From: Alphaproteobacteria bacterium
Lineage (GTDB): Bacteria > Pseudomonadota > Alphaproteobacteria > UBA7887
Assembly (NCBI GenBank): GCA_965216755.1
Contig: CBDCGL010000011.1
Location: 3,616,001-3,680,000 of the forward strand
Direction: 5' to 3'
Length of the DNA: 64,000 nucleotides
The stretch's first letter is position 1; the number at the start of each line of letters is the position of its first letter. The notes beneath the pieces were generated by a model, which was given only the letters and a program-made list of their open reading frames with translations, did not search any database and was not told the DNA's origin. A program made the translations under genes and the position numbers. This document shows positions 1-64,000 of the stretch, piece by piece.

Positions 1-2
1 GA

Positions 3-755
3 ACCCGCGATTTTCATTATTTGGCTGCCAAGCCAAGCATGAAGCGCGTCGTACGCGACGCCGATCTCGTGCTCGCCGTGGGCGCCGACCTGGAGGTTGG
101 CTGGCTGCCGCTGGTTCTGGAAGGTTCGCGCAATCCCGGGATTCTGCCAGGTGCGCCGGGCTATTTGGACCTATCGTCCACGGTCACGTTACTTGGCGTC
201 GTCAGCGGCCCGGTCAATCGGGCAATGGGTGACATCCATCCAGACGGCAATCCACATTATTGGCTCGATCCACGCAACGGTATGGCCATTGGACACGCGA
301 TTGCCGATAGGCTGGGTACACTCGATCCCGACAATGCCACGCGCTATCAGGCCCAGGCCGAGGCCTTTGCCAAACGGCTTGGCGAAAGCTTTGCCGCATG
401 GCAAGACCAGGTCGCGTTCCTGCGCGGTCGGAAGTTGATCTCCTACCACCGCTCCTTCACTTACTTGGCGGCCGCCTTCGGATTTGAAATTGTCGGCGAG
501 ATCGAACCGATACCAGGCGTGGATCCGACCGCCAATCATTTGCGAGACCTGGTCGACCGAATCGAACAAGAAGACATCGCCATGATCATTATGGAACCAT
601 ATTACGAGCAGGATACTGCGGCCTTTCTCAAACGGTCCACGGGGATCGCCACGGCGACGATTCCCAGCTCGGTTGGCGGGATGCCCGACGTCGAGACGTA
701 CACCGAATTGTTTGAGTACATCGTCGCGGCGTTGCGTCAGGCCAACGCCGGCTAA
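3..755 (+). CDS. Zn/Mn ABC transporter substrate-binding protein (ZnuA/TroA family), 5'-truncated by the window edge
   Basis: Frame is open from base 3 (TRDFHYLAAKPS). Motifs GDIHPDGNPHYWLDP and YHRSFTYLA. Followed by ATPase and permease genes. Confidence 0.9.
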   Translation, partial: TRDFHYLAAKPSMKRVVRDADLVLAVGADLEVGWLPLVLEGSRNPGILPGAPGYLDLSSTVTLLGVVSGPVNRAMGDIHPDGNPHYWLDPRNGMAIGHAIADRLGTLDPDNATRYQAQAEAFAKRLGESFAAWQDQVAFLRGRKLISYHRSFTYLAAAFGFEIVGEIEPIPGVDPTANHLRDLVDRIEQEDIAMIIMEPYYEQDTAAFLKRSTGIATATIPSSVGGMPDVETYTELFEYIVAALRQANAG

Positions 756-771
756 ATCCGTGCCGGGGCCA

Positions 772-1350
772 ATGGTGGACCGCACCAGCGATCTGTTGAT
801 CGAAATTGCGGACCTTTGCGCCGGCTATGCGCGGCCGGTTGTTGGCCCCGTCTCATTCACCGTGCGCGCGGGCGACGTTGTCGCAATATCCGGCCCCAAC
901 GGCGCCGGCAAATCGACTATGTTGCGGGCGCTGATCGGCGAAGCCACCATATTTTCGGGTGCCATCCGACGCCGCGCATCGCTTCACATTTCCTATCAGG
1001 CACAACGTTTTCCCGAATTCGGCGAATCGCCGCTCACCGGCGGCGACGTGCTCGCCGCCGCGGGTGCCAACCGCGATGCCGTGGGCGAGCCGGTGCGGTC
1101 ATGGCTAAAGTTGCGTCTTGACCGGATGAGCAGCGGTCAACGGCAACAGGTCTTTGTTTGGTCGGTGTTGGCTGCGCCGGCGGACCTCGTGTTGCTCGAC
1201 GAGCCCACGAACAATCTTGATCCTGAAGCCGAAGCTCGTCTCGAGACCATGATTGACGCGGCAGGTCGCGACCGTGCCGTGATCCTGATTAGCCACAACT
1301 CCCAGTTTGCCAAACGTATCTGTGGTCGGATCGTCCGGCTCGCGCCATGA
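772..1350 (+). CDS. Metal ABC transporter ATP-binding protein
   Basis: Walker A GPNGAGKST, signature MSSGQRQ, Walker B LLDEP. ATG at 772 chosen, just after the upstream stop. Confidence 0.9.
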   Translation: MVDRTSDLLIEIADLCAGYARPVVGPVSFTVRAGDVVAISGPNGAGKSTMLRALIGEATIFSGAIRRRASLHISYQAQRFPEFGESPLTGGDVLAAAGANRDAVGEPVRSWLKLRLDRMSSGQRQQVFVWSVLAAPADLVLLDEPTNNLDPEAEARLETMIDAAGRDRAVILISHNSQFAKRICGRIVRLAP

Positions 1351-2150
1351 GCGATATCATTCCGATTGATCCGTTGTTCCGGGTTCCGTTTGCAACCGGC
1401 TTGCTGATCGCAGGGGCAGTGTCTTTGCTCGGGCCCATGGTTCGCTTGCGCGGGGAATGGCTGGGCGCGTTGAGCTATACCCAGGCGGCCGCAGCCGGCG
1501 CCGTGATCGGCACCATCGCCGGACTACCGCCCATGGCCGCTGCCGCTGCCACGGGCGCCTTTGCCGCTATTCTAAAAGCAATTTTGCACCAACACGGCAA
1601 CGACTATCACGGGCTGGTCATCGTGGTTGGTTGGACAATCATGATTCTGGCGATGGCGAATAGTGTCCACGCTAGCTTTATCGGGCAAGCGCTCATCGAC
1701 GGACAGCTTTACTTTGCGGACCTTTGGCGATTTGGCGGCGCCTTGATCGTCGCGGTTGGGCTCATGATTCTGAACCTCACCTTGGCACGCAAAATGCTGA
1801 CCTACAGTGTGTTCGCCGAAACAGCGCGCGCCAACAACGCGCCGGTGCGGCGTCACGTGCTGACCTTCGATGTCGCCGTGGCCATTGCGTTGGGCGTCGC
1901 CGCGTCGACCATGGGCATCATGGCGGCGTTCGCATTGGCTTTGTTGCCCGCCTGGATCACCTTCGCGGTGGCGGCGTCTTGGCGCCAAGCTGTCTGGCTC
2001 AGCGTAGGGCTGTCGCTTGCGGCATATATGGCCGCGTTTTACGTGGCGCTGGTGTTAGACCAGCCGTTCGGTCCGGTCTTTGTCGCCACGCTTGTCCTCT
2101 TGTTGCCAATACGCTGGCTCGCCAGGCGCAGCGTTCAGATTCGGGAATGA
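1347..2150 (+). CDS. Metal ABC transporter permease (ZnuB-like)
   Basis: Multi-pass hydrophobic protein with an ATGA overlap to the ATPase gene; operon context. Confidence 0.85.
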   Translation: MSDIIPIDPLFRVPFATGLLIAGAVSLLGPMVRLRGEWLGALSYTQAAAAGAVIGTIAGLPPMAAAAATGAFAAILKAILHQHGNDYHGLVIVVGWTIMILAMANSVHASFIGQALIDGQLYFADLWRFGGALIVAVGLMILNLTLARKMLTYSVFAETARANNAPVRRHVLTFDVAVAIALGVAASTMGIMAAFALALLPAWITFAVAASWRQAVWLSVGLSLAAYMAAFYVALVLDQPFGPVFVATLVLLLPIRWLARRSVQIRE

Positions 2151-2189
2151 TCGGCCGGGCCGAAGGTCTTGTTGTCGAATTTGCTCGGA

Positions 2190-3449
2190 TCAATCGTAAG
2201 TGCGCACGTCGTCGATGACCTTACCGTCGTTGGCAAGGCTGCCTGGTGCGACCAGTGTCACCGTGCCGCGCAGTTTGCACACCGCCTGTAGGGTCGCGGC
2301 AATTTGCGCTTCCAGATCGGCGCTGCCGGCGTCGGTTTCGCAATGCAGGGTCATGACATCGACATGGTCGACGCTGTCGACCACCAAACGCGCTTTGCCG
2401 ATTTCATCATGGCGCGCCACGACTTGCGCGATTTGCCCGGGATGGACAAACATGCCCTTCACCTTTGTGGTTTGATCCGCGCGTCCCATCCACCCCTTGA
2501 TACGCATATTGGTGCGTCCACATGGTGACGCGCCGGCCATCACCGCCGACATGTCGCCGGTGGCGAAGCGGATTAACGGGTAGACCGGGTTCAGCGCGGT
2601 TACCACCACTTCGCCGACCTCGCCGTCGGGTACCGGATCGCCGGTGCCCGGGCGGACGATTTCGACGATCACGCCTTCGTCGACAACCATGCCTTCGCGC
2701 GCCGGTGTTTCATAGGCGACCAAGCCCAGATCGGCGGTGCCATAGGATTGCAGAACGGTCACGCTGCGGCTGGCGAAATCGGCGCGCAGGCTTTCCGGCA
2801 AGGCCTCGCCGCCGACCGCCGCATGGGTCAGGCTGCCGGCATCGATCCCAAGCTCGCCCGCTTTCTCCAACAGAATACGCAGGAATGAAGGTGTGCCGAC
2901 ATAACGATTGGGACGGACGGCGCCAATCACCTGCACTTGCTGTTCGGTATTGCCGACACCACCCGGGATGACAGCGCAGCCACAGGCATGGGCGCCCGTC
3001 TCCATCATGTGGCCGGCCGGTGTCAGGTGATAGGCGAAGCAGTTGAGTGCCACGTCGCCGGGGCGAAAGCCGGCCGCGAACAGGGCGCGGCCCATGCGCC
3101 AGAAATCGCCCGCGCGCATGCCGGGTTCATAGATCGGCCCGGGCGACGAAAAAATCCAGCTGACATCGCCGGTGGCCTTGGTGGTCAAACCGCCAAACGG
3201 TCGCGTCGCCGCCTGGCGTTCGCCCAACGAGGATTTGCGTGTCACCGGCAGTTGGGCCAACGCGGCGCGGTCGGTGATATCGCCGGGGGCCACGCCATGC
3301 AGTATTTCCGCCCATCCCGGCGCGTCGGCTTGCGCCGTGGTGATTTGTTCCTGCAAGGCATCAAACTGGGCGCGTTCGCGCATGTCGGGATCGCGGGTCT
3401 CCAAGGCGTCGAAAAAGGCACCGTTAGCTACGGCCGCATCATTGCTCAT
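2190..3449 (-). CDS. Phenylacetate-CoA ligase family protein (PaaK-like)
   Basis: Motifs FSSPGPIYEP, QSYGTADLG, RFATGD, GRADQTTKVKGMFVHP. Start placed at MSNDAA. Confidence 0.85.
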   Translation of the reverse strand: MSNDAAVANGAFFDALETRDPDMRERAQFDALQEQITTAQADAPGWAEILHGVAPGDITDRAALAQLPVTRKSSLGERQAATRPFGGLTTKATGDVSWIFSSPGPIYEPGMRAGDFWRMGRALFAAGFRPGDVALNCFAYHLTPAGHMMETGAHACGCAVIPGGVGNTEQQVQVIGAVRPNRYVGTPSFLRILLEKAGELGIDAGSLTHAAVGGEALPESLRADFASRSVTVLQSYGTADLGLVAYETPAREGMVVDEGVIVEIVRPGTGDPVPDGEVGEVVVTALNPVYPLIRFATGDMSAVMAGASPCGRTNMRIKGWMGRADQTTKVKGMFVHPGQIAQVVARHDEIGKARLVVDSVDHVDVMTLHCETDAGSADLEAQIAATLQAVCKLRGTVTLVAPGSLANDGKVIDDVRTYD

Positions 3450-3481
3450 GTTCGTCTCCGCTGGCGACGTTCCGGCCCCGG

Positions 3482-4336
3482 TCACAGCCAACGCTTGCGT
3501 CGCTTAAAGGACTTCAGGTTCTTGAACGATTTGCGGGCGTCGTCGCCGTCGGCGCCTTTGCCCAGATAAAATTCTTTGACGTCTTCGTTGTTTTGCAGCT
3601 CGTCGGACGAGCCGTCCAACACGATTTTGCCGCTCTCCATGATGTAGCCGAAGCCGGCCGCCTGCAACGCCAGGCGGGCATTCTGTTCGACCAACAAAAT
3701 CGTGATGCCTTGGTCACGGTTGATGCGCCGAATGATTGAGAACACTTCCTTGACCAACAGCGGCGACAGTCCCATGGACGGTTCGTCCATCAAGATCAGT
3801 TCGGGCTTTGCCATCAAGGCGCGGCCAATCGCCAACATCTGTTGCTCGCCGCCCGACAGATAGCCGGCTAATCCAGACCGTTCCTTGAGCCGTGGGAAAT
3901 AGCCGAAGACCATGTCGATGTCATCGGAGATATCGCCTTTGGGGCGTGTGTAGGCGCCAAGTCGTAGATTCTCCAGCACGGTCATGTCGGCGACGATGCG
4001 CCGTCCTTCCATAACCTGGAACACGCCCTTGCGGACGATTTGCTCGGGATCGATGCCGTCGATGCGCTTACCGGCGAAGCGAATATCGCCGCGCGTGACC
4101 TCTCCGTCCTCGGTTTTCAAGAGTCCCGATATGGCCTTCAGCGCGGTTGATTTGCCGGCGCCGTTGGCACCAAGCAGGGCGACAATCTCCCCCTTCGGCA
4201 CCGCCAGGCTGACGCCACGCAGCACCAAAATAACGTCGCTATAGACAACCTCGATATTGTTGACAGACAGAAGCGGCGCCGCGGCGGTCTCCGCGGCGAC
4301 ACCGTCGGTGGCCGCGTTGGCTACAGCCCCAGCCAT
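3482..4336 (-). CDS. Liv-type ABC transporter ATP-binding protein (LivF-like)
   Basis: GANGAGKST, LSGGEQQMLAIGRALM, MDEPSMGLSP. The ORF-track N-terminus overlaps the binding-protein gene, so the start was trimmed. Confidence 0.9.
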   Translation of the reverse strand: MAGAVANAATDGVAAETAAAPLLSVNNIEVVYSDVILVLRGVSLAVPKGEIVALLGANGAGKSTALKAISGLLKTEDGEVTRGDIRFAGKRIDGIDPEQIVRKGVFQVMEGRRIVADMTVLENLRLGAYTRPKGDISDDIDMVFGYFPRLKERSGLAGYLSGGEQQMLAIGRALMAKPELILMDEPSMGLSPLLVKEVFSIIRRINRDQGITILLVEQNARLALQAAGFGYIMESGKIVLDGSSDELQNNEDVKEFYLGKGADGDDARKSFKNLKSFKRRKRWL

Positions 4337-5562
4337 TCCGGCCGCCGCTCCAATTGGGCGATATAGATTTCTTCCATGCCGCGCACGTCGCCGGCGACCT
4401 TGCCGCGATAGACCTTGACCGTTGTGGTCCCGCGGTGATCGGTGTCGGTCCAGGTCGACGGCAGACAGACACCTTCGAGCCCGTTCGGCACCCAGTCGGC
4501 GCGACTTTCCATCGCGGCCTTGACATTGGCGCCCGTGATGCCGCCGGCGGCATCGGCCGCTTCCAGCGCCTCTTTCATGAAGAACGCCGAGCAGATACCG
4601 CGCAGGTAATGCAACCGCCGCGGTTCCGCGCCCGACGGGTCCGACATCTTGGAGATCTCGCGCACCAGCGCCATGCCCGGCACGTCGTCGCCCCACCGGG
4701 CCGCGCCGACCACCCATACCACGCCGTCCGCGGCGTCGCCCGCTGCCTCCATGGCATTTTCGTCATAGCCCCAAATGTTGGCCATGAATTGGACGTCGAC
4801 GCCAACCGTGGCGCACGATTTCATAACCGAAATGTTGGATCCGGTGGTGTTGGCGAGAAACGCGTAATTGGCGCCGGCCTCCTGCAGGGTCAGGCATTGC
4901 GCCTTAAAGTCACCCGGTTGCAACGAATACACGATCGTCGGCACAACCTCGAAACCGAGTTCGGTTGCATAGGATTCGCAAGCCTTTTTCGGCGCGTTCG
5001 GATAGGGATGGTTGTCGCCCATATGAACATAGCGGGGTGTGCCGGCCTCGCCGCGCGCATCCCAGTCCTGCCGCGCCCATTCGACCAACGCGCGGCAGCC
5101 ATCCGAATAAGACGGCCCATAGAAAAAGTTATAGGGGGCGGCTGCCTGCGTTTCCGGCCCAATCCCGGTCGGATCGGTGAGATGGCCGGAATAAGAGGCG
5201 GAGAAGTAGGGGATCTCGTCGCGTGCAACGAACTTGACCAAGGCCTCCGTGTCGGCGGTGCCCCAACCCTGGATCGCGGCGACATCGCCTTGCGAGGTCC
5301 AGCGCTTGTAGGCGGAAATGGCCTGCGGCGCCTTGTAGGAATAGTCAATCGCGTCGACGTTGAGCGGCTTGCCGTTGACGCCGCCATTGGCATTGATCCA
5401 CGCCAAGGCGTCGGTGATGCCCTGCGTATAGACCTTTCCGACGCCTGATGTCGGGCCGCTCAGGTCCATCAGCTGGCCGACAAAGATGGAATCTTGTGCG
5501 CCCGCAGCGCCAGACGCGGCCAACACCGCCGCACATGTGATGGCAATGCGCATGGTTTTCAT
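4321..5562 (-). CDS. Liv-type ABC transporter substrate-binding protein
   Basis: Signal peptide, then DLSGPTS and GWGTADTEAL; located in a Liv-type cluster. Confidence 0.9.
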   Translation of the reverse strand: MKTMRIAITCAAVLAASGAAGAQDSIFVGQLMDLSGPTSGVGKVYTQGITDALAWINANGGVNGKPLNVDAIDYSYKAPQAISAYKRWTSQGDVAAIQGWGTADTEALVKFVARDEIPYFSASYSGHLTDPTGIGPETQAAAPYNFFYGPSYSDGCRALVEWARQDWDARGEAGTPRYVHMGDNHPYPNAPKKACESYATELGFEVVPTIVYSLQPGDFKAQCLTLQEAGANYAFLANTTGSNISVMKSCATVGVDVQFMANIWGYDENAMEAAGDAADGVVWVVGAARWGDDVPGMALVREISKMSDPSGAEPRRLHYLRGICSAFFMKEALEAADAAGGITGANVKAAMESRADWVPNGLEGVCLPSTWTDTDHRGTTTVKVYRGKVAGDVRGMEEIYIAQLERRPEWLGL

Positions 5563-5622
5563 CGCGAATCCTCCATAGCCCGCTTTGCTTAACGGCCGAT
5601 CCTCTGCTGCTCGACGCCCGCT

Positions 5623-6687
5623 TCAATAAGAGAACGGATACAGCTTCCAATAGGCCTTTATTTGTCGCCAACGGTGGGCCAACCCGTCGGGTTCGAAAAT
5701 CAAGAATAACACGATGGCCAAGCCGATCGCAGCCTCCTTCAAATAGGCAAGGCCGCTGGTGATGGCGGGTATGTTGCCCCAGCTGGTGGCGCCGATCAGG
5801 CGCACACTGCCTTCCATCACTTCGGGCAGCGCGACGATAAACACAGTGCCCAGTAGCGTTCCCATCACGGATCCCAAGCCGCCGATGATGATCATGCCCA
5901 AGAACTGAATCGACAGTAGAATGGTGAACGCCTCGACCGAAACGAAGCCGAGATAGTGGCCATACAGTGCGCCGCCGATGCCGGCATAAAACGACGAAAC
6001 GCCGAACGCCATGATCCGATATTTGGTTAAATTGACGCCCATCATTTCGGCTGACAGGTAATGGTCGCGCAAGGCGACAAAGGCACGGCCTTCGCGCGTG
6101 CGCAGCAAATTCGCGGCGCCGAAATACATGACGATGAGATAGGCCAAGACGACGTAGAAAAAGCTTTGATCGCTGATCGCCTGCCAGCCGAAGATTGAAA
6201 ACGGTTCCGCCAGAGCGCCGGCGGCGCCACCGGAAAACCACCCAGCGCGGGCGAAAAAATCCTGCAAGATGAACTGCGCGGCGAAAGTCGCGATGGCGAG
6301 ATAGAGACCCTTGATGCGTCCGGCCGGGATGCCGACGATCAGACCCACGGCCGTGGTCCACAACGCCGCAAGCGGTATCGCGAAGAAAACCGGAATGCCG
6401 AAATTGTTGTTCAGATAGGCGGAGGCGAACGCGCCAAAACCGAAGAATGCCGCGTGGCCGATCGAGATTTGTCCGGTGAAGCCGGTCAATAGATTGAGGC
6501 CAAGCGCGGCGATGCCGAAATAGCCGATCTGGATCAGCAGGTTGAGGTAGTAGTTGTTGAGCACCATTGGCGCCAACGCCAACACCACCAAGCCGAGCCA
6601 AAGCGCGCGCCGCGACCAGGGGGTGGCGAAGATGGTCGTGTCGCCCTTGTAGGTGGTCTTGAACTCGCCGCAATTGATCATCGACAC
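5623..6687 (-). CDS. Liv-type ABC transporter permease (LivM-like)
   Basis: GLNLLTGFTGQISIGHAAFFG and MIIIGGLGS. Confidence 0.9.
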   Translation of the reverse strand: MSMINCGEFKTTYKGDTTIFATPWSRRALWLGLVVLALAPMVLNNYYLNLLIQIGYFGIAALGLNLLTGFTGQISIGHAAFFGFGAFASAYLNNNFGIPVFFAIPLAALWTTAVGLIVGIPAGRIKGLYLAIATFAAQFILQDFFARAGWFSGGAAGALAEPFSIFGWQAISDQSFFYVVLAYLIVMYFGAANLLRTREGRAFVALRDHYLSAEMMGVNLTKYRIMAFGVSSFYAGIGGALYGHYLGFVSVEAFTILLSIQFLGMIIIGGLGSVMGTLLGTVFIVALPEVMEGSVRLIGATSWGNIPAITSGLAYLKEAAIGLAIVLFLIFEPDGLAHRWRQIKAYWKLYPFSY

Positions 6688-6705
6688 GACGCGTATGCCC
6701 CACGG

Positions 6706-7599
6706 TCAAACACGCTCGATGTCCTCGGTGCCGAACAAGCCATAGGGTTTGATCATCAAAATGATGATCAGCACGTAGAACGGCGCCACTTGCGACAGGC
6801 CGCCATAGTGCAGAAACTGGCTGTCCACCCATTCGGCCAGCGCCTCGAGCACGCCAATGATCAGGCCCCCAACAACGCCGCCGACGATCGAGTCCAGACC
6901 ACCCAAAATGACCGCCGGAAACACTTTGATGCCGAAAAACGACAATGCCGAGGAAACGCCGTTGACCATGCCGACCACGATTCCCGCCAACGCCGAAACA
7001 ACTGCGGAAATCGCCCACGATGCCGCGAACACACGTTTGATCGACACACCCAGCGACTGCGCCACTTGTTGATCGAAGGCGGTCGCGCGCATCGCCAGGC
7101 CAAGGCGCGAATACTGAAAAAAGTAGGCAAACGCTGCCATAATGGCGAGCGCGACGACCGCGCTCATCAAATAGATGGTTTGCACCTGGAGACCCAACAC
7201 GGAAACCGACTCGGCCGCGAAGACCTGCGGAAACGGTTTCACGAACACGCCGAACATCCACTTCATGATCGCCTGGAAGAAAATCGACAATCCGATGGTG
7301 ACCATGATCACCGAGATGATCGGTTCGCCGATCATCGGCCGCAGCACGACCACCTGCAGCACGATGCCAAACAGCGTCATGAAAGCGAACGTCAGCAGGC
7401 AGGCCCAAAAGAACGGCACCTGCAGATCGACCATGACCCACCATGCCACCCAGGCGCCGACCAGCAAAAACTCACCTTGGGCGAAATTGACGATCTGCGA
7501 GGCCTTGTAGATCAGCACAAAGCTCATCGCGACCAGGGCATACAGCGTGCCGACGATAACGCCGTTGACCAGAAGTTGTACCAGTAGGCTACCGCTCAT
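6706..7599 (-). CDS. Liv-type ABC transporter permease (LivH-like)
   Basis: VNFAQGEF, GLAMRA, VILGGLDSI, KPYGLFG. Confidence 0.9.
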   Translation of the reverse strand: MSGSLLVQLLVNGVIVGTLYALVAMSFVLIYKASQIVNFAQGEFLLVGAWVAWWVMVDLQVPFFWACLLTFAFMTLFGIVLQVVVLRPMIGEPIISVIMVTIGLSIFFQAIMKWMFGVFVKPFPQVFAAESVSVLGLQVQTIYLMSAVVALAIMAAFAYFFQYSRLGLAMRATAFDQQVAQSLGVSIKRVFAASWAISAVVSALAGIVVGMVNGVSSALSFFGIKVFPAVILGGLDSIVGGVVGGLIIGVLEALAEWVDSQFLHYGGLSQVAPFYVLIIILMIKPYGLFGTEDIERV

Positions 7600-7601
7600 G
7601 A

Positions 7602-9542
7602 CTAAGCCGCCTTTGACCGCGCCGGCCCTGAGACCAGGTCGACGATGGCCAGATCGGTGCGAATGCGCTGCTTGGTGCCGTCCTGATAGGTGATCTCGGT
7701 ATCAACATGAACTGACTCGGCGCCGCCATACAAGGCGTCGATCAGCCCGGCATAGCGGTCATTGATGACATCGCGGCGGACCTTGCGGGTGCGGGTCAGT
7801 TCGCCGTCATCGGCGTCCAATTCTTTGTACAGCAGCAGAAAGCGCTGGACCTGTTGCGTTTCGGGCAGTGTCGCGTTGACTCGTTCCATCTCGCCGCGCA
7901 CCAGGTCATAAACCTCCGGTCGGCTCGACAGATCCGTATAGGTGGTAAAGCTGATCCGCCGCTTCTCCGCCCATTTGGACACGATGGCGTAGCGGATGCA
8001 GATGATCGCGGTCAAGAACGGGCGTTGATGGCCGAGCACGACCGCCTCGCCGACAAAGGTCGAGAACTTGATCTTGTTCTCGATATATTGCGGGGAAAAC
8101 CGCGTGCCGGCACCGGTCGTGGCCAGGTCGCGCACGCGGTCGATCACCACTAGATGATTCTTGTCGTTGAAATAGCCGGCGTCGCCGGTATGCATCCAAC
8201 GCGCGGCGTCGATCGTTTCGGCGGTCGCCGCGTCGTTCTTGTAATAGCCGACAAACATGCCTTCGTGGCGGGTAAGGATTTCACCAACGCCGTTGGCGTC
8301 CGGTTCGTCGATGCGAATTTCCGTATTGTCGAAGGCCTGTCCGACCGTATCGAAATCGACATCGTCCTTGGCATGAATGGTATAGGCACCGGCCAATTCG
8401 GTTTGGCCATAGAGTTGCCGCAGCGGCACGCCCATGGCCAAAAAGAATTTGAAGGTGTCGGGGCCCAGCGCCGCGCCACCTGTTGCCGCCGATTTCAAAA
8501 AGGTGAACCCGACGCTGTCTCTCAGTTTGCGAAACAATAATTTGTCGGCGATCCATGAACGCCGGCCGTTGTCCAGCGCCGCCATGCCGACTTTCATGCC
8601 CAGGTCGTACATGCGCTGTTTGAACCACGAGGCATCCATCATCCGCGCCCGCATGTCGGCGGCGATTTGCTCCCAGGCGCGGGGCGCGAACAGCACGAAC
8701 GATGGCCCGATCTCGCGCAGATCGGCCATCGTCGTTTCCTGCTCCTCAACGAAGTTTACCCGCAAGCGACACAACAAGGGCTGGGCGACCACGTAGACCT
8801 GTTCGATGATCCAGGGCAGCGGTAAAACCGAGACATAGTCGTCATCTGCCCCCTTTGGGTCGGCATGCAGATAGGCAGCGCTGTGCTTGAGAAATGCGCC
8901 AGCCTGCATCATCGATAATTTCGGGTGCGACGTGGTGCCCGAGGTTGTGATCAGCATCGCGACGTCGTCGCCACGGCCCGCGGCCACAAGATCATCGTAA
9001 AGACCTGATTGTTCCAGATCGAGCGCGTCACCATGGTGCTTGAGCGCTGTGAGGTTGATCAAACGCGGGTCATCATATTTGCGCATGCCACGCGGATCAT
9101 TGAACACGATATGGCGCACGCTCGGAATGCGGTCACCCAGGTTGAGCAGCTTATCGACCTGTTCCTCGTCCTCGGCGAAGATCAGCGGACATTCGGCAAA
9201 TCCGATCAAATAGGCGACTTCTTCGTCGATGGCGTCTTGGTAAATGCCCAGGCTCATGGCGCCGGCAGCGTGGGTGGCCAGCTCGGCCCACACCCAATTG
9301 GGCCTGTTCTTGCCGATGATCCCGACGACTTGGTTCTTGCCGACGCCGAAATTGTGCAGCCCGAGCGCCATGGCGCGCACCTGCTTTTGATAGTCGGCCC
9401 AACTATATTCGTTCCAGATGCCGAAATCCTTCTCGCGCATGGCGATGGCGTTGGGCCATTGGGCGGCGTTGTGGGCGAGCAATTTCGGATAGGTATCCAG
9501 CTGTTCAATATCAGGCAGGGTGATCATGGCAGGTGCGGTCAC
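7602..9542 (-). CDS. Long-chain acyl-CoA ligase (AMP-binding family)
   Basis: TTSGTTSHPK, YGQTE, WMHTGD. GTG at 9542 overlaps the upstream stop (GTGA); ATG at 9527 is an alternative start. Confidence 0.9.
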   Translation of the reverse strand: MTAPAMITLPDIEQLDTYPKLLAHNAAQWPNAIAMREKDFGIWNEYSWADYQKQVRAMALGLHNFGVGKNQVVGIIGKNRPNWVWAELATHAAGAMSLGIYQDAIDEEVAYLIGFAECPLIFAEDEEQVDKLLNLGDRIPSVRHIVFNDPRGMRKYDDPRLINLTALKHHGDALDLEQSGLYDDLVAAGRGDDVAMLITTSGTTSHPKLSMMQAGAFLKHSAAYLHADPKGADDDYVSVLPLPWIIEQVYVVAQPLLCRLRVNFVEEQETTMADLREIGPSFVLFAPRAWEQIAADMRARMMDASWFKQRMYDLGMKVGMAALDNGRRSWIADKLLFRKLRDSVGFTFLKSAATGGAALGPDTFKFFLAMGVPLRQLYGQTELAGAYTIHAKDDVDFDTVGQAFDNTEIRIDEPDANGVGEILTRHEGMFVGYYKNDAATAETIDAARWMHTGDAGYFNDKNHLVVIDRVRDLATTGAGTRFSPQYIENKIKFSTFVGEAVVLGHQRPFLTAIICIRYAIVSKWAEKRRISFTTYTDLSSRPEVYDLVRGEMERVNATLPETQQVQRFLLLYKELDADDGELTRTRKVRRDVINDRYAGLIDALYGGAESVHVDTEITYQDGTKQRIRTDLAIVDLVSGPARSKAA

Positions 9543-10366
9543 GCCGCCGACAACGTATCGTCGTCGTCGACCAACAGGTCGTCTTCCTCGCCCAGATAAG
9601 CGCGTTTGACATGTTCGTTGGCCATCACTTCGTCCGGATCGCCCTCGGCAATTTTCTTGCCGAAGTCGAGCACCATAATACGGTGCGAGATATCCACGAC
9701 CACGCCCATATCGTGTTCGATCATGATCGTGGTAATGCCCCATTCCTCGTTAAGATCGACGATGAACCGGGCCATGTCTTCCTTTTCTTCCAGGTTCATG
9801 CCGGCCATCGGTTCATCAAGCAAGATCAGCTTGGGTTCAATCGCCATGGCGCGCGCCAGTTCGACACGCTTGCGCAAGCCATAGGGCAGGGTGCCGGCAA
9901 TCGATTTGCGGACATGCTGGATTTCCAGGAAGTCGATGATTTCCTCGACCCGTCGGCGATGGCGCAGCTCTTCGGCCTGGGCGCCGCCGACCCAATAGAG
10001 CATGCCGCGCAACAACCCGGATTTGAGCTGGTGGTGGCGGCCGACCATGATGTTGTCGAGCACGGTCATATGATTGAACAGAGCCAGGTTTTGAAAGGAC
10101 CGGCCGATACCTAGCTTGGCGCGGGCGTTGGGGCGCAGGCGATCGATTGACTCGCCATCGAACAGGATCGTGCCTTCGGTTGGTTTGTAGCGTCCCGAAA
10201 CACAATTGAGCATGGATGTTTTGCCGGCGCCGTTCGGCCCGATGATCGAAAACAGCGATCCGCGGTCGACCGAAAAGCTGACATCGGTCAGCGCCTTGAC
10301 GCCACCGAAACGCAGCGATACGCCGCGCGCTTCAAGCAGCGGTGTGGTGTCGGTCGGATGCTCCAT
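9539..10366 (-). CDS. Liv-type ABC transporter ATP-binding protein (LivG-like)
   Basis: GPNGAGKTS, LPYGLRKRVELARA, LLDEPMAG, IEHDM. Start placed at MEHPT. Confidence 0.9.
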   Translation of the reverse strand: MEHPTDTTPLLEARGVSLRFGGVKALTDVSFSVDRGSLFSIIGPNGAGKTSMLNCVSGRYKPTEGTILFDGESIDRLRPNARAKLGIGRSFQNLALFNHMTVLDNIMVGRHHQLKSGLLRGMLYWVGGAQAEELRHRRRVEEIIDFLEIQHVRKSIAGTLPYGLRKRVELARAMAIEPKLILLDEPMAGMNLEEKEDMARFIVDLNEEWGITTIMIEHDMGVVVDISHRIMVLDFGKKIAEGDPDEVMANEHVKRAYLGEEDDLLVDDDDTLSAA

Positions 10367-10471
10367 CGCCTCGCCCAATTCCGATCGGCCGCAGAGCGGC
10401 CTTCGGCACAAGACGTGCGAGGTAAGCGGTTCGGCCGCGCCCCGTCAAGCCCCGCGTCGCGGCAAGCAGGC

Positions 10472-10506
10472 CGGCCCTTTGACAGGGCCGCGCGGCGCGC
10501 CATAGT
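10472..10506 (+). promoter_or_regulatory. Putative sigma70 promoter of boxCB with an inverted repeat over the -35 box
   Basis: TTGACA (10479-10484), 16-nt spacer, CATAGT (10501-10506). The -35 box lies inside CGGCCCT-N5-AGGGCCG. Confidence 0.45.
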
Positions 10507-10542
10507 GTTGGCGCGCATTCGACCGACCCGTCAGGCACGTTA

Positions 10543-12180
10543 ATGATCGATTTCCAAACCGCTCCAGACCGCTACCGCCATTGGCGGTTGACCGTTGAGC
10601 CGCCGATCGCCTGGTTGACGATGGATGTTGCCGAAGACCAGGGCCTGCGGCCTGGTTACACGCTGAAGCTCAATTCCTACGACTTGGGGGTCGATATCGA
10701 GCTTTATGACGCGGTGCAGCGATTGCGTTTCGAGCATCCCGACGTGGGTGCCGTAATCCTAACTTCGGGCAAGGAGCGGATGTTTTGCGCCGGCGCCAAC
10801 ATCCGCATGCTCGGCCAATCGGATCACGCGCATAAGGTCAACTTCTGTAAGTTCACCAACGAAACCCGCTGCGCGATCGAAAGCGCAGGTACCGAGTCCG
10901 ACCAACACTATATCGGTGTCATCAACGGGCCGGCGTCAGGTGGCGGCTATGAGCTCGCATTGGCCTGCGACTGGGTCATTTTGGTTGATGATGGCGCCAG
11001 CGCGGTGTCGCTGCCGGAAGTGCCGTTGCTGGCAGTGCTACCAGGTACGGGTGGCCTGACGCGGCTGGTCGACAAACGCAAAGTGCGTCGTGACCGCGCC
11101 GACTTTTTCTGCACCACAGCCGAGGGCTTGCGCGGACAACGGGCGCTAGACTGGGGTCTGGTGGACGAACTGATCAAGCCGTCGGCGTTGCAAGACGGCG
11201 CCCGCGCCCGGGCGCAAACACTGGCCGGGACAACCAATTCCGGGCGCATTGGGATAACACTGGATCCGCTAGCCCGCACCGTCACTGACGACCTGTTGCG
11301 CTATCCCTTTTTGGAGGTCGCCTTGGATCGGGGCGCGGGCATTGCGACCTTTCGCATTGATGGCCCAGACCCGGCGCCGCCTGCCGATGCAGCCGGGCTG
11401 CATGCCCAAGGCGCCGACTGCTGGCCGTTGGCTTTGGCCCGGTCGCTTGACGACGCAATTCTGACCTTGCGCAGCAATCACCCGGACATCGGAACTTGGG
11501 TGATCACGACGTCCGGTGATGCCGGCCAAGTCGCCGCCTACGACGATTTCCTGCTCGGTCACGAGGGGGATTGGCTGGCGCGCGAAATTCGTGATTACTG
11601 GAAGCGGGTGCTCAAGCGCTTGGATCTATCGGCACGGAGTCTGATCGCCGTCATCGGCCCAGGGTCGTGTTTTGTCGGCACCTTGCTGGAATTGTCTTTG
11701 GCCGCCGACCGCAGTTACATGCTCGATGGGCCGATGAATGATCAATTGCCGCCAATCATCCGAATGACCGCCATGAATGCCGGTCGGTTGCCGATGGCGA
11801 CCGGCCTCAGTCGCTTGCATACCCGCTTCATCAACGATGCGGATGGGCTGGCGGCGGCGGAGGCGGTGATCGGTCAGGATTTGGACGCCGCGGCGGCGGA
11901 CGCGGCCGGCCTGGTGACCTTCACGCCCGATGACATCGACTGGGACGACGAAGTCCGACTGGCGATTGAAGAGCGCGCGAGTTTTTCGCCGGATGCGTTG
12001 ACCGGCATGGAAGCCAATTTGCGTTTTCCCGGACCTGAGACATTGGAAAGCAAGATTTTCGGTCGTTTATCGGCATGGCAAAACTGGATTTTCCAGCGCC
12101 CCAACGCCGCCGGCGACCAAGGCGCGCTGAAACTCTACGGCACGGGTCAACGCGCCAAGTTTGACAAAACGAGGACATGA
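10543..12180 (+). CDS. boxC: 2,3-epoxybenzoyl-CoA dihydrolase
   Basis: LKLNSYDLGVDIEL, HKVNFCKFTNETR and C-terminal GRLSAWQNWIFQRPNA; two crotonase-like domains; adjacent to boxB. Confidence 0.95.
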   Translation: MIDFQTAPDRYRHWRLTVEPPIAWLTMDVAEDQGLRPGYTLKLNSYDLGVDIELYDAVQRLRFEHPDVGAVILTSGKERMFCAGANIRMLGQSDHAHKVNFCKFTNETRCAIESAGTESDQHYIGVINGPASGGGYELALACDWVILVDDGASAVSLPEVPLLAVLPGTGGLTRLVDKRKVRRDRADFFCTTAEGLRGQRALDWGLVDELIKPSALQDGARARAQTLAGTTNSGRIGITLDPLARTVTDDLLRYPFLEVALDRGAGIATFRIDGPDPAPPADAAGLHAQGADCWPLALARSLDDAILTLRSNHPDIGTWVITTSGDAGQVAAYDDFLLGHEGDWLAREIRDYWKRVLKRLDLSARSLIAVIGPGSCFVGTLLELSLAADRSYMLDGPMNDQLPPIIRMTAMNAGRLPMATGLSRLHTRFINDADGLAAAEAVIGQDLDAAAADAAGLVTFTPDDIDWDDEVRLAIEERASFSPDALTGMEANLRFPGPETLESKIFGRLSAWQNWIFQRPNAAGDQGALKLYGTGQRAKFDKTRT

Positions 12181-13601
12181 TCGCCATGGCCATCGACTAT
12201 CAAGAACGGATCCCCAACAACGTCAATTTGGCCGGCAATCGGCGCTTACAGCGGGCTCTGGAATCGTGGCAACCTCGATTTCTCGATTGGTGGGCGGAGA
12301 TGGGGCCGGCCGCTTTTCAGGCCAACGAAATTTATTTGCGCACCGCGGTCAGTGTCGAACCCGGTGGCTGGGCCAATTTCGGCCATGTCAAGATGCCTGA
12401 CTATCGATGGGGCATCTTCTTGGCCGATCCGGAACCCGACCGAAAGATCGCGTTCGGCGATCAAAAAGGCGAACCGGCCTGGCAAGACGTACCCGGCGAA
12501 CATCGCAGCGCCCTGCGCCGATTGATCGTCACCCAGGGCGACACCGAGCCCGCATCGGTGGAGCAACAACGCTTGCTGGGGCAAACCTGTCCGTCGCTGT
12601 ACGATCTGCGCAACCTGTTCCAGGTCAATGTCGAGGAAGGCCGGCATCTGTGGGCGATGGTCTATTTGCTCGATGCATATTTCGGCCGCGACGGCCGCGA
12701 GGAAGCCGAAGCCTTGATCGAACGCCGTTCGGGCGACCCCGATCGGCCGCGCATTTTGGGCGCCTTCAACGAACGCACGCCTGATTGGTTGGCGTTTTTC
12801 ATGTTTACCTATTTCACGGATCGCGACGGCAAATACCAACTGGCGTCATTGGCCGAATCGGCGTTCGATCCGTTGTCGCGCTCTTGTCGCTTCATGCTGA
12901 CCGAGGAAGCGCACCACATGTTTGTTGGCGAAACCGGGGTCGGTCGTGTCGTGCAACGCGCCTGTGAACTGATGCGCGAACATAAAACCGACGACGTGCG
13001 CGCCCATGGCGGTATCGATTTGGCGACGCTGCAACGTTACATCAATTTCCATTACAGCGTATCCGCGGATCTATTTGGCAGCGAACAATCGACCAACGCC
13101 GCGACCTATTACACGACCGGGCTCAAGGGGCGTTATCAAGAGACCAAAATCGATGACGATCATCAGCTGAACCAGGATCATTACCGCGTGCCGATCTGCG
13201 ACGACGGCGAAGTCAATGCGATCGACGCGCCGGCACTCAATGCGCTCAATGAACGCTTGCGTGACGACTATCGTGTTGATTGCCAACGCGGCGTCGACCG
13301 TTGGAACAAAATCATCGCCGATCACGGCGTTGATATGATGTTGCGCCTGCCGCATGTCGCGTTTCACCGGCGTATCGGCACGTTTGCCGGGCACCATTTC
13401 ACCCCTGATGGCCGCGCAGTCAACGCCGAGACGTGGCAGCGCGAGCAAAGCCGCTGGCTACCCTCCGACGCGGATCGCGCCTTTATTGCCAGCCTTATGA
13501 AACCCGTCACCGTGCCGGGACAAATGGCGCAATGGATCGCGCCGCCGGCACGCGGCATCAATGGCCAACCGCTGGATTTCGAGTATGTGCGCTCGACGTA
13601 A
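12177..13601 (+). CDS. boxB: Benzoyl-CoA 2,3-epoxidase subunit
   Basis: IPNNVNL, TQGDTEPASVEQQ, and diiron ExxH motifs in NVEEGRHLW and TEEAHH. Confidence 0.95.
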   Translation: MIAMAIDYQERIPNNVNLAGNRRLQRALESWQPRFLDWWAEMGPAAFQANEIYLRTAVSVEPGGWANFGHVKMPDYRWGIFLADPEPDRKIAFGDQKGEPAWQDVPGEHRSALRRLIVTQGDTEPASVEQQRLLGQTCPSLYDLRNLFQVNVEEGRHLWAMVYLLDAYFGRDGREEAEALIERRSGDPDRPRILGAFNERTPDWLAFFMFTYFTDRDGKYQLASLAESAFDPLSRSCRFMLTEEAHHMFVGETGVGRVVQRACELMREHKTDDVRAHGGIDLATLQRYINFHYSVSADLFGSEQSTNAATYYTTGLKGRYQETKIDDDHQLNQDHYRVPICDDGEVNAIDAPALNALNERLRDDYRVDCQRGVDRWNKIIADHGVDMMLRLPHVAFHRRIGTFAGHHFTPDGRAVNAETWQREQSRWLPSDADRAFIASLMKPVTVPGQMAQWIAPPARGINGQPLDFEYVRST

Positions 13602-13625
13602 GGTGGCGGCGCGGGAGCGGCGGTT

Positions 13626-14333
13626 ATGTCCGATCTCGGCACCGCGCTCGCCCTCGCGGTCGGCCTGATTGCGGCCGGCGACGCGGCTCTCGCCGAGATT
13701 GTCGCGCGTTCGCTGTATGTTAGCCTGACGGCGACGGTACTTGCGGCGGCCATTGCCCTGCCGCTCAGTGCGCTGATTGCGGTCTATCGGTTTCCCGGCC
13801 GGCGCGCCGTGATCGTCTTGTTCAGCGCGCTGATGGGTCTGCCGCCGGTCTTTGTCGGCCTGCTTGCTTATTTGCTGTTGTCGCGCGCCGGTCCACTCGG
13901 GTTTCTCGGACTGCTCTATACGCCGACCGCGATGATCCTGGCCCAAGCGGCCCTGGTCTTGCCGATTGTGCTAACCATCGCCCACCGTTCGCTGCGCGAC
14001 CTGTATGAAGACTATATGGAGCAACTATGTTCCTTGGGTGCGCGGCCATGGCAAATGATTGCCACCCTATTGTGGGACGGACGCGGGCGCTTGGCGACAG
14101 CCGTGATGGCGGGCTTTGGGCGCGCCACGGCGGAAGTTGGGGCGGTGCTGATCGTCGGTGGCAACATCGCCCATGTGACCCGGGTCATGACCACGACCAT
14201 CGCGCTGGAAACCAGCAAGGGCAATCTGGCTCTGGCCTTGGCGCTCGGCATCATCTTGGTGGCGATTGCCTTGGCGGTTAACGCGGCCGTCGCGCTGATG
14301 CGCGTGCCTCGACGCGCGCGTCGGCACGCCTGA
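13626..14333 (+). CDS. tupB: Tungstate ABC transporter permease
   Basis: GLPPVFVGL and EVGAVLIVGGNIAHVTRVMTTTIALETSKG. Confidence 0.88.
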   Translation: MSDLGTALALAVGLIAAGDAALAEIVARSLYVSLTATVLAAAIALPLSALIAVYRFPGRRAVIVLFSALMGLPPVFVGLLAYLLLSRAGPLGFLGLLYTPTAMILAQAALVLPIVLTIAHRSLRDLYEDYMEQLCSLGARPWQMIATLLWDGRGRLATAVMAGFGRATAEVGAVLIVGGNIAHVTRVMTTTIALETSKGNLALALALGIILVAIALAVNAAVALMRVPRRARRHA

Positions 14334-14336
14334 AAC

Positions 14337-15050
14337 ATGGCCATTCTGCCCCTGAGCCTAGAAGCGGTGAGCTACCGCTTGGACGGCCGAACGCTGATCG
14401 ACGCGGTGACTTTAACCATCGACGCCGGCCCAAAAACCATGGTTTTGGGCCATAACGGTGCCGGCAAAAGTTTGTTGATGCGTCTCTGTCATGGATTAAT
14501 TGGCCCCAGTGCCGGGACCCTACGCTGGCAAGGCCCCGATGGCGCTGCCGCGCGGCGCCGGCAGGCCATGGTGTTCCAGCAGCCGACCATGTTGCGCCGT
14601 TCGGTCCGCGCCAATGTCGCCTACGGCATGAAACTGCGTGGATTGCCACGCGCCCAACGCGCCACGCGGACCGCCGCCGTGCTGACTCGCACCGGCTTGC
14701 TCGACCGCGCTGATCAAGCCGCCACCAGCCTGTCTGGTGGCGAACGCCAACGCCTGGCCTTGGCGCGCGTTTGGGCACTGCAGCCCGAGGTGCTGTTTCT
14801 CGACGAGCCCAGTGCCAATTTGGATCCCGGTGCGACCGCGGCGGTTGAAGCCATCATCGAGGAAATCCATCGCGCCGGCACGAAAATCATCATGACCACG
14901 CACGATGTGGGCCAAGCGCGACGATTGGCCGACGAAGTGCTTTTTTTACACAAGGGACAGATCGTTGAGCGCGCTACCGCCACAGACTTTTTCGCCGGGC
15001 CGGCATCTGAGCCGGCGCGCGCGTTTCTCGAGGGTCGATTGCTATGGTGA
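14337..15050 (+). CDS. tupC: Tungstate ABC transporter ATP-binding protein
   Basis: GHNGAGKS, LSGGERQR, FLDEPSANLDP; lies between tupB and tupA. Confidence 0.85.
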   Translation: MAILPLSLEAVSYRLDGRTLIDAVTLTIDAGPKTMVLGHNGAGKSLLMRLCHGLIGPSAGTLRWQGPDGAAARRRQAMVFQQPTMLRRSVRANVAYGMKLRGLPRAQRATRTAAVLTRTGLLDRADQAATSLSGGERQRLALARVWALQPEVLFLDEPSANLDPGATAAVEAIIEEIHRAGTKIIMTTHDVGQARRLADEVLFLHKGQIVERATATDFFAGPASEPARAFLEGRLLW

Positions 15051-15883
15051 GGATGTCGGCGCGCGTTTTTGCTTGGTTGGCGCTTTTTACCATGGTTCCC
15101 ACGGTTGACGCCGGACATGCACAAGATGACTTCATCGTCGTTGCGTCAACCACATCGACCGAGAATTCCGGGTTGTTTGAGCGTATCGTGCCGATATACG
15201 TGGCTGCAACGGGCATTGACGTGCGCGTGGTCGCGGTCGGCACCGGCCAGGCGCTGCGCATCGCGCGCAATGGCGATGCCGACGTGCTGTTGGTCCACCA
15301 CACATCGTCGGAAGAACAATTCGTGGCCGACGGTTTCGGCGTCGCGCGTTATGATTTGATGTATAACGATTTCGTCATTGTTGGGCCGCGCGATGATCCG
15401 GCCGCGATTGCCGGGACTGCGGATGCGGCGGCCGCTCTGGCCAAAGTCGCCGCGGCTCAAGTCACCTTTGTCTCGCGTGGCGATGACAGCGGCACCCACA
15501 AGAAAGAACTGCGTTTGTGGCGGGCTGCGTCCGTCGATGCGGCCGCGGCCAGCGGTACATGGTACCGCGAGCTTGGCACCGGTATGGGGGCGACGCTGAA
15601 CACCGCCGCCGCCATGGCCGCCTATGCCTTGACCGACCGGGCCACTTGGACGAACTTCCAAAACCGCGACGACATGGCGATCTTGGTCGAGGGCGACCTG
15701 GCGTTGTTCAATCAATATGGCGTGATTTTGGTCAACCCGGCGCGCCACCCCCACGTCAAGGCCGAACACGGCCAGGCGTTCATCGACTGGCTGCTGTCCA
15801 CAGATGGCCAAAACGCGATCGGCGCGTTTCGTGTCGACGGTCAGCAAGTGTTTTTTCCCAACGCCGCGGTGGACCACGAGTGA
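15044..15883 (+). CDS. tupA: Tungstate ABC transporter substrate-binding protein
   Basis: TupA signature STTSTENSGL, plus VGTGQAL and SRGDDSGTHKKE. Confidence 0.92.
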   Translation: MVRMSARVFAWLALFTMVPTVDAGHAQDDFIVVASTTSTENSGLFERIVPIYVAATGIDVRVVAVGTGQALRIARNGDADVLLVHHTSSEEQFVADGFGVARYDLMYNDFVIVGPRDDPAAIAGTADAAAALAKVAAAQVTFVSRGDDSGTHKKELRLWRAASVDAAAASGTWYRELGTGMGATLNTAAAMAAYALTDRATWTNFQNRDDMAILVEGDLALFNQYGVILVNPARHPHVKAEHGQAFIDWLLSTDGQNAIGAFRVDGQQVFFPNAAVDHE

Positions 15884-16677
15884 GGATCGAAACCGTCGCG
15901 GCTGGCGGCCACGATGTTGCCGTTGCGTTTCATGGCCCGAAAGCGGATGCCGCGCCAACGCTGGTCTTTTTGCACGAAGGGTTGGGCAGCATTGGCCAAT
16001 GGCGCGACGTGCCGCACAAGCTCGCGGTGTCCACCGGTTGCGGCGCCCTGGTTTATGACCGTTGGGGCTATGGCATGTCCGCGCCTTTGCCGCCGCCTTA
16101 TGCACGGCCGGCGGATTTCATGCAACGGGAGGCACGCGGCGCCTTACCCGATCTGTTGTCCCATTTCGGTGTTCGCGACGCCGTGCTGATCGGCCACAGC
16201 GACGGCGGCACCATCGCCCTGATTGCGGCCGCCGGCAGCGACGCCCGTATTGCCGGCGTGATCGCGATCGCGGCCCACAGTTTCGTCGAACCGATTTCGA
16301 TTGAAAGCATTCAGACCATTGGTGAACGTTGGCAAACAAGCGATTTGCGCGCCAAACTGGCACGTTTTCACGGCGACAGGGTCGACGGTGCCTTTCTCGG
16401 CTGGGCGCGCACCTGGTTGGATCCCGAATTTCGCGATTTTGACATCCGGCCCTTGCTCGGCAAGATCGGTTGTCCGGTATTGGCCATGCAGGGAACCGAC
16501 GATGCCTATGGCACTGCCGCCCAGATTTCAGCGATCGCCGACAATGTCTCCGGCCCGGTGCAGACGTTGATGATCGCAGATTGTGGTCATGCGCCGCACC
16601 ACGAAGCGCCAGATCAAGTACAATCGGCGATGGTCGCGTTCATCCGAATGTGCGCGAATCGGCCCCGTTCGAAGTAA
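15880..16677 (+). CDS. Alpha/beta fold hydrolase
   Basis: FLHEGLGS, nucleophile motif GHSDGG, CGHAPH. GTG start overlaps the tupA stop. Confidence 0.88.
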   Translation: MRIETVAAGGHDVAVAFHGPKADAAPTLVFLHEGLGSIGQWRDVPHKLAVSTGCGALVYDRWGYGMSAPLPPPYARPADFMQREARGALPDLLSHFGVRDAVLIGHSDGGTIALIAAAGSDARIAGVIAIAAHSFVEPISIESIQTIGERWQTSDLRAKLARFHGDRVDGAFLGWARTWLDPEFRDFDIRPLLGKIGCPVLAMQGTDDAYGTAAQISAIADNVSGPVQTLMIADCGHAPHHEAPDQVQSAMVAFIRMCANRPRSK

Positions 16678-16783
16678 CGCGATTGCGCCAGGGGGTCGAC
16701 AGACGCGGCCACGATTGGTATCAGCAAGCGCGCCCGCCGCGCCGCGATTTTCCGATTTTGTTTCTGACTAAAGGAGATGGACC

Positions 16784-19465
16784 GTGACCGCATTTGGTCG
16801 TGACAGCCTGAACCTGCGCCGCACGCTGACCGTCAACGGACGTGACTATGATTATTTCAGCATAACCGAGGCTTCCAAGGCCGGCCTGGGGGACGTGGCG
16901 CGGTTGCCCTTCTCCTTGAAGGTGTTATTGGAAAACTTGCTCCGCTATGAAGATGGTCAGTCGGTGACGCCGGACGACGCCCGGGCGGTGGCGGCATGGC
17001 TCAAGGAGCGTCGCTCCGATCGCGAGATCGCCTACCGACCGGCGCGCGTGTTGATGCAGGATTTTACCGGCGTGCCGGCCGTCGTCGACTTGGCGGCGAT
17101 GCGCGACGCGATGGTCGCGCTTGGCGGCGATCCCAAGCGGATCAATCCTTTGTCACCGGCCGACCTGGTTATCGACCATTCGGTGCAGGTAGATAGCTTT
17201 GGCTCCGCCGACGCCTTCAAATCCAATGTGGATTTGGAAATGGGCCGCAATGGCGAGCGCTATGCCTTCCTGCGTTGGGGCCAACATGCCTTCGATAATT
17301 TCCGGGTCGTGCCGCCAGGCACCGGCATATGCCACCAAGTCAATCTCGAACATCTGGCTCAGACCGTGTGGACCGCCGATGACGATGGGCGCACCGTGGC
17401 CTACCCGGACACGCTGGTCGGTACTGATAGCCACACCACCATGGTCAACGGTCTTTCGGTGTTGGGCTGGGGCGTCGGCGGCATCGAAGCGGAGGCCGCC
17501 ATGCTCGGCCAGCCGATTTCCATGCTGATTCCGGAAGTCATTGGGGTGCGCCTGACCGGCGCCGTGCCCGAAGGCACGACGGCGACGGATTTGGTGCTGA
17601 CCGTCACCGAAATGCTGCGCGCCGAGGGCGTGGTCGGCAAGTTCGTCGAGTTTTTTGGCGATGGCCTTGGTCATCTGCCGCTCGCCGATCGCGCGACAAT
17701 CGCCAATATGGCGCCCGAATATGGCGCGACTTGCGGATTCTTCCCGGTCGATGCTGAGACGATCCGTTTTCTCGAATTCACCGGCCGTGCACCGGAACGG
17801 GTCGCCCTGGTCGAAGCCTACGCCCGCGCCCAAGGCTTGTGGCGTGACGCCGATGCACCCGATCCGCTGTTTACCAAGACCTTGTCGCTTGACATGGCAA
17901 CGGTCGAGCCCAGCTTGGCGGGGCCGAAGCGGCCGCAGGATCGCATTGCGTTATCGGGTGCGGCTGACGCGTTCGGCAAACTGTTGGCGGATGGGTACGG
18001 ACGCTCAGCCGGCAAACGGGTGCCGGTCGACGGCGCGGGCCACGACTTGGGCGATGGCGACGTCGTTATTGCGGCGATCACCAGTTGTACCAACACATCG
18101 AATCCAAGTGTCATGGTCGCGGCCGGATTGGTGGCGCGCAACGCCCTGGCGCGCGGCTTGAAGGTCAGGCCGTGGGTGAAAACCTCGTTGGCGCCGGGAT
18201 CGAAAGTGGTGACCGACTACTTGGCGGCCGCCGACCTGCAAAAAGATCTCGACGCGCTCGGCTTCAATTTGGTCGGCTATGGCTGTACCACGTGTATTGG
18301 CAATTCGGGGCCGCTGCCAGGGCCGATCGGCGAAGCGATCACCAATGGCGATTTGGTCGCGGCGTCGGTGCTGTCGGGCAATCGCAACTTCGAAGGCCGT
18401 GTTCACCAGTTGGTGCGCGCCAATTATCTCGCCTCGCCGCCACTGGTCGTGGCCTATGCGCTGGCCGGATCCCTGCAGGTTGACTTACGCAAAGACCCGA
18501 TCGGCACGGGAACCGACGGCCAGGACGTTTATCTGAAGGATATCTGGCCGTCGAATGCCGATGTACAGGCGGCGCTTGGGGCGGCGGTCAAGCCGGCCAT
18601 GTTCGCCACCCAATATGCCAATGTTTCCGAAGGCGATGACGCATGGCGGGCGATTGCGGTGCCGACCGGTGATACTTATGCCTGGCCCGAGTCGACCTAT
18701 GTCCGCAACCCGCCTTATTTTGCGCAAATGAGCCGTGACATCGGCGCCGTCACCGATATCGAAGGTGCGCGCATATTGGCGTTGCTAGGCGACAGCGTGA
18801 CGACCGACCATATTTCACCTGCCGGATCGATCCCGAAAGACACCCCGGCGGGGCAATATCTGATTGCCCAAGGCGTCGCTCCGGCCGATTTCAACAGCTT
18901 CGGCGCGCGCCGTGGCAATCACGAAGTGATGATGCGCGGCACTTTCGCCAATATCCGCTTGCGCAACGAGTTGGCGCCGGGCACCGAAGGCGGTTGGACA
19001 CGCCACATGCCCGCCGGCGAACAAATGTCGATTTACGACGCGGCAATGCAATATGCCGACGAAGGTGTGCCGTTGGTGGTGATTGCCGGCAAGGAATACG
19101 GCACCGGGTCATCGCGGGACTGGGCCGCCAAGGGCACCAATCTGCTCGGCATTCGGGCGGTAATCGTGGAGAGTTTCGAGCGGATCCACCGGTCCAACTT
19201 GGTCGGCATGGGCGTCTTGCCCCTGCAGTTCGCTGCCGGCACGTCGCGCAAGACTTTGGCCCTCGACGGCACGGAAACGCTCAGCCTGACCGGCTTGTCA
19301 CGGGATCTTGAACCGCGCGCCACCTTGACCTGCCGGATCGATCGCGCCGATGGCCGCCAAGAGCTCGTACCCTTGACCTGTCGCATCGATACCGAGGACG
19401 AGTTGAGCTATTATAAGAACGGCGGAATTCTTCACTATGTCCTGCGCAACCTGGCGGCGGTATGA
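16784..19465 (+). CDS. acnA: Aconitate hydratase A
   Basis: [17 protein letters not shown], Fe-S cysteines in AITSCTN and [22 protein letters not shown]; AAGGAG ribosome-binding site. Confidence 0.97.
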
Positions 19466-19590
19466 CCGACCGGCCGCCAAGGCGGTGAACGGCGCTCTGG
19501 TCCGTTCACGCGCGCCTCAATCAGAAGTGATTGGCCGCTGCGTCTGACGATGCCTACGTTTTAGAACCGACCTGGGCGAAGTAGGCGAGC

Positions 19591-20319
19591 ATGAAACGGT
19601 ACATTTATATCGCTGCACTATCCATAGGGCTTGTCTGGCCGTTGGCGACCGCCGGCGCCGGCGACACGCCCATTTTGGTGGAGATGTTCACGTCAGAGGG
19701 TTGTTCCTCATGCCCACCAGCCGACCGGTTCGCGGGCGAGCTGCGGCAGCGCGACGACGTTGTGGTGTTGAGCTTTCACGTCAACTATTGGGACTATATC
19801 GGCTGGGCCGACCGGTTCGCGACCGATGAGACCACCAATCGCCAACACGCTTACGCGCGTGCCCTGGGGCAGACCCATGTCTATACGCCGCAGGCCGTGA
19901 TCCATGGTACGACGCACAAGGTCGGTTCGGATCACGGCGCGGTCAATGCCGCGATCCGCGCCGCCGCGCTGGGTCAAAGCCCGCAGCCCTCAATCGCCTT
20001 TGAACAAATCCATCGGTCGACGGTGCGGATCAGCATTGGTGACGCGCCCACAGACGAACCGGCGGAGGTTTTCCTGGTCGGTTTCGCGAGTGAGGGGGAA
20101 AGCGAGGTCAGACGCGGCGAAAACGCGGGCCGCACCCTGAAAACCTACAATGTGGTGCACGATATCCGCCGGCTGGGAACCTGGTCCGGCGCCGCCACGG
20201 TGTTTGATTTGGCGGCCACCGAAATCATGGCTGACGGCAGCGACAATTGCGCGGTCATTGTGCAGGCGCGCGGCAACGGTCCGGTTTTCGCGGTCGCCGC
20301 ATTCGAGATGGCCAAATAA
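19591..20319 (+). CDS. DUF1223 family secreted thioredoxin-like protein
   Basis: Signal peptide; VEMFTSEGCSSCPPAD, FHVNYWDYIGWAD, YTPQ, RGENAGRTL. Confidence 0.88.
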   Translation: MKRYIYIAALSIGLVWPLATAGAGDTPILVEMFTSEGCSSCPPADRFAGELRQRDDVVVLSFHVNYWDYIGWADRFATDETTNRQHAYARALGQTHVYTPQAVIHGTTHKVGSDHGAVNAAIRAAALGQSPQPSIAFEQIHRSTVRISIGDAPTDEPAEVFLVGFASEGESEVRRGENAGRTLKTYNVVHDIRRLGTWSGAATVFDLAATEIMADGSDNCAVIVQARGNGPVFAVAAFEMAK

Positions 20320-20341
20320 ACGGTTATTGCCGGTTGTTGCG

Positions 20342-22219
20342 TTAACCGACCGCGATTCCTTTTTCCATCATTGTTGTCATGCGTTTGGAAAACGCCGCTG
20401 GGTCGGGGATCGTGTCGCCTTCGATGATGCGCGCTTGGTCCAACAGCAACCAGGCAGCATCGTCGATAAGTGAATCCGCCGGGTGGTCCTTGGCCCGCGC
20501 CACCAATGCCCTGATCAGTCCGTTTTTCGGATTGACCTCCAGAATACGTTGCGACACGCCGTGCATTTGATCGTGTTGGCGCAACATCCGTTCAAGATGC
20601 ATATCCAGGCCGGTTTCATCCGCGACCAGACAGACGGCACTGTCGGTCAGTCGGCGCGAGACTCGGACGTCTTTGACCGCTTCGCCGAGGGCTGTCTTGA
20701 GGCGCGCGATCAACAGGCCAACATCGGCCTGCGCCGGTGATTCGCCGTCGTCTTTGGTTTCGGCCGGCCCACAGGGTGCGTCGATCTTGTCCAAGTCGAT
20801 ATCGCCGCGGGTCACCGATTTAAACGGTTTGTCGGCGAAACTGTCGACGCGTGACAGCCAAAACTCATCGACCGGATCGGTCAGCAGCAACACTTCGACT
20901 CCGCGGGCAACCAAGCCTTCGATCTGTGGCGAATTGCGCAATTGTTGCTCGGCGTCGCCCGCGACATAGTAGATCGCGTCTTGCCCGGGACGCATCCGCC
21001 CGACATAGTCGTCCAACGTAACCAGGTCGTCGCCATGGGTCGATTGGCATCGCAACAATGCCAAGAGCTGTTCGCGCGCGCCGTCTTCCTCGTACAGGCC
21101 TTCTTTGATCACCGCGCCGAAATTGTCCCAGAAGGTGGCGAACGCTTCTGGTTCCTTGTCGGCTTTCTTTTTCAATTCATTGAGCACACGTTTGACGAGT
21201 GCGGCGCGAATCTTGGCAACGATCGGATTGTGCTGCAGCATCTCGCGACTGATGTTGAGCGGCAGATCTTCGGAATCGACAATGCCGGTCACGAAGCGTA
21301 GCCAGCTCGGCATCAGGTCTTTGCAGTCGTCGGTAATAAACACCCGGCGCACGTAAAGCTTCACGCGGTGTTTGCGCTCCGGCTGGAACAGGTCGAACGG
21401 CCGCGTGGACGGTACGAACAGAAGCGACGCATATTCCAGCCGCCCTTCGGCCTTCATGTGCACGGTCAGCCACGGATCATCGAATGCGTGCGCCACGTGA
21501 TGGTAGAACTCTTTGTATTGTTCTTCGCTGATCTCGTTCTTGGGGCGCGTCCACAGGGCCGATGCGGTGTTGATGGTGTCTTCCTTGCCGTCTTCCGCCA
21601 GCAAGATCGGCAGGGCGATATGGTCGGAATAGGTCTTGACGATCTGCCGCAGTCGCGCGGTCTCCAGAAACTCGCTTTCGCCCTTGCGCAAATGCAGGAC
21701 CACTTCCGTGCCGCGACGTTCGCGTGGCACCTCGTCGATGGTGTATTCGCCCGTGCCGGCCGAGCGCCATTGCCACGCTGTATCCGCGCCGGCTTTCGCC
21801 GTGGTTACGGTCACATCATCGGCGACCATGAAAGATGAATAAAATCCAACACCGAACTGGCCAATCAGCGTCGCGTCTTTGGCCTGGTCGCCGGTCATCT
21901 GGTCGACGAATGCGGCGGTCCCCGAGCGCGCGATGGTGCCTAAATTCTCGACCAGGTCGTCGCGATTCATGCCTATGCCATTATCGGTGACGCTGATGGT
22001 GCGTTTTTTTGCGTCGACGGCGATGGTGACTTTGAGATTGGGGTCGTCAACCAGCAACTCCGGCTGTGTCAGACCGGCATAGCGCAACCGGTCGCAGGCG
22101 TCGGATGCGTTGGAAATCAGTTCACGCAGGAAAATATCTTTGTGACTGTAAAGCGCGTTGACCATGAGGTTGAGCAGCTTGCTGACCTCGGCCTCAAACG
22201 CGCGCGTTTCAGCGCCCAT
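20342..22219 (-). CDS. htpG: Molecular chaperone HtpG (Hsp90)
   Basis: FLRELISNASDA, NLGTIARSGT, IGQFGVGFYS, LPLNISRE. Start placed at MGAETRAF. Confidence 0.96.
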   Translation of the reverse strand: MGAETRAFEAEVSKLLNLMVNALYSHKDIFLRELISNASDACDRLRYAGLTQPELLVDDPNLKVTIAVDAKKRTISVTDNGIGMNRDDLVENLGTIARSGTAAFVDQMTGDQAKDATLIGQFGVGFYSSFMVADDVTVTTAKAGADTAWQWRSAGTGEYTIDEVPRERRGTEVVLHLRKGESEFLETARLRQIVKTYSDHIALPILLAEDGKEDTINTASALWTRPKNEISEEQYKEFYHHVAHAFDDPWLTVHMKAEGRLEYASLLFVPSTRPFDLFQPERKHRVKLYVRRVFITDDCKDLMPSWLRFVTGIVDSEDLPLNISREMLQHNPIVAKIRAALVKRVLNELKKKADKEPEAFATFWDNFGAVIKEGLYEEDGAREQLLALLRCQSTHGDDLVTLDDYVGRMRPGQDAIYYVAGDAEQQLRNSPQIEGLVARGVEVLLLTDPVDEFWLSRVDSFADKPFKSVTRGDIDLDKIDAPCGPAETKDDGESPAQADVGLLIARLKTALGEAVKDVRVSRRLTDSAVCLVADETGLDMHLERMLRQHDQMHGVSQRILEVNPKNGLIRALVARAKDHPADSLIDDAAWLLLDQARIIEGDTIPDPAAFSKRMTTMMEKGIAVG

Positions 22220-22305
22220 TGTGTCCCGTCCCCTTCGTTTCATCCGATCTTCGAGCCGCGCGCGGCCCCGCACGGTGCGTGCGCGCGCGACCGTCCCCGC
22301 GCTCG

Positions 22306-22334
22306 ATATGTGGAAGCCCGCTAAACAGTTCAAG
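22306..22334 (-). promoter_or_regulatory. Putative RpoH (sigma32) promoter of htpG
   Basis: Minus strand reads CTTGAA-N15-CCACATAT about 90 nt upstream of htpG, matching the heat-shock consensus CTTGAA...CCCCATNT. Confidence 0.65.
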
Positions 22335-22425
22335 GCGTGTGGTAATTGAGGCGCCCGCGAAAGCGACCCGCGCGTTGGCCTTAACCCTTGTCAGGGCGAT
22401 CTAAAATGCCCATTCTCAAGTCCGC

Positions 22426-24939
22426 ATGCAGGTTCAGACCGCGAACGGCCGCATCACAGCCGTCCTCGGCCCGACCAATACGGGCAAGACGTATTTGGCC
22501 GTCGAGCGCATGCTCGGCCACGCCAGTGGCATGATCGGGTGCCCCTTACGCCTATTGGCGCGCGAGATTTACGATCGCGTGTGTGCGATACGGGGGACCG
22601 GGCAGACGGCCCTGATCACCGGTGAAGAGCGGATCATTCCCGCGCGGCCGCGCTATTTCATTTGCACGGTCGAATCGATGCCGATCGACCGACAGGTCGA
22701 ATTCGTCGCGATCGATGAAATTCAGCTCGCCGCCGATCCCGACCGCGGCCATGTTTTCACCGATCGCTTGCTGCATGCGCGTGGTTTGTCAGAGACCATG
22801 TTTCTGGGCGCCGAAACCATGGCGCCGATCATTCGGCAATTGGTCCCGAAGGCCCAATTCGTGTCGCGGCCGCGCTTTTCAACCTTGCGATACACGGGCG
22901 AACGGAAACTCACCCGGTTGCCGCCCCGCAGCGCCGTGGTCGCGTTTTCGGCGGCCGAAGTTTACGCTTTGGCGGAAGTCATTCGCCGCGTGCGTGGCGG
23001 TACCGCGGTGGTGTTGGGCGCCCTGAGTCCGCGCACACGCAATGCCCAAGTGGAGTTGTATCAATCGGGCGAGGTCGATTATCTGGTTGCCACGGACGCG
23101 GTCGGCATGGGTCTCAACATGAACGTCGACCATGTCGCGCTGGCGGCGACGCGGAAGTTCGACGGGCGCATGCTCAGGTCCCTGCACGCCGCCGAAATCG
23201 CCCAGATTGCTGGCCGTGCGGGCCGCCACATGCGCGACGGCACCTTTGGCACGACCGCAAATATCGGCGCTCTGGATGGTGCGGATGTGTTGGCCGTTGA
23301 GAGCCACACTTTTCCCGCCTCGGCCTCGGTGTTTTGGCGCAACACGGATTTGGATTTGTCATCGGTCGCCGGCTTGTTGGCCGACTTGGAGCGAAAGCCA
23401 CGCGCCGATTGTCTACGTCGCGCGCCCGAGGGCGAGGACCTGATCTCGCTGCGCGCGCTTGCCGCCATGCCCGCGGTCGCGGCCCGCGCCACCGATTACG
23501 ATCGTGTATCGCTGCTGTGGGACGTGTGCCGTATTCCCGATTTTCGCAAGGTCATGGTCGACGCACACTTCCGCTTGCTGGCACAGATCTATGGCCATCT
23601 CACGGGTCCCAGCGAACAGCTGCCAGACGCTTGGGTTGCGCGCTTGGTCAACCATCTTGATCGCACCGAAGGTGATATCGACACCCTGGCACAGCGGATC
23701 GCCCATATTCGCACCTGGAACTATGTTGCGCACCGGCCGGGTTGGGTGGTCGATGCCGCCGGTCTGCAGGATCGTGCTCGCGCCATTGAAGACCGTCTGT
23801 CTGATGCCTTGCACCGGGCCCTGACCAATCGCTTTGTCGATCGACGCACGGCGGCGCTGGTGCGGGGGTTGCGCGCCCGCGACACGACCTTGGCGTCGGT
23901 TGGATCGGACGGCACCGTCTGTATCGAAGGTGAGCCGGTCGGCCGCCTGACTGGCCTGTCATTCTCACCCGACAACCGCACATCTTGGCAGGCCGATCGA
24001 ACCCTGCAAGCCGCGGTGCGCAGGGTCTTGATACCGGCGGTCGAAGGTCGCGCCGCGCGGTTGATCGCGTCCCGCGATGACACTTTCGCGGTCGGACAAG
24101 ACGGCACGCTCTTGTGGCGCCAGGCGCCGGTTGGTCGGATCGTGCCCGGGCCCTCGTGGCAAGATCCAGCCGTGCGCATGGCCGGTAACGACTATCTCGA
24201 TGGGGCGCGGCGCGAACTGGTTCGCGGTCGTTTGCAGGCGTGGCTGCGCCGCTACATCGATCAAGCGTTTGCCACCTTGCGCCGTGCCCAGCAGAGTGAC
24301 ACCAGCGCTGCGGTGCGCGGTTTGATGTTTCAACTGGCCGAGGCCGGGGGATCGATGCGCCGCGCCGATGTCGATGCCCAAATCAAGCTGTTGGATCGCG
24401 CCGACCGACGGCAACTCGCGCGTCTTGGAATCCGGTTGGGGCGCGACAGCGTTTATGCGCTGGACATGATCAAACCGCACGCGATCGCGGCACGGCGGCT
24501 GTTGTGGCAGGCCCAGCACGGTGAGGCCCCCGATCTGCCACCGGCGGGGGCCACGTCGGTGCCAGACGACGGCAGCGTGACACCGGATTTCTATGAGGCC
24601 ATTGGCTATCGGGTGGTTGGCCCGCGGGCGATCCGGATCGACATTTTCGAGCGACTCACCGCTGCCTTGCGTCAGCGGGCGCGGACCGGGCCGTTTCCGG
24701 CCGATGCCGCGTTGCTGGCGCAAGCTGGTTGCCGCCGGGACGAGTTCGATAGTCTACTCAAGGCGTTGGGTTATACGGCCGTGGCCCGCGACGGTGCCGA
24801 CGGACCCCAGCTTTACGCCTTTAAACGCCGACAGACTCGCAAAAGGCGTGCGCGGTCAAAGGCCGACGGCGCGCAGCGGCGCGGGTCACCCTTTGCGGTT
24901 CTCGCGCAGTTGCGCGGCGCCACCCAGCGTTCCACATAG
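22426..24939 (+). CDS. Suv3-like SF2 helicase
   Basis: GPTNTGKT, PLRLLA, DEIQ, ATDAVGMGLN, QIAGRAGR. Confidence 0.9.
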   Translation: MQVQTANGRITAVLGPTNTGKTYLAVERMLGHASGMIGCPLRLLAREIYDRVCAIRGTGQTALITGEERIIPARPRYFICTVESMPIDRQVEFVAIDEIQLAADPDRGHVFTDRLLHARGLSETMFLGAETMAPIIRQLVPKAQFVSRPRFSTLRYTGERKLTRLPPRSAVVAFSAAEVYALAEVIRRVRGGTAVVLGALSPRTRNAQVELYQSGEVDYLVATDAVGMGLNMNVDHVALAATRKFDGRMLRSLHAAEIAQIAGRAGRHMRDGTFGTTANIGALDGADVLAVESHTFPASASVFWRNTDLDLSSVAGLLADLERKPRADCLRRAPEGEDLISLRALAAMPAVAARATDYDRVSLLWDVCRIPDFRKVMVDAHFRLLAQIYGHLTGPSEQLPDAWVARLVNHLDRTEGDIDTLAQRIAHIRTWNYVAHRPGWVVDAAGLQDRARAIEDRLSDALHRALTNRFVDRRTAALVRGLRARDTTLASVGSDGTVCIEGEPVGRLTGLSFSPDNRTSWQADRTLQAAVRRVLIPAVEGRAARLIASRDDTFAVGQDGTLLWRQAPVGRIVPGPSWQDPAVRMAGNDYLDGARRELVRGRLQAWLRRYIDQAFATLRRAQQSDTSAAVRGLMFQLAEAGGSMRRADVDAQIKLLDRADRRQLARLGIRLGRDSVYALDMIKPHAIAARRLLWQAQHGEAPDLPPAGATSVPDDGSVTPDFYEAIGYRVVGPRAIRIDIFERLTAALRQRARTGPFPADAALLAQAGCRRDEFDSLLKALGYTAVARDGADGPQLYAFKRRQTRKRRARSKADGAQRRGSPFAVLAQLRGATQRST

Positions 24940-24953
24940 CCGATGAGAGCAAT

Positions 24954-25382
24954 TTGAGCGACGCACCGGATGCCGCTAACCAGGCGGTCCAAAATGGCAC
25001 TGAGAATGGTGGCGCTTTGCGGCTCGACAAATGGCTTTGGTATGCACGCTTTTTCAAATCGCGCAGCCTTGCTGCACGGCTTTGTGCCGGCCAACATGTG
25101 CGCCTCAACCGACGCCGCGTGAGCAAGCCGCACACGCCCGTTCGCGTCGGCGACACACTGACTTTTCCCCAAGGGCGAACGATCCGCGTGGTGCGCGTGG
25201 CGGCGCTCGGGGTGCGCCGCGGGCCGGCCCGCGAAGCCGCCTTGTTGTATGAGGACCTGTCGCCGGCGGCCACCGATGGTGGCGCCACGCGGCCCACGAC
25301 GGCGGCACAGCGGGCGCCGGGCGCCGGACGGCCGACCAAGGTCGAACGACGCGCGATGGAACGGCTCAAGGGTCACTCTTGA
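24954..25382 (+). CDS. hslR: S4-domain RNA-binding protein (Hsp15-like)
   Basis: RLDKWLWYARFFKSRSLA and C-terminal GAGRPTKVERR. Confidence 0.88.
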   Translation: MSDAPDAANQAVQNGTENGGALRLDKWLWYARFFKSRSLAARLCAGQHVRLNRRRVSKPHTPVRVGDTLTFPQGRTIRVVRVAALGVRRGPAREAALLYEDLSPAATDGGATRPTTAAQRAPGAGRPTKVERRAMERLKGHS

Positions 25383-25544
25383 GCCGAAGGTCCAACTTGC
25401 TCACCGACAAAGGCGTGTGATAGATGAGGCGCGGTTCGGGACCGACGATTTCAGCGGCACTATCCGGCATGGCCCGATACCCAGCGGCGTGGGTGATCCC
25501 GCGAACCGACGCAACGGCTGTAAGAACCCCAGGTTAAGGTCGTC

Positions 25545-26009
25545 ATGATTAAGAAGATCGCGGCGCTTTTTCAAGCCGAGCCAGCGGCCGTCGCGCGCAC
25601 CGCGACACACGACGATGACGACAAACGCGTCGCGGCGGCGGCCTTGTTGATCGAAGCGGCGATGATGGACAGCCAGTTCGATGATGATGAGCGCGCGACG
25701 ATCGCGGCGCTGGTGCAGCAGCGTTTCGACTTGGAACCCGACGAAAGCGAAGAATTGATCGCGCGCGCGGCGCGTGCCGTCGACGAGACCCAGCAGCTTT
25801 ATCGATTTACCCGCGTCATCAACGACACATTCGCGCCCGAGGAACGTGTCGAACTGATCGAAATGTTGTGGGCGGTGGTCTATGCCGATGGCGAACTGCA
25901 TCACTATGAGGCCAACCTGCTGCGCCGCGTCGCCGGATTGTTGTATGTCAGCGACAAGGACCGGGGCCTGGCCAAGCGGCGAGTCTTACAGCGTTTGGGC
26001 CTCAGCTAA
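25545..26009 (+). CDS. TerB family protein
   Basis: AAALLIEAAMMD and MLWAVVYADGELHHYEANLLRRVAGLL. Confidence 0.82.
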   Translation: MIKKIAALFQAEPAAVARTATHDDDDKRVAAAALLIEAAMMDSQFDDDERATIAALVQQRFDLEPDESEELIARAARAVDETQQLYRFTRVINDTFAPEERVELIEMLWAVVYADGELHHYEANLLRRVAGLLYVSDKDRGLAKRRVLQRLGLS

Positions 26010-26157
26010 CGTTCTTGCGCGCAGTGCGCGCCTGCCGAACACAAGAATTCATTGAATAAAGTGTCCGCGTGGGCCAGAAACAGGCGGTTGAGACAACGGG
26101 GCTACTGTTGGCGCTGTGCCCGGGCCGCCGATGCGCCGGTTTGAGGAGAGGGTGAGA

Positions 26158-26499
26158 ATGACCTACGTCGTGATCGATTCATGCATTCGCTGCAAATACA
26201 TGGATTGTGTTGAAGTGTGCCCGGTGGACTGCTTCTACGAAGGTGAAAACATGCTGGTCATTCATCCGGATGAATGCATCGATTGCGGCGTTTGCGAACC
26301 GGAGTGCCCGGCCGAGGCGATATTGCCCGACAGTGAGGGCGAGCTCGACAAATGGCTGAAATTGAATCGCGATTATGCCGAGAAGTGGCCGAATATTACG
26401 CGCAAGGGCGAGTCACCGCCGGACGCCGATGAATACAAGGATATGGATGGCAAGTTCGAAAAGTTTTTCAGCGACAAGCCGGGCAATACGGACGGTTAG
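26158..26499 (+). CDS. fdxA: 7Fe ferredoxin
   Basis: [23 protein letters not shown] and [12 protein letters not shown]; GAGGAG upstream of ATG 26158. Confidence 0.95.
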
Positions 26500-26639
26500 C
26501 TGGCGTACTGGCCCGGGCGCGATCGCTGGCCGGGCCGGGTGACGCGAATGATCCAATGCGAACTTTCCCTGCCGCCGCGGATCACGTCGCCCTGAGCGTG
26601 ACGGGTATGGCAGCTACGCGGGCCGTTTCTGCCAAAACA

Positions 26640-26667
26640 TTGTATTTCTGCAACAATTTGTGATACT
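26640..26667 (+). promoter_or_regulatory. Candidate carD promoter with extended -10
   Basis: TTGTAT-N16-GATACT with TG preceding the -10, in an AT-rich patch about 230 nt upstream of carD. Confidence 0.4.
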
Positions 26668-26898
26668 TTCTTGAAGCTGGTTAGTGGGAAGTCGTTCGTG
26701 CCCCGCCGTAACAATGGCCGGGGTGTCATCATCCGAGCACTGACGAACGAGACTGTCGCGGGCAGGCCTTAGAACGTGGGGCTGGCGCCGTGAAGGTGAC
26801 GGTTCGCCAATTTGGCCATCAACGCTATTGCCTATGCCCAGCGCCCGCGGCGACAGCCAAAGCCGCATTGAACCTAAGCGGGAAGAAAGACTTTTGAC

Positions 26899-27396
26899 AT
26901 GATGGACAAGCGGAAATTCGACGCGGGTGACTTTGTCGTCTATCCGTCGCATGGCCTGGGCCGTGTCATCGGCCTGGAACAACAGACCATAGGCGGGATG
27001 GAGCTCAATCTGTATGTGATTGATTTCGCTAAAGATAAGATGACGTTGCGGGTGCCGATCGAAAAGGCTCTGGATTCAGGTATGCGGCCCATCAGCTCCC
27101 ACGCGCAAATGGGTAAGGCGGTCAAGACTCTGAAGGGCCGCGCCCGCGTCAAGCGCACGATGTGGAGCCGGCGCGCACAGGAATATGAGGCCAAGCTCAA
27201 TTCGGGCGACCCAGTATCAATTGCCGAAGTCCTGCGCGATCTGCACCGCGCGGCGGGGCAACCCGAGCAATCCTATAGCGAGCGACAACTTTATGAAGCC
27301 GCGCTTGACAGGCTGGCGCGTGAGTTCGCCGCCGTCGAGAATATCGATACGGATGCGGCGACCAAAAAACTTGAAGAGGTCCTGGAGGCGGCCTAG
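26899..27396 (+). CDS. carD: CarD family transcriptional regulator
   Basis: GDFVVYPSHGLG, MWSRRAQEYEAKLNSG, EQSYSERQLYEAAL. Confidence 0.95.
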   Translation: MMDKRKFDAGDFVVYPSHGLGRVIGLEQQTIGGMELNLYVIDFAKDKMTLRVPIEKALDSGMRPISSHAQMGKAVKTLKGRARVKRTMWSRRAQEYEAKLNSGDPVSIAEVLRDLHRAAGQPEQSYSERQLYEAALDRLAREFAAVENIDTDAATKKLEEVLEAA

Positions 27397-27585
27397 CGTG
27401 GCCTGAACGTCGTCGACCGGTTATCGTTCCATCGATATCACTTGTGTTGCGTTAGCGTGCCACGCCAAGCACCGACCGCGATGGCGGTTGGTTGTCGTCG
27501 CCGCGCCAGTGGGTATGATGCACTTTGTGGCGACCTTGCCGAATTGATTGCGGCAAGTCGTCGGTGTTGAGGGCCGTCGACGCGC

Positions 27586-28392
27586 GTGGCTGGGGGGCAA
27601 CAGGGTAAATTTGCAGTGTTGGCGCATCCGCGCCGGGTTTGGGCCGTGGCAGCCGTCCACGGCGCTGCGGCACGACTGCGTGCCCTCCACGACAGTTTGG
27701 AGCGCCGGTTCGTCGCCGGCGATCGCTTGGTTTACACGGGCAATCTGTTGGGCCGCGGCGATGCCGTTCGCGAAACGGCGGACGAGGTTCTGCTGTTTCG
27801 ACGCGCCTTGTTGGCGCGCTTTCTTTTGCAAAACGAGGACATCGTCATATTGCGCGGTGGCCAGGAAGAGATGTGGCACAAGCTTCTGCAGCTGCATCTG
27901 GCGCACGCACCGGCCCAGGTCGCGGAATGGATGTTCGCCAATGGCGCCGCCGCGACCCTGGCTTCATACGGCGGTGATGCGGACGAAGCGCGCATGCGCT
28001 GTCGCGAAGGCGCGCTGGCGTTGGCGCGATGGACCGGTCAACTGCGCGAGGCGGTGCGCCGCCATTCCGGTCACGAAGAGCTGTTGTTTTCACTCCGGCG
28101 CGCGGCCGTCAGCGACAATGGCCGCTTATTGTTTGTTCATTGTGGTCTCGACATCACGCGGCCCCTGGCCGATCAGGCCGACAGCTTTTGGTGGGGCGCC
28201 AGCGATTTTCAGGCCATCAATGAACCCTACGAAGGGTTTGCGCGTATTGTGCGCGGCTACGATCCCAATCATGCCGGCGCCGACAATGGCGCCGTTGCCA
28301 TAACGATCGACGGCAACTGCGGTTTTGGCGGCGAATTGGTCGCGGTGTGTTTTGACTCCGATGGCGCGATGGTTGATCAGATCACTGTCTGA
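27586..28392 (+). CDS. Metallophosphoesterase-fold protein with degenerate catalytic motifs
   Basis: The order and spacing of calcineurin-like motifs is kept (AVHG, TGNLLGRG, LRGGQE, FVHCG, IDGNCGFGG), but the metal ligands are substituted. Confidence 0.7.
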   Translation: MAGGQQGKFAVLAHPRRVWAVAAVHGAAARLRALHDSLERRFVAGDRLVYTGNLLGRGDAVRETADEVLLFRRALLARFLLQNEDIVILRGGQEEMWHKLLQLHLAHAPAQVAEWMFANGAAATLASYGGDADEARMRCREGALALARWTGQLREAVRRHSGHEELLFSLRRAAVSDNGRLLFVHCGLDITRPLADQADSFWWGASDFQAINEPYEGFARIVRGYDPNHAGADNGAVAITIDGNCGFGGELVAVCFDSDGAMVDQITV

Positions 28393-28570
28393 GCGCTGAT
28401 CATTCGGCGGTCGCCGACCGAACGTGTTCCCCAATTTGAGCTGTATTTCCGCGGTTTCTGCGTAAGCCATTGGCCCTTAACGCTTTGGTAAGCATTGGCG
28501 GTTGTTAATACATTCACCGTCAAGAAATAGGCGGGCAATTATTCAACCAAGAATGTGGTCAGGTTCAACA

Positions 28571-29449
28571 ATGGCTGTTGCAGAAAATCCCGCCACGCAA
28601 AGTGCAAATCGGCGGTACATCAATCGGTCCATGAAGACGGCGCTGCTGACGCGTGAACGCGAGTTCGAGCTGGCGCGTCGGTGGCGCGATTCGCAGGATG
28701 AAGAGGCATTGCACGAATTGGTCAATGCCTACTCTCGGCTGGTCATCAAGATCGCGGCGCGGTTCCGCAACTACGGGCTGCCCATGAGTGACCTTGTGCA
28801 AGAAGGCAACATCGGCATCTTGCAGGCGGCGGCGCGTTTCGAGCCGGAACGCGAGATCCGCTTTTCGACCTACGCCTCTTGGTGGATTCGCTCGGCGATG
28901 CAGGACTATGTGCTGCGCAACTGGTCGATTGTCCGTACCGGAACGACCGCCGCTCAAAAAGCGTTGTTCTTTAATCTACGCCGCATGCGCGCCAAATATG
29001 CGCGCGATTTGGACGGCTGGCTGGATGAAAAAAGCACACGAAAAATCGCCGACGAGCTACGCGTCAACACCTCGGATGTTGGCGACATGGAAATGCGCTT
29101 GGCCGCCAATGACCAGTCGCTGAATGCCTCCGTCGCCGATTCTAGCGAGGACGAGTGGCAGGATTTCTTGCAAGACGACCAAGCTGGCCCGGAAGAGGTG
29201 GTCGTTGAAATGCGCGACCACGAGACCCGCTCGCGTTGGCTTGCTCAGGCGCTAGAGGAGCTGTCGCCACGTGAACGGACGATCATCAGCGAACGGCGCT
29301 TGCGCGAAAACGCGGTGACTCTGGAGGAACTTGGCAAGACCTTGGGAATCAGCAAGGAGCGCGTCCGCCAGATCGAACATAAGGCTTTGCAAAAACTGCG
29401 CACGTCGGTCACCAAGCGCGAGAATCCCGAACTCGATCAGGCGGCGTAG
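28571..29449 (+). CDS. rpoH: RNA polymerase sigma-32 family factor (RpoH2-like)
   Basis: DLVQEGNIG, RFSTYASWW, RpoH box AQKALFFNLRR, ISKERVRQIE. Start placed at ATG 28571. Confidence 0.9.
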   Translation: MAVAENPATQSANRRYINRSMKTALLTREREFELARRWRDSQDEEALHELVNAYSRLVIKIAARFRNYGLPMSDLVQEGNIGILQAAARFEPEREIRFSTYASWWIRSAMQDYVLRNWSIVRTGTTAAQKALFFNLRRMRAKYARDLDGWLDEKSTRKIADELRVNTSDVGDMEMRLAANDQSLNASVADSSEDEWQDFLQDDQAGPEEVVVEMRDHETRSRWLAQALEELSPRERTIISERRLRENAVTLEELGKTLGISKERVRQIEHKALQKLRTSVTKRENPELDQAA

Positions 29450-29494
29450 TTTCGACGCGTTGCCAATCTGATTGCGCGCGCCGGGGCCGAGTGG

Positions 29495-30301
29495 TCAGAA
29501 CAACAGCTCGATTTGTTCGGGGTGGGTCGCATCGATGACCGGGCCATTGAATTCCTCGATCCAGCCCCGCGCCCGCAAATCACGGCCGACCAGCTCCTCG
29601 AACACATAGCCCTCGGCCTCAAATAGGCGGCGGTCGCGCGGGGCGATGGATATGGTGAAGTCACTTCGCCAATCTTCGCCAAAGTTCAAATAGGCGCGGC
29701 CGCGCACCACCGCCGCCGAAACCACTGTGCCCTCGACCAACTGGAAGCTGCCAATATCATCGTCGACCTCGACCACGTCCCGGATCGCGTAAAAGGGGTG
29801 GCGCCAAATTCCCGCCGCCGCCTCGCGGGCGGCACGCTCGCGGTCAAGCAAATCGCTGACGCAAGATCGATTGTCGGCAAAAGTGTAGACGCGCGCCATC
29901 CCGGCGCTGACCATCTCACCCTGCACCCACAGCGAATCATCCAAATATAGATGAGCCAGCAATCGACCATGGCGGTCGACCTCGCGGCCGCCATGCGCCA
30001 GCTGCACGTTACGTCCCAGGACCAATTTTTCCAACGCCTGCTGGGCCTCGTCGGCGAGCGGCCAAGCCACGAAGTTGCGGCGTCCAAGTGGCAACTTCGG
30101 CGCTTGGGTGCCGACCAGGCGGACTTCTCGGCCGCTCTCAAGGACGACCGTGTCACCGTCAATCACTTCAACAACCTGTTGGCCCGGACCGACACGCTCA
30201 AGATCGCAGGCATCGGCCGGTTTGCCCCAGATCATGAGCGCCAGCGCCGGCAGCAATCCAGCAAGCAAACGACCACGGCCATGTTTTTGCCATGATGTCA
30301 T
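29495..30301 (-). CDS. Thermonuclease (SNase) family protein
   Basis: VIDGDT, VRLVGTQAP, DRHGRLLA, GIW; N-terminal hydrophobic segment. Start placed at MTSWQ. Confidence 0.88.
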   Translation of the reverse strand: MTSWQKHGRGRLLAGLLPALALMIWGKPADACDLERVGPGQQVVEVIDGDTVVLESGREVRLVGTQAPKLPLGRRNFVAWPLADEAQQALEKLVLGRNVQLAHGGREVDRHGRLLAHLYLDDSLWVQGEMVSAGMARVYTFADNRSCVSDLLDRERAAREAAAGIWRHPFYAIRDVVEVDDDIGSFQLVEGTVVSAAVVRGRAYLNFGEDWRSDFTISIAPRDRRLFEAEGYVFEELVGRDLRARGWIEEFNGPVIDATHPEQIELLF

Positions 30302-30341
30302 CGCGTCGCTAGTATCCCCCTTCTTCACTTCACCATCGTCG

Positions 30342-31301
30342 ATGTCACAGATCAACCTTTACCCGACCATCGAGCCCTTTGCCAGCGGCCGGCTGCCGCT
30401 TGGTTCGCCGCATGTCATGTATTGGGAACAATCGGGCCATCCGGACGGCTGCCCGGTTGTCTTCTTGCATGGCGGGCCGGGCGCCGGGGCGTCACCGTCC
30501 AACCGGCGTTATTTCGATCCGACCCACTATCGCATCATCATCTATGACCAACGCGGCGCCGGCCGCTCGGCCCCTTTGGGCAGCTTGGTTGACAACACGA
30601 CGCAACATTTAATCGACGACCTTGAGCAGCTGCGGCGGTTCCTGAAAATAGAGTCATGGATCGTGTTTGGCGGTTCCTGGGGCAGCACACTTGCGTTGGC
30701 ATACGCCGAGGCGCATCCAGAGCGGTGTCAAGCGCTTGTATTACGGGGCATTTTTTTGTGCCAGCCGGAAGAGATCGAATGGTTTCTGCACGGCATGGGG
30801 CGGTTCTTTCCAGAGGCCTGGACCGAGTTTGTGGGCCATCTGCGGGCCGACGAACGCGACGACATTCTCGCCAACTATTATCGGCGCCTCATCGATTCCG
30901 ATCCGGCCGTACACGTGCCGGCAGCGCTCGCCTGGAGCCGCTATGAAGGGCGTTGCTCGACCTTGTTGCCGAGCCTCGAGACCGAACAAGCCTTTGGCAA
31001 GGAACGAATGGCCTTGGGGCTCGCCCGAATCGAAGCCCATTACTTTGTCAATCGGCTGTTCTTGCCAAGTGGCGCTTTGCTGACGGCGATCAAACGGATC
31101 CACGATATTCCCGGCTATATCGTACAGGGCCGCTACGACATGGTGTGTCCGCCCCGCACCGCCGACATGCTGCATCGCGCTTGGCCAAGGTCGCGTTTGA
31201 AAATGGTTCCCGAGGCCGGGCATTCGTCACTGGAGCCGGGCATTAGTCGCGCTTTGGTCGCCGTTATGGACACATTGCGCGACCAAGGCTCGGGCGGGTA
31301 A
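30342..31301 (+). CDS. pip: Prolyl aminopeptidase
   Basis: LYPTIEPF, FLHGGPG, FGGSWGSTL, QGRYDMVCP, AGHS. Start placed at MSQINLYP. Confidence 0.93.
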   Translation: MSQINLYPTIEPFASGRLPLGSPHVMYWEQSGHPDGCPVVFLHGGPGAGASPSNRRYFDPTHYRIIIYDQRGAGRSAPLGSLVDNTTQHLIDDLEQLRRFLKIESWIVFGGSWGSTLALAYAEAHPERCQALVLRGIFLCQPEEIEWFLHGMGRFFPEAWTEFVGHLRADERDDILANYYRRLIDSDPAVHVPAALAWSRYEGRCSTLLPSLETEQAFGKERMALGLARIEAHYFVNRLFLPSGALLTAIKRIHDIPGYIVQGRYDMVCPPRTADMLHRAWPRSRLKMVPEAGHSSLEPGISRALVAVMDTLRDQGSGG

Positions 31302-31368
31302 ACAGGTCAACACTGCGCCAGTTTGGGCGCGCATTCGCAAGAACAAGCGATATCGAAAGATCTGGGGG

Positions 31369-31887
31369 GTGACGATGCGAGCGATGCGGGTGGCCGTGTT
31401 ATTGGCTGTATGGTGTGCGACATTGATAGCAGGCGCGCGCGGCGTGCGCGCCGCCGACGAACCGGATTTCCTGGTACTTGGGGTCGGCGCCTACGATGTT
31501 CTTGATGACTTCATCGCGACAGAGTTCGACGCGCAGTTTCGTTTCAATGAACGGCTTTGGTTTATTCGACCGATGGTCGGCGCGATGGCCACCACCGACA
31601 GCGCTTTTTTCGCTTATGCCGGGATATTTGCCGACATCAACCTTGGTCAGAGACTGGTCGTGACACCAAGTTTTGGCGCCGGCATCTACCACGAAGGCGA
31701 CGGCAAGGATTTGGGCGGCAATCTGCAATTCCGCTCGGCGGTAGAATTCGCCTATCGATTCGATGATCGGGCGCGATTGGGGGTTGAACTCGGCCATTTG
31801 TCGAACGGCAGTATTTTGGATACCAATCCGGGCGAGGAATTTATCATCGTCAACTATTCACTGCCGACCGATGTGTTCACACGATAA
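31369..31887 (+). CDS. Acyloxyacyl hydrolase / PagL-like outer-membrane beta-barrel
   Basis: Signal peptide; GKDLGGNLQFRS and catalytic-type HLSNG..NPGEE. Confidence 0.8.
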   Translation: MTMRAMRVAVLLAVWCATLIAGARGVRAADEPDFLVLGVGAYDVLDDFIATEFDAQFRFNERLWFIRPMVGAMATTDSAFFAYAGIFADINLGQRLVVTPSFGAGIYHEGDGKDLGGNLQFRSAVEFAYRFDDRARLGVELGHLSNGSILDTNPGEEFIIVNYSLPTDVFTR

Positions 31888-32480
31888 CCGGCGCGCAACC
31901 GTCGATATCGCAGGAAAATGATCGTCGCGAAGATCGGCGCGCCCACCGCCGCCAAGATCAAGAACGGCTGCAACCAGCCAAGCCACGCGACTGGCGCAAC
32001 GATGAACAATGTGTCGTCCGGGTCAAAACCACCACGGCCGGGAATGGCCTGCGTGCCCGGAGGTAGCATCGCGTCGATTTGGGCGGCCAGCCAAAAGGTC
32101 GCGGTGACCGCCAGCCCCGCGAGTACACCCATGGCCGGCGCCCACCAACCGAGCCCGCTGTTGACCAGGCCGGCGCCGATACCGACAAAAAGCAGTGCCG
32201 TGACGACATTGTCACAAATCAGATCATAGACGTGACCCCAGGCGGATGATTGGCTGGTCATGCGCGCCAACACGCCGTCGGCACGGTCCAAAAGCATCGA
32301 TAACACATAGACGATTGCGGCCACCCAATTCCACGTCGCCGCGCCCATCGCGAACAGACCCGCCGCCGCCAGCCCCGTCACCAGGCGGGCGGTGGTCAAG
32401 TGATTCGGCGTGACGGCGGTCCCGGCCAATGGCCGCACCGCCGCCGTAACCACTCGGTGCGCCCAGGTATTATGACTCAT
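31854..32480 (-). CDS. CDP-alcohol phosphatidyltransferase family protein
   Basis: TPNHLT and the full signature DxxDGxxAR-x8-GxxxDxxxD (DRADGVLARMTSQSSAWGHVYDLICD). Confidence 0.9.
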   Translation of the reverse strand: MSHNTWAHRVVTAAVRPLAGTAVTPNHLTTARLVTGLAAAGLFAMGAATWNWVAAIVYVLSMLLDRADGVLARMTSQSSAWGHVYDLICDNVVTALLFVGIGAGLVNSGLGWWAPAMGVLAGLAVTATFWLAAQIDAMLPPGTQAIPGRGGFDPDDTLFIVAPVAWLGWLQPFLILAAVGAPIFATIIFLRYRRLRAGYRVNTSVGSE

Positions 32481-33246
32481 CGCCGTTGCCCGCCGTCGCC
32501 GGTGATTGGGGAAGGGGCTGAAGTTGCGGCCAAACACAGCGTTCGGCCATGTCGATGTCGTCGGGAAAATCGATCTCGGTCCAGGGCAGTCCGGTAATGT
32601 CCTCGAAGCCGAAAGCCCCCGGCGGTTCCGCGATCAACAAGTCGCGCAGCGCCTCATCATAGTAGTCGGTGGTTTGGCCGGCATCGATATAGCGGCGAGT
32701 GGCGTCGGCCAGGCGTCTGGCCATGTGCCCGGACAGGCGGAAAAAGCCGACCGATTCACCGTGCCAATCGTGAGCATGCTCTGGTTGTTTGCGAAAGTCG
32801 ACCAATTGGCCGTTCTTCACGCAAAGTTTCGCCGGCTCGTCACCGGGTTCGATATTACGGTCAAGCAAGAAGCAGTTGGCGTGGCGCGAACCGAGCAGTC
32901 GCGCGATCATGCGCTGATCGTAAAGGACATCGCCGTCCATCAGCAACACGTCGTCGCCGGCCGACAAATGGGCGCGCAGCGCCCATTGGGTCACGATGCT
33001 GCCCGCGCGATAGTCCGGATTGTGGACCGTCTCAATCGGAATGCCGGCAACGGACTGGGCCAGTTCGTGCGTGATATCGGCGGCACGATAACCGGTTGCG
33101 ACGACAATTCTATCGACTCCGCAACTCTGCAATATGCGAACATGTCTTTCCAACAGTGTGTGGCCGCCAAAGCGCAGCAGAATCTTCGGCCCGTCAACGC
33201 CGATCAACCGGTCGCCGACACCGGCGGCAAACAGACACGCGCGCAT
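32470..33246 (-). CDS. Phosphocholine/phosphonate cytidylyltransferase family protein (LicC/PntC-like)
   Basis: LFAAGVGDRL..PKILL, LMDGDVLY, WTEIDFPDD. Start placed at MRACLF. Confidence 0.85.
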   Translation of the reverse strand: MRACLFAAGVGDRLIGVDGPKILLRFGGHTLLERHVRILQSCGVDRIVVATGYRAADITHELAQSVAGIPIETVHNPDYRAGSIVTQWALRAHLSAGDDVLLMDGDVLYDQRMIARLLGSRHANCFLLDRNIEPGDEPAKLCVKNGQLVDFRKQPEHAHDWHGESVGFFRLSGHMARRLADATRRYIDAGQTTDYYDEALRDLLIAEPPGAFGFEDITGLPWTEIDFPDDIDMAERCVWPQLQPLPQSPATAGNGDES

Positions 33247-34232
33247 CAAGATACGCCGCGCGACCGCGCGCGCCACCAGCGGTGCCCCTCGATCGCCTGC
33301 CAGGCAATCAGGCCGGGGACGCCGCCCAGGATTTCGCGCATCCGTCTGACGATCGCAATGGCGAGGCCGACATCGGCGCCGAGACCCAACACGCCAGCCA
33401 CGATCATATAGCCGCCTTCCTGAAGGCCGAGCCCGCCGGGTACGGCGAACGCCGCGCTGCGCACCGCTTGCACCAAGCCCTGAATGATCAAGGCTTCGAC
33501 CATGCCCGCCGGGACCCCCATGAATGCCAATGCCAGATACACTTCGCCGGCGCCGAGCGCCCAACTCACCAGATGATAGACCGAAGCGACCGCCATCTCG
33601 CGGCGTCTGCCATAGGTCGCGCGTACGGCGCGGTCCAACCGGCGCGCACCGCCAACCAAGTTTGCCAGACTGTCGCCGCCCAAGCGCTCGATAAATCCGG
33701 CAAGAAACCCAAACAAGCCGCGTTGTTGAACGGCGGCGAAGCCGACAACGGCGGCAAAGAACAATGCAGTAACCGCAAGCACAGCGCCGGTTAACTCGCG
33801 ACCGCCATCATGGTGCGCAACCAAAAGGCCCAAGGCCACCAAGGTAAACAGGGCCTGCATCAGCACGATCAACGTCATATCGACGACCAAACTGGCCGCG
33901 GCCAGCGGCCCCGGCATGCCGCGCACGATCAAAAGTCGCGCCACCACCACATCGCCGCCGATCTGTGCGACCGGCAGCAGTTGGTTTACCGACTGGCGAA
34001 TCCAACGCATTTTCCACGCCACCAACAGCGACGGGCGCGCCCGGGTCGCCGCCACGCGACGCCAGCCAAAGGCGTCGGCCAATAGCGGAATGGCATCGAA
34101 GGCGACGATGATCAAGATCCCCCAGCCAACCGTGACTAAGGCTTCGGCCAAGGTATCGGCGCCACGCCACACAACCAAACCCGTAAACAGCGCCAAGCCG
34201 GCCAAACCAAACAGGACCATGAGCCGTTTCAT
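33246..34232 (-). CDS. HpnL-like / lysylphosphatidylglycerol-synthase TM (flippase-like) membrane protein
   Basis: VNQLLPVAQIGGD and FAVPGGLGLQEGG; multi-pass hydrophobic. Confidence 0.8.
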   Translation of the reverse strand: MKRLMVLFGLAGLALFTGLVVWRGADTLAEALVTVGWGILIIVAFDAIPLLADAFGWRRVAATRARPSLLVAWKMRWIRQSVNQLLPVAQIGGDVVVARLLIVRGMPGPLAAASLVVDMTLIVLMQALFTLVALGLLVAHHDGGRELTGAVLAVTALFFAAVVGFAAVQQRGLFGFLAGFIERLGGDSLANLVGGARRLDRAVRATYGRRREMAVASVYHLVSWALGAGEVYLALAFMGVPAGMVEALIIQGLVQAVRSAAFAVPGGLGLQEGGYMIVAGVLGLGADVGLAIAIVRRMREILGGVPGLIAWQAIEGHRWWRARSRGVS

Positions 34233-36862
34233 GGCTCTTGGGTCCTCGCCGTGGCGATCGTCATCAGGGCCGGCAACAATAGGATCGTGGCCGCGAATGT
34301 TACGCCAACGCCAATGATCAGCAGCATACCCATACTTGCCGTGCCGACATGTTCGGACACGGCCAAGGCCCCGAAACCAGCCATGGTGGTCGCCGCGCTC
34401 AACAAGGCGGCGCGCGCCGTCGATGTCGCCAGGACGGGTTGTGCCGGCGCGGCGCGCTGGCGCCGCATCAGGTGAATGGCGCTGTCGACACCAATGCCCA
34501 GCAGCAGGGGCAGTACGATGACATTGGCGAAGTTGAAGGTCATCCCGGCAAGCGTCATGATCGCGGCCGTCAACAGCGCGCCCAGCAACAGCGGTGCCAT
34601 CACCAAGGCGACGTCGATCGGACGCCGGGTTACGATCAGCAACAATGCGGCGATCGAAACCAATGCGGCCAGCAGAGCCTGAATAAAAGCCGTTATCACG
34701 GTATCGCCTGCTTCCAACACCAAAACCGGTTGATCGGTGATATCTTCAGCAACCGTTCGCACGGCATCGACAAAGCGCACCAAGGCGTCATTGTTGGCGA
34801 CGATGTCCTCGGCCGGGAAGACCTGAACCCGTTGGCCGCCATCGCGCGCCTGGAATTGCGCCCGCAGGTCCTCTGGCAGCGCCGATTCGGTAAACGGCGC
34901 GGCGGTAAGCGATGCGTCCAACAGGGCGATCTGATAGGGCAATGCACCGAGCCAGGCGTCGCGAATAGCCGCCAGTGAGATCGACCTGTCGTCACCGGCG
35001 CGCAGGGCGCGATCCAATGCGGTGCGCAGGTCGGATACGCCGGCGGGCGCGTCAGGGCGCGCTGTGGCAACTTGGTCAAGTGCGCGCAGCAGGGCCTTCA
35101 AGGCGAGCTGTTCTTCATCCGGTGTGCTCGCGGTGCCGGGCGCCAAAGCAAACGGATCTGGTTCAGACACAAACGCAATGTCTTGGATGATTTCGTATTT
35201 CGTATCTTGATCTGCGGGCACGAAGTCGTCCAATGTGATGGCTTCGTCAACTTCGGGCAGCTGTTCGAAGGCGGTCTTGAGAGACGCCGCCTCGGCGCGG
35301 TCGGCGGCGACAACGGACGCGGTCCACGGCTTGGTCTGGGTGTCGTCCAGCAAAGTGCGCAGCGCGGTGACCGATTCACGTGCCGGATTTTGTAGGTTGA
35401 GCGGGTTCGGGTCGAAGCCGACCTGTGGCGCCACCGCCAAGCCGACCAGTGCCAGCACGGCGGCACCAATCGCGATCGGGCGCGCGTTGCGGTGCGGCCA
35501 GTGCGCGAATCGGTTTGCGCGTTGTGACCGCGGGCGCACTGAGCCGGGTGGCAACACCAGCGTCAACAGCGCCGGCAAAACCGTCAGGTTGGCGAAGAGA
35601 CTGACGAACATGCCCGTGCCGGCGATAACGCCCAACTCCGACACACCGTCATAGTCGGTCAGCAAAAAGGCATAAAACCCGACCGCGGTCGACACGGCGC
35701 ACAAGGTCAGGGCACCGCCGACGGCGCGTCCGGCTTTGGCAACGGCCGCGGTTGGATCGAAGCCGGCGGCGACCATCTCGCGGAAACGCAATCCATAGTG
35801 GATGCTGGCATCGATCCCAAGACTGACGAACAGAACCGCAAACGCGATCGAGATCAGGTTCAAATGTCCGACCAGGACCGCGGCAAACCATGCCGTCCAC
35901 ACCAGGCCGATGGCCAACGTCACCAATGCGGCGATCACCAAGCGGATAGAGCGTAAGCCAACTAACAAAATCACCGCGACCAAGAACAACGCCACCAGTC
36001 CGGCGTGCTGCGCGCCCAATTGGGCGGATTCAAGCTCGTCATGGCCAAGCGCAACCGTGCCTGTCAATGACACCGTGACTCCGTTGGTCGGCGTTAGGGC
36101 CGCCGCGGCCGCGATATCGCGAATCGACTGTAGAACCGCCGCGCCCGGCATCAGCTGCGCGTAGTCGAGTGCGGCCGGCTGGACAACGATCACGGCGCGT
36201 AGGTCGGCCGCGGTCGGCGCGGTCCCGTGCATGATCTCAACCCAAGACAACTGCGCCGGGACGCCGTCCAACAGGTTCTCGATCACACGCCCCATGCGTG
36301 TGAACAGCAACGCCAAATCTTCCAGCGGAGCCGCTTTGGTCAAGGCATCGTCGATGCCCAACCGCAAGACCGCGGAAAGACCGCGCAGGCTCATGTCCTG
36401 GCGCAGGCGCTGCAACAGCGGCTGTGCCTCGCCCAAATCGTCGAGCAGGTCGAGAAGTTCCGCCTCGCTGAGATAGAACAAACCATTGTTGGCAAAAAAC
36501 GCGCCGGCGCCCGGGGCGTAGACATAGGGAAAATGTTCCGGCTGGGCGTTAAGCGCGGTGGTGAGTGTGTCGCGCGCGGCGCGGACGCGATCGGGCGTGT
36601 CTGCTTCCAACAGAACGGTGACCGTGTCGTTCAGGCGCGGGAACTGCGCCTTGTAGGCTTTGTAAGTTCTCAGAAACGGTGTTTCGTCGGAGATCAAGTC
36701 CAAGGTGTCGGTATCGATTGTCATGGTCGCGACCGTATAGGGAACGGTCGCGGCGGCGCTGACAATGGCCAAGATCACGACCCACACTGCGTATCGCTGA
36801 ACAGTACCGAGCCACGTCGCCAAGACACGATCGAGCGGGGCTGTCGGTTGGCGATCAGACAA
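34229..36862 (-). CDS. MMPL/RND family lipid transporter (HpnN-like)
   Basis: Two RND TM repeats with GIDASIH and GIGVDSAIH, LNLISIAFAVLF, FDPNPLNLQNP; two large periplasmic loops. Confidence 0.88.
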   Translation of the reverse strand: MSDRQPTAPLDRVLATWLGTVQRYAVWVVILAIVSAAATVPYTVATMTIDTDTLDLISDETPFLRTYKAYKAQFPRLNDTVTVLLEADTPDRVRAARDTLTTALNAQPEHFPYVYAPGAGAFFANNGLFYLSEAELLDLLDDLGEAQPLLQRLRQDMSLRGLSAVLRLGIDDALTKAAPLEDLALLFTRMGRVIENLLDGVPAQLSWVEIMHGTAPTAADLRAVIVVQPAALDYAQLMPGAAVLQSIRDIAAAAALTPTNGVTVSLTGTVALGHDELESAQLGAQHAGLVALFLVAVILLVGLRSIRLVIAALVTLAIGLVWTAWFAAVLVGHLNLISIAFAVLFVSLGIDASIHYGLRFREMVAAGFDPTAAVAKAGRAVGGALTLCAVSTAVGFYAFLLTDYDGVSELGVIAGTGMFVSLFANLTVLPALLTLVLPPGSVRPRSQRANRFAHWPHRNARPIAIGAAVLALVGLAVAPQVGFDPNPLNLQNPARESVTALRTLLDDTQTKPWTASVVAADRAEAASLKTAFEQLPEVDEAITLDDFVPADQDTKYEIIQDIAFVSEPDPFALAPGTASTPDEEQLALKALLRALDQVATARPDAPAGVSDLRTALDRALRAGDDRSISLAAIRDAWLGALPYQIALLDASLTAAPFTESALPEDLRAQFQARDGGQRVQVFPAEDIVANNDALVRFVDAVRTVAEDITDQPVLVLEAGDTVITAFIQALLAALVSIAALLLIVTRRPIDVALVMAPLLLGALLTAAIMTLAGMTFNFANVIVLPLLLGIGVDSAIHLMRRQRAAPAQPVLATSTARAALLSAATTMAGFGALAVSEHVGTASMGMLLIIGVGVTFAATILLLPALMTIATARTQEP

Positions 36863-36877
36863 GGGACGCGTGAGACC

Positions 36878-38017
36878 TTAGACGGTGGCCAAATGGCGGC
36901 GCAATCGTTGCGCGACCGCTGCTGGCGTGACCGTTGGGCGCGGCAGACCAGCCGGGACGCCGGGCCGGGTGGGCAGGTGCACAAAGTGCGGCCCGGGCCC
37001 CTGTTCGCCCAATCTATTCGCCAATACATGCGGCGTCGTGACACGTTGGGTGGTGGCATAGCCGCACGCGGCTGCGACCGCGCAAAAATCGACGGTGTGC
37101 GAAACGGTCGCTTGACCGCCGGTCGATTCATGCATGCCGTTGTCGAATAGAATATGCACCAGATTGTTGGGGCGCGCCGCGCCGATCGTGGCCAGTGCAC
37201 CAAGGCGCATCAAGGCGGCACCATCGCCATCCAAGGCAATCACGCGCACGTCTGGCCGCGCCAGCGCGAGCCCCAGCGCAAGGCTGGATACGCAGCCCAT
37301 CGAACCGACCATGTAGAGCTGGTTTGGCCGGTCTTCCAACCCATAAAGGGCGCGGCCGGTAAACCCCGTCGTGGCGATGATCACGTCGCGCGCGCCGCTC
37401 GTCGCCTGCACCGCCGCCAGCAGTTCGTGGCGCGTCGCGTCGGCGGGCGTCGCGACCGTCGGTATAGCGGTGCGCGGCGCCGGTCGGTTGGTCTCGTTCT
37501 GGGCTAGGGGATAGGGCGCGACACTCCCCTTCGACATCAAAAGGGCATACGGGCGACCGGTCTTGCGGCGCTGCGCGTCGGCGCGGTCAAAAACGCCGGC
37601 GACCGCTTCGGATGTGCGCGGAAACGGCTCCCACGGCACCTGCAACAGTTCCAATTGGCGACCGGTTATGGGGCCCATCAGCCCATGTTGCGGTTCATCC
37701 CCGGCGCCGCCCGGCTGGCCCCGCCAAGTGACGATCAGCAGCAACGGGATGTTGAAGATGTGGGTCAACGACGACAATGGGCTGACCGCGTTGCCTAGCC
37801 CGGAGTTTTGCATCATCACCACACTGCGCCGACCACCGAGCTCGGCACCCGCCGCAATGGCGACCGCATCGCCTTCATTCGTCGCACCGACATAGTCCAA
37901 TCCGTCGGCCCCAATCACGTAGTTGATGAACGGGGTCAGATAGGAACAAGGCACGCCTGTGAACAGATCGTAGCCGCGCGCTTTGGCGGCGCCTATAAAC
38001 GCCTCGGCGTCGATCAC
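36878..38017 (-). CDS. aepY: Phosphonopyruvate decarboxylase
   Basis: FTGVPCS, NEGDA, MQNSGLGN, DEPQH, GSMGC and TPP motif DGDGAALMRLG...N. GTG start at VIDAEAF. Confidence 0.93.
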   Translation of the reverse strand: MIDAEAFIGAAKARGYDLFTGVPCSYLTPFINYVIGADGLDYVGATNEGDAVAIAAGAELGGRRSVVMMQNSGLGNAVSPLSSLTHIFNIPLLLIVTWRGQPGGAGDEPQHGLMGPITGRQLELLQVPWEPFPRTSEAVAGVFDRADAQRRKTGRPYALLMSKGSVAPYPLAQNETNRPAPRTAIPTVATPADATRHELLAAVQATSGARDVIIATTGFTGRALYGLEDRPNQLYMVGSMGCVSSLALGLALARPDVRVIALDGDGAALMRLGALATIGAARPNNLVHILFDNGMHESTGGQATVSHTVDFCAVAAACGYATTQRVTTPHVLANRLGEQGPGPHFVHLPTRPGVPAGLPRPTVTPAAVAQRLRRHLATV

Positions 38018-38021
38018 AATG

Positions 38022-39683
38022 TCACACGAAATTGCCGGCGACCAACAGGTCGTCGACATCATCGATGTCGAGCCAATGCCCGGTTGTGTAGACGACCCGC
38101 ACCTTCTGGCCCGCGCCAACCAAGCGATTGAACAACGCATCGATGCCGGCGTTTTCGAACGCCACGCGATCGTCGTCGCGCCAGCCCGTGAGGGTTTCAA
38201 AGGCCACCTGCGCGCCGGCGGCCGTGAAGCGCGCCACCCCCATCCACTCGCCGTGGATCTTGCCGGATAGTGCCGGTCCCATCTCGGCCAGCCAGACCGG
38301 GGCATAGTAGGCCTCGCGGCTATTGGGCAGTGAACATTTAACATAGTCGGCCGCCCGATTGGCGCCGCGATTGCGGCTGGTTTTCCAGTTGGTATCGACG
38401 GCAATGGTGATGTCGGCGTCGCTTTCCGTCAGCATGTCCAGCACATAACGACGAAACAGCACGTCGCCATAGGATACGAACACGTCCCTGGTCGCAGGTT
38501 GCAGTGCCAGCGCCAGGGACACGATCTCTTGCGTGGTGTCGTAAGCGAGATTGTCGACATAATCGAGGGCGGGCAGGTCGATCTTGTGCTTGGCATAGCC
38601 GCGCACCACGGTGATGTCTTTGACATCGGCTTTGCGGTAAACCTCGGCTATGTGCGCCAAGATCGGCTTGCCGGCCACATCCAGCATTGCTTTCGGCTTG
38701 TGCTCGGTCAGGGCGCCCAATTCGCGGCCGCGCGAGGCAGCCAAAATGATCGCCGTCGCGGCGCCCTGGCTGGGTAGATAAGTTTCCTCGGCCCGCTTCA
38801 GTTCATCGGCGCCTTGCAAGCGAAACACTTCCGCCACCGGCGCGATCGCGTGTTCGACGCCAAGCAAATTTTCGTCGTCATGAATGGTCGCCGCGGTGCG
38901 CTGCATGGCGGTGATTGCCGCGCGCAGCAAATGATTGGCCCAAATCACCATCGAAACGCCGTGATCGCGGAACGCGTCGGTGGGGGTGGTGTAGTATTTG
39001 GTCGGTACCAACACCACCGGGCAGCGCCGATCCCAGGCGCGCAAGAAGCTGAACACTTCATCAGCGTTGGATCCGGCACTGTGAATCAAGATCGCGTCGG
39101 CACCAGCCGCATGATAGGCGCGCGCCCGGCGCAAGGCCTCCTCGAGCCCCCAACCGGCAATGAATGCTTCGACCCGTGCGACAATGGAAAAATCCGGATC
39201 GTGCTGGGCCGCCTTGCCGGCCCGAATCTTGCCGCAAAACTCATCGATGTCAGCCAGCGGCTGTGTGGCGCCGGCAATGAAGCTGTTGGTCTTCGGGAAC
39301 TGTTTGTCCTCGATGCAGACCGCCGCCACGCCACGGCTTTCCAACTTTTGCACGAGCCGGCGCATATTGTTGAAATTGCCATATCCAGTGTCGCCGTCGA
39401 GCATGATCGGCACGGTGCACGCGTCGTTCATGAATTCGACCACTTCAAGCACCTGGGTCCAGCTGGCCTCATTGTTGTCGCGCACACCAAGCGCCGCCGC
39501 CATTGACAAGCCACTGGCCCAAACCGCGCCGAACCCGGCCTCCTCGGCGATTTTCGCGCTCAGGCCGTTATGTGCCTCGCACACAAAACTAAGTTCCGGG
39601 GTGTTCAAGGCGGCGCGGAAACGGGCAGCGCGCGACAGTTGCGCGCGTGGCGCGGTCTCGATCGGTACGGCAGGTGCCTGCAT
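38022..39683 (-). CDS. aepX: Phosphoenolpyruvate mutase fused to a C-terminal NTP-transferase domain
   Basis: PepM signature EDKxxxxxNS ([10 protein letters not shown]) and DGDTGYG; C-terminal ILAASRG...KPKAML, YGDVLF, WLDIDD. Confidence 0.95.
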
Positions 39684-39782
39684 TATGGTGCTATACAGAT
39701 CGCTTCAATGGTCCACAATGTCCGTTTGCGTCCGCGGCGGACGCATTCCAAACCGAACGGCGGCACCATAGCACGTGTGACG

Positions 39783-40115
39783 ATGGCAAAGGCACCCTCA
39801 ACCGGTTCTGATCGTGTCGCCAGCGACAAGGTGGTGTGTCGGACGCCGACACCCAACAAACGGCCGACTCGGATTCCACGTTGGAAATTCGACGCGGTGG
39901 CCGACGCTATTCGCACCGTAGTCCCGCGGGCGGGAGATGGCGTGGTGTTCAAAGACCTTCCGGGCTTGGTGGCCGGTGTGCTTGGCGACGATGTCAAACA
40001 CCAGCTGGGATCTGTGGGCTGGCATGTGGCGACGGTCAAGTTGGAGCTGGAAGTACGCGGCGAGTTGGTTCGCGTGCCCCGCGCCAAACCGCAGCGCCTG
40101 CGGCGCCGTTCGTGA
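39783..40115 (+). CDS. Conserved small protein (DUF6958-like, possible winged-helix)
   Basis: CRTPTP, IPRWKF, GSVGWHVATVKLELEVRG; family recognised from memory. Confidence 0.65.
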   Translation: MAKAPSTGSDRVASDKVVCRTPTPNKRPTRIPRWKFDAVADAIRTVVPRAGDGVVFKDLPGLVAGVLGDDVKHQLGSVGWHVATVKLELEVRGELVRVPRAKPQRLRRRS

Positions 40116-40255
40116 CCCCGATTGCGCGTTTGTGTTCCGTACCTGGTGTGCGGACGGTGCATAGCGTCGATGTGTCGCCGGATGCGTGTGCGATTGCCGA
40201 GAATATGAAATGATCGCCGGCGGCGTGGCGCTTAGCGGAGAGGGACTTAGGCAAA

Positions 40256-41230
40256 ATGAAAGCGATCCTGGCGCATGAATTCGGCGGACCCGAGGTTCTG
40301 AAGTACGAACAGACGGCGGACCCGGTCGCCGGCCCTGGCGACGTCGTGATCGACGTGAAAGCCGCCGGAATTAATCCGGCAGACACCTACATGCGCGGTG
40401 GCGCCTATGCGATTGTGCCGCCCTTGCCGTACACGCCGGGCGGCGATGCGGCGGGTGTGATCGCCGCCGTCGGTGCGGGGGTCAGTGATTTCGCAGTTGG
40501 CGACCATGTCTTCGTTGGCACGGCGATGGGCTTTAACATGACCGGCTGCTACGCGGAAAAAGTCGTGCGGCCGGCAACCGATGTGCTGCCGTTGCCCAAA
40601 GGCGTCAGCTTCGCCCAGGCCGCCGCCCTCGGCGTGCCGTATGCCACCGCGCACTACGCCCTGTTCGCGCGCGGCGGCGCCGAAACGGGCGAAACCGTAT
40701 TCGTCCATGGTGCGTCGGGCGCCGTTGGCACGGCCGCGATCCAGCTTGCCAAACGCGCCGGTCTGACCGCAATGGGTTCCGCCGGTACAGAACGCGGATT
40801 GACTTTGGTGCGCGAACAGGGCGCGGCGCACGCCGTCGATCACAGCAAAGAGGGATATATCGAACAGCTCCGCGGGCTAACCGGCGGTACCGGGCCGGCG
40901 CTCATTCTGGAAATGTTGGCCAACGTCAATCTCGCCGCCGATCTTGATCTGGTGGCGAAATATGGTCGCATCGTCGTGATTGGCAATCGCGGCGAAATCA
41001 CCATCAACGCGCGCGTGGCCATGATGAAGGAATTGGACGTGCGCGGCATCGCCCTGTTCAATGGCGCGGCGGCCCAGATGCGCGAGATCATGACAGATCT
41101 GGTCGCGGGGCTTGAAGATGGGACGCTCAACCCGATTGTCGGTCGCGAGATGCCGCTGGCTGAAGCGGCGGCGGGCCATGTCGCCGTGTTGGAGCCTGGC
41201 GCTTTCGGCAAGATCGTGCTTGTGCTTTGA
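40256..41230 (+). CDS. NADPH:quinone oxidoreductase (zeta-crystallin/MDR family)
   Basis: FGGPEVL, GINPAD, HGASGAVG, GKIVL. Confidence 0.92.
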   Translation: MKAILAHEFGGPEVLKYEQTADPVAGPGDVVIDVKAAGINPADTYMRGGAYAIVPPLPYTPGGDAAGVIAAVGAGVSDFAVGDHVFVGTAMGFNMTGCYAEKVVRPATDVLPLPKGVSFAQAAALGVPYATAHYALFARGGAETGETVFVHGASGAVGTAAIQLAKRAGLTAMGSAGTERGLTLVREQGAAHAVDHSKEGYIEQLRGLTGGTGPALILEMLANVNLAADLDLVAKYGRIVVIGNRGEITINARVAMMKELDVRGIALFNGAAAQMREIMTDLVAGLEDGTLNPIVGREMPLAEAAAGHVAVLEPGAFGKIVLVL

Positions 41231-41240
41231 AATTGTTGGC

Positions 41241-41708
41241 ATGCGTCGCGGCGCTGGCACCCCGGCGTTGTTCATGGCGATGGTGCTTGCGCTGGTTTCG
41301 GCCCATCGGGGCGCGATCGCCAATGACGCCGATGGCGTGTTCCGATTGGCGAATGTGGCCTGGCCTAACTATTGTCTTGGCACCGACGGGCGCAACATAC
41401 GCTTGACCCGGTGCGACCTGGCACCGCAATGGACCGTGAGCCGCGATGGTCAATGGTCAATCTCGGCTGCCGGCCGGCCGACCTGTCTCACCGCGCAGAT
41501 CACGGCCGGCGTTCCGGACCTCCACTCGCACCTGCGCATTTTGGCGTGCAGCGGCGCGGTGATGCAGCGATTCTCGGTGGGCGATGGTCGCTTACGTGGT
41601 GCCGATGGCCGGCGCGCAACAGCCGCCGGACCTGACTTGCCGGTACGCTACGGCGGGAAAGCTTCGTTGGTGGGCACGGATATGTGGCGCCGTTTGCACG
41701 GGCCCTAA
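41241..41708 (+). CDS. Secreted protein with a ricin-B-like beta-trefoil pattern
   Basis: Hydrophobic N-terminus, then repeated CL...C...QW/QxF units (YCLG..TRCD..PQW; TCLT..LACS..MQRF). Confidence 0.55.
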   Translation: MRRGAGTPALFMAMVLALVSAHRGAIANDADGVFRLANVAWPNYCLGTDGRNIRLTRCDLAPQWTVSRDGQWSISAAGRPTCLTAQITAGVPDLHSHLRILACSGAVMQRFSVGDGRLRGADGRRATAAGPDLPVRYGGKASLVGTDMWRRLHGP

Positions 41709-42008
41709 GGCGGGGCCGATGTGACCATTGTCGGCGCTGGCTTGGTATCGTTGCGGGACCCCGTGTTGGGCCCGCGGCGGCGGGCGCGATCGGCGGCGCA
41801 ATCAGCACCGTCGCCGACGCGATCAATCTTCGTTGATACGATTGCCTTTGAAGGAAGCCAATTTCATCGATATCAAATAGATAGAGCAAGTCATGCGGAA
41901 GTATCTGAGCGTGACATGCTCTAGACTTTGGTGCGGAAGTTCGATCAGACCGCGGACAACGGACGTTCAACTGTTAATCTGGCGTGGCGACGTACAAGTG
42001 GGTCCGAA

Positions 42009-43214
42009 ATGGCGTTGCATACCGTCTTCATAACCTTGGGTGGGCTGTTTATCGTCGGGCTGGCGACGGACGAGATCGGCCGGCGCACGCGATTGCCGCG
42101 GGTCACCTTGCTGATCTTGTTGGGCGTTCTGGCTGGCCCGGTGGGCTTTGATGTGCTGCCGTCAGAGGTCGCGGATTGGTTCGAGTTCTTGGCGACAACG
42201 GCGCTGACGATGGTGGCTTTTTTGCTCGGCGGCAAATTGTCGCGCGACCAGCTGCGCGATCATGGTCGCGAGATCTTGGTGATTTCGCTTGCGGTGGTGG
42301 TCGCAACGGTGATCCTTGTCGGCGGCGGGTTGATGGCGATCGGCGTCGCCCCGGAACTGGCGATTTTGTTGTCCGCCATCGCCACCGCCACCGCACCGGC
42401 GGCAACCCAAGATGTCATCCGGCAAAGCGGCGCCAAGGGACCGTTCACAGACACTTTGCAGGGCATCGTCGCGATCGATGACGCGTGGGGCCTGATCGTG
42501 TTTTCGATGATCTTGATTGGCGTCAATGCGATGCTTGGCAACGGCACGGTGGCGGTGCTGCAACAAGGATTGTGGGAGCTGGGCGGCGCCATCGCTGTCG
42601 GTGTCGGCATTGGTGTGCCGGCGGCCTATCTCACCGGCCGCCTACGCCCGGGCGAGCCGCTCCAGGCCGAAGCTCTCGCCGTTGTCTTTTTGTGCGCCGG
42701 CGTGTCGGTGTGGCTCGACTTGTCCTTTTTGCTTGTGGGTATTGTCGCGGGCATGATCGTGGTTAACTTTGCCGAGCATCACACGCGCGCTTTTCACGAG
42801 ATCGAGAATGTCGAATGGCCATTTATGATCTTGTTTTTCTTTCTTGCCGGCGTGTCGCTCCATGTTGAGGGGGGGCGCGGCTTTGGCCTGATCATTTTCG
42901 GCTGCTTGCTGCTGCGCACGGTCGCGCGGATCGTTGGCGCTTGGTTTGGTGCGCGGGCGGTTGCCGCGCCGCCGATCTATCGGCGATGGATGGGGGGCGC
43001 CTTGTTGCCGCAAGCCGGCGTGGCCATGGGCATGGCCTTGGTCGCCGGCAACAATGTTCCGGAATATCGCGAGGTCGTGCTGGCCGTAACCATCGCGACG
43101 ACCGTTGTCTTCGAGCTGTTCGGGCCTTATGCGACCTTGGTCGCGCTGAGCCGGGCGGGTGAGACCGAAGCAGCGAATACGGAGCCTGGCGCATTGTCGA
43201 ACACAGAACATTGA
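42009..43214 (+). CDS. Cation:proton antiporter
   Basis: Highly hydrophobic; ATAPAAT, AIDDAWG, LLPQAGVAMG. Confidence 0.88.
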   Translation: MALHTVFITLGGLFIVGLATDEIGRRTRLPRVTLLILLGVLAGPVGFDVLPSEVADWFEFLATTALTMVAFLLGGKLSRDQLRDHGREILVISLAVVVATVILVGGGLMAIGVAPELAILLSAIATATAPAATQDVIRQSGAKGPFTDTLQGIVAIDDAWGLIVFSMILIGVNAMLGNGTVAVLQQGLWELGGAIAVGVGIGVPAAYLTGRLRPGEPLQAEALAVVFLCAGVSVWLDLSFLLVGIVAGMIVVNFAEHHTRAFHEIENVEWPFMILFFFLAGVSLHVEGGRGFGLIIFGCLLLRTVARIVGAWFGARAVAAPPIYRRWMGGALLPQAGVAMGMALVAGNNVPEYREVVLAVTIATTVVFELFGPYATLVALSRAGETEAANTEPGALSNTEH

Positions 43215-43393
43215 TCGAAACGGTGCACCCGAGACACGTCCATGAGATGGCGGCACTGTCTGACGCCCGTGCCACAGGTCTTGATCAAGGGCTGCTAAAG
43301 TTCAGTTCGCCAACTGTCCGTTCGAAATGAGGCGCGTTCATCAGGGAGGAATTGGCCGACATGGCGGCCGTTGATGTGGTGTCAACCGCGCCA

Positions 43394-43888
43394 TCACTCT
43401 TGCGGGCTCGTCGGTGTGGCCGCCCATTCGCTCGCTAATCGTTGTGATTTGGCGATCTGTTCCGAGGTCATCAGCTGCGCGACGAAATCGCGGTCTTTGG
43501 CGGCGCCGGTGTCACCCTGTGCGGCGGCGATGTCCAGCCACATATGGGCTTGGACGAGATCTTGCGCGATTCCGCGACCGTTGGCGTACATTAGCGCCAG
43601 ATTGTATTGTGCGTTGGTGTAGCCCTGGTCGGCCGCCAGGCGATACCATTTGATCCCGGCGGCATGATCGCGCGGCACGCCGATCTCGTTGTCATACATG
43701 AATGCCAAGTTGTATTGGGCCGGCGCACTGCCTTGTTCCGCCAATTGACGCCACAGTTCAAACGCGGTGTCGTAGTCGCCCTGATCGAAGGCGGCGACCG
43801 CATCGTCGAATGGCTCGGCGGCGGCCGGCACGGCGAGCGCCCAAAGTGCGGTCATGGCGACCAGAATCGCTTGAATCATTTTTTGCAC
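43394..43888 (-). CDS. Sel1-repeat secreted protein
   Basis: Signal peptide; two AQYNLA.MY..G/E repeats with AEQG/ADQG/AAQG. Confidence 0.9.
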   Translation of the reverse strand: MQKMIQAILVAMTALWALAVPAAAEPFDDAVAAFDQGDYDTAFELWRQLAEQGSAPAQYNLAFMYDNEIGVPRDHAAGIKWYRLAADQGYTNAQYNLALMYANGRGIAQDLVQAHMWLDIAAAQGDTGAAKDRDFVAQLMTSEQIAKSQRLASEWAATPTSPQE

Positions 43889-44059
43889 GGTCTCCTCCTC
43901 GCTATTGTTGGTGCTCGGGAAATTTCGATCGACAAATCGCGATCACGCATGGGCGCCCGAACGCATGGCGTCTGCCAACATCGAACGATGCAAACGTGCC
44001 ACTATGCTCACAGCACAATCGGCCGCTGTCAAAACATCGATTCCCACAGCGCTCGAAAA

Positions 44060-45016
44060 TCAATTGCCCGATACTGAGTCCACTGCGCCAAAGAGCACAT
44101 GGAGCCGTTCCAGGCACGGCGCGGCCAGTGGCTCGTCCAGCAATGACGAGACATTCGCCGCCAGGTGGTCAACGCGTCCGGTCCCGGTCAGGACCACATC
44201 AACGCCGGCCTGATGTCGGCAAAATCGATAGGCGCCATCGACGATTGATCGTGCGCCCCCCAATTCGACAAGGAAGCCCAACGGGTTGTCGCGCCGCACG
44301 GCGTCGCGTTCGATGACAGCGCCACGCAACAGGTCGTCGATCACGACCATCAAGGCCTCAGGGTCGCTCAGGGCGCGGCGCACCGCGAACATGACCAATG
44401 TGCCGATGTGCCGGGCCCGCGCCGGCGCCAGGACGCGCGCAGCGGCCGACGGATTGATCACATTGAAACCGGTCATCACCACGTCCCAATGCGTATCGTC
44501 AAGCGCACGCACCAGCATGCGGTGTTGGGGGTCGTGGATGAAACGCTCCGTCAGGCCCAGAAACCGAACCTTGCCTTGGCCCCGGAATCGATCAAGCACG
44601 GGCAGCAACATCTCGATGCAATAGTCATATTGATCCGGCATGACGCCGTGCAGATGCAGGATATCGATGTGACTTGTGCGAAGCCGGCCCAGGCTGGCCT
44701 CTATGTCGCGGCCGAATGCGGCCGGGTCGACCATTGTACTTCCCGTTGGCGACGCGCCACGCGCGACGACCCGCACTTTGGTCGAAAGCACCACCGAGTC
44801 GCGGCGTGCGCGGACAGCCTCGCCGACAATCTCTTCGGTGCCGTAGGCGGCGGCCGTGTCGATGACGTTGATGCCGAGATCAAGGGCCTCTTCGAGCACG
44901 CGCAACGAATCACTGCGGCTCAAACCATAGCTTTGGCCCAGGCGGCTGTGGCCGCCGCAGCCGAGACCGGCGACACTGACCCGCAATCCCGTGCGACCGA
45001 GCGTGACGTATTCCAT
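44060..45016 (-). CDS. Aldo/keto reductase
   Basis: LGRTGLRVS, IDTAAAYGTE, LSTK, DILHLH. Confidence 0.9.
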   Translation of the reverse strand: MEYVTLGRTGLRVSVAGLGCGGHSRLGQSYGLSRSDSLRVLEEALDLGINVIDTAAAYGTEEIVGEAVRARRDSVVLSTKVRVVARGASPTGSTMVDPAAFGRDIEASLGRLRTSHIDILHLHGVMPDQYDYCIEMLLPVLDRFRGQGKVRFLGLTERFIHDPQHRMLVRALDDTHWDVVMTGFNVINPSAAARVLAPARARHIGTLVMFAVRRALSDPEALMVVIDDLLRGAVIERDAVRRDNPLGFLVELGGARSIVDGAYRFCRHQAGVDVVLTGTGRVDHLAANVSSLLDEPLAAPCLERLHVLFGAVDSVSGN

Positions 45017-45252
45017 GGCGGCTCCGACGGTTTCACACAACCTCGGCCAGCGTAAAGCTTATCGCTGGCACGCGCGATCCCCAGCCATGGTCAGGTTGGT
45101 TTGTAAACACGAACCATCGGCGCCAGCATGCCTCGCTGGCGATTGTGTCGATCAATGGTCGACCCGAAGCCCGGCGGGATTCGGACTTGCCGGCAAAGCC
45201 GCGCCAGGCGATGGTGCCAAACATCAATTCCCAATCGAAGGAGCGATTTGTG

Positions 45253-45888
45253 ATGGCGTTGGATGTCATCGATGTTGGGCTCGGCCGCACCGGGACCATG
45301 TCTCTCAAACTGGCGCTGGAACAGCTCGGGTTTGGTCCTTGCCACCACATGGAGGAAGTGCTCAAGGCGCCAGACCAGGCGCAGCAATGGCTGGCCGCTG
45401 CCGATGACAACCCGGTCGATTGGGATGCGGTATTCAACGGATATCGCGCGGCCGTCGACTGGCCGACTGCGCGCTTCTGGCGCGCGATCATAGATCAATA
45501 CCCCGACGCCAAAATCATTCTGACGACGCGCGACCCGAACAGCTGGTTCAAGAGTATCTCGGGAACCATTCATTTGGTTCTTGAGGGGCGTGAGAAAATC
45601 GGCAACCCGGTCATGCGCCAGGTCATGGATATGGCGCATCGCATCATTTCCGATCAGACATTTGCCGGTCGTCTCGGCGAGGCCGCGCACGCAACAGAGG
45701 TCTTTCGACGACATAATGCGGCGGTGATCGAAGCGGTGCCGCCGGATCGTCTGCTCGTGTTTGAGGTTGCGCAAGGTTGGGGGCCGCTCTGCGACTATCT
45801 CGGATGCCCGGCGCCGGATACGCCGTTTCCGCGGGTCAACAGCACGAAAGAATTTTGGGAACTGGTCGAACAGGCAAGCGGTGGTTGA
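45253..45888 (+). CDS. Sulfotransferase family protein
   Basis: GLGRTGTMSLKLALEQLG, CHHM, AVDWP, GWGPLC, PFPRVN. Confidence 0.85.
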   Translation: MALDVIDVGLGRTGTMSLKLALEQLGFGPCHHMEEVLKAPDQAQQWLAAADDNPVDWDAVFNGYRAAVDWPTARFWRAIIDQYPDAKIILTTRDPNSWFKSISGTIHLVLEGREKIGNPVMRQVMDMAHRIISDQTFAGRLGEAAHATEVFRRHNAAVIEAVPPDRLLVFEVAQGWGPLCDYLGCPAPDTPFPRVNSTKEFWELVEQASGG

Positions 45889-45899
45889 GTGCGAGCGCG

Positions 45900-46451
45900 T
45901 TAGAGATTGAGTCCGGGGATTGGCCCAATCGGCGCCGGTGAGGCCCGGCGCTGTTCCGTGTGTCGCTGCCAGAACCCGACATCGTGCCAGCGACCAAACT
46001 TGTAGCCAATTTCGGTCAGCGTGCCGATATGGCGAAACCCGAATGTCTCGTGCAGGCCAACACTGGCATCGTTGGGTAAGCCGATAACGGCCACCTGGGT
46101 GTGAAACCCCTGTTGATCGGCGAGCGCCATGAGCTGTTCATAAAGGGCGCGGCCAATGCCCCGGCGTGCTGCGTCGGCGGCGACATAAACTGTTGATTCG
46201 ACGCACCAATCATATGCGGCCCGAGTATGCCAGGGCGAGACATAGGCAAGCCCCACCACACGCCGGTCTCGGCTTGCCACCAGCCACGGGTAGTGCGTGT
46301 GCGACTTTTGCCAATCTGCCGTCCAATCGCTGGGGTCTTGCGGCGCAGTGCGGAAATTGATCACCGTGGTGCGAATGTAGTGATTCACAATCTCGCACAC
46401 GGCCGTCATATCGGCGGCCTCGGCAAAACGTACGCTTACGGCTGACGACAT
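45900..46451 (-). CDS. GNAT N-acetyltransferase, phosphinothricin acetyltransferase (Bar/PAT)-like
   Basis: IVNHYI, NFRT.PQ, YPWLVA, AYDW..ESTVYV, VAVIGLPND.SV..HE, WHDVGFWQ. Confidence 0.85.
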   Translation of the reverse strand: MSSAVSVRFAEAADMTAVCEIVNHYIRTTVINFRTAPQDPSDWTADWQKSHTHYPWLVASRDRRVVGLAYVSPWHTRAAYDWCVESTVYVAADAARRGIGRALYEQLMALADQQGFHTQVAVIGLPNDASVGLHETFGFRHIGTLTEIGYKFGRWHDVGFWQRHTEQRRASPAPIGPIPGLNL

Positions 46452-46660
46452 AACTTCTCTGCCAAAAGGCGATTACAGCTGAAAAGGATAGCGCGATGCC
46501 GGACAAGGCTCCAACCAACGCGTCTGTCGCCGATGATCCATGCCGGCACTCTGTTGCGTGGCCGTTTAACACGGCACGACGGTACGGTCTACTTTGGGTC
46601 AGCTCAACATAAATGCGGCGATGTTCGTATGCGCGCGTGTCGTCTGCGGTGGTTGCTTGA

Positions 46661-46992
46661 TTATCGAAGCTGAAGACCGGCCATATATGTCGCGACGGCG
46701 CCGATCTCGTGCGCGGTCAATTGGCGATCGGGCATATGCCTGTGTGACATGCGTAGTGTTTGCGCGAGGCGATGGTAGTCGGCATCGGGGCGGCCGGCCA
46801 AGTTGGCAAATGACGGATACCAGAGTGTGTCGGTCTGCGATTGCCCCCGGCAACTCCGTGGCACCCGGAACATTTCTCAACCGCTACGGCTTTGCCGCGA
46901 TCGGCACCCACGGCCGTCACTGTGGTCGACTGCAGCATGCCGCCACACAAAACCGCAGCCAAGGTCACACGAACGATCGCCGTCGACGCCAT
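46661..46992 (-). pseudogene. Frameshifted class I cytochrome c
   Basis: Signal peptide and CSGCH in one frame; the matching C-terminal half (PSFANLA...HRHMP...VATYM) is in another. The shift falls near a G5 run at about 46844-46848. Confidence 0.7.
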
Positions 46993-47048
46993 TGCCGCTC
47001 CGACGGGGTGTTCGAAATTCCCGTCGCACAGCGCAATAGACGGGTCTT

Positions 47049-47360
47049 TCACTCCGATGCCTTAGCAACCAATTCGGCGAACGAGTGCATATAGCTGCTG
47101 TCGCCATACGGGCGATGGCACGCCAGGCACGCAGTGGCATCGTTGTTCTTGATCTCGCCAGCCGCGCTGAACAGGCCGTAATCCCAGTCGCCGTTGCGCA
47201 GTTCGTCGCTATAGGCGGCGCCCCAGCCGGCGCGCTTTTCCATCACCGCGATCGCTGCCAGATCGCCCGGGGCCATCCGGTTGGCATAATCGCGCAGAAT
47301 GTTTCCGGACTCGTCCATCTTGGGTTTGTAGACTTCCATCACGACCTGGGCGCCAACGGT
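47049..47360 (-). pseudogene. Cytochrome P460-family fragment lacking its N-terminus
   Basis: GAQVVMEVYK, AVMEKRAGWG, RNGDWDY and C-terminal CLACH. Upstream there is an in-frame TGA near 47457 and no signal peptide. The left boundary is approximate. Confidence 0.65.
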
Positions 47361-47639
47361 CCTGGGAGCGTCGCTGGCGGATTCAATCAGTCCCCATTCG
47401 TTTCTTGTCGATCCGGAGCTCGATCTCGTTGGGATCGCCGATGGTCCGATGCCATCTCAGATCTTCGCCGCGCGGTCTGGCACCACGCAAGTTGCCGAAA
47501 TTAGCGATGGCTTGTCCGAGCGGTTTATGGCCGGGGGCCCAACACATGCGCATGTCGCCCCGCCATCAATCCGCAGCGGTCATAGTGCCGCAAGCGTTGT
47601 CGATGTCAGTGTATTGGAGACGTTTACCGTTTCCACCGA

Positions 47640-47955
47640 GCAAAAGGTTGTCTCGGTCTTGCCGGTGATGGCAAACGGCACTTATCGTTTCGATCGAGGC
47701 GGCCCGTTCACGCCATATGTCGGCGGAGGTATCGGTTTCGCCTTTGTCGAGGCGGACCTCTATCGCCCTGGCGCGCCGTCAGGTGACACGGCATTGGCCT
47801 ATCAAGGCGTTGCCGGTGCCGACTACGAGATCTCCGACAAGATATCGGTGGGCCTGCGCTACAATTATTTGGCGACTATGGGCCGCTTCCACGGCGGTAC
47901 AGAACCCGCCGTAACAGCACATAGCGTCAGCGCCATCGCGCGTTTCGTGCCGTAG
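47640..47955 (+). pseudogene. Outer-membrane beta-barrel (OmpA/opacity-like) C-terminal fragment
   Basis: MANGTYRF, TPYVGGGIG, LAYQGVAG.DY, VGLRYNY. No signal peptide or N-terminal strands in the ORF. The start boundary is approximate. Confidence 0.6.
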
Positions 47956-48050
47956 TGTTTTGGGCTCTTTTTTGACAATATCGAGCCTGAGCTCGCAAGG
48001 CACGAGGGACTTCACCCTGGGTGCCCCGCGAGCTGTGTCCCACCTCCGAA

Positions 48051-48494
48051 CTATTGTTCTTGTGGGATGAAATCGGCCCTTTTGTGCTGGTGTAAGAAAA
48101 TGATGCAGTCCTCTGGCCCGATACAGGCGTCGCCATGCATGGCTTCGCCGGGTTGGAAGACATACGATCCGGGCGCCAGTTCCCGTTCTTCGCCGGTGTC
48201 GAACGAATGACGCCAGTTGCCGGTCAGATTGATCCCGTGATAGTCGCCGGTATGGGCGTGAACAGGCGCGACGAATCCCGCCGGCAGTTTGACCAACCGG
48301 CCATGGTCGCCGTCCGCTTCCGCTGGATCGCCCCAAAGCACGGCGATGCTGACGGGTGATCCGGGCCGCGCCGGCGCCCACTCAACGTCGGTGGCCAATG
48401 TCATCGTGCCGTGATTGGCATGACCGGCCGCGTAACCCAATCCCGCCGCGGCGATCAGCGACATGCCGACCGCCAGAGCTAGTTTCTTGGTCAT
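48051..48494 (-). CDS. Secreted cupin-domain protein (DUF4437-like)
   Basis: Signal peptide; LWGDP, PVHAHT, PGSYVFQPG...H. Confidence 0.8.
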   Translation of the reverse strand: MTKKLALAVGMSLIAAAGLGYAAGHANHGTMTLATDVEWAPARPGSPVSIAVLWGDPAEADGDHGRLVKLPAGFVAPVHAHTGDYHGINLTGNWRHSFDTGEERELAPGSYVFQPGEAMHGDACIGPEDCIIFLHQHKRADFIPQEQ

Positions 48495-48694
48495 CGTTCT
48501 CTCCCGTTTCGGTTTTTTTTCCTCGCAGATTCCGGCCGTCACGACGGAGTTGGTCGCTACCGCGCATGACTGTTTGCCTTTCGCGCGGCTGTCGGTCGAC
48601 CTATCGAAAGCCTATTCGCATGGCGGCCACGCGCGCAAGCGTGCGGCTAGAGCCTTTCACGCTCACCTGCGTTCACGTGTGAGGCTTTATCTCT

Positions 48695-48708
48695 TTGATA
48701 TCGGTCAA
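48695..48708. promoter_or_regulatory. FNR/FixK-like box
   Basis: TTGAT-ATCG-GTCAA, one mismatch from TTGAT-N4-ATCAA, about 200 nt upstream of the cupin gene. Confidence 0.35.
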
Positions 48709-48761
48709 CTTATCTTCGATCAAACGATTCCGTTTGATCGCAGGTTGATCTGGCGGGGTGC

Positions 48762-49103
48762 TTATGGCGTGTCTGTCAGGCTCAAGAAATACGCCAGGAC
48801 GTCTTCGCGCGTCTGGCCGTCAAGACGGGGGATCGGCATCAGCAAATGGGTCTTGGTCAAGGTTTCGCGAAATGCCGCGTCGTCGGCGGCCTGGTCACGG
48901 GCGATGGATCGGAAATCCGGCGGCGCGATGGTCAGATCCGGCGCCGGCGGCACACCGGTTTCGGTCTCGTGACAAGGGGCGCACCATTCGGCGACAAAAG
49001 CTCGTCCCCGCTCACTCTCCAGCGATGGAGACGCGTGGACAAGTGCCGCGGCCGTGCCGGCAACCGAGGCGGTGATGACAACAGTGCGGGCAAACGACAT
49101 CAT
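48762..49103 (-). CDS. Class I cytochrome c
   Basis: Signal peptide, CAPCH haem motif, distal Met in HLLMP. Confidence 0.85.
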   Translation of the reverse strand: MMSFARTVVITASVAGTAAALVHASPSLESERGRAFVAEWCAPCHETETGVPPAPDLTIAPPDFRSIARDQAADDAAFRETLTKTHLLMPIPRLDGQTREDVLAYFLSLTDTP

Positions 49104-49163
49104 TCATAGGCCTTGCTTCTGGTCTTGGGGTTGTCACGGTGGTGACACGACTCGTTTAACTCA

Positions 49164-49195
49164 TTTACGTGCGTCAAAGTGCTGATCTTGATCAG
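49164..49195. promoter_or_regulatory. Two adjacent FNR/FixK-like boxes
   Basis: TTTAC-GTGC-GTCAA (49164-49177) and CTGAT-CTTG-ATCAG (49182-49195) in the divergent intergenic region. Confidence 0.4.
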
Positions 49196-49276
49196 GGAAC
49201 GGCCCCCCATGGCACATGAAAATGAACCTGCCGCCCCGGTGGTCGGCCGCGGCTGTCTGTTGTGGTGTGAACGCGC

Positions 49277-50425
49277 GTGACCGCGAAACTTTTTGAGATC
49301 GGGTTTGTTCTTAATCCTATAGCTGGCATGGGTGGCCGCGTCGGTCTCAAGGGTACAGACGGCGTCGCCCCGGAAGCACGTCGGCGCGGCGCGACACCGA
49401 CGGCGCCGGGCAAGGCTGCGTTGGCGCTGGGCGCCTTGCGGGATTTGCTGGGCAAAATGCGGCCGCCGCTGGATCTGATATGGCGCACCGGCGGTGGCGT
49501 TTTGGGGGCAACGGCACTCAGCGAAGCGGGATTTCGTATCGTTGACATTGTCCATGAACCCGCTGGTGCGACAACCGCGACAGATACGAAAACAGTGGCT
49601 CGTGCGGTCCTTGAACGGGGCGTCGACTTGATTCTTTTTTGCGGTGGCGATGGCACGGCGCGCGATATCGCCGCGACGGTCGGTGAGCGCGTCCCGATAC
49701 TGGGTATACCCGCCGGCGTGAAAATGTACTCTGGTGTATTCGGCGTCACGCCGGCCCGCACGGCCGAAATCGTGGTTGCATTCGCGCGCGGTGCAATCAC
49801 GGCGGAAACAGTCGAGATTCTCGACCTGGATGAAGAGCGCTATCGGCAGGGCGTATGGGCTGTGCGTTTGTATCACGCGGCGCGCACGCCGATCGCGCCG
49901 GCTTTTACCCAAGCCAGTAAGGCACTGATCACGGCGTCCAGCGAAGACGATGCCAAGGCGGATATTGCCAAGACACTTATCGAAGATTTCGCTGGTGCGT
50001 CTACGATCTTGATTCTGCTAGGGCCGGGCAGCACCGTCCGTGCGTTTGGCGATGCGTTGGGGATCGAGACCACTCTGCTCGGCGTGGACGCAATTGTTGG
50101 TGGCGTGCTTGTGGGCGCCGATCTCTCGGAACGAGGGATTCTGGAATTGCTCGATCGTTATCCGGAATGCAAATTGATCCTCAGCCCAATCGGCGCGCAA
50201 GGTTTTATCCTCGGGCGCGGCAACCTGCAGCTCAGTCCCAAGGTGATCCGTCGGATCGGACGCGACAATATCGTTGTCGTGGCGACGCCCGCCAAACTTC
50301 GGCAGACCAACGCCCTGCGTTTTGACATGGGCGACAGGGACCTCGACGAAGCTCTCGCCGGCACCGGATATGTTTCCGTTCTGGTCGGCTATCGCACCAG
50401 TCAGCTTGTGAAAATAGCAACATAG
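49277..50425 (+). CDS. ATP-NAD kinase-like protein (COG3199 family)
   Basis: NPIAGMGGRVGLKGTDG, GGDGTARD, GIPAGVKMYS, QGFILGRGNLQLS. Confidence 0.85.
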   Translation: MTAKLFEIGFVLNPIAGMGGRVGLKGTDGVAPEARRRGATPTAPGKAALALGALRDLLGKMRPPLDLIWRTGGGVLGATALSEAGFRIVDIVHEPAGATTATDTKTVARAVLERGVDLILFCGGDGTARDIAATVGERVPILGIPAGVKMYSGVFGVTPARTAEIVVAFARGAITAETVEILDLDEERYRQGVWAVRLYHAARTPIAPAFTQASKALITASSEDDAKADIAKTLIEDFAGASTILILLGPGSTVRAFGDALGIETTLLGVDAIVGGVLVGADLSERGILELLDRYPECKLILSPIGAQGFILGRGNLQLSPKVIRRIGRDNIVVVATPAKLRQTNALRFDMGDRDLDEALAGTGYVSVLVGYRTSQLVKIAT

Positions 50426-50677
50426 GTCGCGCGGCCACATCCGGCATATGGTGCGATACAGAATCCCAAGTACCGGCGGAAGCGCCGGTCGCTACGCCGT
50501 GCACGCACAACAGCCCATGTTCGCGCGCATTTGTTTGGTTATCGCGGCGCGCGTATCGTAACAGTAGAAAGCACGTGGCCGGCGCGGGGATCGATCCGTA
50601 TTTGGCGCAATCGTGGTGTACGAGCATCCTGTTGTCGCGCCAGGTCGATCCCCCAAAATGTTGTGGAGGAAACGGCA

Positions 50678-51760
50678 ATGGCTGTGCAGCGTCGATCATT
50701 CCTGAAAGGGGGTGCCGCTGGCGCGTTGGTGGCCGCGTCAACGTTGCCGAAACCGGCACTATCGCAAGGCCGCTTACGGTGGAAAATGGTCACCTGCTGG
50801 CCAAAGAACTTTCCTGGCCTCGGCATGACCGCCAATCAGATTGGCGAGCAAATCACCAAAATGAGCGAAGGCCGGCTTGAGGTGCGGGTCTACGGCGCGG
50901 GTGAAATCGTGCCCGCGTTCGAAGTCTTTGATGCCGTGCGCAGCGGCATCGCCGAACTTGGTCATGGCTGGGATGGCTATTGGATAGCCAAGCATCCAGG
51001 GGCGCCGTTCTTTGGCGGCGTGCCAAACGGATTAGGGCCACATGAGCAAGTATCTTGGATCATGCACGGCGGCGGCCAGGAATTGTGGGAAGAGCTGTAC
51101 GCGGACTTTGACGTGCAACCGTTCATCGCCGGAGTCAATCCGCCGTCATTTTTCGGCTGGTATCGTCGCCCGGTCGAATCGCTTGACGACCTCGGTGGCT
51201 TGAAAATTCGTATGGCCGGGTTGCCGGGAGAGGTTCTCAATCGTCTCGGTGCGACGTCGGTCAACATCCCTGGCGGCGAGATCATGAGTGCCCTGCAAGC
51301 CGGCGTCGTCGATGCCGTTGAATGGGGCGGTGCATGGGCGGATCTTGCCTTCGGTTTCCAGAAGATCGCCAAAATTTGCTATTGGCCGGGCATACACGAG
51401 CCCGGGGCGTCGAATTCCTTGCTGGTCAACAAGGCTTTGTTCGATGCACTGTCCGATGACTTGAAAGAGATCGTCAAGGTCGCATCGCACAACGGGATCA
51501 ATCGGCTTTATGCCGAATCCACCCATCAAAACGCGATCAGCTACCAAGTCCTGCAAGACAAACATGATGTTGCGTTCAAACGGCTGCCGGATGATGTGAT
51601 CGCTGCATTCCTGAAAGTTAGCTTGGATGTGATGCGCGAAACAGCCGAGAAAGACTCCTTGGCCTTGCGTATCCACGATCATTTCATGGCGTTTCGCGAA
51701 CGGGCGAGCGCCATAGCCCCTGTGGTCGAGCTCGGCTATCTAAGTGCCCGCTCGGCGTGA
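50678..51760 (+). CDS. TRAP transporter substrate-binding protein (DctP/TakP-like) with Tat signal
   Basis: RRSFLK Tat motif, WKMVTCWP, LKIRMAG, DAVEW, PGIHEP. ATG 50678 follows GGAGGA. Confidence 0.88.
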   Translation: MAVQRRSFLKGGAAGALVAASTLPKPALSQGRLRWKMVTCWPKNFPGLGMTANQIGEQITKMSEGRLEVRVYGAGEIVPAFEVFDAVRSGIAELGHGWDGYWIAKHPGAPFFGGVPNGLGPHEQVSWIMHGGGQELWEELYADFDVQPFIAGVNPPSFFGWYRRPVESLDDLGGLKIRMAGLPGEVLNRLGATSVNIPGGEIMSALQAGVVDAVEWGGAWADLAFGFQKIAKICYWPGIHEPGASNSLLVNKALFDALSDDLKEIVKVASHNGINRLYAESTHQNAISYQVLQDKHDVAFKRLPDDVIAAFLKVSLDVMRETAEKDSLALRIHDHFMAFRERASAIAPVVELGYLSARSA

Positions 51761-51805
51761 CGCGATCACCATGCGGACTACAAACTGGCGACGGAGGAGC
51801 AGCTG

Positions 51806-52711
51806 ATGACCCTGACCATAACGCCGCTCGATGCGACCCTCGGTGCCGTTGTTCGAGGTGTCGACTTGGCCTCGATCGACGATACGCAATGGCACCAGAT
51901 CGAGGACGCGTTTCACCACTTTGCGCTGTTGGTTTTTCCCGACCAAAATTTGGGCGAAGACGCGCAAATCGCGTTCGCGCGCCGCTTTGGCGAGATCGAA
52001 TTGTTGCGCCCGGAGTCCGATCAAAAGGCGGTCGAGATCAGCAACAAGAAACCGGACGGTTCGGTTGTTGCCGCCGACGAGTATCACTACAAGGTGTTGC
52101 GCGGCAACGAGGGCTGGCACACGGACAGCTCATATATGCCACTGGCGGCCAAAGCTTCGGTATTGTCGGCTCAGGTCGTGCCGCCCGCGGGCGGTGAAAC
52201 CGAGGTGGCCGACATGCGCGCCGCTTACGACGCGCTCGACCAAGACACCAAGGATCGCATCAGTACTTTGTCGGCCCATCATTCTCTTTATCAGTCGCAA
52301 GCCAAGATCGGCTATGAGATCGAAACCGGCGCTGGCTACGGCTACCACACCAAGGGCGCGCCGCTGCGCCCCTTGGTGAAGGTACATCCGGTGACTGGCC
52401 GCAAGGCCCTGTTCATTGGCCGTCACGCTTTTCGCATACCGGGTCTCGACGACGGCGCGGCGCAAAAACTGCTGGATGATTTGGTCGCGTTCGCCTGTCA
52501 GCCGCCGCGCACTTACACGCATCATTGGCAGGTCGGCGACGTCATCATGTGGGACAACCGCTGCGTCCTGCATCGGGCACGCCCCTATGATTACGGTGTG
52601 CCGCGCGTTCTCAGGCATACCCGTATCGCCGGCGATCCGGCCAGCGAGCTAGCGCCGACCGCGCCGGACGAACGGGCCAGCGGCTATGAAGCGTCGACGT
52701 CAAACCGCTAA
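51806..52711 (+). CDS. TauD/TfdA-family Fe(II)/2-oxoglutarate dioxygenase, SdpA-like
   Basis: WHTDSSY (HxD), ADMRAAYDALD, PLRPLVKVHP, IGRHA, WDNRCVLHRA. Confidence 0.9.
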   Translation: MTLTITPLDATLGAVVRGVDLASIDDTQWHQIEDAFHHFALLVFPDQNLGEDAQIAFARRFGEIELLRPESDQKAVEISNKKPDGSVVAADEYHYKVLRGNEGWHTDSSYMPLAAKASVLSAQVVPPAGGETEVADMRAAYDALDQDTKDRISTLSAHHSLYQSQAKIGYEIETGAGYGYHTKGAPLRPLVKVHPVTGRKALFIGRHAFRIPGLDDGAAQKLLDDLVAFACQPPRTYTHHWQVGDVIMWDNRCVLHRARPYDYGVPRVLRHTRIAGDPASELAPTAPDERASGYEASTSNR

Positions 52712-52738
52712 CGCCTTCGGGGCAAAAGGGGCTCCACA

Positions 52739-53827
52739 ATGAAAATCGATCGTCTTGATGTGGACTTGTTCCGGATCCCCTTACCGGAACCGGTGGAAGC
52801 AGCGGCCGCGGGCGTTATCGCCGGTTTCGACATGGTCACCGTCCGCATCACCGACAGCGATGGCGCCGCCGGCATTGGCTATACGGTTTTGCACCAACAC
52901 CAAGGCGCGGCCGTCGCAACGATCATTGACAAAGTCTTTCGCGGCATGTTGCGCGACGCCGATCCGCGCTTGATCGAACAGCTCTGGCAACGCTTGTGGC
53001 GCGCCCACCATTATGCCGGACGCGGCGCGCCGCTGAGCTTTGCGTTGGCCGCGGTGGACACCGCCCTTTGGGACTTGCGCGGTCGCAGTTTGGGTGAACC
53101 CTTGTGGCGCTTGCTGGGCGGTTATGCGCCACGGGTCAAGGCCTATGCCGGCAATATCGATTTGAATTTTCCCTTGGTGAAACTGTTGGCCGGGGCCAGC
53201 GCCAGCCTGGCGCAAGGGCACACGTCGGTCAAAATGCGGCTGGGTCGGCCGAGTTTGCGCGAAGACATCGCGCGGGTTGCCGCCATGCGCGAACATCTCG
53301 GCCCGGATATCGAGCTTATGGCCGATGCCAACGAAGCCTGGCGGGTCGATCAAGCGGCGCGCGCGCTGAACGCGTTGCAGGCGTTTGACTTGGTGTGGCT
53401 CGAGGAACCCATCGCGCCCGATAATTTCGCCGGCTATGCACATTTGCGCCGTCTCGGCCGGATTCCGTTGGCGGCCGGAGAGAACCTGCACACGGTGGCT
53501 GAGTTCGCCCAATTGATCGCTGCCGGGGGCGTCGATTTTCCCGAACCTGATCTGACCACATGCGGCGGCATTACACCCTTCATGAAAATCGCGCGGCTGG
53601 CTCAGGCGCATGACCTGCCCGTGATTTCGCACGGGGCACACGACGTGCACGTGCACTTGTTGGCGGCGTGCCCGAATGGCGCTTACCTGGAGATACACGG
53701 CTTCGGGCTTGAGAAGTTCATGGCCACGCCGATGGTCGTGTCGGACGGCCATGCGGTGGCGCCCGATCGACCGGGTCACGGCATCGATTTCGATATGGGC
53801 GGTCTGGCCGTCTATCGCGTGGATTGA
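52739..53827 (+). CDS. Mandelate racemase/muconate lactonizing enzyme family protein
   Basis: AAVDTALWDL and metal ligands in DANE, EEP, GEN; PDRPGHG. Confidence 0.9.
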   Translation: MKIDRLDVDLFRIPLPEPVEAAAAGVIAGFDMVTVRITDSDGAAGIGYTVLHQHQGAAVATIIDKVFRGMLRDADPRLIEQLWQRLWRAHHYAGRGAPLSFALAAVDTALWDLRGRSLGEPLWRLLGGYAPRVKAYAGNIDLNFPLVKLLAGASASLAQGHTSVKMRLGRPSLREDIARVAAMREHLGPDIELMADANEAWRVDQAARALNALQAFDLVWLEEPIAPDNFAGYAHLRRLGRIPLAAGENLHTVAEFAQLIAAGGVDFPEPDLTTCGGITPFMKIARLAQAHDLPVISHGAHDVHVHLLAACPNGAYLEIHGFGLEKFMATPMVVSDGHAVAPDRPGHGIDFDMGGLAVYRVD

Positions 53828-53852
53828 GGGTCCGAGCGATGGCGTATCGAGC

Positions 53853-54770
53853 GTGGACGAGCTTGAGCCGATTACAAACGTGACCTTTTTTCCGGGCTTT
53901 GAACTGCGGCATGTTGCCGTGCCTGGCGGCACGCTCAGATTGCGTCGGGGTGGCAATGGCCCACCGCTGTTGTTGCTGCACGGCAATCCGCAGACTCATG
54001 CCATGTGGCATCGGATCGCGCCACGTCTCGCCGACAACTTCGACGTGGTTTGCCCCGACTTGCGCGGCTATGGCGGGTCGTTCAAGCCGGCGGCCAGCGC
54101 CGATCACGCGCCCTATGCCAAACGGGAAATGGCGAATGACATGGTGGCGTTGATGTCGGCTCTTGGTCACGAGGGCTTCCATTTGGTCGGCCACGACCGT
54201 GGCGCGCGGGTCGCCCATCGCCTGGCGCTCGACCATCCGCGTTCCGTGGGCAAATTGGCGCTGCTCGATATCGTGCCGACGCTCGAGCATTTCGAGCGCG
54301 CCGACATGGCCTTTGGTCTGGGCTACTACCACTGGTTCTGGTTGGCCCAGCCGCACCCCTTTCCGGAGACTCTGATCAACGCGGCACCCGAGGCCTGGTT
54401 CCACGCCCATACATCGCGGGAGCCGAAGCCCGACGATTTTTTCGATCGCGCTGCGCGCGCCGATTATCTGTCGGCGGTGCGCCAGCCGGCGATGATCACG
54501 GCCATGTGCGAGGATTATCGTGCCGCCGCGTCGATCGATTTGGTTCACGATCGCGAAAGCCGCGCGCGTGGCGACAAGATCCAGTGCCCGTTGCTTGTGC
54601 TGTGGGGATCCAAAGGCAGAATCGGCCAATGGTATGATCCGCTGCCGCTGTGGTCGTCCTACAGTGCTCGCCCGGTCACCGGCGGCGCGGTCGAGAGTGG
54701 CCATTATCTGGCGGAAGAAGCGCCGGCGACAGTGCTCGATCACCTGGTGCGGTTCTTGGACGATCGGTGA
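53853..54770 (+). CDS. Haloacetate/fluoroacetate dehalogenase-like alpha/beta hydrolase
   Basis: LLHGNPQT, GHDRGARV, LLDIVPT, YYHWF, CEDYRA, SGHYLAEE. Start codon uncertain. Confidence 0.85.
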   Translation: MDELEPITNVTFFPGFELRHVAVPGGTLRLRRGGNGPPLLLLHGNPQTHAMWHRIAPRLADNFDVVCPDLRGYGGSFKPAASADHAPYAKREMANDMVALMSALGHEGFHLVGHDRGARVAHRLALDHPRSVGKLALLDIVPTLEHFERADMAFGLGYYHWFWLAQPHPFPETLINAAPEAWFHAHTSREPKPDDFFDRAARADYLSAVRQPAMITAMCEDYRAAASIDLVHDRESRARGDKIQCPLLVLWGSKGRIGQWYDPLPLWSSYSARPVTGGAVESGHYLAEEAPATVLDHLVRFLDDR

Positions 54771-55005
54771 CAGCTTACTAAATATGCTAAATAGAGCCGC
54801 TCCAAAACATAGGCATGCAAAATGTAGTGTATTTAGTAAACTGTCACCAGAACTAAGCCACTGGCATGTCGACTATGATTCGCGACGGTGGTCGGGGCTC
54901 TGACGACAACCGCCTATGGGGCGATACCAGCGCTGCCCGGTCGCGCGCAGGTTGACGCAACCCGCGCCGTGCCGACCTGACAAATCTCACAGACGAAGAG
55001 ACGCC

Positions 55006-55827
55006 TCAGTCCGGCCAGACGACATTGGCGGACAAATCAGGCCAGCCGATCGGTGCACCCGCCTTTTCCGCGGCTTCGGCGGGATCAATTCTCGGATCCC
55101 AATGGCCACCGACAAAGCGACGGCCGGTCACCCGATCTGCCGCTTGTGACACCAACCAGCGCAAGGGCGGCCCCATCACTTCGGGGCGCAACATTTTGGA
55201 TCGGTCCAACTTTGAGCCCGCGCCGATAAACGGCGTATCGGTGGGGCCGCCCGGGACCAATACATTGACCGTCACCCCCGTGCCGTCCAGCTCTGCCGCC
55301 CAAACCGCCGACGCAGCTTCCAAGGCCGCTTTCGAGGCGCCATAGGGCAGCAGGCGCAACATGGTGAAAAAACTGGTGGTGTTATTGATTACGCGTCCCC
55401 AGCCGCGTTTCGCCATATGCGGCGTCGCCAGGCGCGTCAACATGAACGGCCCGGCGACATTGACATCGAAAAAGCGCCGCCATGTGTCGGGCGTGATCTC
55501 GGCCAGGCCGGGGTGGTTGGTTTCGGCGTCTGGACGGATCGAACTTGCGCCAATCCCGGCATTGTTGATCAGCACATCCAGCGACCCAAATCGGTCGAGG
55601 ACATGGTCGATCGCCCGCGCGCAGTCGGCCGCATCGGCGACGTCGCCCAGCACTGCCGATGTGCGCGCGCCTAATGTGGCGGCAACCGCCTCTGCGGCGC
55701 TTTGCGGCAAGTCCATCAACACGACCCTGACTCCGTCGGCCAAAAGGCTGTCGGCCATGGCTTGCCCAATGCCTCCGGCGCCGCCTGTGATCAAGGCAAC
55801 ACGGCCGTTTTGCGTTTCACTTGTCAT
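55006..55827 (-). CDS. SDR family oxidoreductase
   Basis: TGGAGGIG, INNAG, YGASK. Confidence 0.92.
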   Translation of the reverse strand: MTSETQNGRVALITGGAGGIGQAMADSLLADGVRVVLMDLPQSAAEAVAATLGARTSAVLGDVADAADCARAIDHVLDRFGSLDVLINNAGIGASSIRPDAETNHPGLAEITPDTWRRFFDVNVAGPFMLTRLATPHMAKRGWGRVINNTTSFFTMLRLLPYGASKAALEAASAVWAAELDGTGVTVNVLVPGGPTDTPFIGAGSKLDRSKMLRPEVMGPPLRWLVSQAADRVTGRRFVGGHWDPRIDPAEAAEKAGAPIGWPDLSANVVWPD

Positions 55828-55911
55828 GGGTTGCGCTCACTCGCTCGTGCTGGATCGGTGCACAGCCTATCGCCGTGTCACGTCTGAGTCTCGCCGTCTA
55901 CGGTATCACCC

Positions 55912-56931
55912 TCAGGCACTTTCGCGACGGACGATCTCAAAGCCGAAATCAAGCCGTGCGGGATGCGCGGTGACCGCGCTCAGCCGATCCAAGATGACCT
56001 GGGCGGCGGTTCGCCCGATATCGTAACGGGCAATGCGCACGGTGGTCAGCGCCGGCACCGTTTGGGCGGCGATCTCGAAATCCCCGAACCCGGCAATTGC
56101 GATCCGTCCGGGCACCGGCCAGCCGCGCCGCTGGCAGGCAAACAACGCGCCGGCGGCGGCACTGTCACTGGCCGCGAACACCGCTTCGGTCGCCGGGTGA
56201 TCTGACAGCAACGCTTCAACGGCGCGCCCGGCGGCAGCCATATGATGGCTGTCGACGCTGATCGTGCGCGCGTGGTCCGATAGACCATGTGCCGCGAGGC
56301 AGCGTTGATATCCGGATTGGCGCGCGACGCTGCGCGATTCATCGGACCTGCCCAGAAATGCAATCCGCTGATAGCCGGCCGCGACCAAGGCTTCGGTCAT
56401 GGCGTAGCCGGCAGCCTGGTTGGAAAAGCCGACGACACTATCGATGGGTGTATCGGTCAATGTCCAGGTCTCGACCACGGGCAACCGGGCTTGCAGAAGC
56501 ATGTCGCGCAAAGCGCCGGTGTGTGCGGCGCCGGTCAGAATGAGCCCGTCGGGGCGCCGGCCGAGCATGGCGCGCGCCAATCGTTCTTCGCCAGCGAGCG
56601 AATAGCGCGATTCACCGATGATCAGTTGGTAACCCGCGGCGCCTATACAGTCAGAGATCCCTTGAACGCTGTCGTCGAATATGGAGCTGGCCACCGTTGG
56701 CACGATGACGGCAATAATCCCGCTGTGCCGTGACGCCAGGCTGGAGGCGACCAAATCGGGCACATAGCCAAGATCGTGCATCGCCGCTTCGACCCGTTGG
56801 CGCGTGGCCGCGGCAACCTTGTCAGGCGCCCGCAAGGCGCGCGACACGGTCATCGCAGAAACACCGGCCAGCGCTGCGACGGCTTTCATATCAGGACGCT
56901 GCCGCGCGGCGCTTCGCTCGGTTCTGGCCAT
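55912..56931 (-). CDS. LacI family transcriptional regulator
   Basis: HTH VAALAGVSAMTVSRAL, LGYVPD..A, GFGD, PALTTV. Confidence 0.93.
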   Translation of the reverse strand: MARTERSAARQRPDMKAVAALAGVSAMTVSRALRAPDKVAAATRQRVEAAMHDLGYVPDLVASSLASRHSGIIAVIVPTVASSIFDDSVQGISDCIGAAGYQLIIGESRYSLAGEERLARAMLGRRPDGLILTGAAHTGALRDMLLQARLPVVETWTLTDTPIDSVVGFSNQAAGYAMTEALVAAGYQRIAFLGRSDESRSVARQSGYQRCLAAHGLSDHARTISVDSHHMAAAGRAVEALLSDHPATEAVFAASDSAAAGALFACQRRGWPVPGRIAIAGFGDFEIAAQTVPALTTVRIARYDIGRTAAQVILDRLSAVTAHPARLDFGFEIVRRESA

Positions 56932-56964
56932 TGTGGACAGGGCGTGTCGGCCGGGTGGCCTTGC

Positions 56965-57825
56965 CTAGCTCAGCAAGTGCGGGCGTCCGGTGGCGCGCTG
57001 GTTCTCGTAAATCGACCCTTGATGGATGGCCGGCGGAAATGGCATGCGCACCGGCACCGGCTCAAGCCGCGGTTCGACCGACGGCGCGCCCGTCAACAGC
57101 AGCGACTTAAAATAGTCCGGGTCCAAGGTCTCGTGGATCGGCCATGCATCGGCGGCCCGATACTGATGCAGCAACAAGCGGCGCGGCCCGTGCGAGAGAT
57201 TGGGCGTAGACCCATGCACAATGCGAACATGGTGGATGCTGATGGCGCCGGCCCGGCCGGTCAGCGGTACCGCTTGAGCATACAGTGGATCGGCCGCCGC
57301 ATCGGTGATGGCGCCGCAAAACCGCCCATCCGCATGGTGATCGTAGATCGGCCCGCGGTGGCTGCCGGGCACGACCATGAGCGGGCCGTTTTCTAGCGTC
57401 ACGTCGTCGAGCATGAACCCAACGGCGCACAAATCATCGTTGGTGTGCGGGTAAAACGCCCAATCTTGATGCCATTCGACGGCCGCGCCACCCGCCGCCG
57501 CTTTGACGTTCAGCTTACTGTTGTCAAAACGGACACCGGGTCCAATCAACGCTTCCATGACTTCTAGGACAAGCGGATGGGTGACCATGGCGTGATAGGT
57601 CTTGTGCCATTTGTGCGGCGTCTTGATGCGCCGCACCCGCGGCTGATCGGGCTTGTGATCATCTTCCAAGTCATAGACTTCGTTATGGGCGGTGACGTCG
57701 CCCGACTGGCGAATAAGCGCATCGGTCGTCGCGCGTAGGCGGTCGATCTCGTCGGCACCCAACACGTCGTCCACAACCAAATATCCGTTCTCGCGATAAA
57801 ATGTGACGTCGGCGTCAGCGAGCAT
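56965..57825 (-). CDS. Phytanoyl-CoA dioxygenase (PhyH) family protein
   Basis: FYRENGYL, WHQD, ENGPLMVVPGSH, IVHGS.PN...R. Start placed at MLADAD. Confidence 0.9.
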   Translation of the reverse strand: MLADADVTFYRENGYLVVDDVLGADEIDRLRATTDALIRQSGDVTAHNEVYDLEDDHKPDQPRVRRIKTPHKWHKTYHAMVTHPLVLEVMEALIGPGVRFDNSKLNVKAAAGGAAVEWHQDWAFYPHTNDDLCAVGFMLDDVTLENGPLMVVPGSHRGPIYDHHADGRFCGAITDAAADPLYAQAVPLTGRAGAISIHHVRIVHGSTPNLSHGPRRLLLHQYRAADAWPIHETLDPDYFKSLLLTGAPSVEPRLEPVPVRMPFPPAIHQGSIYENQRATGRPHLLS

Positions 57826-57869
57826 CGGCGTTTCTCCAACCTTCGTATCCGACCCTAGGGCGCGCCCGC

Positions 57870-57885
57870 ACGTTAGCGCTAACAT
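57870..57885. promoter_or_regulatory. LacI-family operator
   Basis: Perfect 12-bp palindrome GTTAGCGCTAAC with central CG, 45 nt upstream of the phyH-lacI-SDR unit. Confidence 0.75.
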
Positions 57886-57978
57886 TGGCCCAAGACAAGA
57901 GCTGACTGACGCACCCCGGCTGGCCATGGCTGTCTCCGGGTTTGTTCAATAAGTCAAACGTGTAGGTCGAAGATTTGG

Positions 57979-57994
57979 TGTCAGAAAGTTTACA
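57979..57994. promoter_or_regulatory. Candidate upstream activator sequence for a sigma54 enhancer-binding protein
   Basis: TGT-CAGAAAGTTT-ACA (TGT-N10-ACA) about 260 nt upstream of the -24 element. Confidence 0.4.
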
Positions 57995-58225
57995 CGGGAC
58001 CTGACCCGGTTCGTCGTGCGCATGTGGCGAGGCTGCGTCATACGCTGGTTTCAAAAACCGCCAAATTCAGCTCTTTTTGGCGGCTGTCGGGTGGCCGGAT
58101 CAGGGCCGTCGCCGGCACCGCCCGCGGCTTTTCCGGTTGATCGTTAACTTTTGCGTTTCGGCGTTGAAACAAACGTCGCGCGGCTATCGCTTAACTCTGT
58201 GAGGTATTTCTAATTTCTAAAATGA

Positions 58226-58238
58226 AATCAATTAAATA
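58226..58238 (+). promoter_or_regulatory. Candidate IHF site
   Basis: AATCAATTAAATA, one mismatch from WATCAANNNNTTR, in an AT-rich tract directly upstream of the sigma54 promoter. Confidence 0.45.
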
Positions 58239-58254
58239 GTAATTTTTCGAAAAT

Positions 58255-58270
58255 TGGCACGGGTCTTGCT
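58255..58270 (+). promoter_or_regulatory. Sigma54 (-24/-12) promoter
   Basis: TGGCAC-GGGTC-TTGCT, an exact match to TGGCAC-N5-TTGCW, 145 nt upstream of the first secreted-protein gene. Confidence 0.85.
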
Positions 58271-58414
58271 GGGAAGGGGCCGCTAGGTAGTGAGGCGCAC
58301 GACGCTGTTCATGACCTGGGGGGTCTTGGCGTGTGTCGACAAAGGGAACGCAACAAGCCAGACACGCGCGATGGCCCCGCTCATGAGGACATAGGGACCT
58401 AGGAGAACAAAATA

Positions 58415-59602
58415 ATGAGGACCGGTACCTTGCTTTCCGCAGCCTCGGTCTTGGCGTTCAGCATCGCGCTGAGCGGCACCGCCGCAGGTCAGACGCTCGA
58501 CGACAACCAGCTCAATGTTGGCGCGTTGTTTGGGCAAGCAAATGGCAACGCAAATGATCGCAGCCGCGCAGACAACGACTTCATCGACGCCGACGTAACG
58601 CTGACCGACAACAATGCCGGGTTCGGCAACGCGTCGGGCGGCAGCACGGCCGACAATGACGGCATCGACAATAAGGGTGGCACGATCGACAACGATGGCT
58701 ACGACATCGACGTCAAAGATGTCACCGTCAAGGCTTCCAACGTCGAAGACAGCAACAACAGCAACGCCCTGTATTGGTGGTACAACTCGCTCAACACCGT
58801 GAATGTCGATCACAGTATTCACGACAACATCGCGATGCTCAGCCGCACCGATCTCGAAGCCATGGTGTCGGGCGTCAACATGTTCAACCTGAACGCCCAT
58901 GGCGCGGCCACCGGCGGTGCCGGCCTCGCGTATGCTGGCGGCGAAGCCAATGCGAAAGCCAAGGGCAAGGTCAAAGCCAAAGCTGACGGCGACTCGACGG
59001 CGCGCAACAAAAACCGCACCGACGCCGACTCTGGCGGATTCGCGCTGGGCGCGGCCGGCGGCAACACGGGCGGCGACGCCACCAACACGGCCGGCAGCTC
59101 GACGGCCCATGGCGGCGGTGCACTCAACGCCACCGATGGTACGGCAGCCGGAATCTTCATCGGCTTTGCGGCGAACAAGACCGAATCCACGGACGGCAGC
59201 GGCGACGCGGCCGGCGCGTCGGGTGCGGGCGGCACGGCAGCCGGCGATGCCGGCGATGTCGGCGACACCTTGGGACTCGCGGTGGTCGATGCCGACGCCA
59301 CGTCAGGTGCGGCCAAGGCCGACGCCAAGTCCGGCAATATCGGCAACATGGCAGCAGCCGGTAACACTTCCAGCGCGGACGCCAGCAACAACTCGGCAGC
59401 GACCATCGAAGGTGGCACGCAAACAACAACCCTGGATGTCAACTTCGCCACCGGCAGCATCTCCAGCATGATCAGTGATCTGCGCGGCATCAACCCGATC
59501 GTTCAGAACACTGGCTTTGCTTCCAACCAAAACGTCTCGATCAGCGTCAACGCGATGGTCGCCAGCGTCAACGGCGGCGGCACCATCGGTAGCGGCCGCT
59601 AA
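58415..59602 (+). CDS. Secreted Gly/Ala/Asn/Asp-rich protein, paralogue A (candidate fibre or amyloid-like structural subunit)
   Basis: AGGAG RBS, Sec signal peptide, no Cys, one Pro, xxDND repeats, C-terminal LRGINPIVQNTGFASNQNVSISVNA; strongly C-ending codons. Function is inferred. Confidence 0.85.
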   Translation: MRTGTLLSAASVLAFSIALSGTAAGQTLDDNQLNVGALFGQANGNANDRSRADNDFIDADVTLTDNNAGFGNASGGSTADNDGIDNKGGTIDNDGYDIDVKDVTVKASNVEDSNNSNALYWWYNSLNTVNVDHSIHDNIAMLSRTDLEAMVSGVNMFNLNAHGAATGGAGLAYAGGEANAKAKGKVKAKADGDSTARNKNRTDADSGGFALGAAGGNTGGDATNTAGSSTAHGGGALNATDGTAAGIFIGFAANKTESTDGSGDAAGASGAGGTAAGDAGDVGDTLGLAVVDADATSGAAKADAKSGNIGNMAAAGNTSSADASNNSAATIEGGTQTTTLDVNFATGSISSMISDLRGINPIVQNTGFASNQNVSISVNAMVASVNGGGTIGSGR

Positions 59603-59647
59603 TCGATTGTCGTCAAAGGTTTGAAGCAGGCTCTCTAGGAGGCAAAA

Positions 59648-60823
59648 ATGAGAAAACTCACCTTGTTGACCGCTGCGTCGGCCATGGCCCTGGGCTTGGG
59701 TCTTGCGCAGTCGGCGCAGGCCGTGGATGTGACCAACAACCAAGCCAATGTTGGTATCCTCGGCACCGCCAACAACAACGCCAACGATCGCAGCGTCACC
59801 GACAATGACGGTCTGGATCTGGATGTCAAAGCCGACAGCAACAATATCGGCTTCGGCAATGCCAGTGGCGAATCGACCGCAGACAACGACTTCGTCGACA
59901 ACAAAGAAGGCACCATCGACAATGATGAGGTCGACGTCGACGTCACCGGCGTGGATATCACCCTGTCCAACAAAGAGCGCAGCGGCAACACCGCCGTCTG
60001 GGCGATGATGTGGGGCTCGGGCAACAGCGCGTCATATGACGGCAGCATCCACAACAACATCGCGCAGCTGAGCCACACCCAGCTGAGCGCTGCGGTGACC
60101 GAAATCCAGATGTTCGATATCGAAGCCGGTGGCTACGCCTTTGGTGGCCTCGGCGCCGCGGTTGCCGACGGCGAAGCCAAAGCCCGGGCCAAGGGCAAGG
60201 TCCGCGCTAAGGCCGATGGTGACTCGACGGCCAAGAACCGCAACAAAGCGGATGCTGACGCGTTTGGCGCCACGGCGGCGGCGGCTGGCCACAACGAAGG
60301 TGGCACGGTCGAAAACGAAGCCGGCAACTCCGCCGCCAATGGCGGCTTGGCCATTAACCTCACCGATGGTGACGCGATCGCCTTGCTCGGTGCCGCGGCC
60401 AACTGGACCAAGTCCGAAGATGGCGGCAACGATGCCAAGGGCATGTCCGACAAGGGCGGCAGCGCCGAAGGTGCCGGCGGCGACGTCGGCGACACTGCCG
60501 CGGTTGCTTTGGTCGATGCCGACGCCAACTCTGGCGACGCCACCGCGACGGCGACGTCGGGTGACGTGGCCAACACGGCCGTTGGTGTCAACGAGTCGAC
60601 GGCCACGGCGTCGAACGACACCGAAGCCACGCTTGGCGGCTCCAGCCAAGAAACCAAAGTGGCGTTCAACTTCACGACCGGCGGCCTCCTCGGGTCGGTC
60701 GGAAGCCTGCGCGGAATCAATCCGGTCATGCAAAATACCGGCTTCGCGCACAATCAGAACGTTGGCGTCAGCGTTAACGCGTTGGTCGGCAGCGTCAACG
60801 GCTCGGGCTCGATCCGGCCGTAG
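59648..60823 (+). CDS. Secreted Gly/Ala/Asn/Asp-rich protein, paralogue B
   Basis: AGGAGG RBS, signal peptide ending AQA, colinear with paralogue A, C-terminal LRGINPVMQNTGFAHNQNVGVSVNA. Confidence 0.85.
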   Translation: MRKLTLLTAASAMALGLGLAQSAQAVDVTNNQANVGILGTANNNANDRSVTDNDGLDLDVKADSNNIGFGNASGESTADNDFVDNKEGTIDNDEVDVDVTGVDITLSNKERSGNTAVWAMMWGSGNSASYDGSIHNNIAQLSHTQLSAAVTEIQMFDIEAGGYAFGGLGAAVADGEAKARAKGKVRAKADGDSTAKNRNKADADAFGATAAAAGHNEGGTVENEAGNSAANGGLAINLTDGDAIALLGAAANWTKSEDGGNDAKGMSDKGGSAEGAGGDVGDTAAVALVDADANSGDATATATSGDVANTAVGVNESTATASNDTEATLGGSSQETKVAFNFTTGGLLGSVGSLRGINPVMQNTGFAHNQNVGVSVNALVGSVNGSGSIRP

Positions 60824-60853
60824 TAGCAACAACAGTCCTTCGACACACACACT

Positions 60854-60889
60854 GCGGTGGGAGGCCCCCCTCCCACCGCTTTTTTTTTT
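60854..60889 (+). terminator. Rho-independent terminator
   Basis: 11-bp stem GCGGTGGGAGG/CCTCCCACCGC, 4-nt loop, then T10. Confidence 0.9.
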
Positions 60890-60908
60890 GTTCCGATCAG
60901 AAGCGCCG

Positions 60909-61913
60909 CTAACGCGGTAACTCGATCGCGTAATCGGGCAGCGGCGCCGGCGCCTCGATCAAACCTTGTTCGGCCAGGAACGCGGCGAAACGCTGGTAAC
61001 GATTTTGATCCAAACTGCCCGGTCGCAACGCAAATCGCGGCAGCGTGTCGCGCCAGGCACGCCGGTTCAGCTCGTCATTGATGCTGTCACGATAGGCGAC
61101 GAACAAGTCCCAAGACTCATCAGGATGATTGACCAAAAAATGGGCGGCGCGTTCCAGGGCGTCGACGAACCGGCCCAAGCGCGGCTGGTCGATCGCATTG
61201 CGTTGCGCGACGATGATCAGCTCGTCGTAAGCGGGCACGCCATGTTCCTCGACAAAGAAAGCACGGCCTTGATGGCCCTCGATGGCCAGCTGGTTGAGTT
61301 CAAAATTGCGATAAGCACCGATGACCGCGTCAACCTGACCCGACAGTAACGCCGGGCTCAACGCGAAATTCACGTTGATCAGTTCCACATCGGCCAGTGC
61401 CACCCCATGCTTGGCCAGCATGGTGCCCAAGAGCGCATCTTCGAAGCCGCCGACGGAGTAGCCAACCTTGCGCCCCGCCAAGTCGGCGATTTTCGTGATC
61501 GGCCCGTCGTCGAGCACCAGCAATGTGTTTAGTGGCGTCGCCACCAAGGTGGCCACGCGCACCAAGGGCAGCCCCTCCGCGACGTGCAAATGCAATTGCG
61601 GCTGATAGCTGACGGCCAAATCCACTTGTCCGGCGGCCACCAATTTTGGCGGCAATGTCGGATCGGCTGGTTCGCTCATGGCGACTTCAAGCCCGGCTTC
61701 GGCGAAATAACCCTTTTGCTCGGCAATGACCAAAGTGGCGTGATCGGGATTGAGAAACCAATCCAACATCAGCGACAGCGGCTCGGCCGTGGCCTTGCTG
61801 GCGCCGCCGGCATTCAAGGCAACAAGGAAAACGAGCGTCAGCGCCCTTGCCACGACCGGTCGACGAAGACCGCCAAGACTATGTCCAAAATTGAATTGTC
61901 GGGTTCTCGACAT
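60909..61913 (-). CDS. thiY: Thiamine-precursor (HMP) ABC substrate-binding protein, NMT1/THI5 family
   Basis: LDWFLNPDHA, AVSYQPQL, GAYRNFE, GVPAYDEL; lies downstream of a TPP riboswitch. Confidence 0.88.
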   Translation of the reverse strand: MSRTRQFNFGHSLGGLRRPVVARALTLVFLVALNAGGASKATAEPLSLMLDWFLNPDHATLVIAEQKGYFAEAGLEVAMSEPADPTLPPKLVAAGQVDLAVSYQPQLHLHVAEGLPLVRVATLVATPLNTLLVLDDGPITKIADLAGRKVGYSVGGFEDALLGTMLAKHGVALADVELINVNFALSPALLSGQVDAVIGAYRNFELNQLAIEGHQGRAFFVEEHGVPAYDELIIVAQRNAIDQPRLGRFVDALERAAHFLVNHPDESWDLFVAYRDSINDELNRRAWRDTLPRFALRPGSLDQNRYQRFAAFLAEQGLIEAPAPLPDYAIELPR

Positions 61914-61997
61914 TCGCGCCGCCTCCGCTGCAATGGGCGTGCGGGAAGGGGCGGTTCGGCCTCACGGCGCGCATGTGTGTGCGAACGGCAATCGGTT

Positions 61998-62086
61998 CCG
62001 CTCCCTTCGCCGGCATGACCCGGATCAGGTTCAGAGGGTCACCGCCTGCACGGTATCTCAGCCCTTCAACAAGGCCCCCCTGGGAT
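61998..62086 (-). ncRNA. TPP riboswitch
   Basis: Minus strand reads CCAGGGGGGCC...GGCTGAGA...GACCCTCTGAACCTGATCCGGGTCATGCCGGCGAAGGGA. Confidence 0.93.
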
Positions 62087-62138
62087 GACGGCCATGGTGA
62101 CGACTTGCCACCCCCCGGTCAAGCATGGGGCGTCGCGC

Positions 62139-62426
62139 CTAGAGTGCGAACAGCAGAAACGCGCCGAGTGTCACCACATAAATAAAGCCGTAGACCATGA
62201 CCTCTTCGCGATCCATGTGGCCATTGGTATCGCGGTCGATGGGCAATGTAGGCTGGCTTCGCGGCTGGCCCTGGGCAAGCGCGTTTTTGACCATGGCGAC
62301 GGTCTCTTCCTCGCGTTGTGGCTCTCGTCGCTGCTTAACTTTGATCATCTCACTGGTCAAGCTCGCCGCTTCATGGCCCGCGGCCTCGGCGTGCGTATCG
62401 GTTTCGGTGATTGTTGTCGCGGTCAT
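62139..62426 (-). CDS. Hypothetical protein with a C-terminal transmembrane helix
   Basis: Hydrophilic N-terminus ending in VMVYGFIYVVTLGAFLLFAL; starts 14 nt after the upstream stop. Confidence 0.6.
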   Translation of the reverse strand: MTATTITETDTHAEAAGHEAASLTSEMIKVKQRREPQREEETVAMVKNALAQGQPRSQPTLPIDRDTNGHMDREEVMVYGFIYVVTLGAFLLFAL

Positions 62427-62440
62427 GAGTGACAACCCCA

Positions 62441-63013
62441 CTAATTGCGTTTGGATCGGGCGAGCGGCCGGATCCGACGGCCGTCCGTAGCCGACGTCGC
62501 GTCGTCTGCTTTGGGATGGAGGCACGCGCACGATTTTGCCGCGCCGTCATCGACGGCATGGCTGACATACGCATCAATGGCGTCGGTGAGGGCATCTTGG
62601 ATGTGCAGGCGACGGTGTGCGGCGATCAGACGTAATTTGAAGTGACGCTGTGGGTCTAGCCGCACTGAAAGCCGCACCCGTCCGGTGCGGTCGCGCTTCA
62701 ATTCCGCCTCGGCGGCAATCTCCACCGCGCGCGGCGATCGCTGTTTGGTGTTCGACCGGGTGCTGGGCACAGCGTCGGTTGCCAACCGATCCAAGTCAGG
62801 CGCGCTCAATTCGGCAACGGCAGGACGTGGCGGCGCCAGACGGAGCAATGCGTCCGAATCTTCAATGGCCGGCAATAAGGCCAAATGATCGGCGATGTCG
62901 CTGAGGTCGTCCCGATGGTCGACGTCGCGCGCGAGCGGCGCGTCGCCAAGTCGCGACGGTGCCGCCGCACCCTTGCGGGCCAAAAGGCGGCTGGTCAAGG
63001 GCGCCGACTTCAT
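62441..63013 (-). CDS. Hypothetical ParA partner protein (basic N-terminal peptide, RHH-like C-terminus)
   Basis: Start overlaps the parA stop; LTSRLLARKGAAAP; RVRLSVRLDPQRHFKLRLIAA...IQDALTDAIDAYV. Confidence 0.7.
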   Translation of the reverse strand: MKSAPLTSRLLARKGAAAPSRLGDAPLARDVDHRDDLSDIADHLALLPAIEDSDALLRLAPPRPAVAELSAPDLDRLATDAVPSTRSNTKQRSPRAVEIAAEAELKRDRTGRVRLSVRLDPQRHFKLRLIAAHRRLHIQDALTDAIDAYVSHAVDDGAAKSCACLHPKADDATSATDGRRIRPLARSKRN

Positions 63014-63714
63014 ACAGCGGCCATCCGCGTCGGGCCGACAATGGCATCGCTGCCGGTGCCCGTGCGCGCCGAGGTAAACGCCGGTGGTGTCGCGGCGCGG
63101 GCGAGGCGCACCGCCAAATATTGCCACAGGTCATGGATCTCCTGCGCTGATTTGGAGCGTTCATTGAGCTCCATCACGGTGCGACCGTCGATCATGCTGG
63201 CGGCGAAATCGGTCCTTTGGTGAATGGTTATCGGCGCCACGGTGCCATGCTGCGACAAGGCGATTGCCGCCTCGGCCGTGATCCGGGCCCGTGGCGCGGC
63301 GCCGTTGATGACAAATGTCAGGGGTTTGCCCAGCCGTTCGACCAATTCGACCGTCGCGCCGGCGGCGCGCAAGTCATGTGGGCTCGGTCGTGTCGGAATT
63401 GCCACCAAGTTGGCCAAGCGCACGACATGTTCGATGGTTGCGGTGTTGGCTGGTGGTGTGTCGAAGATCAACAATTTGATGCCACGTGCGCGCATGGCCT
63501 GCATGTCTTCCGCCAACCGCGCGACAAATGTATGTGCGAAGACGGGCGTGTCGGCCGCGCGTTCGTTCCACCAGTCAGCCAAACTGCCTTGGGGGTCCGT
63601 ATCGATCATCGCAACCGGGCCGTGGCCGGCGCGTTCGGCTTGCACGGCCATATGGCCGGCCAAGGTGGTCTTTCCGGAACCGCCTTTTTGCGATGTAAAA
63701 GCCAATACTTGCAT
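63010..63714 (-). CDS. ParA family ATPase
   Basis: Deviant Walker A KGGSGKTT, IDTDPQGS, FDTPP, IPTRPSPHDL. Confidence 0.92.
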   Translation of the reverse strand: MQVLAFTSQKGGSGKTTLAGHMAVQAERAGHGPVAMIDTDPQGSLADWWNERAADTPVFAHTFVARLAEDMQAMRARGIKLLIFDTPPANTATIEHVVRLANLVAIPTRPSPHDLRAAGATVELVERLGKPLTFVINGAAPRARITAEAAIALSQHGTVAPITIHQRTDFAASMIDGRTVMELNERSKSAQEIHDLWQYLAVRLARAATPPAFTSARTGTGSDAIVGPTRMAAV

Positions 63715-64000
63715 GTGCCATCCTTCCGCGCATCAATGGGTCTTGCCAGTCCGGCGCGTTGATGTTCGCGTGGCAAATCACGCTGGCGCCCGAACCGTGG
63801 CCATTGTTCGGCGAGAGATGGTCGAAAAAACATACCGCTCGTCACATATGCGCCAAATAATGCCGCGCCATGGCACCGTGCGGCGTGACACCCGCAATGC
63901 TGGCGTCGTGGCCCCGCCAAATGCACGTAGTGGGATACCTCGCGGGACCGTGACGATGTTCAAATTGCAGAAAAACCAAGGGCCGGCCCCATTGGGTCCG

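Follow-up and report, generated by a model that had tools for sequence, protein, structure and literature searches.

Gene organization of the locus

Within the window, i.e. the whole stretch of 64,000 nt that was analysed, six co-directional genes occupy positions 31854–39683, all on the minus strand and with gaps or overlaps of no more than 15 nt:

38022..39683, minus strand: PEP mutase-cytidylyltransferase fusion (PepM-PntC); TIGR02320 and NTP_transf_3 (PF12804)
36878..38017, minus strand: phosphonopyruvate decarboxylase (Ppd), thiamine-diphosphate dependent; TIGR03297, TPP_enzyme_N and TPP_enzyme_C
34229..36862, minus strand: HpnN-family RND (HAE3/MMPL) transporter; TIGR03480, Pfam MMPL
33246..34232, minus strand: HpnL-family membrane protein with an MprF-type flippase-like domain; TIGR03476, PF03706
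32470..33246, minus strand: stand-alone PntC-like cytidylyltransferase (PntC2); NTP_transf_3 (PF12804)
31854..32480, minus strand: CDP-alcohol phosphotransferase; CDP-OH_P_transf (PF01066)

An earlier note on this DNA had described six linked minus-strand genes in this order and with this spacing. ORF coordinates and family assignments bear this out, and its gene identifications are upheld by the profile matches. PepM-PntC and Ppd are separated by 4 nt, the start of Ppd being GTG 38017 as read from the sequence, and 15 nt lie between Ppd and HpnN. HpnN and HpnL overlap by 4 nt (ATGA), HpnL and PntC2 by 1 nt (TGATG), and PntC2 and the CDP-alcohol phosphotransferase by 11 nt if the latter starts at ATG 32480; its longest ORF begins at GTG 32537. 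A scan of positions 31200–40400 yielded no promoter-like site, and terminator-like sites were weak and intragenic only.

The gene order recurs in other genera of the family at 46–72% protein identity: it is intact in four loci (L025, L028, L030 and L031) and split or cut by a contig end in five further genomes. Since the same order is found in these other genera, the arrangement is, judged by sequence comparison, not a product of chance. A convergent gene for a lipid A deacylase of the PagL family is conserved beside the cluster.

Predicted enzymes of phosphonate synthesis and transfer

The PepM part of the fusion protein reaches 381.9 bits against TIGR02320 (cut-off 319.55) and is the sole PepM over the cut-off in the genome. 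Its PEP mutase domain spans approximately residues 22–293 and is followed by a LicC/PntC-type nucleotidyltransferase domain (approximately residues 310–553), in which PF12804 matches residues 311–430; the best PDB match of this second domain is LicC (1JYK, E 7.8e-8), not a PntC. The translation contains the motif EDKxxxxxNS, described as Ppm-specific in passages of PMC6697681, where fusion to a PntC-type domain is also given as the commonest Ppm architecture. Ppd scores 420.5 bits against TIGR03297 (cut-off 312.5) and bears both PF02776 and PF02775.

PntC2 matches PF12804 with E 2e-14. Its best PDB match is 6PD1 (E 1e-11, residues 2–242), the PntC domain of Tde1415 according to the relevant part of PMC6697681. 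The fold, a PntC as the closest solved relative and the clustering or fusion with Ppm together place it among the PntC enzymes. Orthologues with 42–66% identity adjoin PepM and/or HpnN in all 17 PepM-HpnN-linked loci outside the family. Genome G188 (98% complete) carries PntC2, a PhyH oxygenase, HpnL and the CDP-alcohol phosphotransferase but no PepM, so that a preference of PntC2 for AEP over phosphocholine or phosphoethanolamine is a prediction.

The CDP-alcohol phosphotransferase reaches 55.3 bits against PF01066 (cut-off 22, E 1.3e-14) and has about six hydrophobic segments; its best PDB match is AF2299 (4O6M, E 9e-7). A regular expression located a complete D-x2-D-G-x2-A-R-x8-G-x3-D-x3-D, which we take to be the motif of this enzyme family, at residues 84–109 of the 227-aa ORF. 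The protein is likely a headgroup-to-lipid transferase. For PntC2 and the phosphotransferase alike the best NCBIfam hit is IPCT/DIPPS (NF041135; E 4.9e-15 and 7e-8), although neither score comes near the cut-off of 580. The operon resembles this system (inositol-1-phosphate cytidylyltransferase/CDP-inositol transferase) in pairing a cytidylyltransferase with a CDP-alcohol phosphotransferase that uses a soluble CDP-alcohol donor, but its context is phosphonate and not inositol, and its two genes are separate.

PepM and Ppd give phosphonoacetaldehyde, which PntC does not take as a substrate. The earlier note had proposed a sequence of making, activating, attaching, flipping and exporting a phosphonate headgroup; its logic holds, but it skipped the step of the AEP transaminase. 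No gene for this enzyme lies in the operon. A PhnW/AepZ-type transaminase is encoded about 2 Mb away (G000:C11:1595502-1596746), and in two annotated related loci AEPT directly follows Ppd. We rejected a catabolic role for this PhnW: no PhnX phosphonatase, the one catabolic enzyme that the search covered, exceeds the cut-off in the genome, and the seven ORFs annotated around PhnW include no phosphonate genes. Within the order, PhnW occurs in 7 of 9 genomes bearing the cluster and in 0 of 14 others; it was not found in the cluster-bearing genomes G019 (98% complete) and G012.

HpnN, HpnL and the hopanoid genes of the genome

HpnN scores 885.5 bits against TIGR03480 (cut-off 751.85) and aligns over its full length (residues 22–868, E 8.8e-125) with the HpnN structure of Burkholderia multivorans (5KHN). 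At 650.9 bits it stays below the cut-off of the stricter equivalog NF052374 (1100). This divergence spans the whole family clade, and members of genus g8 fall below even the TIGR03480 cut-off. A scan of contigs with the single protein yielded one locus, in a Desulfobacterales MAG, at 38% identity. HpnL reaches 306.2 bits against TIGR03476 (cut-off 195.65), with PF03706 at E 7.6e-25. Each protein is the sole match of its family over the cut-off in the genome. In a phylogeny of the MMPL protein against HpnN, a check suggested earlier, the operon protein is nested among alphaproteobacterial HpnNs; across the 47 rows of the tree, PepM-linked and ordinary, unlinked HpnNs interleave with seven label changes. 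On this interleaving and the single-copy status we rejected a separate 'phosphonate-type' HpnN paralogue.

The genome contains one shc, surrounded by hpnC, hpnD, hpnE, dxs, hpnG, hpnH and ispH; the search for shc and hpn genes that the earlier note had recommended thus recovered a full hpnCDE-shc-hpnG-hpnH cluster, located 1.4 Mb from the operon. From this cluster the organism is a predicted hopanoid producer. The note had spoken of an operon that uses hopanoid-associated transporter families: the families are right, but a mere use of look-alikes does not fit two proteins that are the only members of their families in a genome with an hpn cluster. By these sequence criteria HpnN and HpnL are orthologues and not borrowed look-alikes.

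Known side-chain tailoring of hopanoids involves HpnI/J/K (glucosamine, cyclitol ether), HpnO (amine) and HpnP/R (methylation); we know of no phosphonate or CDP-alcohol chemistry among these reactions. The canonical hpn clusters of Rhodopseudomonas palustris and Burkholderia multivorans share with this genome the HpnN and HpnL orthologues and hpnCDE-shc-hpnG-hpnH, but differ in that no HpnI or HpnJ exceeds the cut-off here. HpnL therefore cannot serve the glucosamine/cyclitol-ether branch in this organism.

Association with hopanoid genes across genomes

The phosphonate genes co-occur with hopanoid genes, and their linkage is conserved. Among 23 genomes of the order, the nine with shc are exactly the nine with a fusion-type PepM cluster, which is found in none of the 14 shc-less genomes. 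In a sample of 401 alphaproteobacterial genomes, PepM and shc were cross-tabulated by hand: shc is present in 37 of 40 PepM-positive and 87 of 361 PepM-negative genomes (Fisher p 8.5e-18, uncorrected for kinship; related genomes are non-independent, so that such p-values overstate the case). The three shc-less exceptions have short unfused PepM frames of 310–439 aa, and the module is seen in about 9% of the sample (37/401). We surveyed pepM neighbourhoods for MMPL genes, as had been proposed: in 19 of the 40 PepM-positive genomes, representing 13 families, no more than 10 kb separates PepM from HpnN, and PepM usually sits inside the hpn cluster. In many families the phosphonate genes sit between hpnH and hpnN, and MlaA and MlaC lipid-trafficking genes also occur within these clusters. 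Of 17 linked loci fetched from genomes of other families, 15 also include shc on the stretch of at most 20 kb.

As a control, 20 hpn clusters from genomes with no PepM over the cut-off were inspected: PntC2 is present in two and the CDP-alcohol phosphotransferase in one, HpnL in seven and HpnN in all 20. Because HpnL and HpnN also belong to phosphonate-free hpn clusters, their presence signals 'hopanoid' and not 'phosphonate'.

The phylum-wide sample contained just two strong PntC2 orthologues in 351 genomes. A second proteobacterial class, that of genome G481, was sampled with one genome per family (166 genomes) and a PntC2 threshold of at least 280 bits. The marker occurs in 13 of the 166 families, and shc in 12 of these 13 genomes against 15 of 153 others; the shc-less exception is 62% complete, and without the two unpublished genomes G778 and G878 the count is 10 of 11. 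PntC2 lies 4–8 kb from shc in G755, G836 and G852. Metagenome loci of at least 10 kb found with a PntC2 alignment (n = 28) carry at least one hpn gene in 16 cases and both hpn and PepM/Ppd genes in 11, while four have neither nearby.

Proposed pathway and alternative acceptors

On balance we lean towards a pathway in which a bacteriohopanepolyol receives its headgroup from CMP-AEP, with HpnL as the flippase and HpnN as the exporter of the resulting lipid. PepM would convert PEP to phosphonopyruvate, Ppd would decarboxylate it to phosphonoacetaldehyde and the unlinked PhnW/AepZ-type transaminase would yield 2-aminoethylphosphonate (AEP). CMP-AEP would then be formed by a PntC-type cytidylyltransferase, be it the stand-alone PntC2, the PepM-fused domain or both. 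The CDP-alcohol phosphotransferase would attach the aminoethylphosphonyl group to one of the hydroxyls on a C35 bacteriohopanepolyol, supplied by the separate hpnCDE-shc-hpnG-hpnH cluster. HpnL may take the resulting zwitterionic lipid across the inner membrane, and HpnN onward towards the outer membrane; the operon would represent the headgroup and export half of an AEP-hopanoid pathway. We infer what each transferase accepts as its substrate and what HpnL and HpnN do, and gene context suggests the hopanoid acceptor. The earlier note had left diacylglycerol, ceramide and a hopanoid polyol side by side as acceptors; co-occurrence with shc favours the last over diacylglycerol.

The main rival is a glycerophosphonolipid: CMP-AEP would be transferred to diacylglycerol to give a phosphonate analogue of phosphatidylethanolamine, the hopanoid linkage would come from shared outer-membrane construction and trafficking, and HpnL and HpnN might move the phosphonolipid too or hopanoids only. 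We consider this possible but rather unlikely. CDP-alcohol phosphotransferases classically act on diacylglycerol, and fold and motif of the operon enzyme are of the Kennedy type. The MlaA/MlaC genes in these clusters would suit such a product, and the operon's distance from shc, as well as the position of the module far from hpn genes in G038 and G373, speaks against a hopanoid; so do the PepM-less G188, the failure to find PhnW in G019 and G012, and the HpnN score below the NF052374 cut-off. In the non-alphaproteobacterial G481, the phosphotransferase, a gap, an HpnL-like gene, PntC2, PepM-PntC, Ppd and AEPT stand in one row, and the 20 kb retrieved around them include no hpn genes. The same module is moreover catalogued as 'Group 1 phosphonolipid' in parts of PMC8942020. 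Although diacylglycerol occurs everywhere, a module of the fusion type was found only in shc-positive genomes (37/37 in one class; 12/13 in the other, the exception being the incomplete genome), and in many families it is embedded between hpnH and hpnN. Nor has any phosphonolipid been characterised from these prevalent clusters, according to the same parts of PMC8942020.

Improbable, in our view, is a non-lipid or LPS target (a phosphonoglycan or AEP-modified lipid A) with hopanoid genes as neighbours through shared envelope regulation. Phosphonoglycan clusters employ LicD-type or glycosyl transferases, whereas the operon's sole transferase is an integral-membrane CDP-alcohol phosphotransferase. 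The adjacent PagL-family gene would fit a lipid A target, and a phosphonoglycan would be in line with the PntC enzymes Tde1415 and Ari1348 (Rice et al. 2019, PMC6697681): they share the PF12804 fold, Tde1415 being the best solved relative of PntC2, but come from clusters that passages of that paper regard as glycan-decorating, while PntC activity in the operon is predicted. The shc-less genome G543 has a PepM-PntC/Ppd/AEPT cluster with neither CDP-alcohol phosphotransferase nor HpnL, so such clusters are separable from the operon type; we therefore rejected G543, with its PepM-PntC fusions, as a counter-example. That two unrelated modules, phosphonate synthesis and hopanoid transport, became adjacent and co-transcribed by chance in this lineage is highly improbable: the operon is distant from shc and HpnN and HpnL occur elsewhere without phosphonate genes, but the linkage repeats in 13 alphaproteobacterial families, in the second class (G755, G836, G852) and on metagenome contigs, and overlaps of 4 nt and 1 nt span the module boundary.

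Relation to known systems and significance

AEP phosphonolipids, both glycero- and sphingo-phosphonolipids, occur in Tetrahymena and in Bdellovibrio/Bacteriovorax. The proposed product would resemble them as a phosphonate ester of AEP (or 1-hydroxy-AEP) with a lipid alcohol, but their acceptors are diacylglycerol or ceramide and they have no tie to hopanoid genes, HpnN or HpnL. To our knowledge, decades of bacteriohopanepolyol analyses have reported no phosphonate conjugate, and our literature search, with subscription journals and supplements outside its scope, found no characterised phosphonate-hopanoid. The lipids of Tetrahymena and Bdellovibrio/Bacteriovorax are mentioned in PMC8942020.

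The earlier note knew of no characterised pathway of this composition. The product is indeed uncharacterised, but the cluster type has been catalogued as Group 1 or 'Burkholderiales_CDP-OH' phosphonolipid clusters (Yu et al. 2013, cited in passages of Li et al. 2022, PMC8942020). The seven-gene core given there comprises Ppm-PntC, Ppd, AEPT, an alpha-ketoglutarate oxygenase, a second PntC and two phospholipid genes. The operon holds five of the seven (Ppm-PntC, Ppd, the second PntC and the two 'phospholipid biosynthesis' genes), and the row in G481 fits the description. The operon differs by the insertion of hpnN between ppd and hpnL, by AEPT being encoded elsewhere in the genome and by having no oxygenase gene among its six; the relatives G284 and G188 carry a PhyH-type oxygenase. 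The PMC8942020 passages on Group 1 do not mention hopanoids and raise a possible 'phosphonoterpene' for Nitrosococcus only; in PMC8776678, PMC7285500 and PMC8942020, a link between phosphonates and terpenes is speculation of the antiSMASH style.

We would give an even chance to the wider proposal: that esters of bacteriohopanepolyols with AEP or 1-hydroxy-AEP exist as a so far undescribed class of outer-membrane lipids and are made by a conserved PepM-PntC/Ppd/AEPT/PntC2/CDP-alcohol phosphotransferase/HpnL module, that 'Group 1 phosphonolipid' clusters are hopanoid-tailoring clusters and that HpnL is the flippase for headgroup-bearing hopanoids. A single lipid extract, analysed by LC-HRMS and 31P-NMR, could test it. 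If the acceptor is a hopanoid, the product of the most abundant predicted 'phosphonolipid' clusters, none of them characterised according to passages of PMC8942020, would be explained, and HpnL would gain a function. A C-P headgroup would join the hopanoid repertoire; such a hopanoid, zwitterionic and resistant to phosphatases, would matter for the biology of the outer membrane. It would also bear on the sources of environmental phosphonates and on the interpretation of hopanoid biomarkers, as standard work-ups may destroy or miss the conjugate.

Gene content of the operon

The region 31854-39683 of the window is occupied by six long ORFs, all on the minus strand. Their families were assigned with Pfam and NCBIfam profiles:

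38022-39683, minus strand, PEP mutase (PepM) fused to a nucleotidyltransferase domain; TIGR02320, 381.9 bits (cut-off 319.55)
36878-38017, minus strand, phosphonopyruvate decarboxylase (Ppd); TIGR03297, 420.5 bits (cut-off 312.5)
34229-36862, minus strand, MMPL/RND protein, HpnN; TIGR03480, 885.5 bits (cut-off 751.85)
33246-34232, minus strand, HpnL; TIGR03476, 306.2 bits (cut-off 195.65), and PF03706
32470-33246, minus strand, second nucleotidyltransferase (PntC2); PF12804
31854-32480, minus strand, CDP-alcohol phosphotransferase; PF01066

Read from the sequence, the junctions are a 4-nt gap between PepM and Ppd (which starts at GTG 38017 and not with a longer overlapping ORF), a 15-nt gap between Ppd and HpnN, an ATGA overlap of HpnN with HpnL, a TGATG overlap of HpnL with the nucleotidyltransferase and, given a start at ATG 32480, an 11-nt overlap of the latter with the CDP-alcohol phosphotransferase. 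The earlier note had described six tightly linked minus-strand genes in this order with gaps or overlaps of 15 nt or less, which is borne out in all details. The CDP-alcohol phosphotransferase contains the complete family motif D-x2-D-G-x2-A-R-x8-G-x3-D-x3-D, and its top solved relative is AF2299 (4O6M, E 9e-7). In PepM the Ppm-specific motif EDKxxxxxNS, for which we followed Rice et al. 2019 (PMC6697681), reads [10 protein letters not shown]; its fused nucleotidyltransferase domain is nearest to LicC (1JYK, E 7.8e-8). PntC2 matches Tde1415 best among solved structures (6PD1, E 1e-11) over almost its full length, and Tde1415 is described as a cytidylyltransferase (PntC) specific for 2-aminoethylphosphonate (AEP) and fused to an AEP transaminase (PMC6697681).

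The RND protein aligns end to end with the solved HpnN of Burkholderia multivorans (5KHN, E 8.8e-125); under the stricter NF052374 profile, 'hopanoid transporter HpnN', it reaches 650.9 bits against a cut-off of 1100. A comparison of this MMPL protein with HpnN by phylogeny had been proposed together with the label HpnN-like. We calculated a quick maximum-likelihood tree of 47 sequences, of which 23 were PepM-linked, 21 belonged to PepM-negative genomes and 2 were second copies, with one Desulfobacterales sequence as the outgroup; HSPs below 600 aa and truncated contigs were omitted. The protein falls among the HpnNs and groups with its own family (support 100), and PepM-linked and unlinked HpnNs are intermixed with 7 label changes. 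This interleaving rules out a separate 'phosphonate' HpnN paralogue; by sequence, the operon MMPL protein is the HpnN orthologue of its lineage.

Several neighbouring ORFs were recorded. A PagL-family lipid A 3-O-deacylase (31369-31887, plus strand; PF09411, E 5.4e-18) is convergent with the CDP-alcohol phosphotransferase gene, the 3′-terminal 34 nt of which it overlaps. Four further genomes of the family have kept this neighbour, and G039, a genome of another family, has a copy of 32% identity close to its cluster. Divergent from pepM is a DUF6958 ORF (39570-40115, plus strand; PF22278, E 5.2e-20), whose longest frame runs over the pepM start and whose real start is probably further downstream. 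The window also holds an alphaproteobacterial-type RpoH sigma-32 gene (28502-29449, plus strand; NF005693, 385.9 bits, cut-off 315) and a prolyl aminopeptidase (30075-31301), which relatives also have in synteny with the cluster.

Co-occurrence with squalene-hopene cyclase

The order of the source organism comprises 23 genomes, all of one family. Squalene-hopene cyclase (shc) occurs in nine of them, and the same nine carry the fusion-type PepM cluster, which is found in none of the 14 shc-negative genomes; one of these, G009, has an unrelated PepM of 35% identity. HpnN is visible in eight cluster genomes, and in the ninth the contig ends within ppd. Four loci (L025, L028, L030 and L031) show the identical six-gene order, and in G001 this order is spread over two contigs; the proteins are 46-72% identical. 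On its own the match between shc and cluster at this level is weak, since a single gain or loss could produce it.

Of 401 alphaproteobacterial genomes, the source genome counted, 40 have a PepM above its cut-off, 126 an HpnN match at E <= 1e-80 and 124 an shc match at E <= 1e-60. The unpublished genome G261 was counted only in the HpnN and shc tallies, and the three tables were cross-tabulated manually. shc is present in 37/40 PepM-positive versus 87/361 PepM-negative genomes (Fisher p 8.5e-18, overstated because kinship is ignored), and the 37 genomes span 22 families. The three with PepM and no shc match (G113, G251 and G409) have an unfused PepM in open frames of 439, 310 and 435 aa. A survey of pepM neighbourhoods, also proposed earlier, showed that linkage to HpnN recurs: both genes lie within 10 kb on one contig in 19 of the 40 PepM genomes, from 13 families, and likewise in G372 with a truncated PepM. 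In the remaining 21 they are on separate contigs (11) or far apart (G038 and G373), or no HpnN is shown (8). Three genomes of family f49 (G070, G243 and G371) combine the PepM-PntC fusion with shc and lack an HpnN match at E <= 1e-80, so that the phosphonate module follows shc more closely than it follows HpnN.

Hopanoid genes and a transaminase in the source genome

Searching the source genome for shc and hpn genes, as the earlier note had suggested, yielded a single shc (contig C11, 2239127; the window spans 3616001-3680000 of this contig) with hpnC, hpnD, hpnE, dxs, hpnG, hpnH and ispH around it, and the organism should therefore make C35 hopanoids. HpnN, HpnL and PepM each occur once genome-wide, all in the operon. 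HpnI and HpnJ are absent from the genome, and the operon HpnL therefore does not serve the glucosamine/cyclitol-ether branch.

The pathway proposed in the earlier note (make, activate, attach, flip, export) stands as to the gene identities; it left out the step from phosphonoacetaldehyde to AEP, for which the candidate is distant. This stand-alone PhnW/AepZ transaminase (C11:1595502-1596746; 7502-8746 of locus L023; TIGR02326, 483.5 bits, cut-off 400.8) probably supplies the missing step. There are no phosphonate genes among the seven annotated ORFs around it, and no PhnX phosphonatase exceeds the cut-off in the genome. PhnW is found in 7/9 cluster genomes versus 0/14 others of the order; its absence from the cluster genomes G019 (98% complete) and G012 speaks mildly against the assignment. 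An Fe-alcohol dehydrogenase 2.2 kb downstream of the transaminase matches the phosphonate-associated TIGR03405 weakly (120.9 bits versus 423.7).

Linked loci and hopanoid clusters without PepM

Twenty loci were fetched (16 linked ones from outside the family plus those of G273, G372, G038 and G373) and mapped by tblastn with the window proteins. A super-cluster order recurs, in which hpn(C)DE-shc-hpnG-hpnH is followed by one to three CDP-alcohol phosphotransferase paralogues with HpnL and PntC2; HpnN comes next, and beyond it PepM-PntC and Ppd lie divergently. PntC2 is present in 17/17 linked loci, the CDP-alcohol phosphotransferase in 15/17, HpnL in 7/17, and shc on the same stretch of at most 20 kb in 15/17. 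Many clusters (L035-L042, L045-L047 and L051) have two or three phosphotransferase paralogues with 33-51% identity to the single one in the window, which suggests several headgroups or acceptors. Annotation of the gaps in five loci (L036, L044, L048, L065 and its extension L076, the last two from G188) revealed a PhnW-type AEP transaminase (481 bits) that follows Ppd, together with an HpnA-like epimerase, IspH, MlaA and MlaC and, in two genomes, a PhyH-type dioxygenase.

As a control we picked from the tables, non-randomly, 20 genomes with HpnN and shc on one contig and PepM absent or below cut-off; PepM-family matches below cut-off do lie elsewhere in G085, G096 and G047. HpnN lies near shc in 20/20 control loci and HpnL is present in 7/20, whereas PntC2 is found in only 2/20 (G334 and G188) and the CDP-alcohol phosphotransferase in only 1/20 (G188). 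These counts indicate that PntC2 and the CDP-alcohol phosphotransferase accompany the phosphonate genes, and that HpnN and HpnL belong to hopanoid clusters in general. The exception is G188, 98% complete and with no PepM in the genome, whose hpn cluster (contig C3, 125000-152000) holds HpnN, PntC2, PhyH dioxygenase, HpnL, CDP-alcohol phosphotransferase and MlaC; this cluster would run either on scavenged AEP or with a phosphate-ester headgroup. In L067 (G085) and L072 (G201), from genomes with no PepM over cut-off, a PhnW-like aminotransferase (54% and 44% identical to that of the source genome) adjoins HpnN.

Occurrence beyond the class

Wider searches used an alignment of 24 PntC2 orthologues as query. 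A metagenome collection gave at least 563 relatives, of which the best 80 loci were taken; among the 28 of these with 10 kb or more, PepM/Ppd occurs in 19, the CDP-alcohol phosphotransferase in 20, HpnL in 14 and at least one hpn gene in 16 (a core hpn gene in 13), with PepM/Ppd and hpn genes together in 11 and neither in 4. A phylum-wide sample contained only two strong orthologues (G670 and G481), both adjoining PepM-PntC in shc-positive genomes. In G670, hpnH is 6 kb from the module; the row in G481 (CDP-alcohol phosphotransferase, gap, HpnL, PntC2, PepM-PntC, Ppd, AEP transaminase) fits the description published for the 'Burkholderiales_CDP-OH' core (PMC8942020).

The class of G481 was then sampled with 166 genomes, one per family. 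PntC2 reaches the bar of 280 bits in 13, and shc is present in 12/13 of these versus 15/153 others (Fisher p 3.4e-10; 10/11 without the unpublished G778 and G878). The PntC2 genome without shc, G868, is 62% complete. PntC2 lies 7-8 kb from shc in G755 and G836; a partial match in G852 (162 bits, below the bar) is 4 kb from shc. G543 has PepM-PntC fusions and no shc; with neither CDP-alcohol phosphotransferase nor HpnL in them, its clusters are of another kind.

A putative phosphonate-bearing hopanoid

The conserved unit is PepM-PntC, Ppd, AEP transaminase, PntC2, CDP-alcohol phosphotransferase and an HpnL-like protein, to which an oxygenase may be added. In the sampled genomes of two classes the unit is found only in hopanoid producers, often inside the hpn cluster, and in the source genome it is joined with hpnN in one operon. 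The other tailoring enzymes known from hpn clusters (HpnG, H, I, J, K, O and P) act on hopanoids. Because the unit is confined to shc-positive genomes and often embedded among such genes, we favour, with moderate confidence, a hopanoid acceptor. This acceptor is an inference, as are the functions of HpnL and HpnN and the way in which the two cytidylyltransferases share the work: an aminoethylphosphonyl group would be moved from CMP-AEP onto a bacteriohopanepolyol hydroxyl, HpnL would flip the product and HpnN would then export it. With bacteriohopanetetrol as the acceptor, such a product (C35H62O4 + C2H8NO3P - H2O = C37H68NO6P) would have a calculated monoisotopic mass of 653.478 and an [M+H]+ of 654.486. 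The main rival, a glycerophosphonolipid that merely travels together with hopanoids, appears less likely; diacylglycerol is universal, and such a lipid would not account for the restriction of the module to shc-positive genomes.

Elements of the hopanoid-phosphonate prediction are in print. Li et al. 2022 (PMC8942020) catalogued the seven-gene 'Burkholderiales_CDP-OH' or Group 1 phosphonolipid core, from which, by their account, no phosphonolipid had been characterised, and, for Nitrosococcus, where genes for squalene synthase and cyclase lie close to ppm, saw a hint of 'a possible phosphonoterpene'. An antiSMASH 'phosphonate-terpene' call is reported by Wang et al. 2020 (PMC7285500), and a 2021 survey of Acetobacteraceae (PMC8776678) suggested 'an undiscovered terpene-phosphonate' for Roseomonas, where shc is linked to PEP mutase. 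Our search of the open-access literature found no characterised phosphonate-bearing hopanoid. The operon is thus a variant of two known kinds of cluster, the hpn type and the Group 1 phosphonolipid type, and the prediction that it would place a phosphonate on a hopanoid is sharper and more directly testable than the printed suggestions.

Follow-up and report, generated by a model that had tools for sequence, protein, structure and literature searches.

Genes A and B, two adjacent genes of the window (the whole 64,000-nt stretch of DNA analysed here), encode predicted secreted paralogues which are probably subunits of a divergent Fap-type system of extracellular fibres, encoded away from its other components. 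The first-pass annotation had seen in this pair a distant Fap-like or new family whose machinery would be unlinked or different. Both the Fap-like character and the unlinked machinery are supported, as this machinery was found at another paralogue, E, located 0.66 Mb away, but the system does not appear to be new: it is better described as a variant of the known Fap kind. Neither A nor B significantly matches, in sequence, FapC, FapB, the repeats of these two proteins, or curlin. The link to Fap is thus drawn from gene context, from promoters common to the paralogue loci and from a C-terminal motif with weak support, and fibre or amyloid formation by A and B is putative.

Gene A (58415-59602, + strand) encodes a candidate fibre subunit of 395 aa, which is of low complexity and ends in the conserved C-terminal motif, and gene B (59648-60823, + strand) encodes its paralogue of 391 aa, also a candidate subunit. 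The two proteins are 54% identical over 391 aligned aa (E 2e-108). Both genes have good ribosome-binding sites (TAGGAGAAC...ATG and TAGGAGGCAAAAATG), and they are followed by a strong intrinsic terminator (60854-60889, + strand), made up of an 11-bp stem (9 G-C) at 60854-60879 with a 4-nt loop, and T10. Third-position GC is 0.79 in A and B (GC of the window: 0.61), and C alone occupies 55-59% of their third codon positions. The proteins are devoid of Cys, contain one Pro (A) or two (B), and have N-termini which resemble Sec signal peptides by eye; G, A, N, D, S and T together account for 70% of the residues in A and 65% in B. The first description of the locus, as two tandem genes of these lengths with good ribosome-binding sites, a strong terminator, a C-ending codon bias, Sec signals (here again by eye), no Cys and almost no Pro, is therefore confirmed. 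It was also correct, for the window, in stating that no C39 peptidase or pore gene adjoins A and B, whose neighbours appear by eye to be a LacI-type regulator, a dioxygenase-like gene and a solute-binding protein.

Pfam searches returned no match for A or B at E<=1, and NCBIfam no family for either of them (the signal-peptide region of B matches Spy, at 13.9 bits only). Similarly, a profile search of PDB chains gave no significant match, and no homologue from outside their own genome was detected in libraries of 5.8 and 1.84 billion proteins. The AlphaFold2 model of A, obtained from an alignment of the five paralogues, is uninformative (mean pLDDT 27). The named protein-language-model cluster closest to A is FapB/FapC (score 0.76), which we consider as a lead only.

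The genome contains five paralogues (A to E, 48-55% identity) distributed among three loci, and none elsewhere: A/B in the window, C/D, and E (about 50% identical) together with accessory genes. The xxDND repeats, the SIH.NIA.LS block and the near-identical C-terminus previously reported for A and B are indeed present, and correspond to conserved columns in all five paralogues. Each of the three loci lies behind a sigma-54-type promoter. In the window, the -24/-12 element TGGCACGGGTCTTGCT (58255..58270, + strand) is an exact match to the consensus TGGCAC-N5-TTGCT, located 160 nt upstream of the ATG of A. Sigma-54 matches with at most one mismatch are not above chance in the window (3 vs 2.83 expected), and the weight of this promoter thus comes from its recurrence upstream of all three paralogue loci rather than from window statistics. 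Genome-wide, TGGCA[CT]-N5-TTGC[AT] has 18 matches, two of which sit 160-195 nt upstream of paralogue loci, and the third locus has a sigma-54 element with one mismatch. One gene of the genome scores above the family cut-off for rpoN. Sigma-54 control of A and B, as proposed in the first-pass annotation, is thus supported at the sequence level.

A second element shared by the three loci is the dyad GTTTC-N6-GAAAC, a candidate upstream activator site which is found at 58155..58170 (+ strand), 100 bp upstream of the -24/-12 element of A/B. There are 10 strict sites in the 5.0-Mb genome, and 18 sites when the dyad is relaxed to GTT[TG]C, where base composition predicts 6.6; of these, four strict sites and a relaxed one lie upstream of the three paralogue loci, at about 97-100 bp from the promoter for A/B and C/D. 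The dyad may be bound by the enhancer-binding protein encoded beside the FapF-like gene described below. However, it is absent upstream of the related cassettes examined in other genomes, and one strict site precedes an rpiB-like gene (inside which a sigma-54-like match falls, at C11:152667). We thus regard this dyad as a lead, not as an established operator.

The Fap amyloid system of Pseudomonas consists of fapABCDEF plus brfA, FapF being a trimeric gated barrel with an N-terminal coiled-coil region. In the same genome as A and B, at C11:4.33-4.34 Mb, a cassette begins with paralogue E and then encodes, in this order and on one strand, a 132-aa secreted protein, a C39 peptidase and a 212-aa FapE-like protein, while a FapF-like barrel gene and the gene of a sigma-54 enhancer-binding protein are located beside them on the opposite strand. 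The C39 peptidase, pore and enhancer-binding protein genes, for which the first-pass annotation proposed to inspect the neighbourhoods of homologues, are thus all found next to E. The FapF-like outer-membrane barrel (L008:5874-7142, + strand, 422 aa) is the only member of the FapF family in the genome, and is unlinked to the window. It matches the PDB structure of FapF (5O67) at E 1.8e-31 over residues 131-415, and the NCBIfam FapF model at E 1.4e-46 over profile positions 14-417 of 420, with a score of 159 bits for an equivalog cut-off of 700 bits. The FapD-like C39 peptidase (L008:8644-9345, - strand, 233 aa), which starts with an N-terminal hydrophobic segment, matches Pfam Peptidase_C39 (E 1.3e-22) and NCBIfam FapD (E 1.3e-43, 149 bits for a cut-off of 330 bits). 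A FapF-type exporter and a stand-alone FapD-type C39 peptidase are therefore both present by family match.

The 212-aa protein (gene 4 of the cassette) has no NCBIfam match at E<=1. It matches genuine FapE in reciprocal phmmer searches, at E 1.8e-4 and 9e-4 in a small set of ORFs (at least 70 aa, 16 loci). Using hhalign, gene 4 aligns with FapE at P 0.0026 and the family of gene 2 (the 132-aa protein) with FapB at P 0.0016, whereas the crossed controls give P 0.41 and 0.83. Genuine FapB matches the gene-2 proteins of other cassettes at E 0.008-0.27, and a conserved EL...RGG site follows the signal peptides of the FapE-like and small FapB-like proteins. No FapA-like protein was found. As for regulation, a canonical fap operon has, downstream of fapF, a reverse-strand gene at the position described for brfA, and the enhancer-binding protein shares 46% identity with its product over 380 aa. 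Passages of two reports describe a mapped -24/-12 RpoN promoter and a requirement for BrfA in the case of P. fluorescens fapA-E (PMC9207406; PMC13101488). The genome studied here thus has, at the sequence level, the elements of an RpoN promoter with a BrfA-type activator, namely -24/-12 elements at three loci, rpoN and the enhancer-binding protein, and the latter may be the activator acting on A and B. As A and B lie 0.66 Mb from this machinery, we infer, rather than observe, that they function with it.

The top NCBIfam match of the enhancer-binding protein is a PEP-CTERM-box response regulator (E 3.5e-119, 398.6 bits, below the cut-off of 502.6 bits), and A and B contain Gly/Asp-rich stretches, two features which could point to RTX-like type I secretion, PEP-CTERM/exosortase sorting or outer-membrane insertion. 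We find it hard to believe that A and B follow any of these routes. Both proteins have Sec-type signal peptides, which type I secretion substrates lack; neither matches RTX or any other Pfam family at E<=1, and their C-termini (...GSGR in A and ...SIRP in B) show no PEP motif, membrane-spanning segment or terminal aromatic residue. The RTX, PEP-CTERM and outer-membrane-protein readings were rejected on these sequence features.

Other genomes provide support for an association between gene-1 proteins and Fap-like machinery. In a quick tree of 29 rows, all cassette-linked FapF-like proteins fall on one side of a branch with 100% SH-aLRT support, and canonical FapF proteins on the other. Flanks were read in 12 other genomes of this FapF sister clade, and 10 of them contain the cassette (gene 1, small gene 2, C39 peptidase, FapE-like and FapF-like genes). 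In these cassettes, gene 1 encodes signal-bearing, Cys-free, N/S/T/D/G-rich proteins with one conserved C-terminal motif, and the cargo proteins are single-motif, low-complexity proteins of 189 to 790 aa. In two of the related cassettes, L010 and L040, gene 1 also has a consensus sigma-54 promoter upstream. Gene 1 is single-copy in both related genomes tested (n=2), so that unlinked extra subunit operons have no precedent in this small sample.

Predicted homologues of FapD, FapE and FapF travel here with quite different cargo, which lies beyond the family models and the repeat profile that we ran. If these cargo proteins are fibre subunits, Fap export machinery would serve a wider and more plastic set of extracellular polymers than is recognised, and their association with this machinery would offer a rationale for naming orphan 'hypothetical' secreted proteins during annotation.

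The location of A and B among metabolic genes, far from the cassette, would also be expected if they had nothing to do with the Fap-like machinery and were instead secreted or periplasmic proteins under sigma-54 control, E being located next to this machinery by chance, and sequence ties to the other cassette proteins are statistically weak. Such a coincidence seems improbable, though: E fills the gene-1 slot, in which an analogous protein is found at 10 of the 12 related loci, sigma-54-type promoters and a rare dyad are common to all three paralogue loci, and a motif match occurs at the same place in all five paralogues.

This motif of roughly 35 residues (G-I/V-N-P-I/V-M/V-Q-N-T/A-G-F-A-x-N-Q-N ... 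S-V-N-A) is present as a single C-terminal repeat-like copy in each of A to E, and is found at the very C-terminus of gene 1 and gene 2 in every cassette. By eye, it is N/Q/G-rich like Fap repeats and shows alternating polar and hydrophobic residues. We built an external motif model using only gene-1 and gene-2 C-termini from other genomes, and its best match in each of A to E falls exactly on the C-terminal motif, with scores of 8.3-18.3 bits. When the sequences were shuffled, 0, 6, 0, 0 and 3 of 300 trials scored at least as high for A to E, respectively, the five matches not being independent tests as A to E are paralogues. Furthermore, a profile of A to E aligns with the gene-2 family motif to motif only (P 0.019). 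Among 58,492 six-frame ORFs, the external model retrieved none of A to E at E<=10, its top match being the 132-aa protein (E 0.69), and a model of the A to E C-termini placed the same protein (E 0.28) below a 58-aa ORF. As neither motif model gave significant extra matches, no further motif-bearing substrates were found genome-wide. A model of 12 canonical Fap repeats has no match in A to E or in the other cassette proteins, its lowest E value (0.17) being that of an unrelated ORF, and the motif aligns with the canonical repeat at P 0.0073 using hhalign. The AlphaFold2 model of the 132-aa protein, built from 11 sequences, shows three weak strands over the motif and is uninformative (pLDDT 49).

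A single motif at the extreme C-terminus is what would be expected of a secretion signal. A and B could accordingly be exported through the FapF-like pore as non-fibrous proteins (soluble or surface-attached matrix proteins, adhesins or cation-binding proteins), the motif then doing no more than direct them to the FapF/FapE-like machinery for export or docking. The acidic D/N-rich repeats could bind cations (A contains 37 Asp residues), no canonical Fap repeat is detectable, and the available structural models are of low confidence (pLDDT 27 for A and 49 for the 132-aa protein). We nevertheless consider this explanation rather unlikely, as the FapF substrates of characterised relatives are described as amyloid subunits in passages of one report (PMC5557850), the motif has the N/Q/G-rich character and the polar/hydrophobic alternation of Fap repeats, and a small motif-bearing protein occupies the position of FapB, the nucleator.

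If A and B are fibre subunits, as we favour, RpoN and the BrfA-like enhancer-binding protein would fire the -24/-12 promoters of the three subunit loci. A to E would then cross the inner membrane via Sec and remain unfolded in the periplasm, where the FapD-like C39 peptidase would process an accessory protein, before export of the subunits by the single FapF-like barrel. Outside the cell, C-terminal motifs would stack between subunits to form a cross-beta spine, possibly nucleated by the small motif-bearing protein, and the remaining roughly 330 G/A/N/D/S/T-rich residues would decorate the fibre. With one motif per subunit, instead of the three repeats of canonical FapC/FapB, a self-contained beta-solenoid layer per subunit would be unavailable.

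More speculatively, fibres of the Fap sister clade (Alphaproteobacteria, Bdellovibrionales-labelled MAGs and other Pseudomonadota) might follow a principle other than that of the "fixed" three-repeat FapC, with each subunit providing one beta-arch, at its C-terminus, to a cross-beta spine shared between molecules, together with a long and fast-evolving N/D/S/T/G-rich low-complexity brush. In the genome studied here, five interchangeable subunits from three sigma-54 loci might co-polymerise on one exporter, yielding a mixed fibre with a tunable surface, a scenario that we put forward only tentatively. As it combines five subunit paralogues with a single pore and a single putative activator, this genome constitutes a natural test case, which could show whether the motif is an export signal or an amyloid core and how subunit choice is regulated.

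Several features are common to this system and Fap: a FapF homologue, a C39 peptidase homologous to FapD and, with weak support, a candidate FapE homologue; a small protein with the motif at the nucleator position; N/Q/G-rich, disordered-looking subunits with Sec-type signals; and an RpoN -24/-12 promoter with an adjoining enhancer-binding protein. The differences are also numerous. A to E have one C-terminal repeat-like motif instead of the three imperfect repeats of FapC, and the 132-aa protein is single-motif where FapB has three repeats. According to a 2025 survey of Fap, three imperfect repeats are almost universal in FapB/FapC and synteny is conserved, Fap being evolutionarily "fixed" (PMC12822426). 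In the present cassette, however, the order is subunit, small protein, D and E, with F on the opposite strand, instead of fapABCDEF or fapBCDEF, and no FapA was found. In addition, A to E contain a long lineage-specific low-complexity region and lack the C-terminal Cys-x-x-Cys present in the FapC of locus L034, the five subunit genes are spread over three loci (four of them at two loci away from the machinery), and the FapF-like gene falls in a deep clade apart from canonical FapF. The host also differs, being probably an alphaproteobacterium. In the first survey, Fap was restricted to Beta-, Gamma- and Deltaproteobacteria (PMC3792158), and no paper among the literature matches listed brings together Fap and Alphaproteobacteria.

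The Fil system of Acinetobacter, for which one report names FilA as the pilus subunit in strain Tol 5 (PMC11784438), similarly pairs a stand-alone C39 peptidase (FilB) with a FapF-like barrel (FilC). Our C39 protein matches NCBIfam FilB at E 8.1e-35 (120 bits for a cut-off of 475 bits) and the FapF-like barrel matches FilC at E 3.1e-22 (79 bits for a cut-off of 630 bits), but both score far under their cut-offs, and the two proteins match FapD and FapF better. As A and B have no NCBIfam match beyond that of B to Spy, no Fil subunit model was matched either. Curli (CsgA/CsgB, CsgG) differ in that A and B show no curlin-repeat match (Pfam, E<=1) and in that the pore linked to E is FapF-type, not CsgG-type. 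Secreted N/Q/G-rich subunits, a separate nucleator and a dedicated outer-membrane exporter are nonetheless found on both sides, as is the idea of paralogous major and minor subunits.

Genes A (58415-59602, forward strand, 395 aa) and B (59648-60823, forward strand, 391 aa) form a tandem pair, and their products share 54% identity along the full length. The two ORFs, their ribosome-binding sites (both GGAG-type), an exact sigma-54 -24/-12 element (TGGCAC-N5-TTGCT, 58255-58270) and a terminator hairpin 3' of B (60854-60889, with an 11-bp G+C-rich stem and a T10 tail) were all re-found as the first-pass annotation had described them. Its account of composition was also borne out, as both proteins lack Cys, contain only one or two Pro and consist of 65-70% G/A/N/D/S/T, with a third-position GC of 0.79 (C alone 55-59%).

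A and B belong to a family confined, in our searches, to a single genome. Neither protein has any Pfam match at E<=1, and the only NCBIfam match is a 13.9-bit Spy hit to the signal-peptide region of B. Against 5.8 billion proteins, A retrieved three matches, each on its own 4.85-Mb contig, while a paralogue profile matched four proteins, again none off that contig, and B retrieved three matches among 1.84 billion cluster representatives, each in its own genome. Protein A was found in none of 60 genomes of relatives (22 from the same family and 38 from the same class). When the window's genome was searched in all six frames, six matches were obtained, corresponding to five genes: A, B, another tandem pair made up of C and D (C11:314370-316840) and a lone copy E (C11:4337890-4339083, reverse strand). 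Mutual identity is 48-55%, and the xxDND repeats, SIH.NIA.LS and the C-terminus form the conserved blocks. In a protein-language-model search, the top matches (0.92) were Pseudomonadota proteins without a name, roughly 300 aa long, and the nearest named neighbour was a FapB/FapC cluster (0.76), both taken as leads only.

The first-pass annotation had supposed that the export machinery was unlinked or different, and a C39 peptidase, a FapF-like pore and an enhancer-binding protein indeed turned up beside paralogue E. Downstream of E and on the same strand lie genes for a 132-aa signal-bearing protein (gene 2; L008:9407-9805, reverse strand), a 233-aa C39 peptidase (Pfam E 1.3e-22; NCBIfam FapD E 1.3e-43; FilB E 8.1e-35) and a 212-aa protein (gene 4; L008:7990-8628, reverse strand). 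On the opposite strand are a 485-aa sigma-54 enhancer-binding protein (Sigma54_activat E 2.2e-70; a weak VpsR-type N-domain, E 9.7e-5) and a 422-aa FapF-like protein. The latter matches the crystal structure of the FapF barrel (PDB 5O67) over residues 131-415 (E 1.8e-31) and NCBIfam FapF over model positions 14-417 of 420 (E 1.4e-46), where its 159 bits fall short of the 700-bit equivalog cut-off. In the Fap amyloid system of Pseudomonas, FapF is described as a gated, trimeric exporter and the C39 protease FapD as necessary for secretion (PMC5557850). The 422-aa gene is the sole FapF family member in the genome. A and B lie apart from this machinery and could have no link to it, which we consider improbable. 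Export of A and B by another secretion route is highly improbable.

Other genomes show that such an arrangement recurs. FapF-like relatives were taken with their flanks from named MAG records and further species genomes, and the same four genes (gene 1, gene 2, the C39 peptidase and gene 4) accompany the FapF-like gene in 10 of the 12 additional genomes for which the flanks were read (loci L009, L010, L011 (= L036), L012, L035, L037, L039, L040, L041 and L042). At L013 and L043, the latter at a contig end, no such cassette surrounds the FapF-like gene within the sequence examined. Gene 1 encodes signal-bearing proteins of 189-790 aa, without Cys, with 0-3% Pro, N/S/T/D/G-rich and often highly repetitive; gene 2 encodes 113-145 aa, the third gene the C39 peptidase, and the fourth 149-256 aa. 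Gene 1 is single-copy in the two related genomes tested, versus five subunit genes at three loci here. The 212-aa protein and genuine FapE match each other reciprocally (E 1.8e-4 and 9e-4 in the ORF set of 16 loci), and pairwise profile comparisons relate gene 4 to FapE (P 0.0026) and gene 2 to FapB (P 0.0016), versus 0.41 and 0.83 for the crossed controls.

Two operons served for comparison: L034, a canonical fapABCDEF with a FapF over the cut-off, and L038 (G198:C1:1420001-1438000), a second three-repeat operon, from the window's own class. The latter is a fapBCDEF of canonical type, in which FapB and FapC each have three repeats; thus, both canonical and variant Fap types occur in this class. 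A quick maximum-likelihood tree was made from 35 matches, less 6 that were identical copies of regions fetched twice, leaving 29 distinct rows. In it, a branch with 100% SH-aLRT support divides the FapF-like proteins into two deep groups. One holds every one of the eight rows marked as cassette-linked, together with L030, L031 and L032 (the FapF-like proteins of loci L041, L039 and L040), while the other holds all five over-cut-off FapFs and the L038 operon (row L023). A FapF-family match at E<=1e-10 was obtained for 31 of the 401 genomes sampled across the phylum, five of them over the cut-off; the unpublished genome G441 is counted in this tally.

The proteins of genes 1 and 2 in all cassettes share a similar end of about 35 residues (...aFaG..G.....QN(S/T)G.....Q....V.V..), which by eye looks like canonical Fap repeats, most of all the last repeat of FapB. 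In all five paralogues, a model built solely from 18 foreign C-termini placed its best domain on the C-terminal motif (8.3-18.3 bits for A-E), and 0, 6, 0, 0 and 3 of 300 residue shuffles, respectively, reached the observed score. The A-E profile aligned with the gene-2 family motif to motif only (31 columns, 39% identity, P 0.019). With the ORFs of six loci as the search set, the A-E C-terminal model found the 132-aa protein at E 0.0023, but among 58,492 genome-wide ORFs it did so only at E 0.28, behind one 58-aa ORF. Genome-wide at E<=10, the foreign motif model reported none of A-E; a canonical model of 12 Fap repeats matched neither A-E nor other cassette proteins; and a profile comparison of motif with Fap repeat gave P 0.0073. 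Like the E of 0.28, these three results were counted against a single-repeat reading. Because these statistics are weak, though they point one way, we regard the motif as likely, rather than surely, a single Fap-like repeat. Export of A and B without polymerisation is a rather unlikely alternative, though a more serious one than those concerning linkage and route.

Gene-4 proteins offer a candidate processing site. In 8 of the 10 variant cassettes their signal peptide is followed by a conserved (D/E)-x-(D/E)-L-x-x-x-R-G-G (YGG and RAG replace RGG in the other two), gene-2 proteins have a looser version, and canonical FapE reads ...ELAQLRGK... at the same position. This stretch resembles a site of double-glycine type for the adjoining periplasmic C39 peptidase and, since Rouse et al. 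mention GG sites in FapE as a suspected FapD target (PMC5557850), provides a concrete candidate for cleavage.

Within the window, the sigma-54 pattern is not above chance on its own (3 matches at <=1 mismatch versus 2.83 expected). All three subunit loci nevertheless have -24/-12 elements 160-195 nt 5' of the start codon, exact at A and E (among 18 exact matches genome-wide) and with TGGCGC at C. The genome encodes one RpoN; of its six enhancer-binding proteins, one is encoded beside the FapF-like gene. Some 100 bp separate the A/B promoter from a GTTTC-N6-GAAAC dyad on its upstream side, a relaxed form is similarly placed at C/D, and the dyad at E is about 270 bp upstream of the promoter; 4 of the 10 strict sites in the genome fall upstream of the subunit loci. 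In P. fluorescens PF07, the fapA-E operon is reported to have a mapped RpoN -24/-12 promoter, and brfA, the reverse gene adjoining fapF, to encode the required activator (PMC9207406); this activator is further reported as a c-di-GMP sensor, citing Guo et al. 2024 (PMC13101488). A 2018 review stating that the fap operon encodes no regulator is older than BrfA. L034 has a reverse enhancer-binding gene in the brfA position, whose product is 46% identical over 380 aa to that of the window's genome; homologous regulators also adjoin the FapF-like gene in L013, L040 and L041, and L010 and L040 have a consensus sigma-54 promoter ahead of gene 1. As RpoN/BrfA control is known in Fap and a homologous regulator is present here, sigma-54 control is an expected Fap trait rather than a novelty.

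A and B are probably unlinked extra subunits of a divergent Fap-type system. They would be transcribed by RpoN with a BrfA-like activator, exported by Sec across the inner membrane, passed in a C39-dependent manner through the single FapF-like pore and assembled via the C-terminal motif. Such a system would differ from described Fap in having a single motif in place of the three repeats, subunits with a long body of low complexity, another gene order without FapA, a FapF in a separate clade, five subunit genes at three loci in this genome and, presumably, an alphaproteobacterial host. Alphaproteobacteria were not mentioned among the matches listed in a search of the Fap literature. A 2025 survey puts non-canonical clusters at roughly 10% (PMC12822426), and these may include some of the variant loci described here.

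Several minor features accompany these loci. An AT-rich tract of about 55 nt (58196-58250) separates the dyad from the -24/-12 element of A/B and could be a DNA-bending (IHF-type) site; comparable tracts precede the promoters of C/D and E. By eye, a G+C-rich inverted repeat with no T-run follows E, before the 132-aa gene (G000:C11:4337760-4337890), and might attenuate read-through, giving a high subunit-to-accessory ratio. Upstream of E are a TPR protein of 1127 aa carrying a SPOR domain at its C-terminus (L008:13826-17206, reverse strand) and a 111-aa signal-bearing ORF (G000:C11:4340027-4340359, reverse strand) starting some 180 bp away from a further strict dyad (C11:4340539). Next to the Fap-like locus, some 2 kb away from the gene for the enhancer-binding protein, a 1418-aa ORF (G000:C11:4326466-4330719, reverse strand) has repeated segments rich in Asp, looks adhesin-like by eye and contains one GTTTC-N6-GAAAC dyad. 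Finally, near the end of the window, a reverse-strand ORF (63010-63714) encodes a putative ParA-like ATPase with a Walker-A-like KGGSGKT by eye, overlapped by another reverse-strand ORF (62441-63127).
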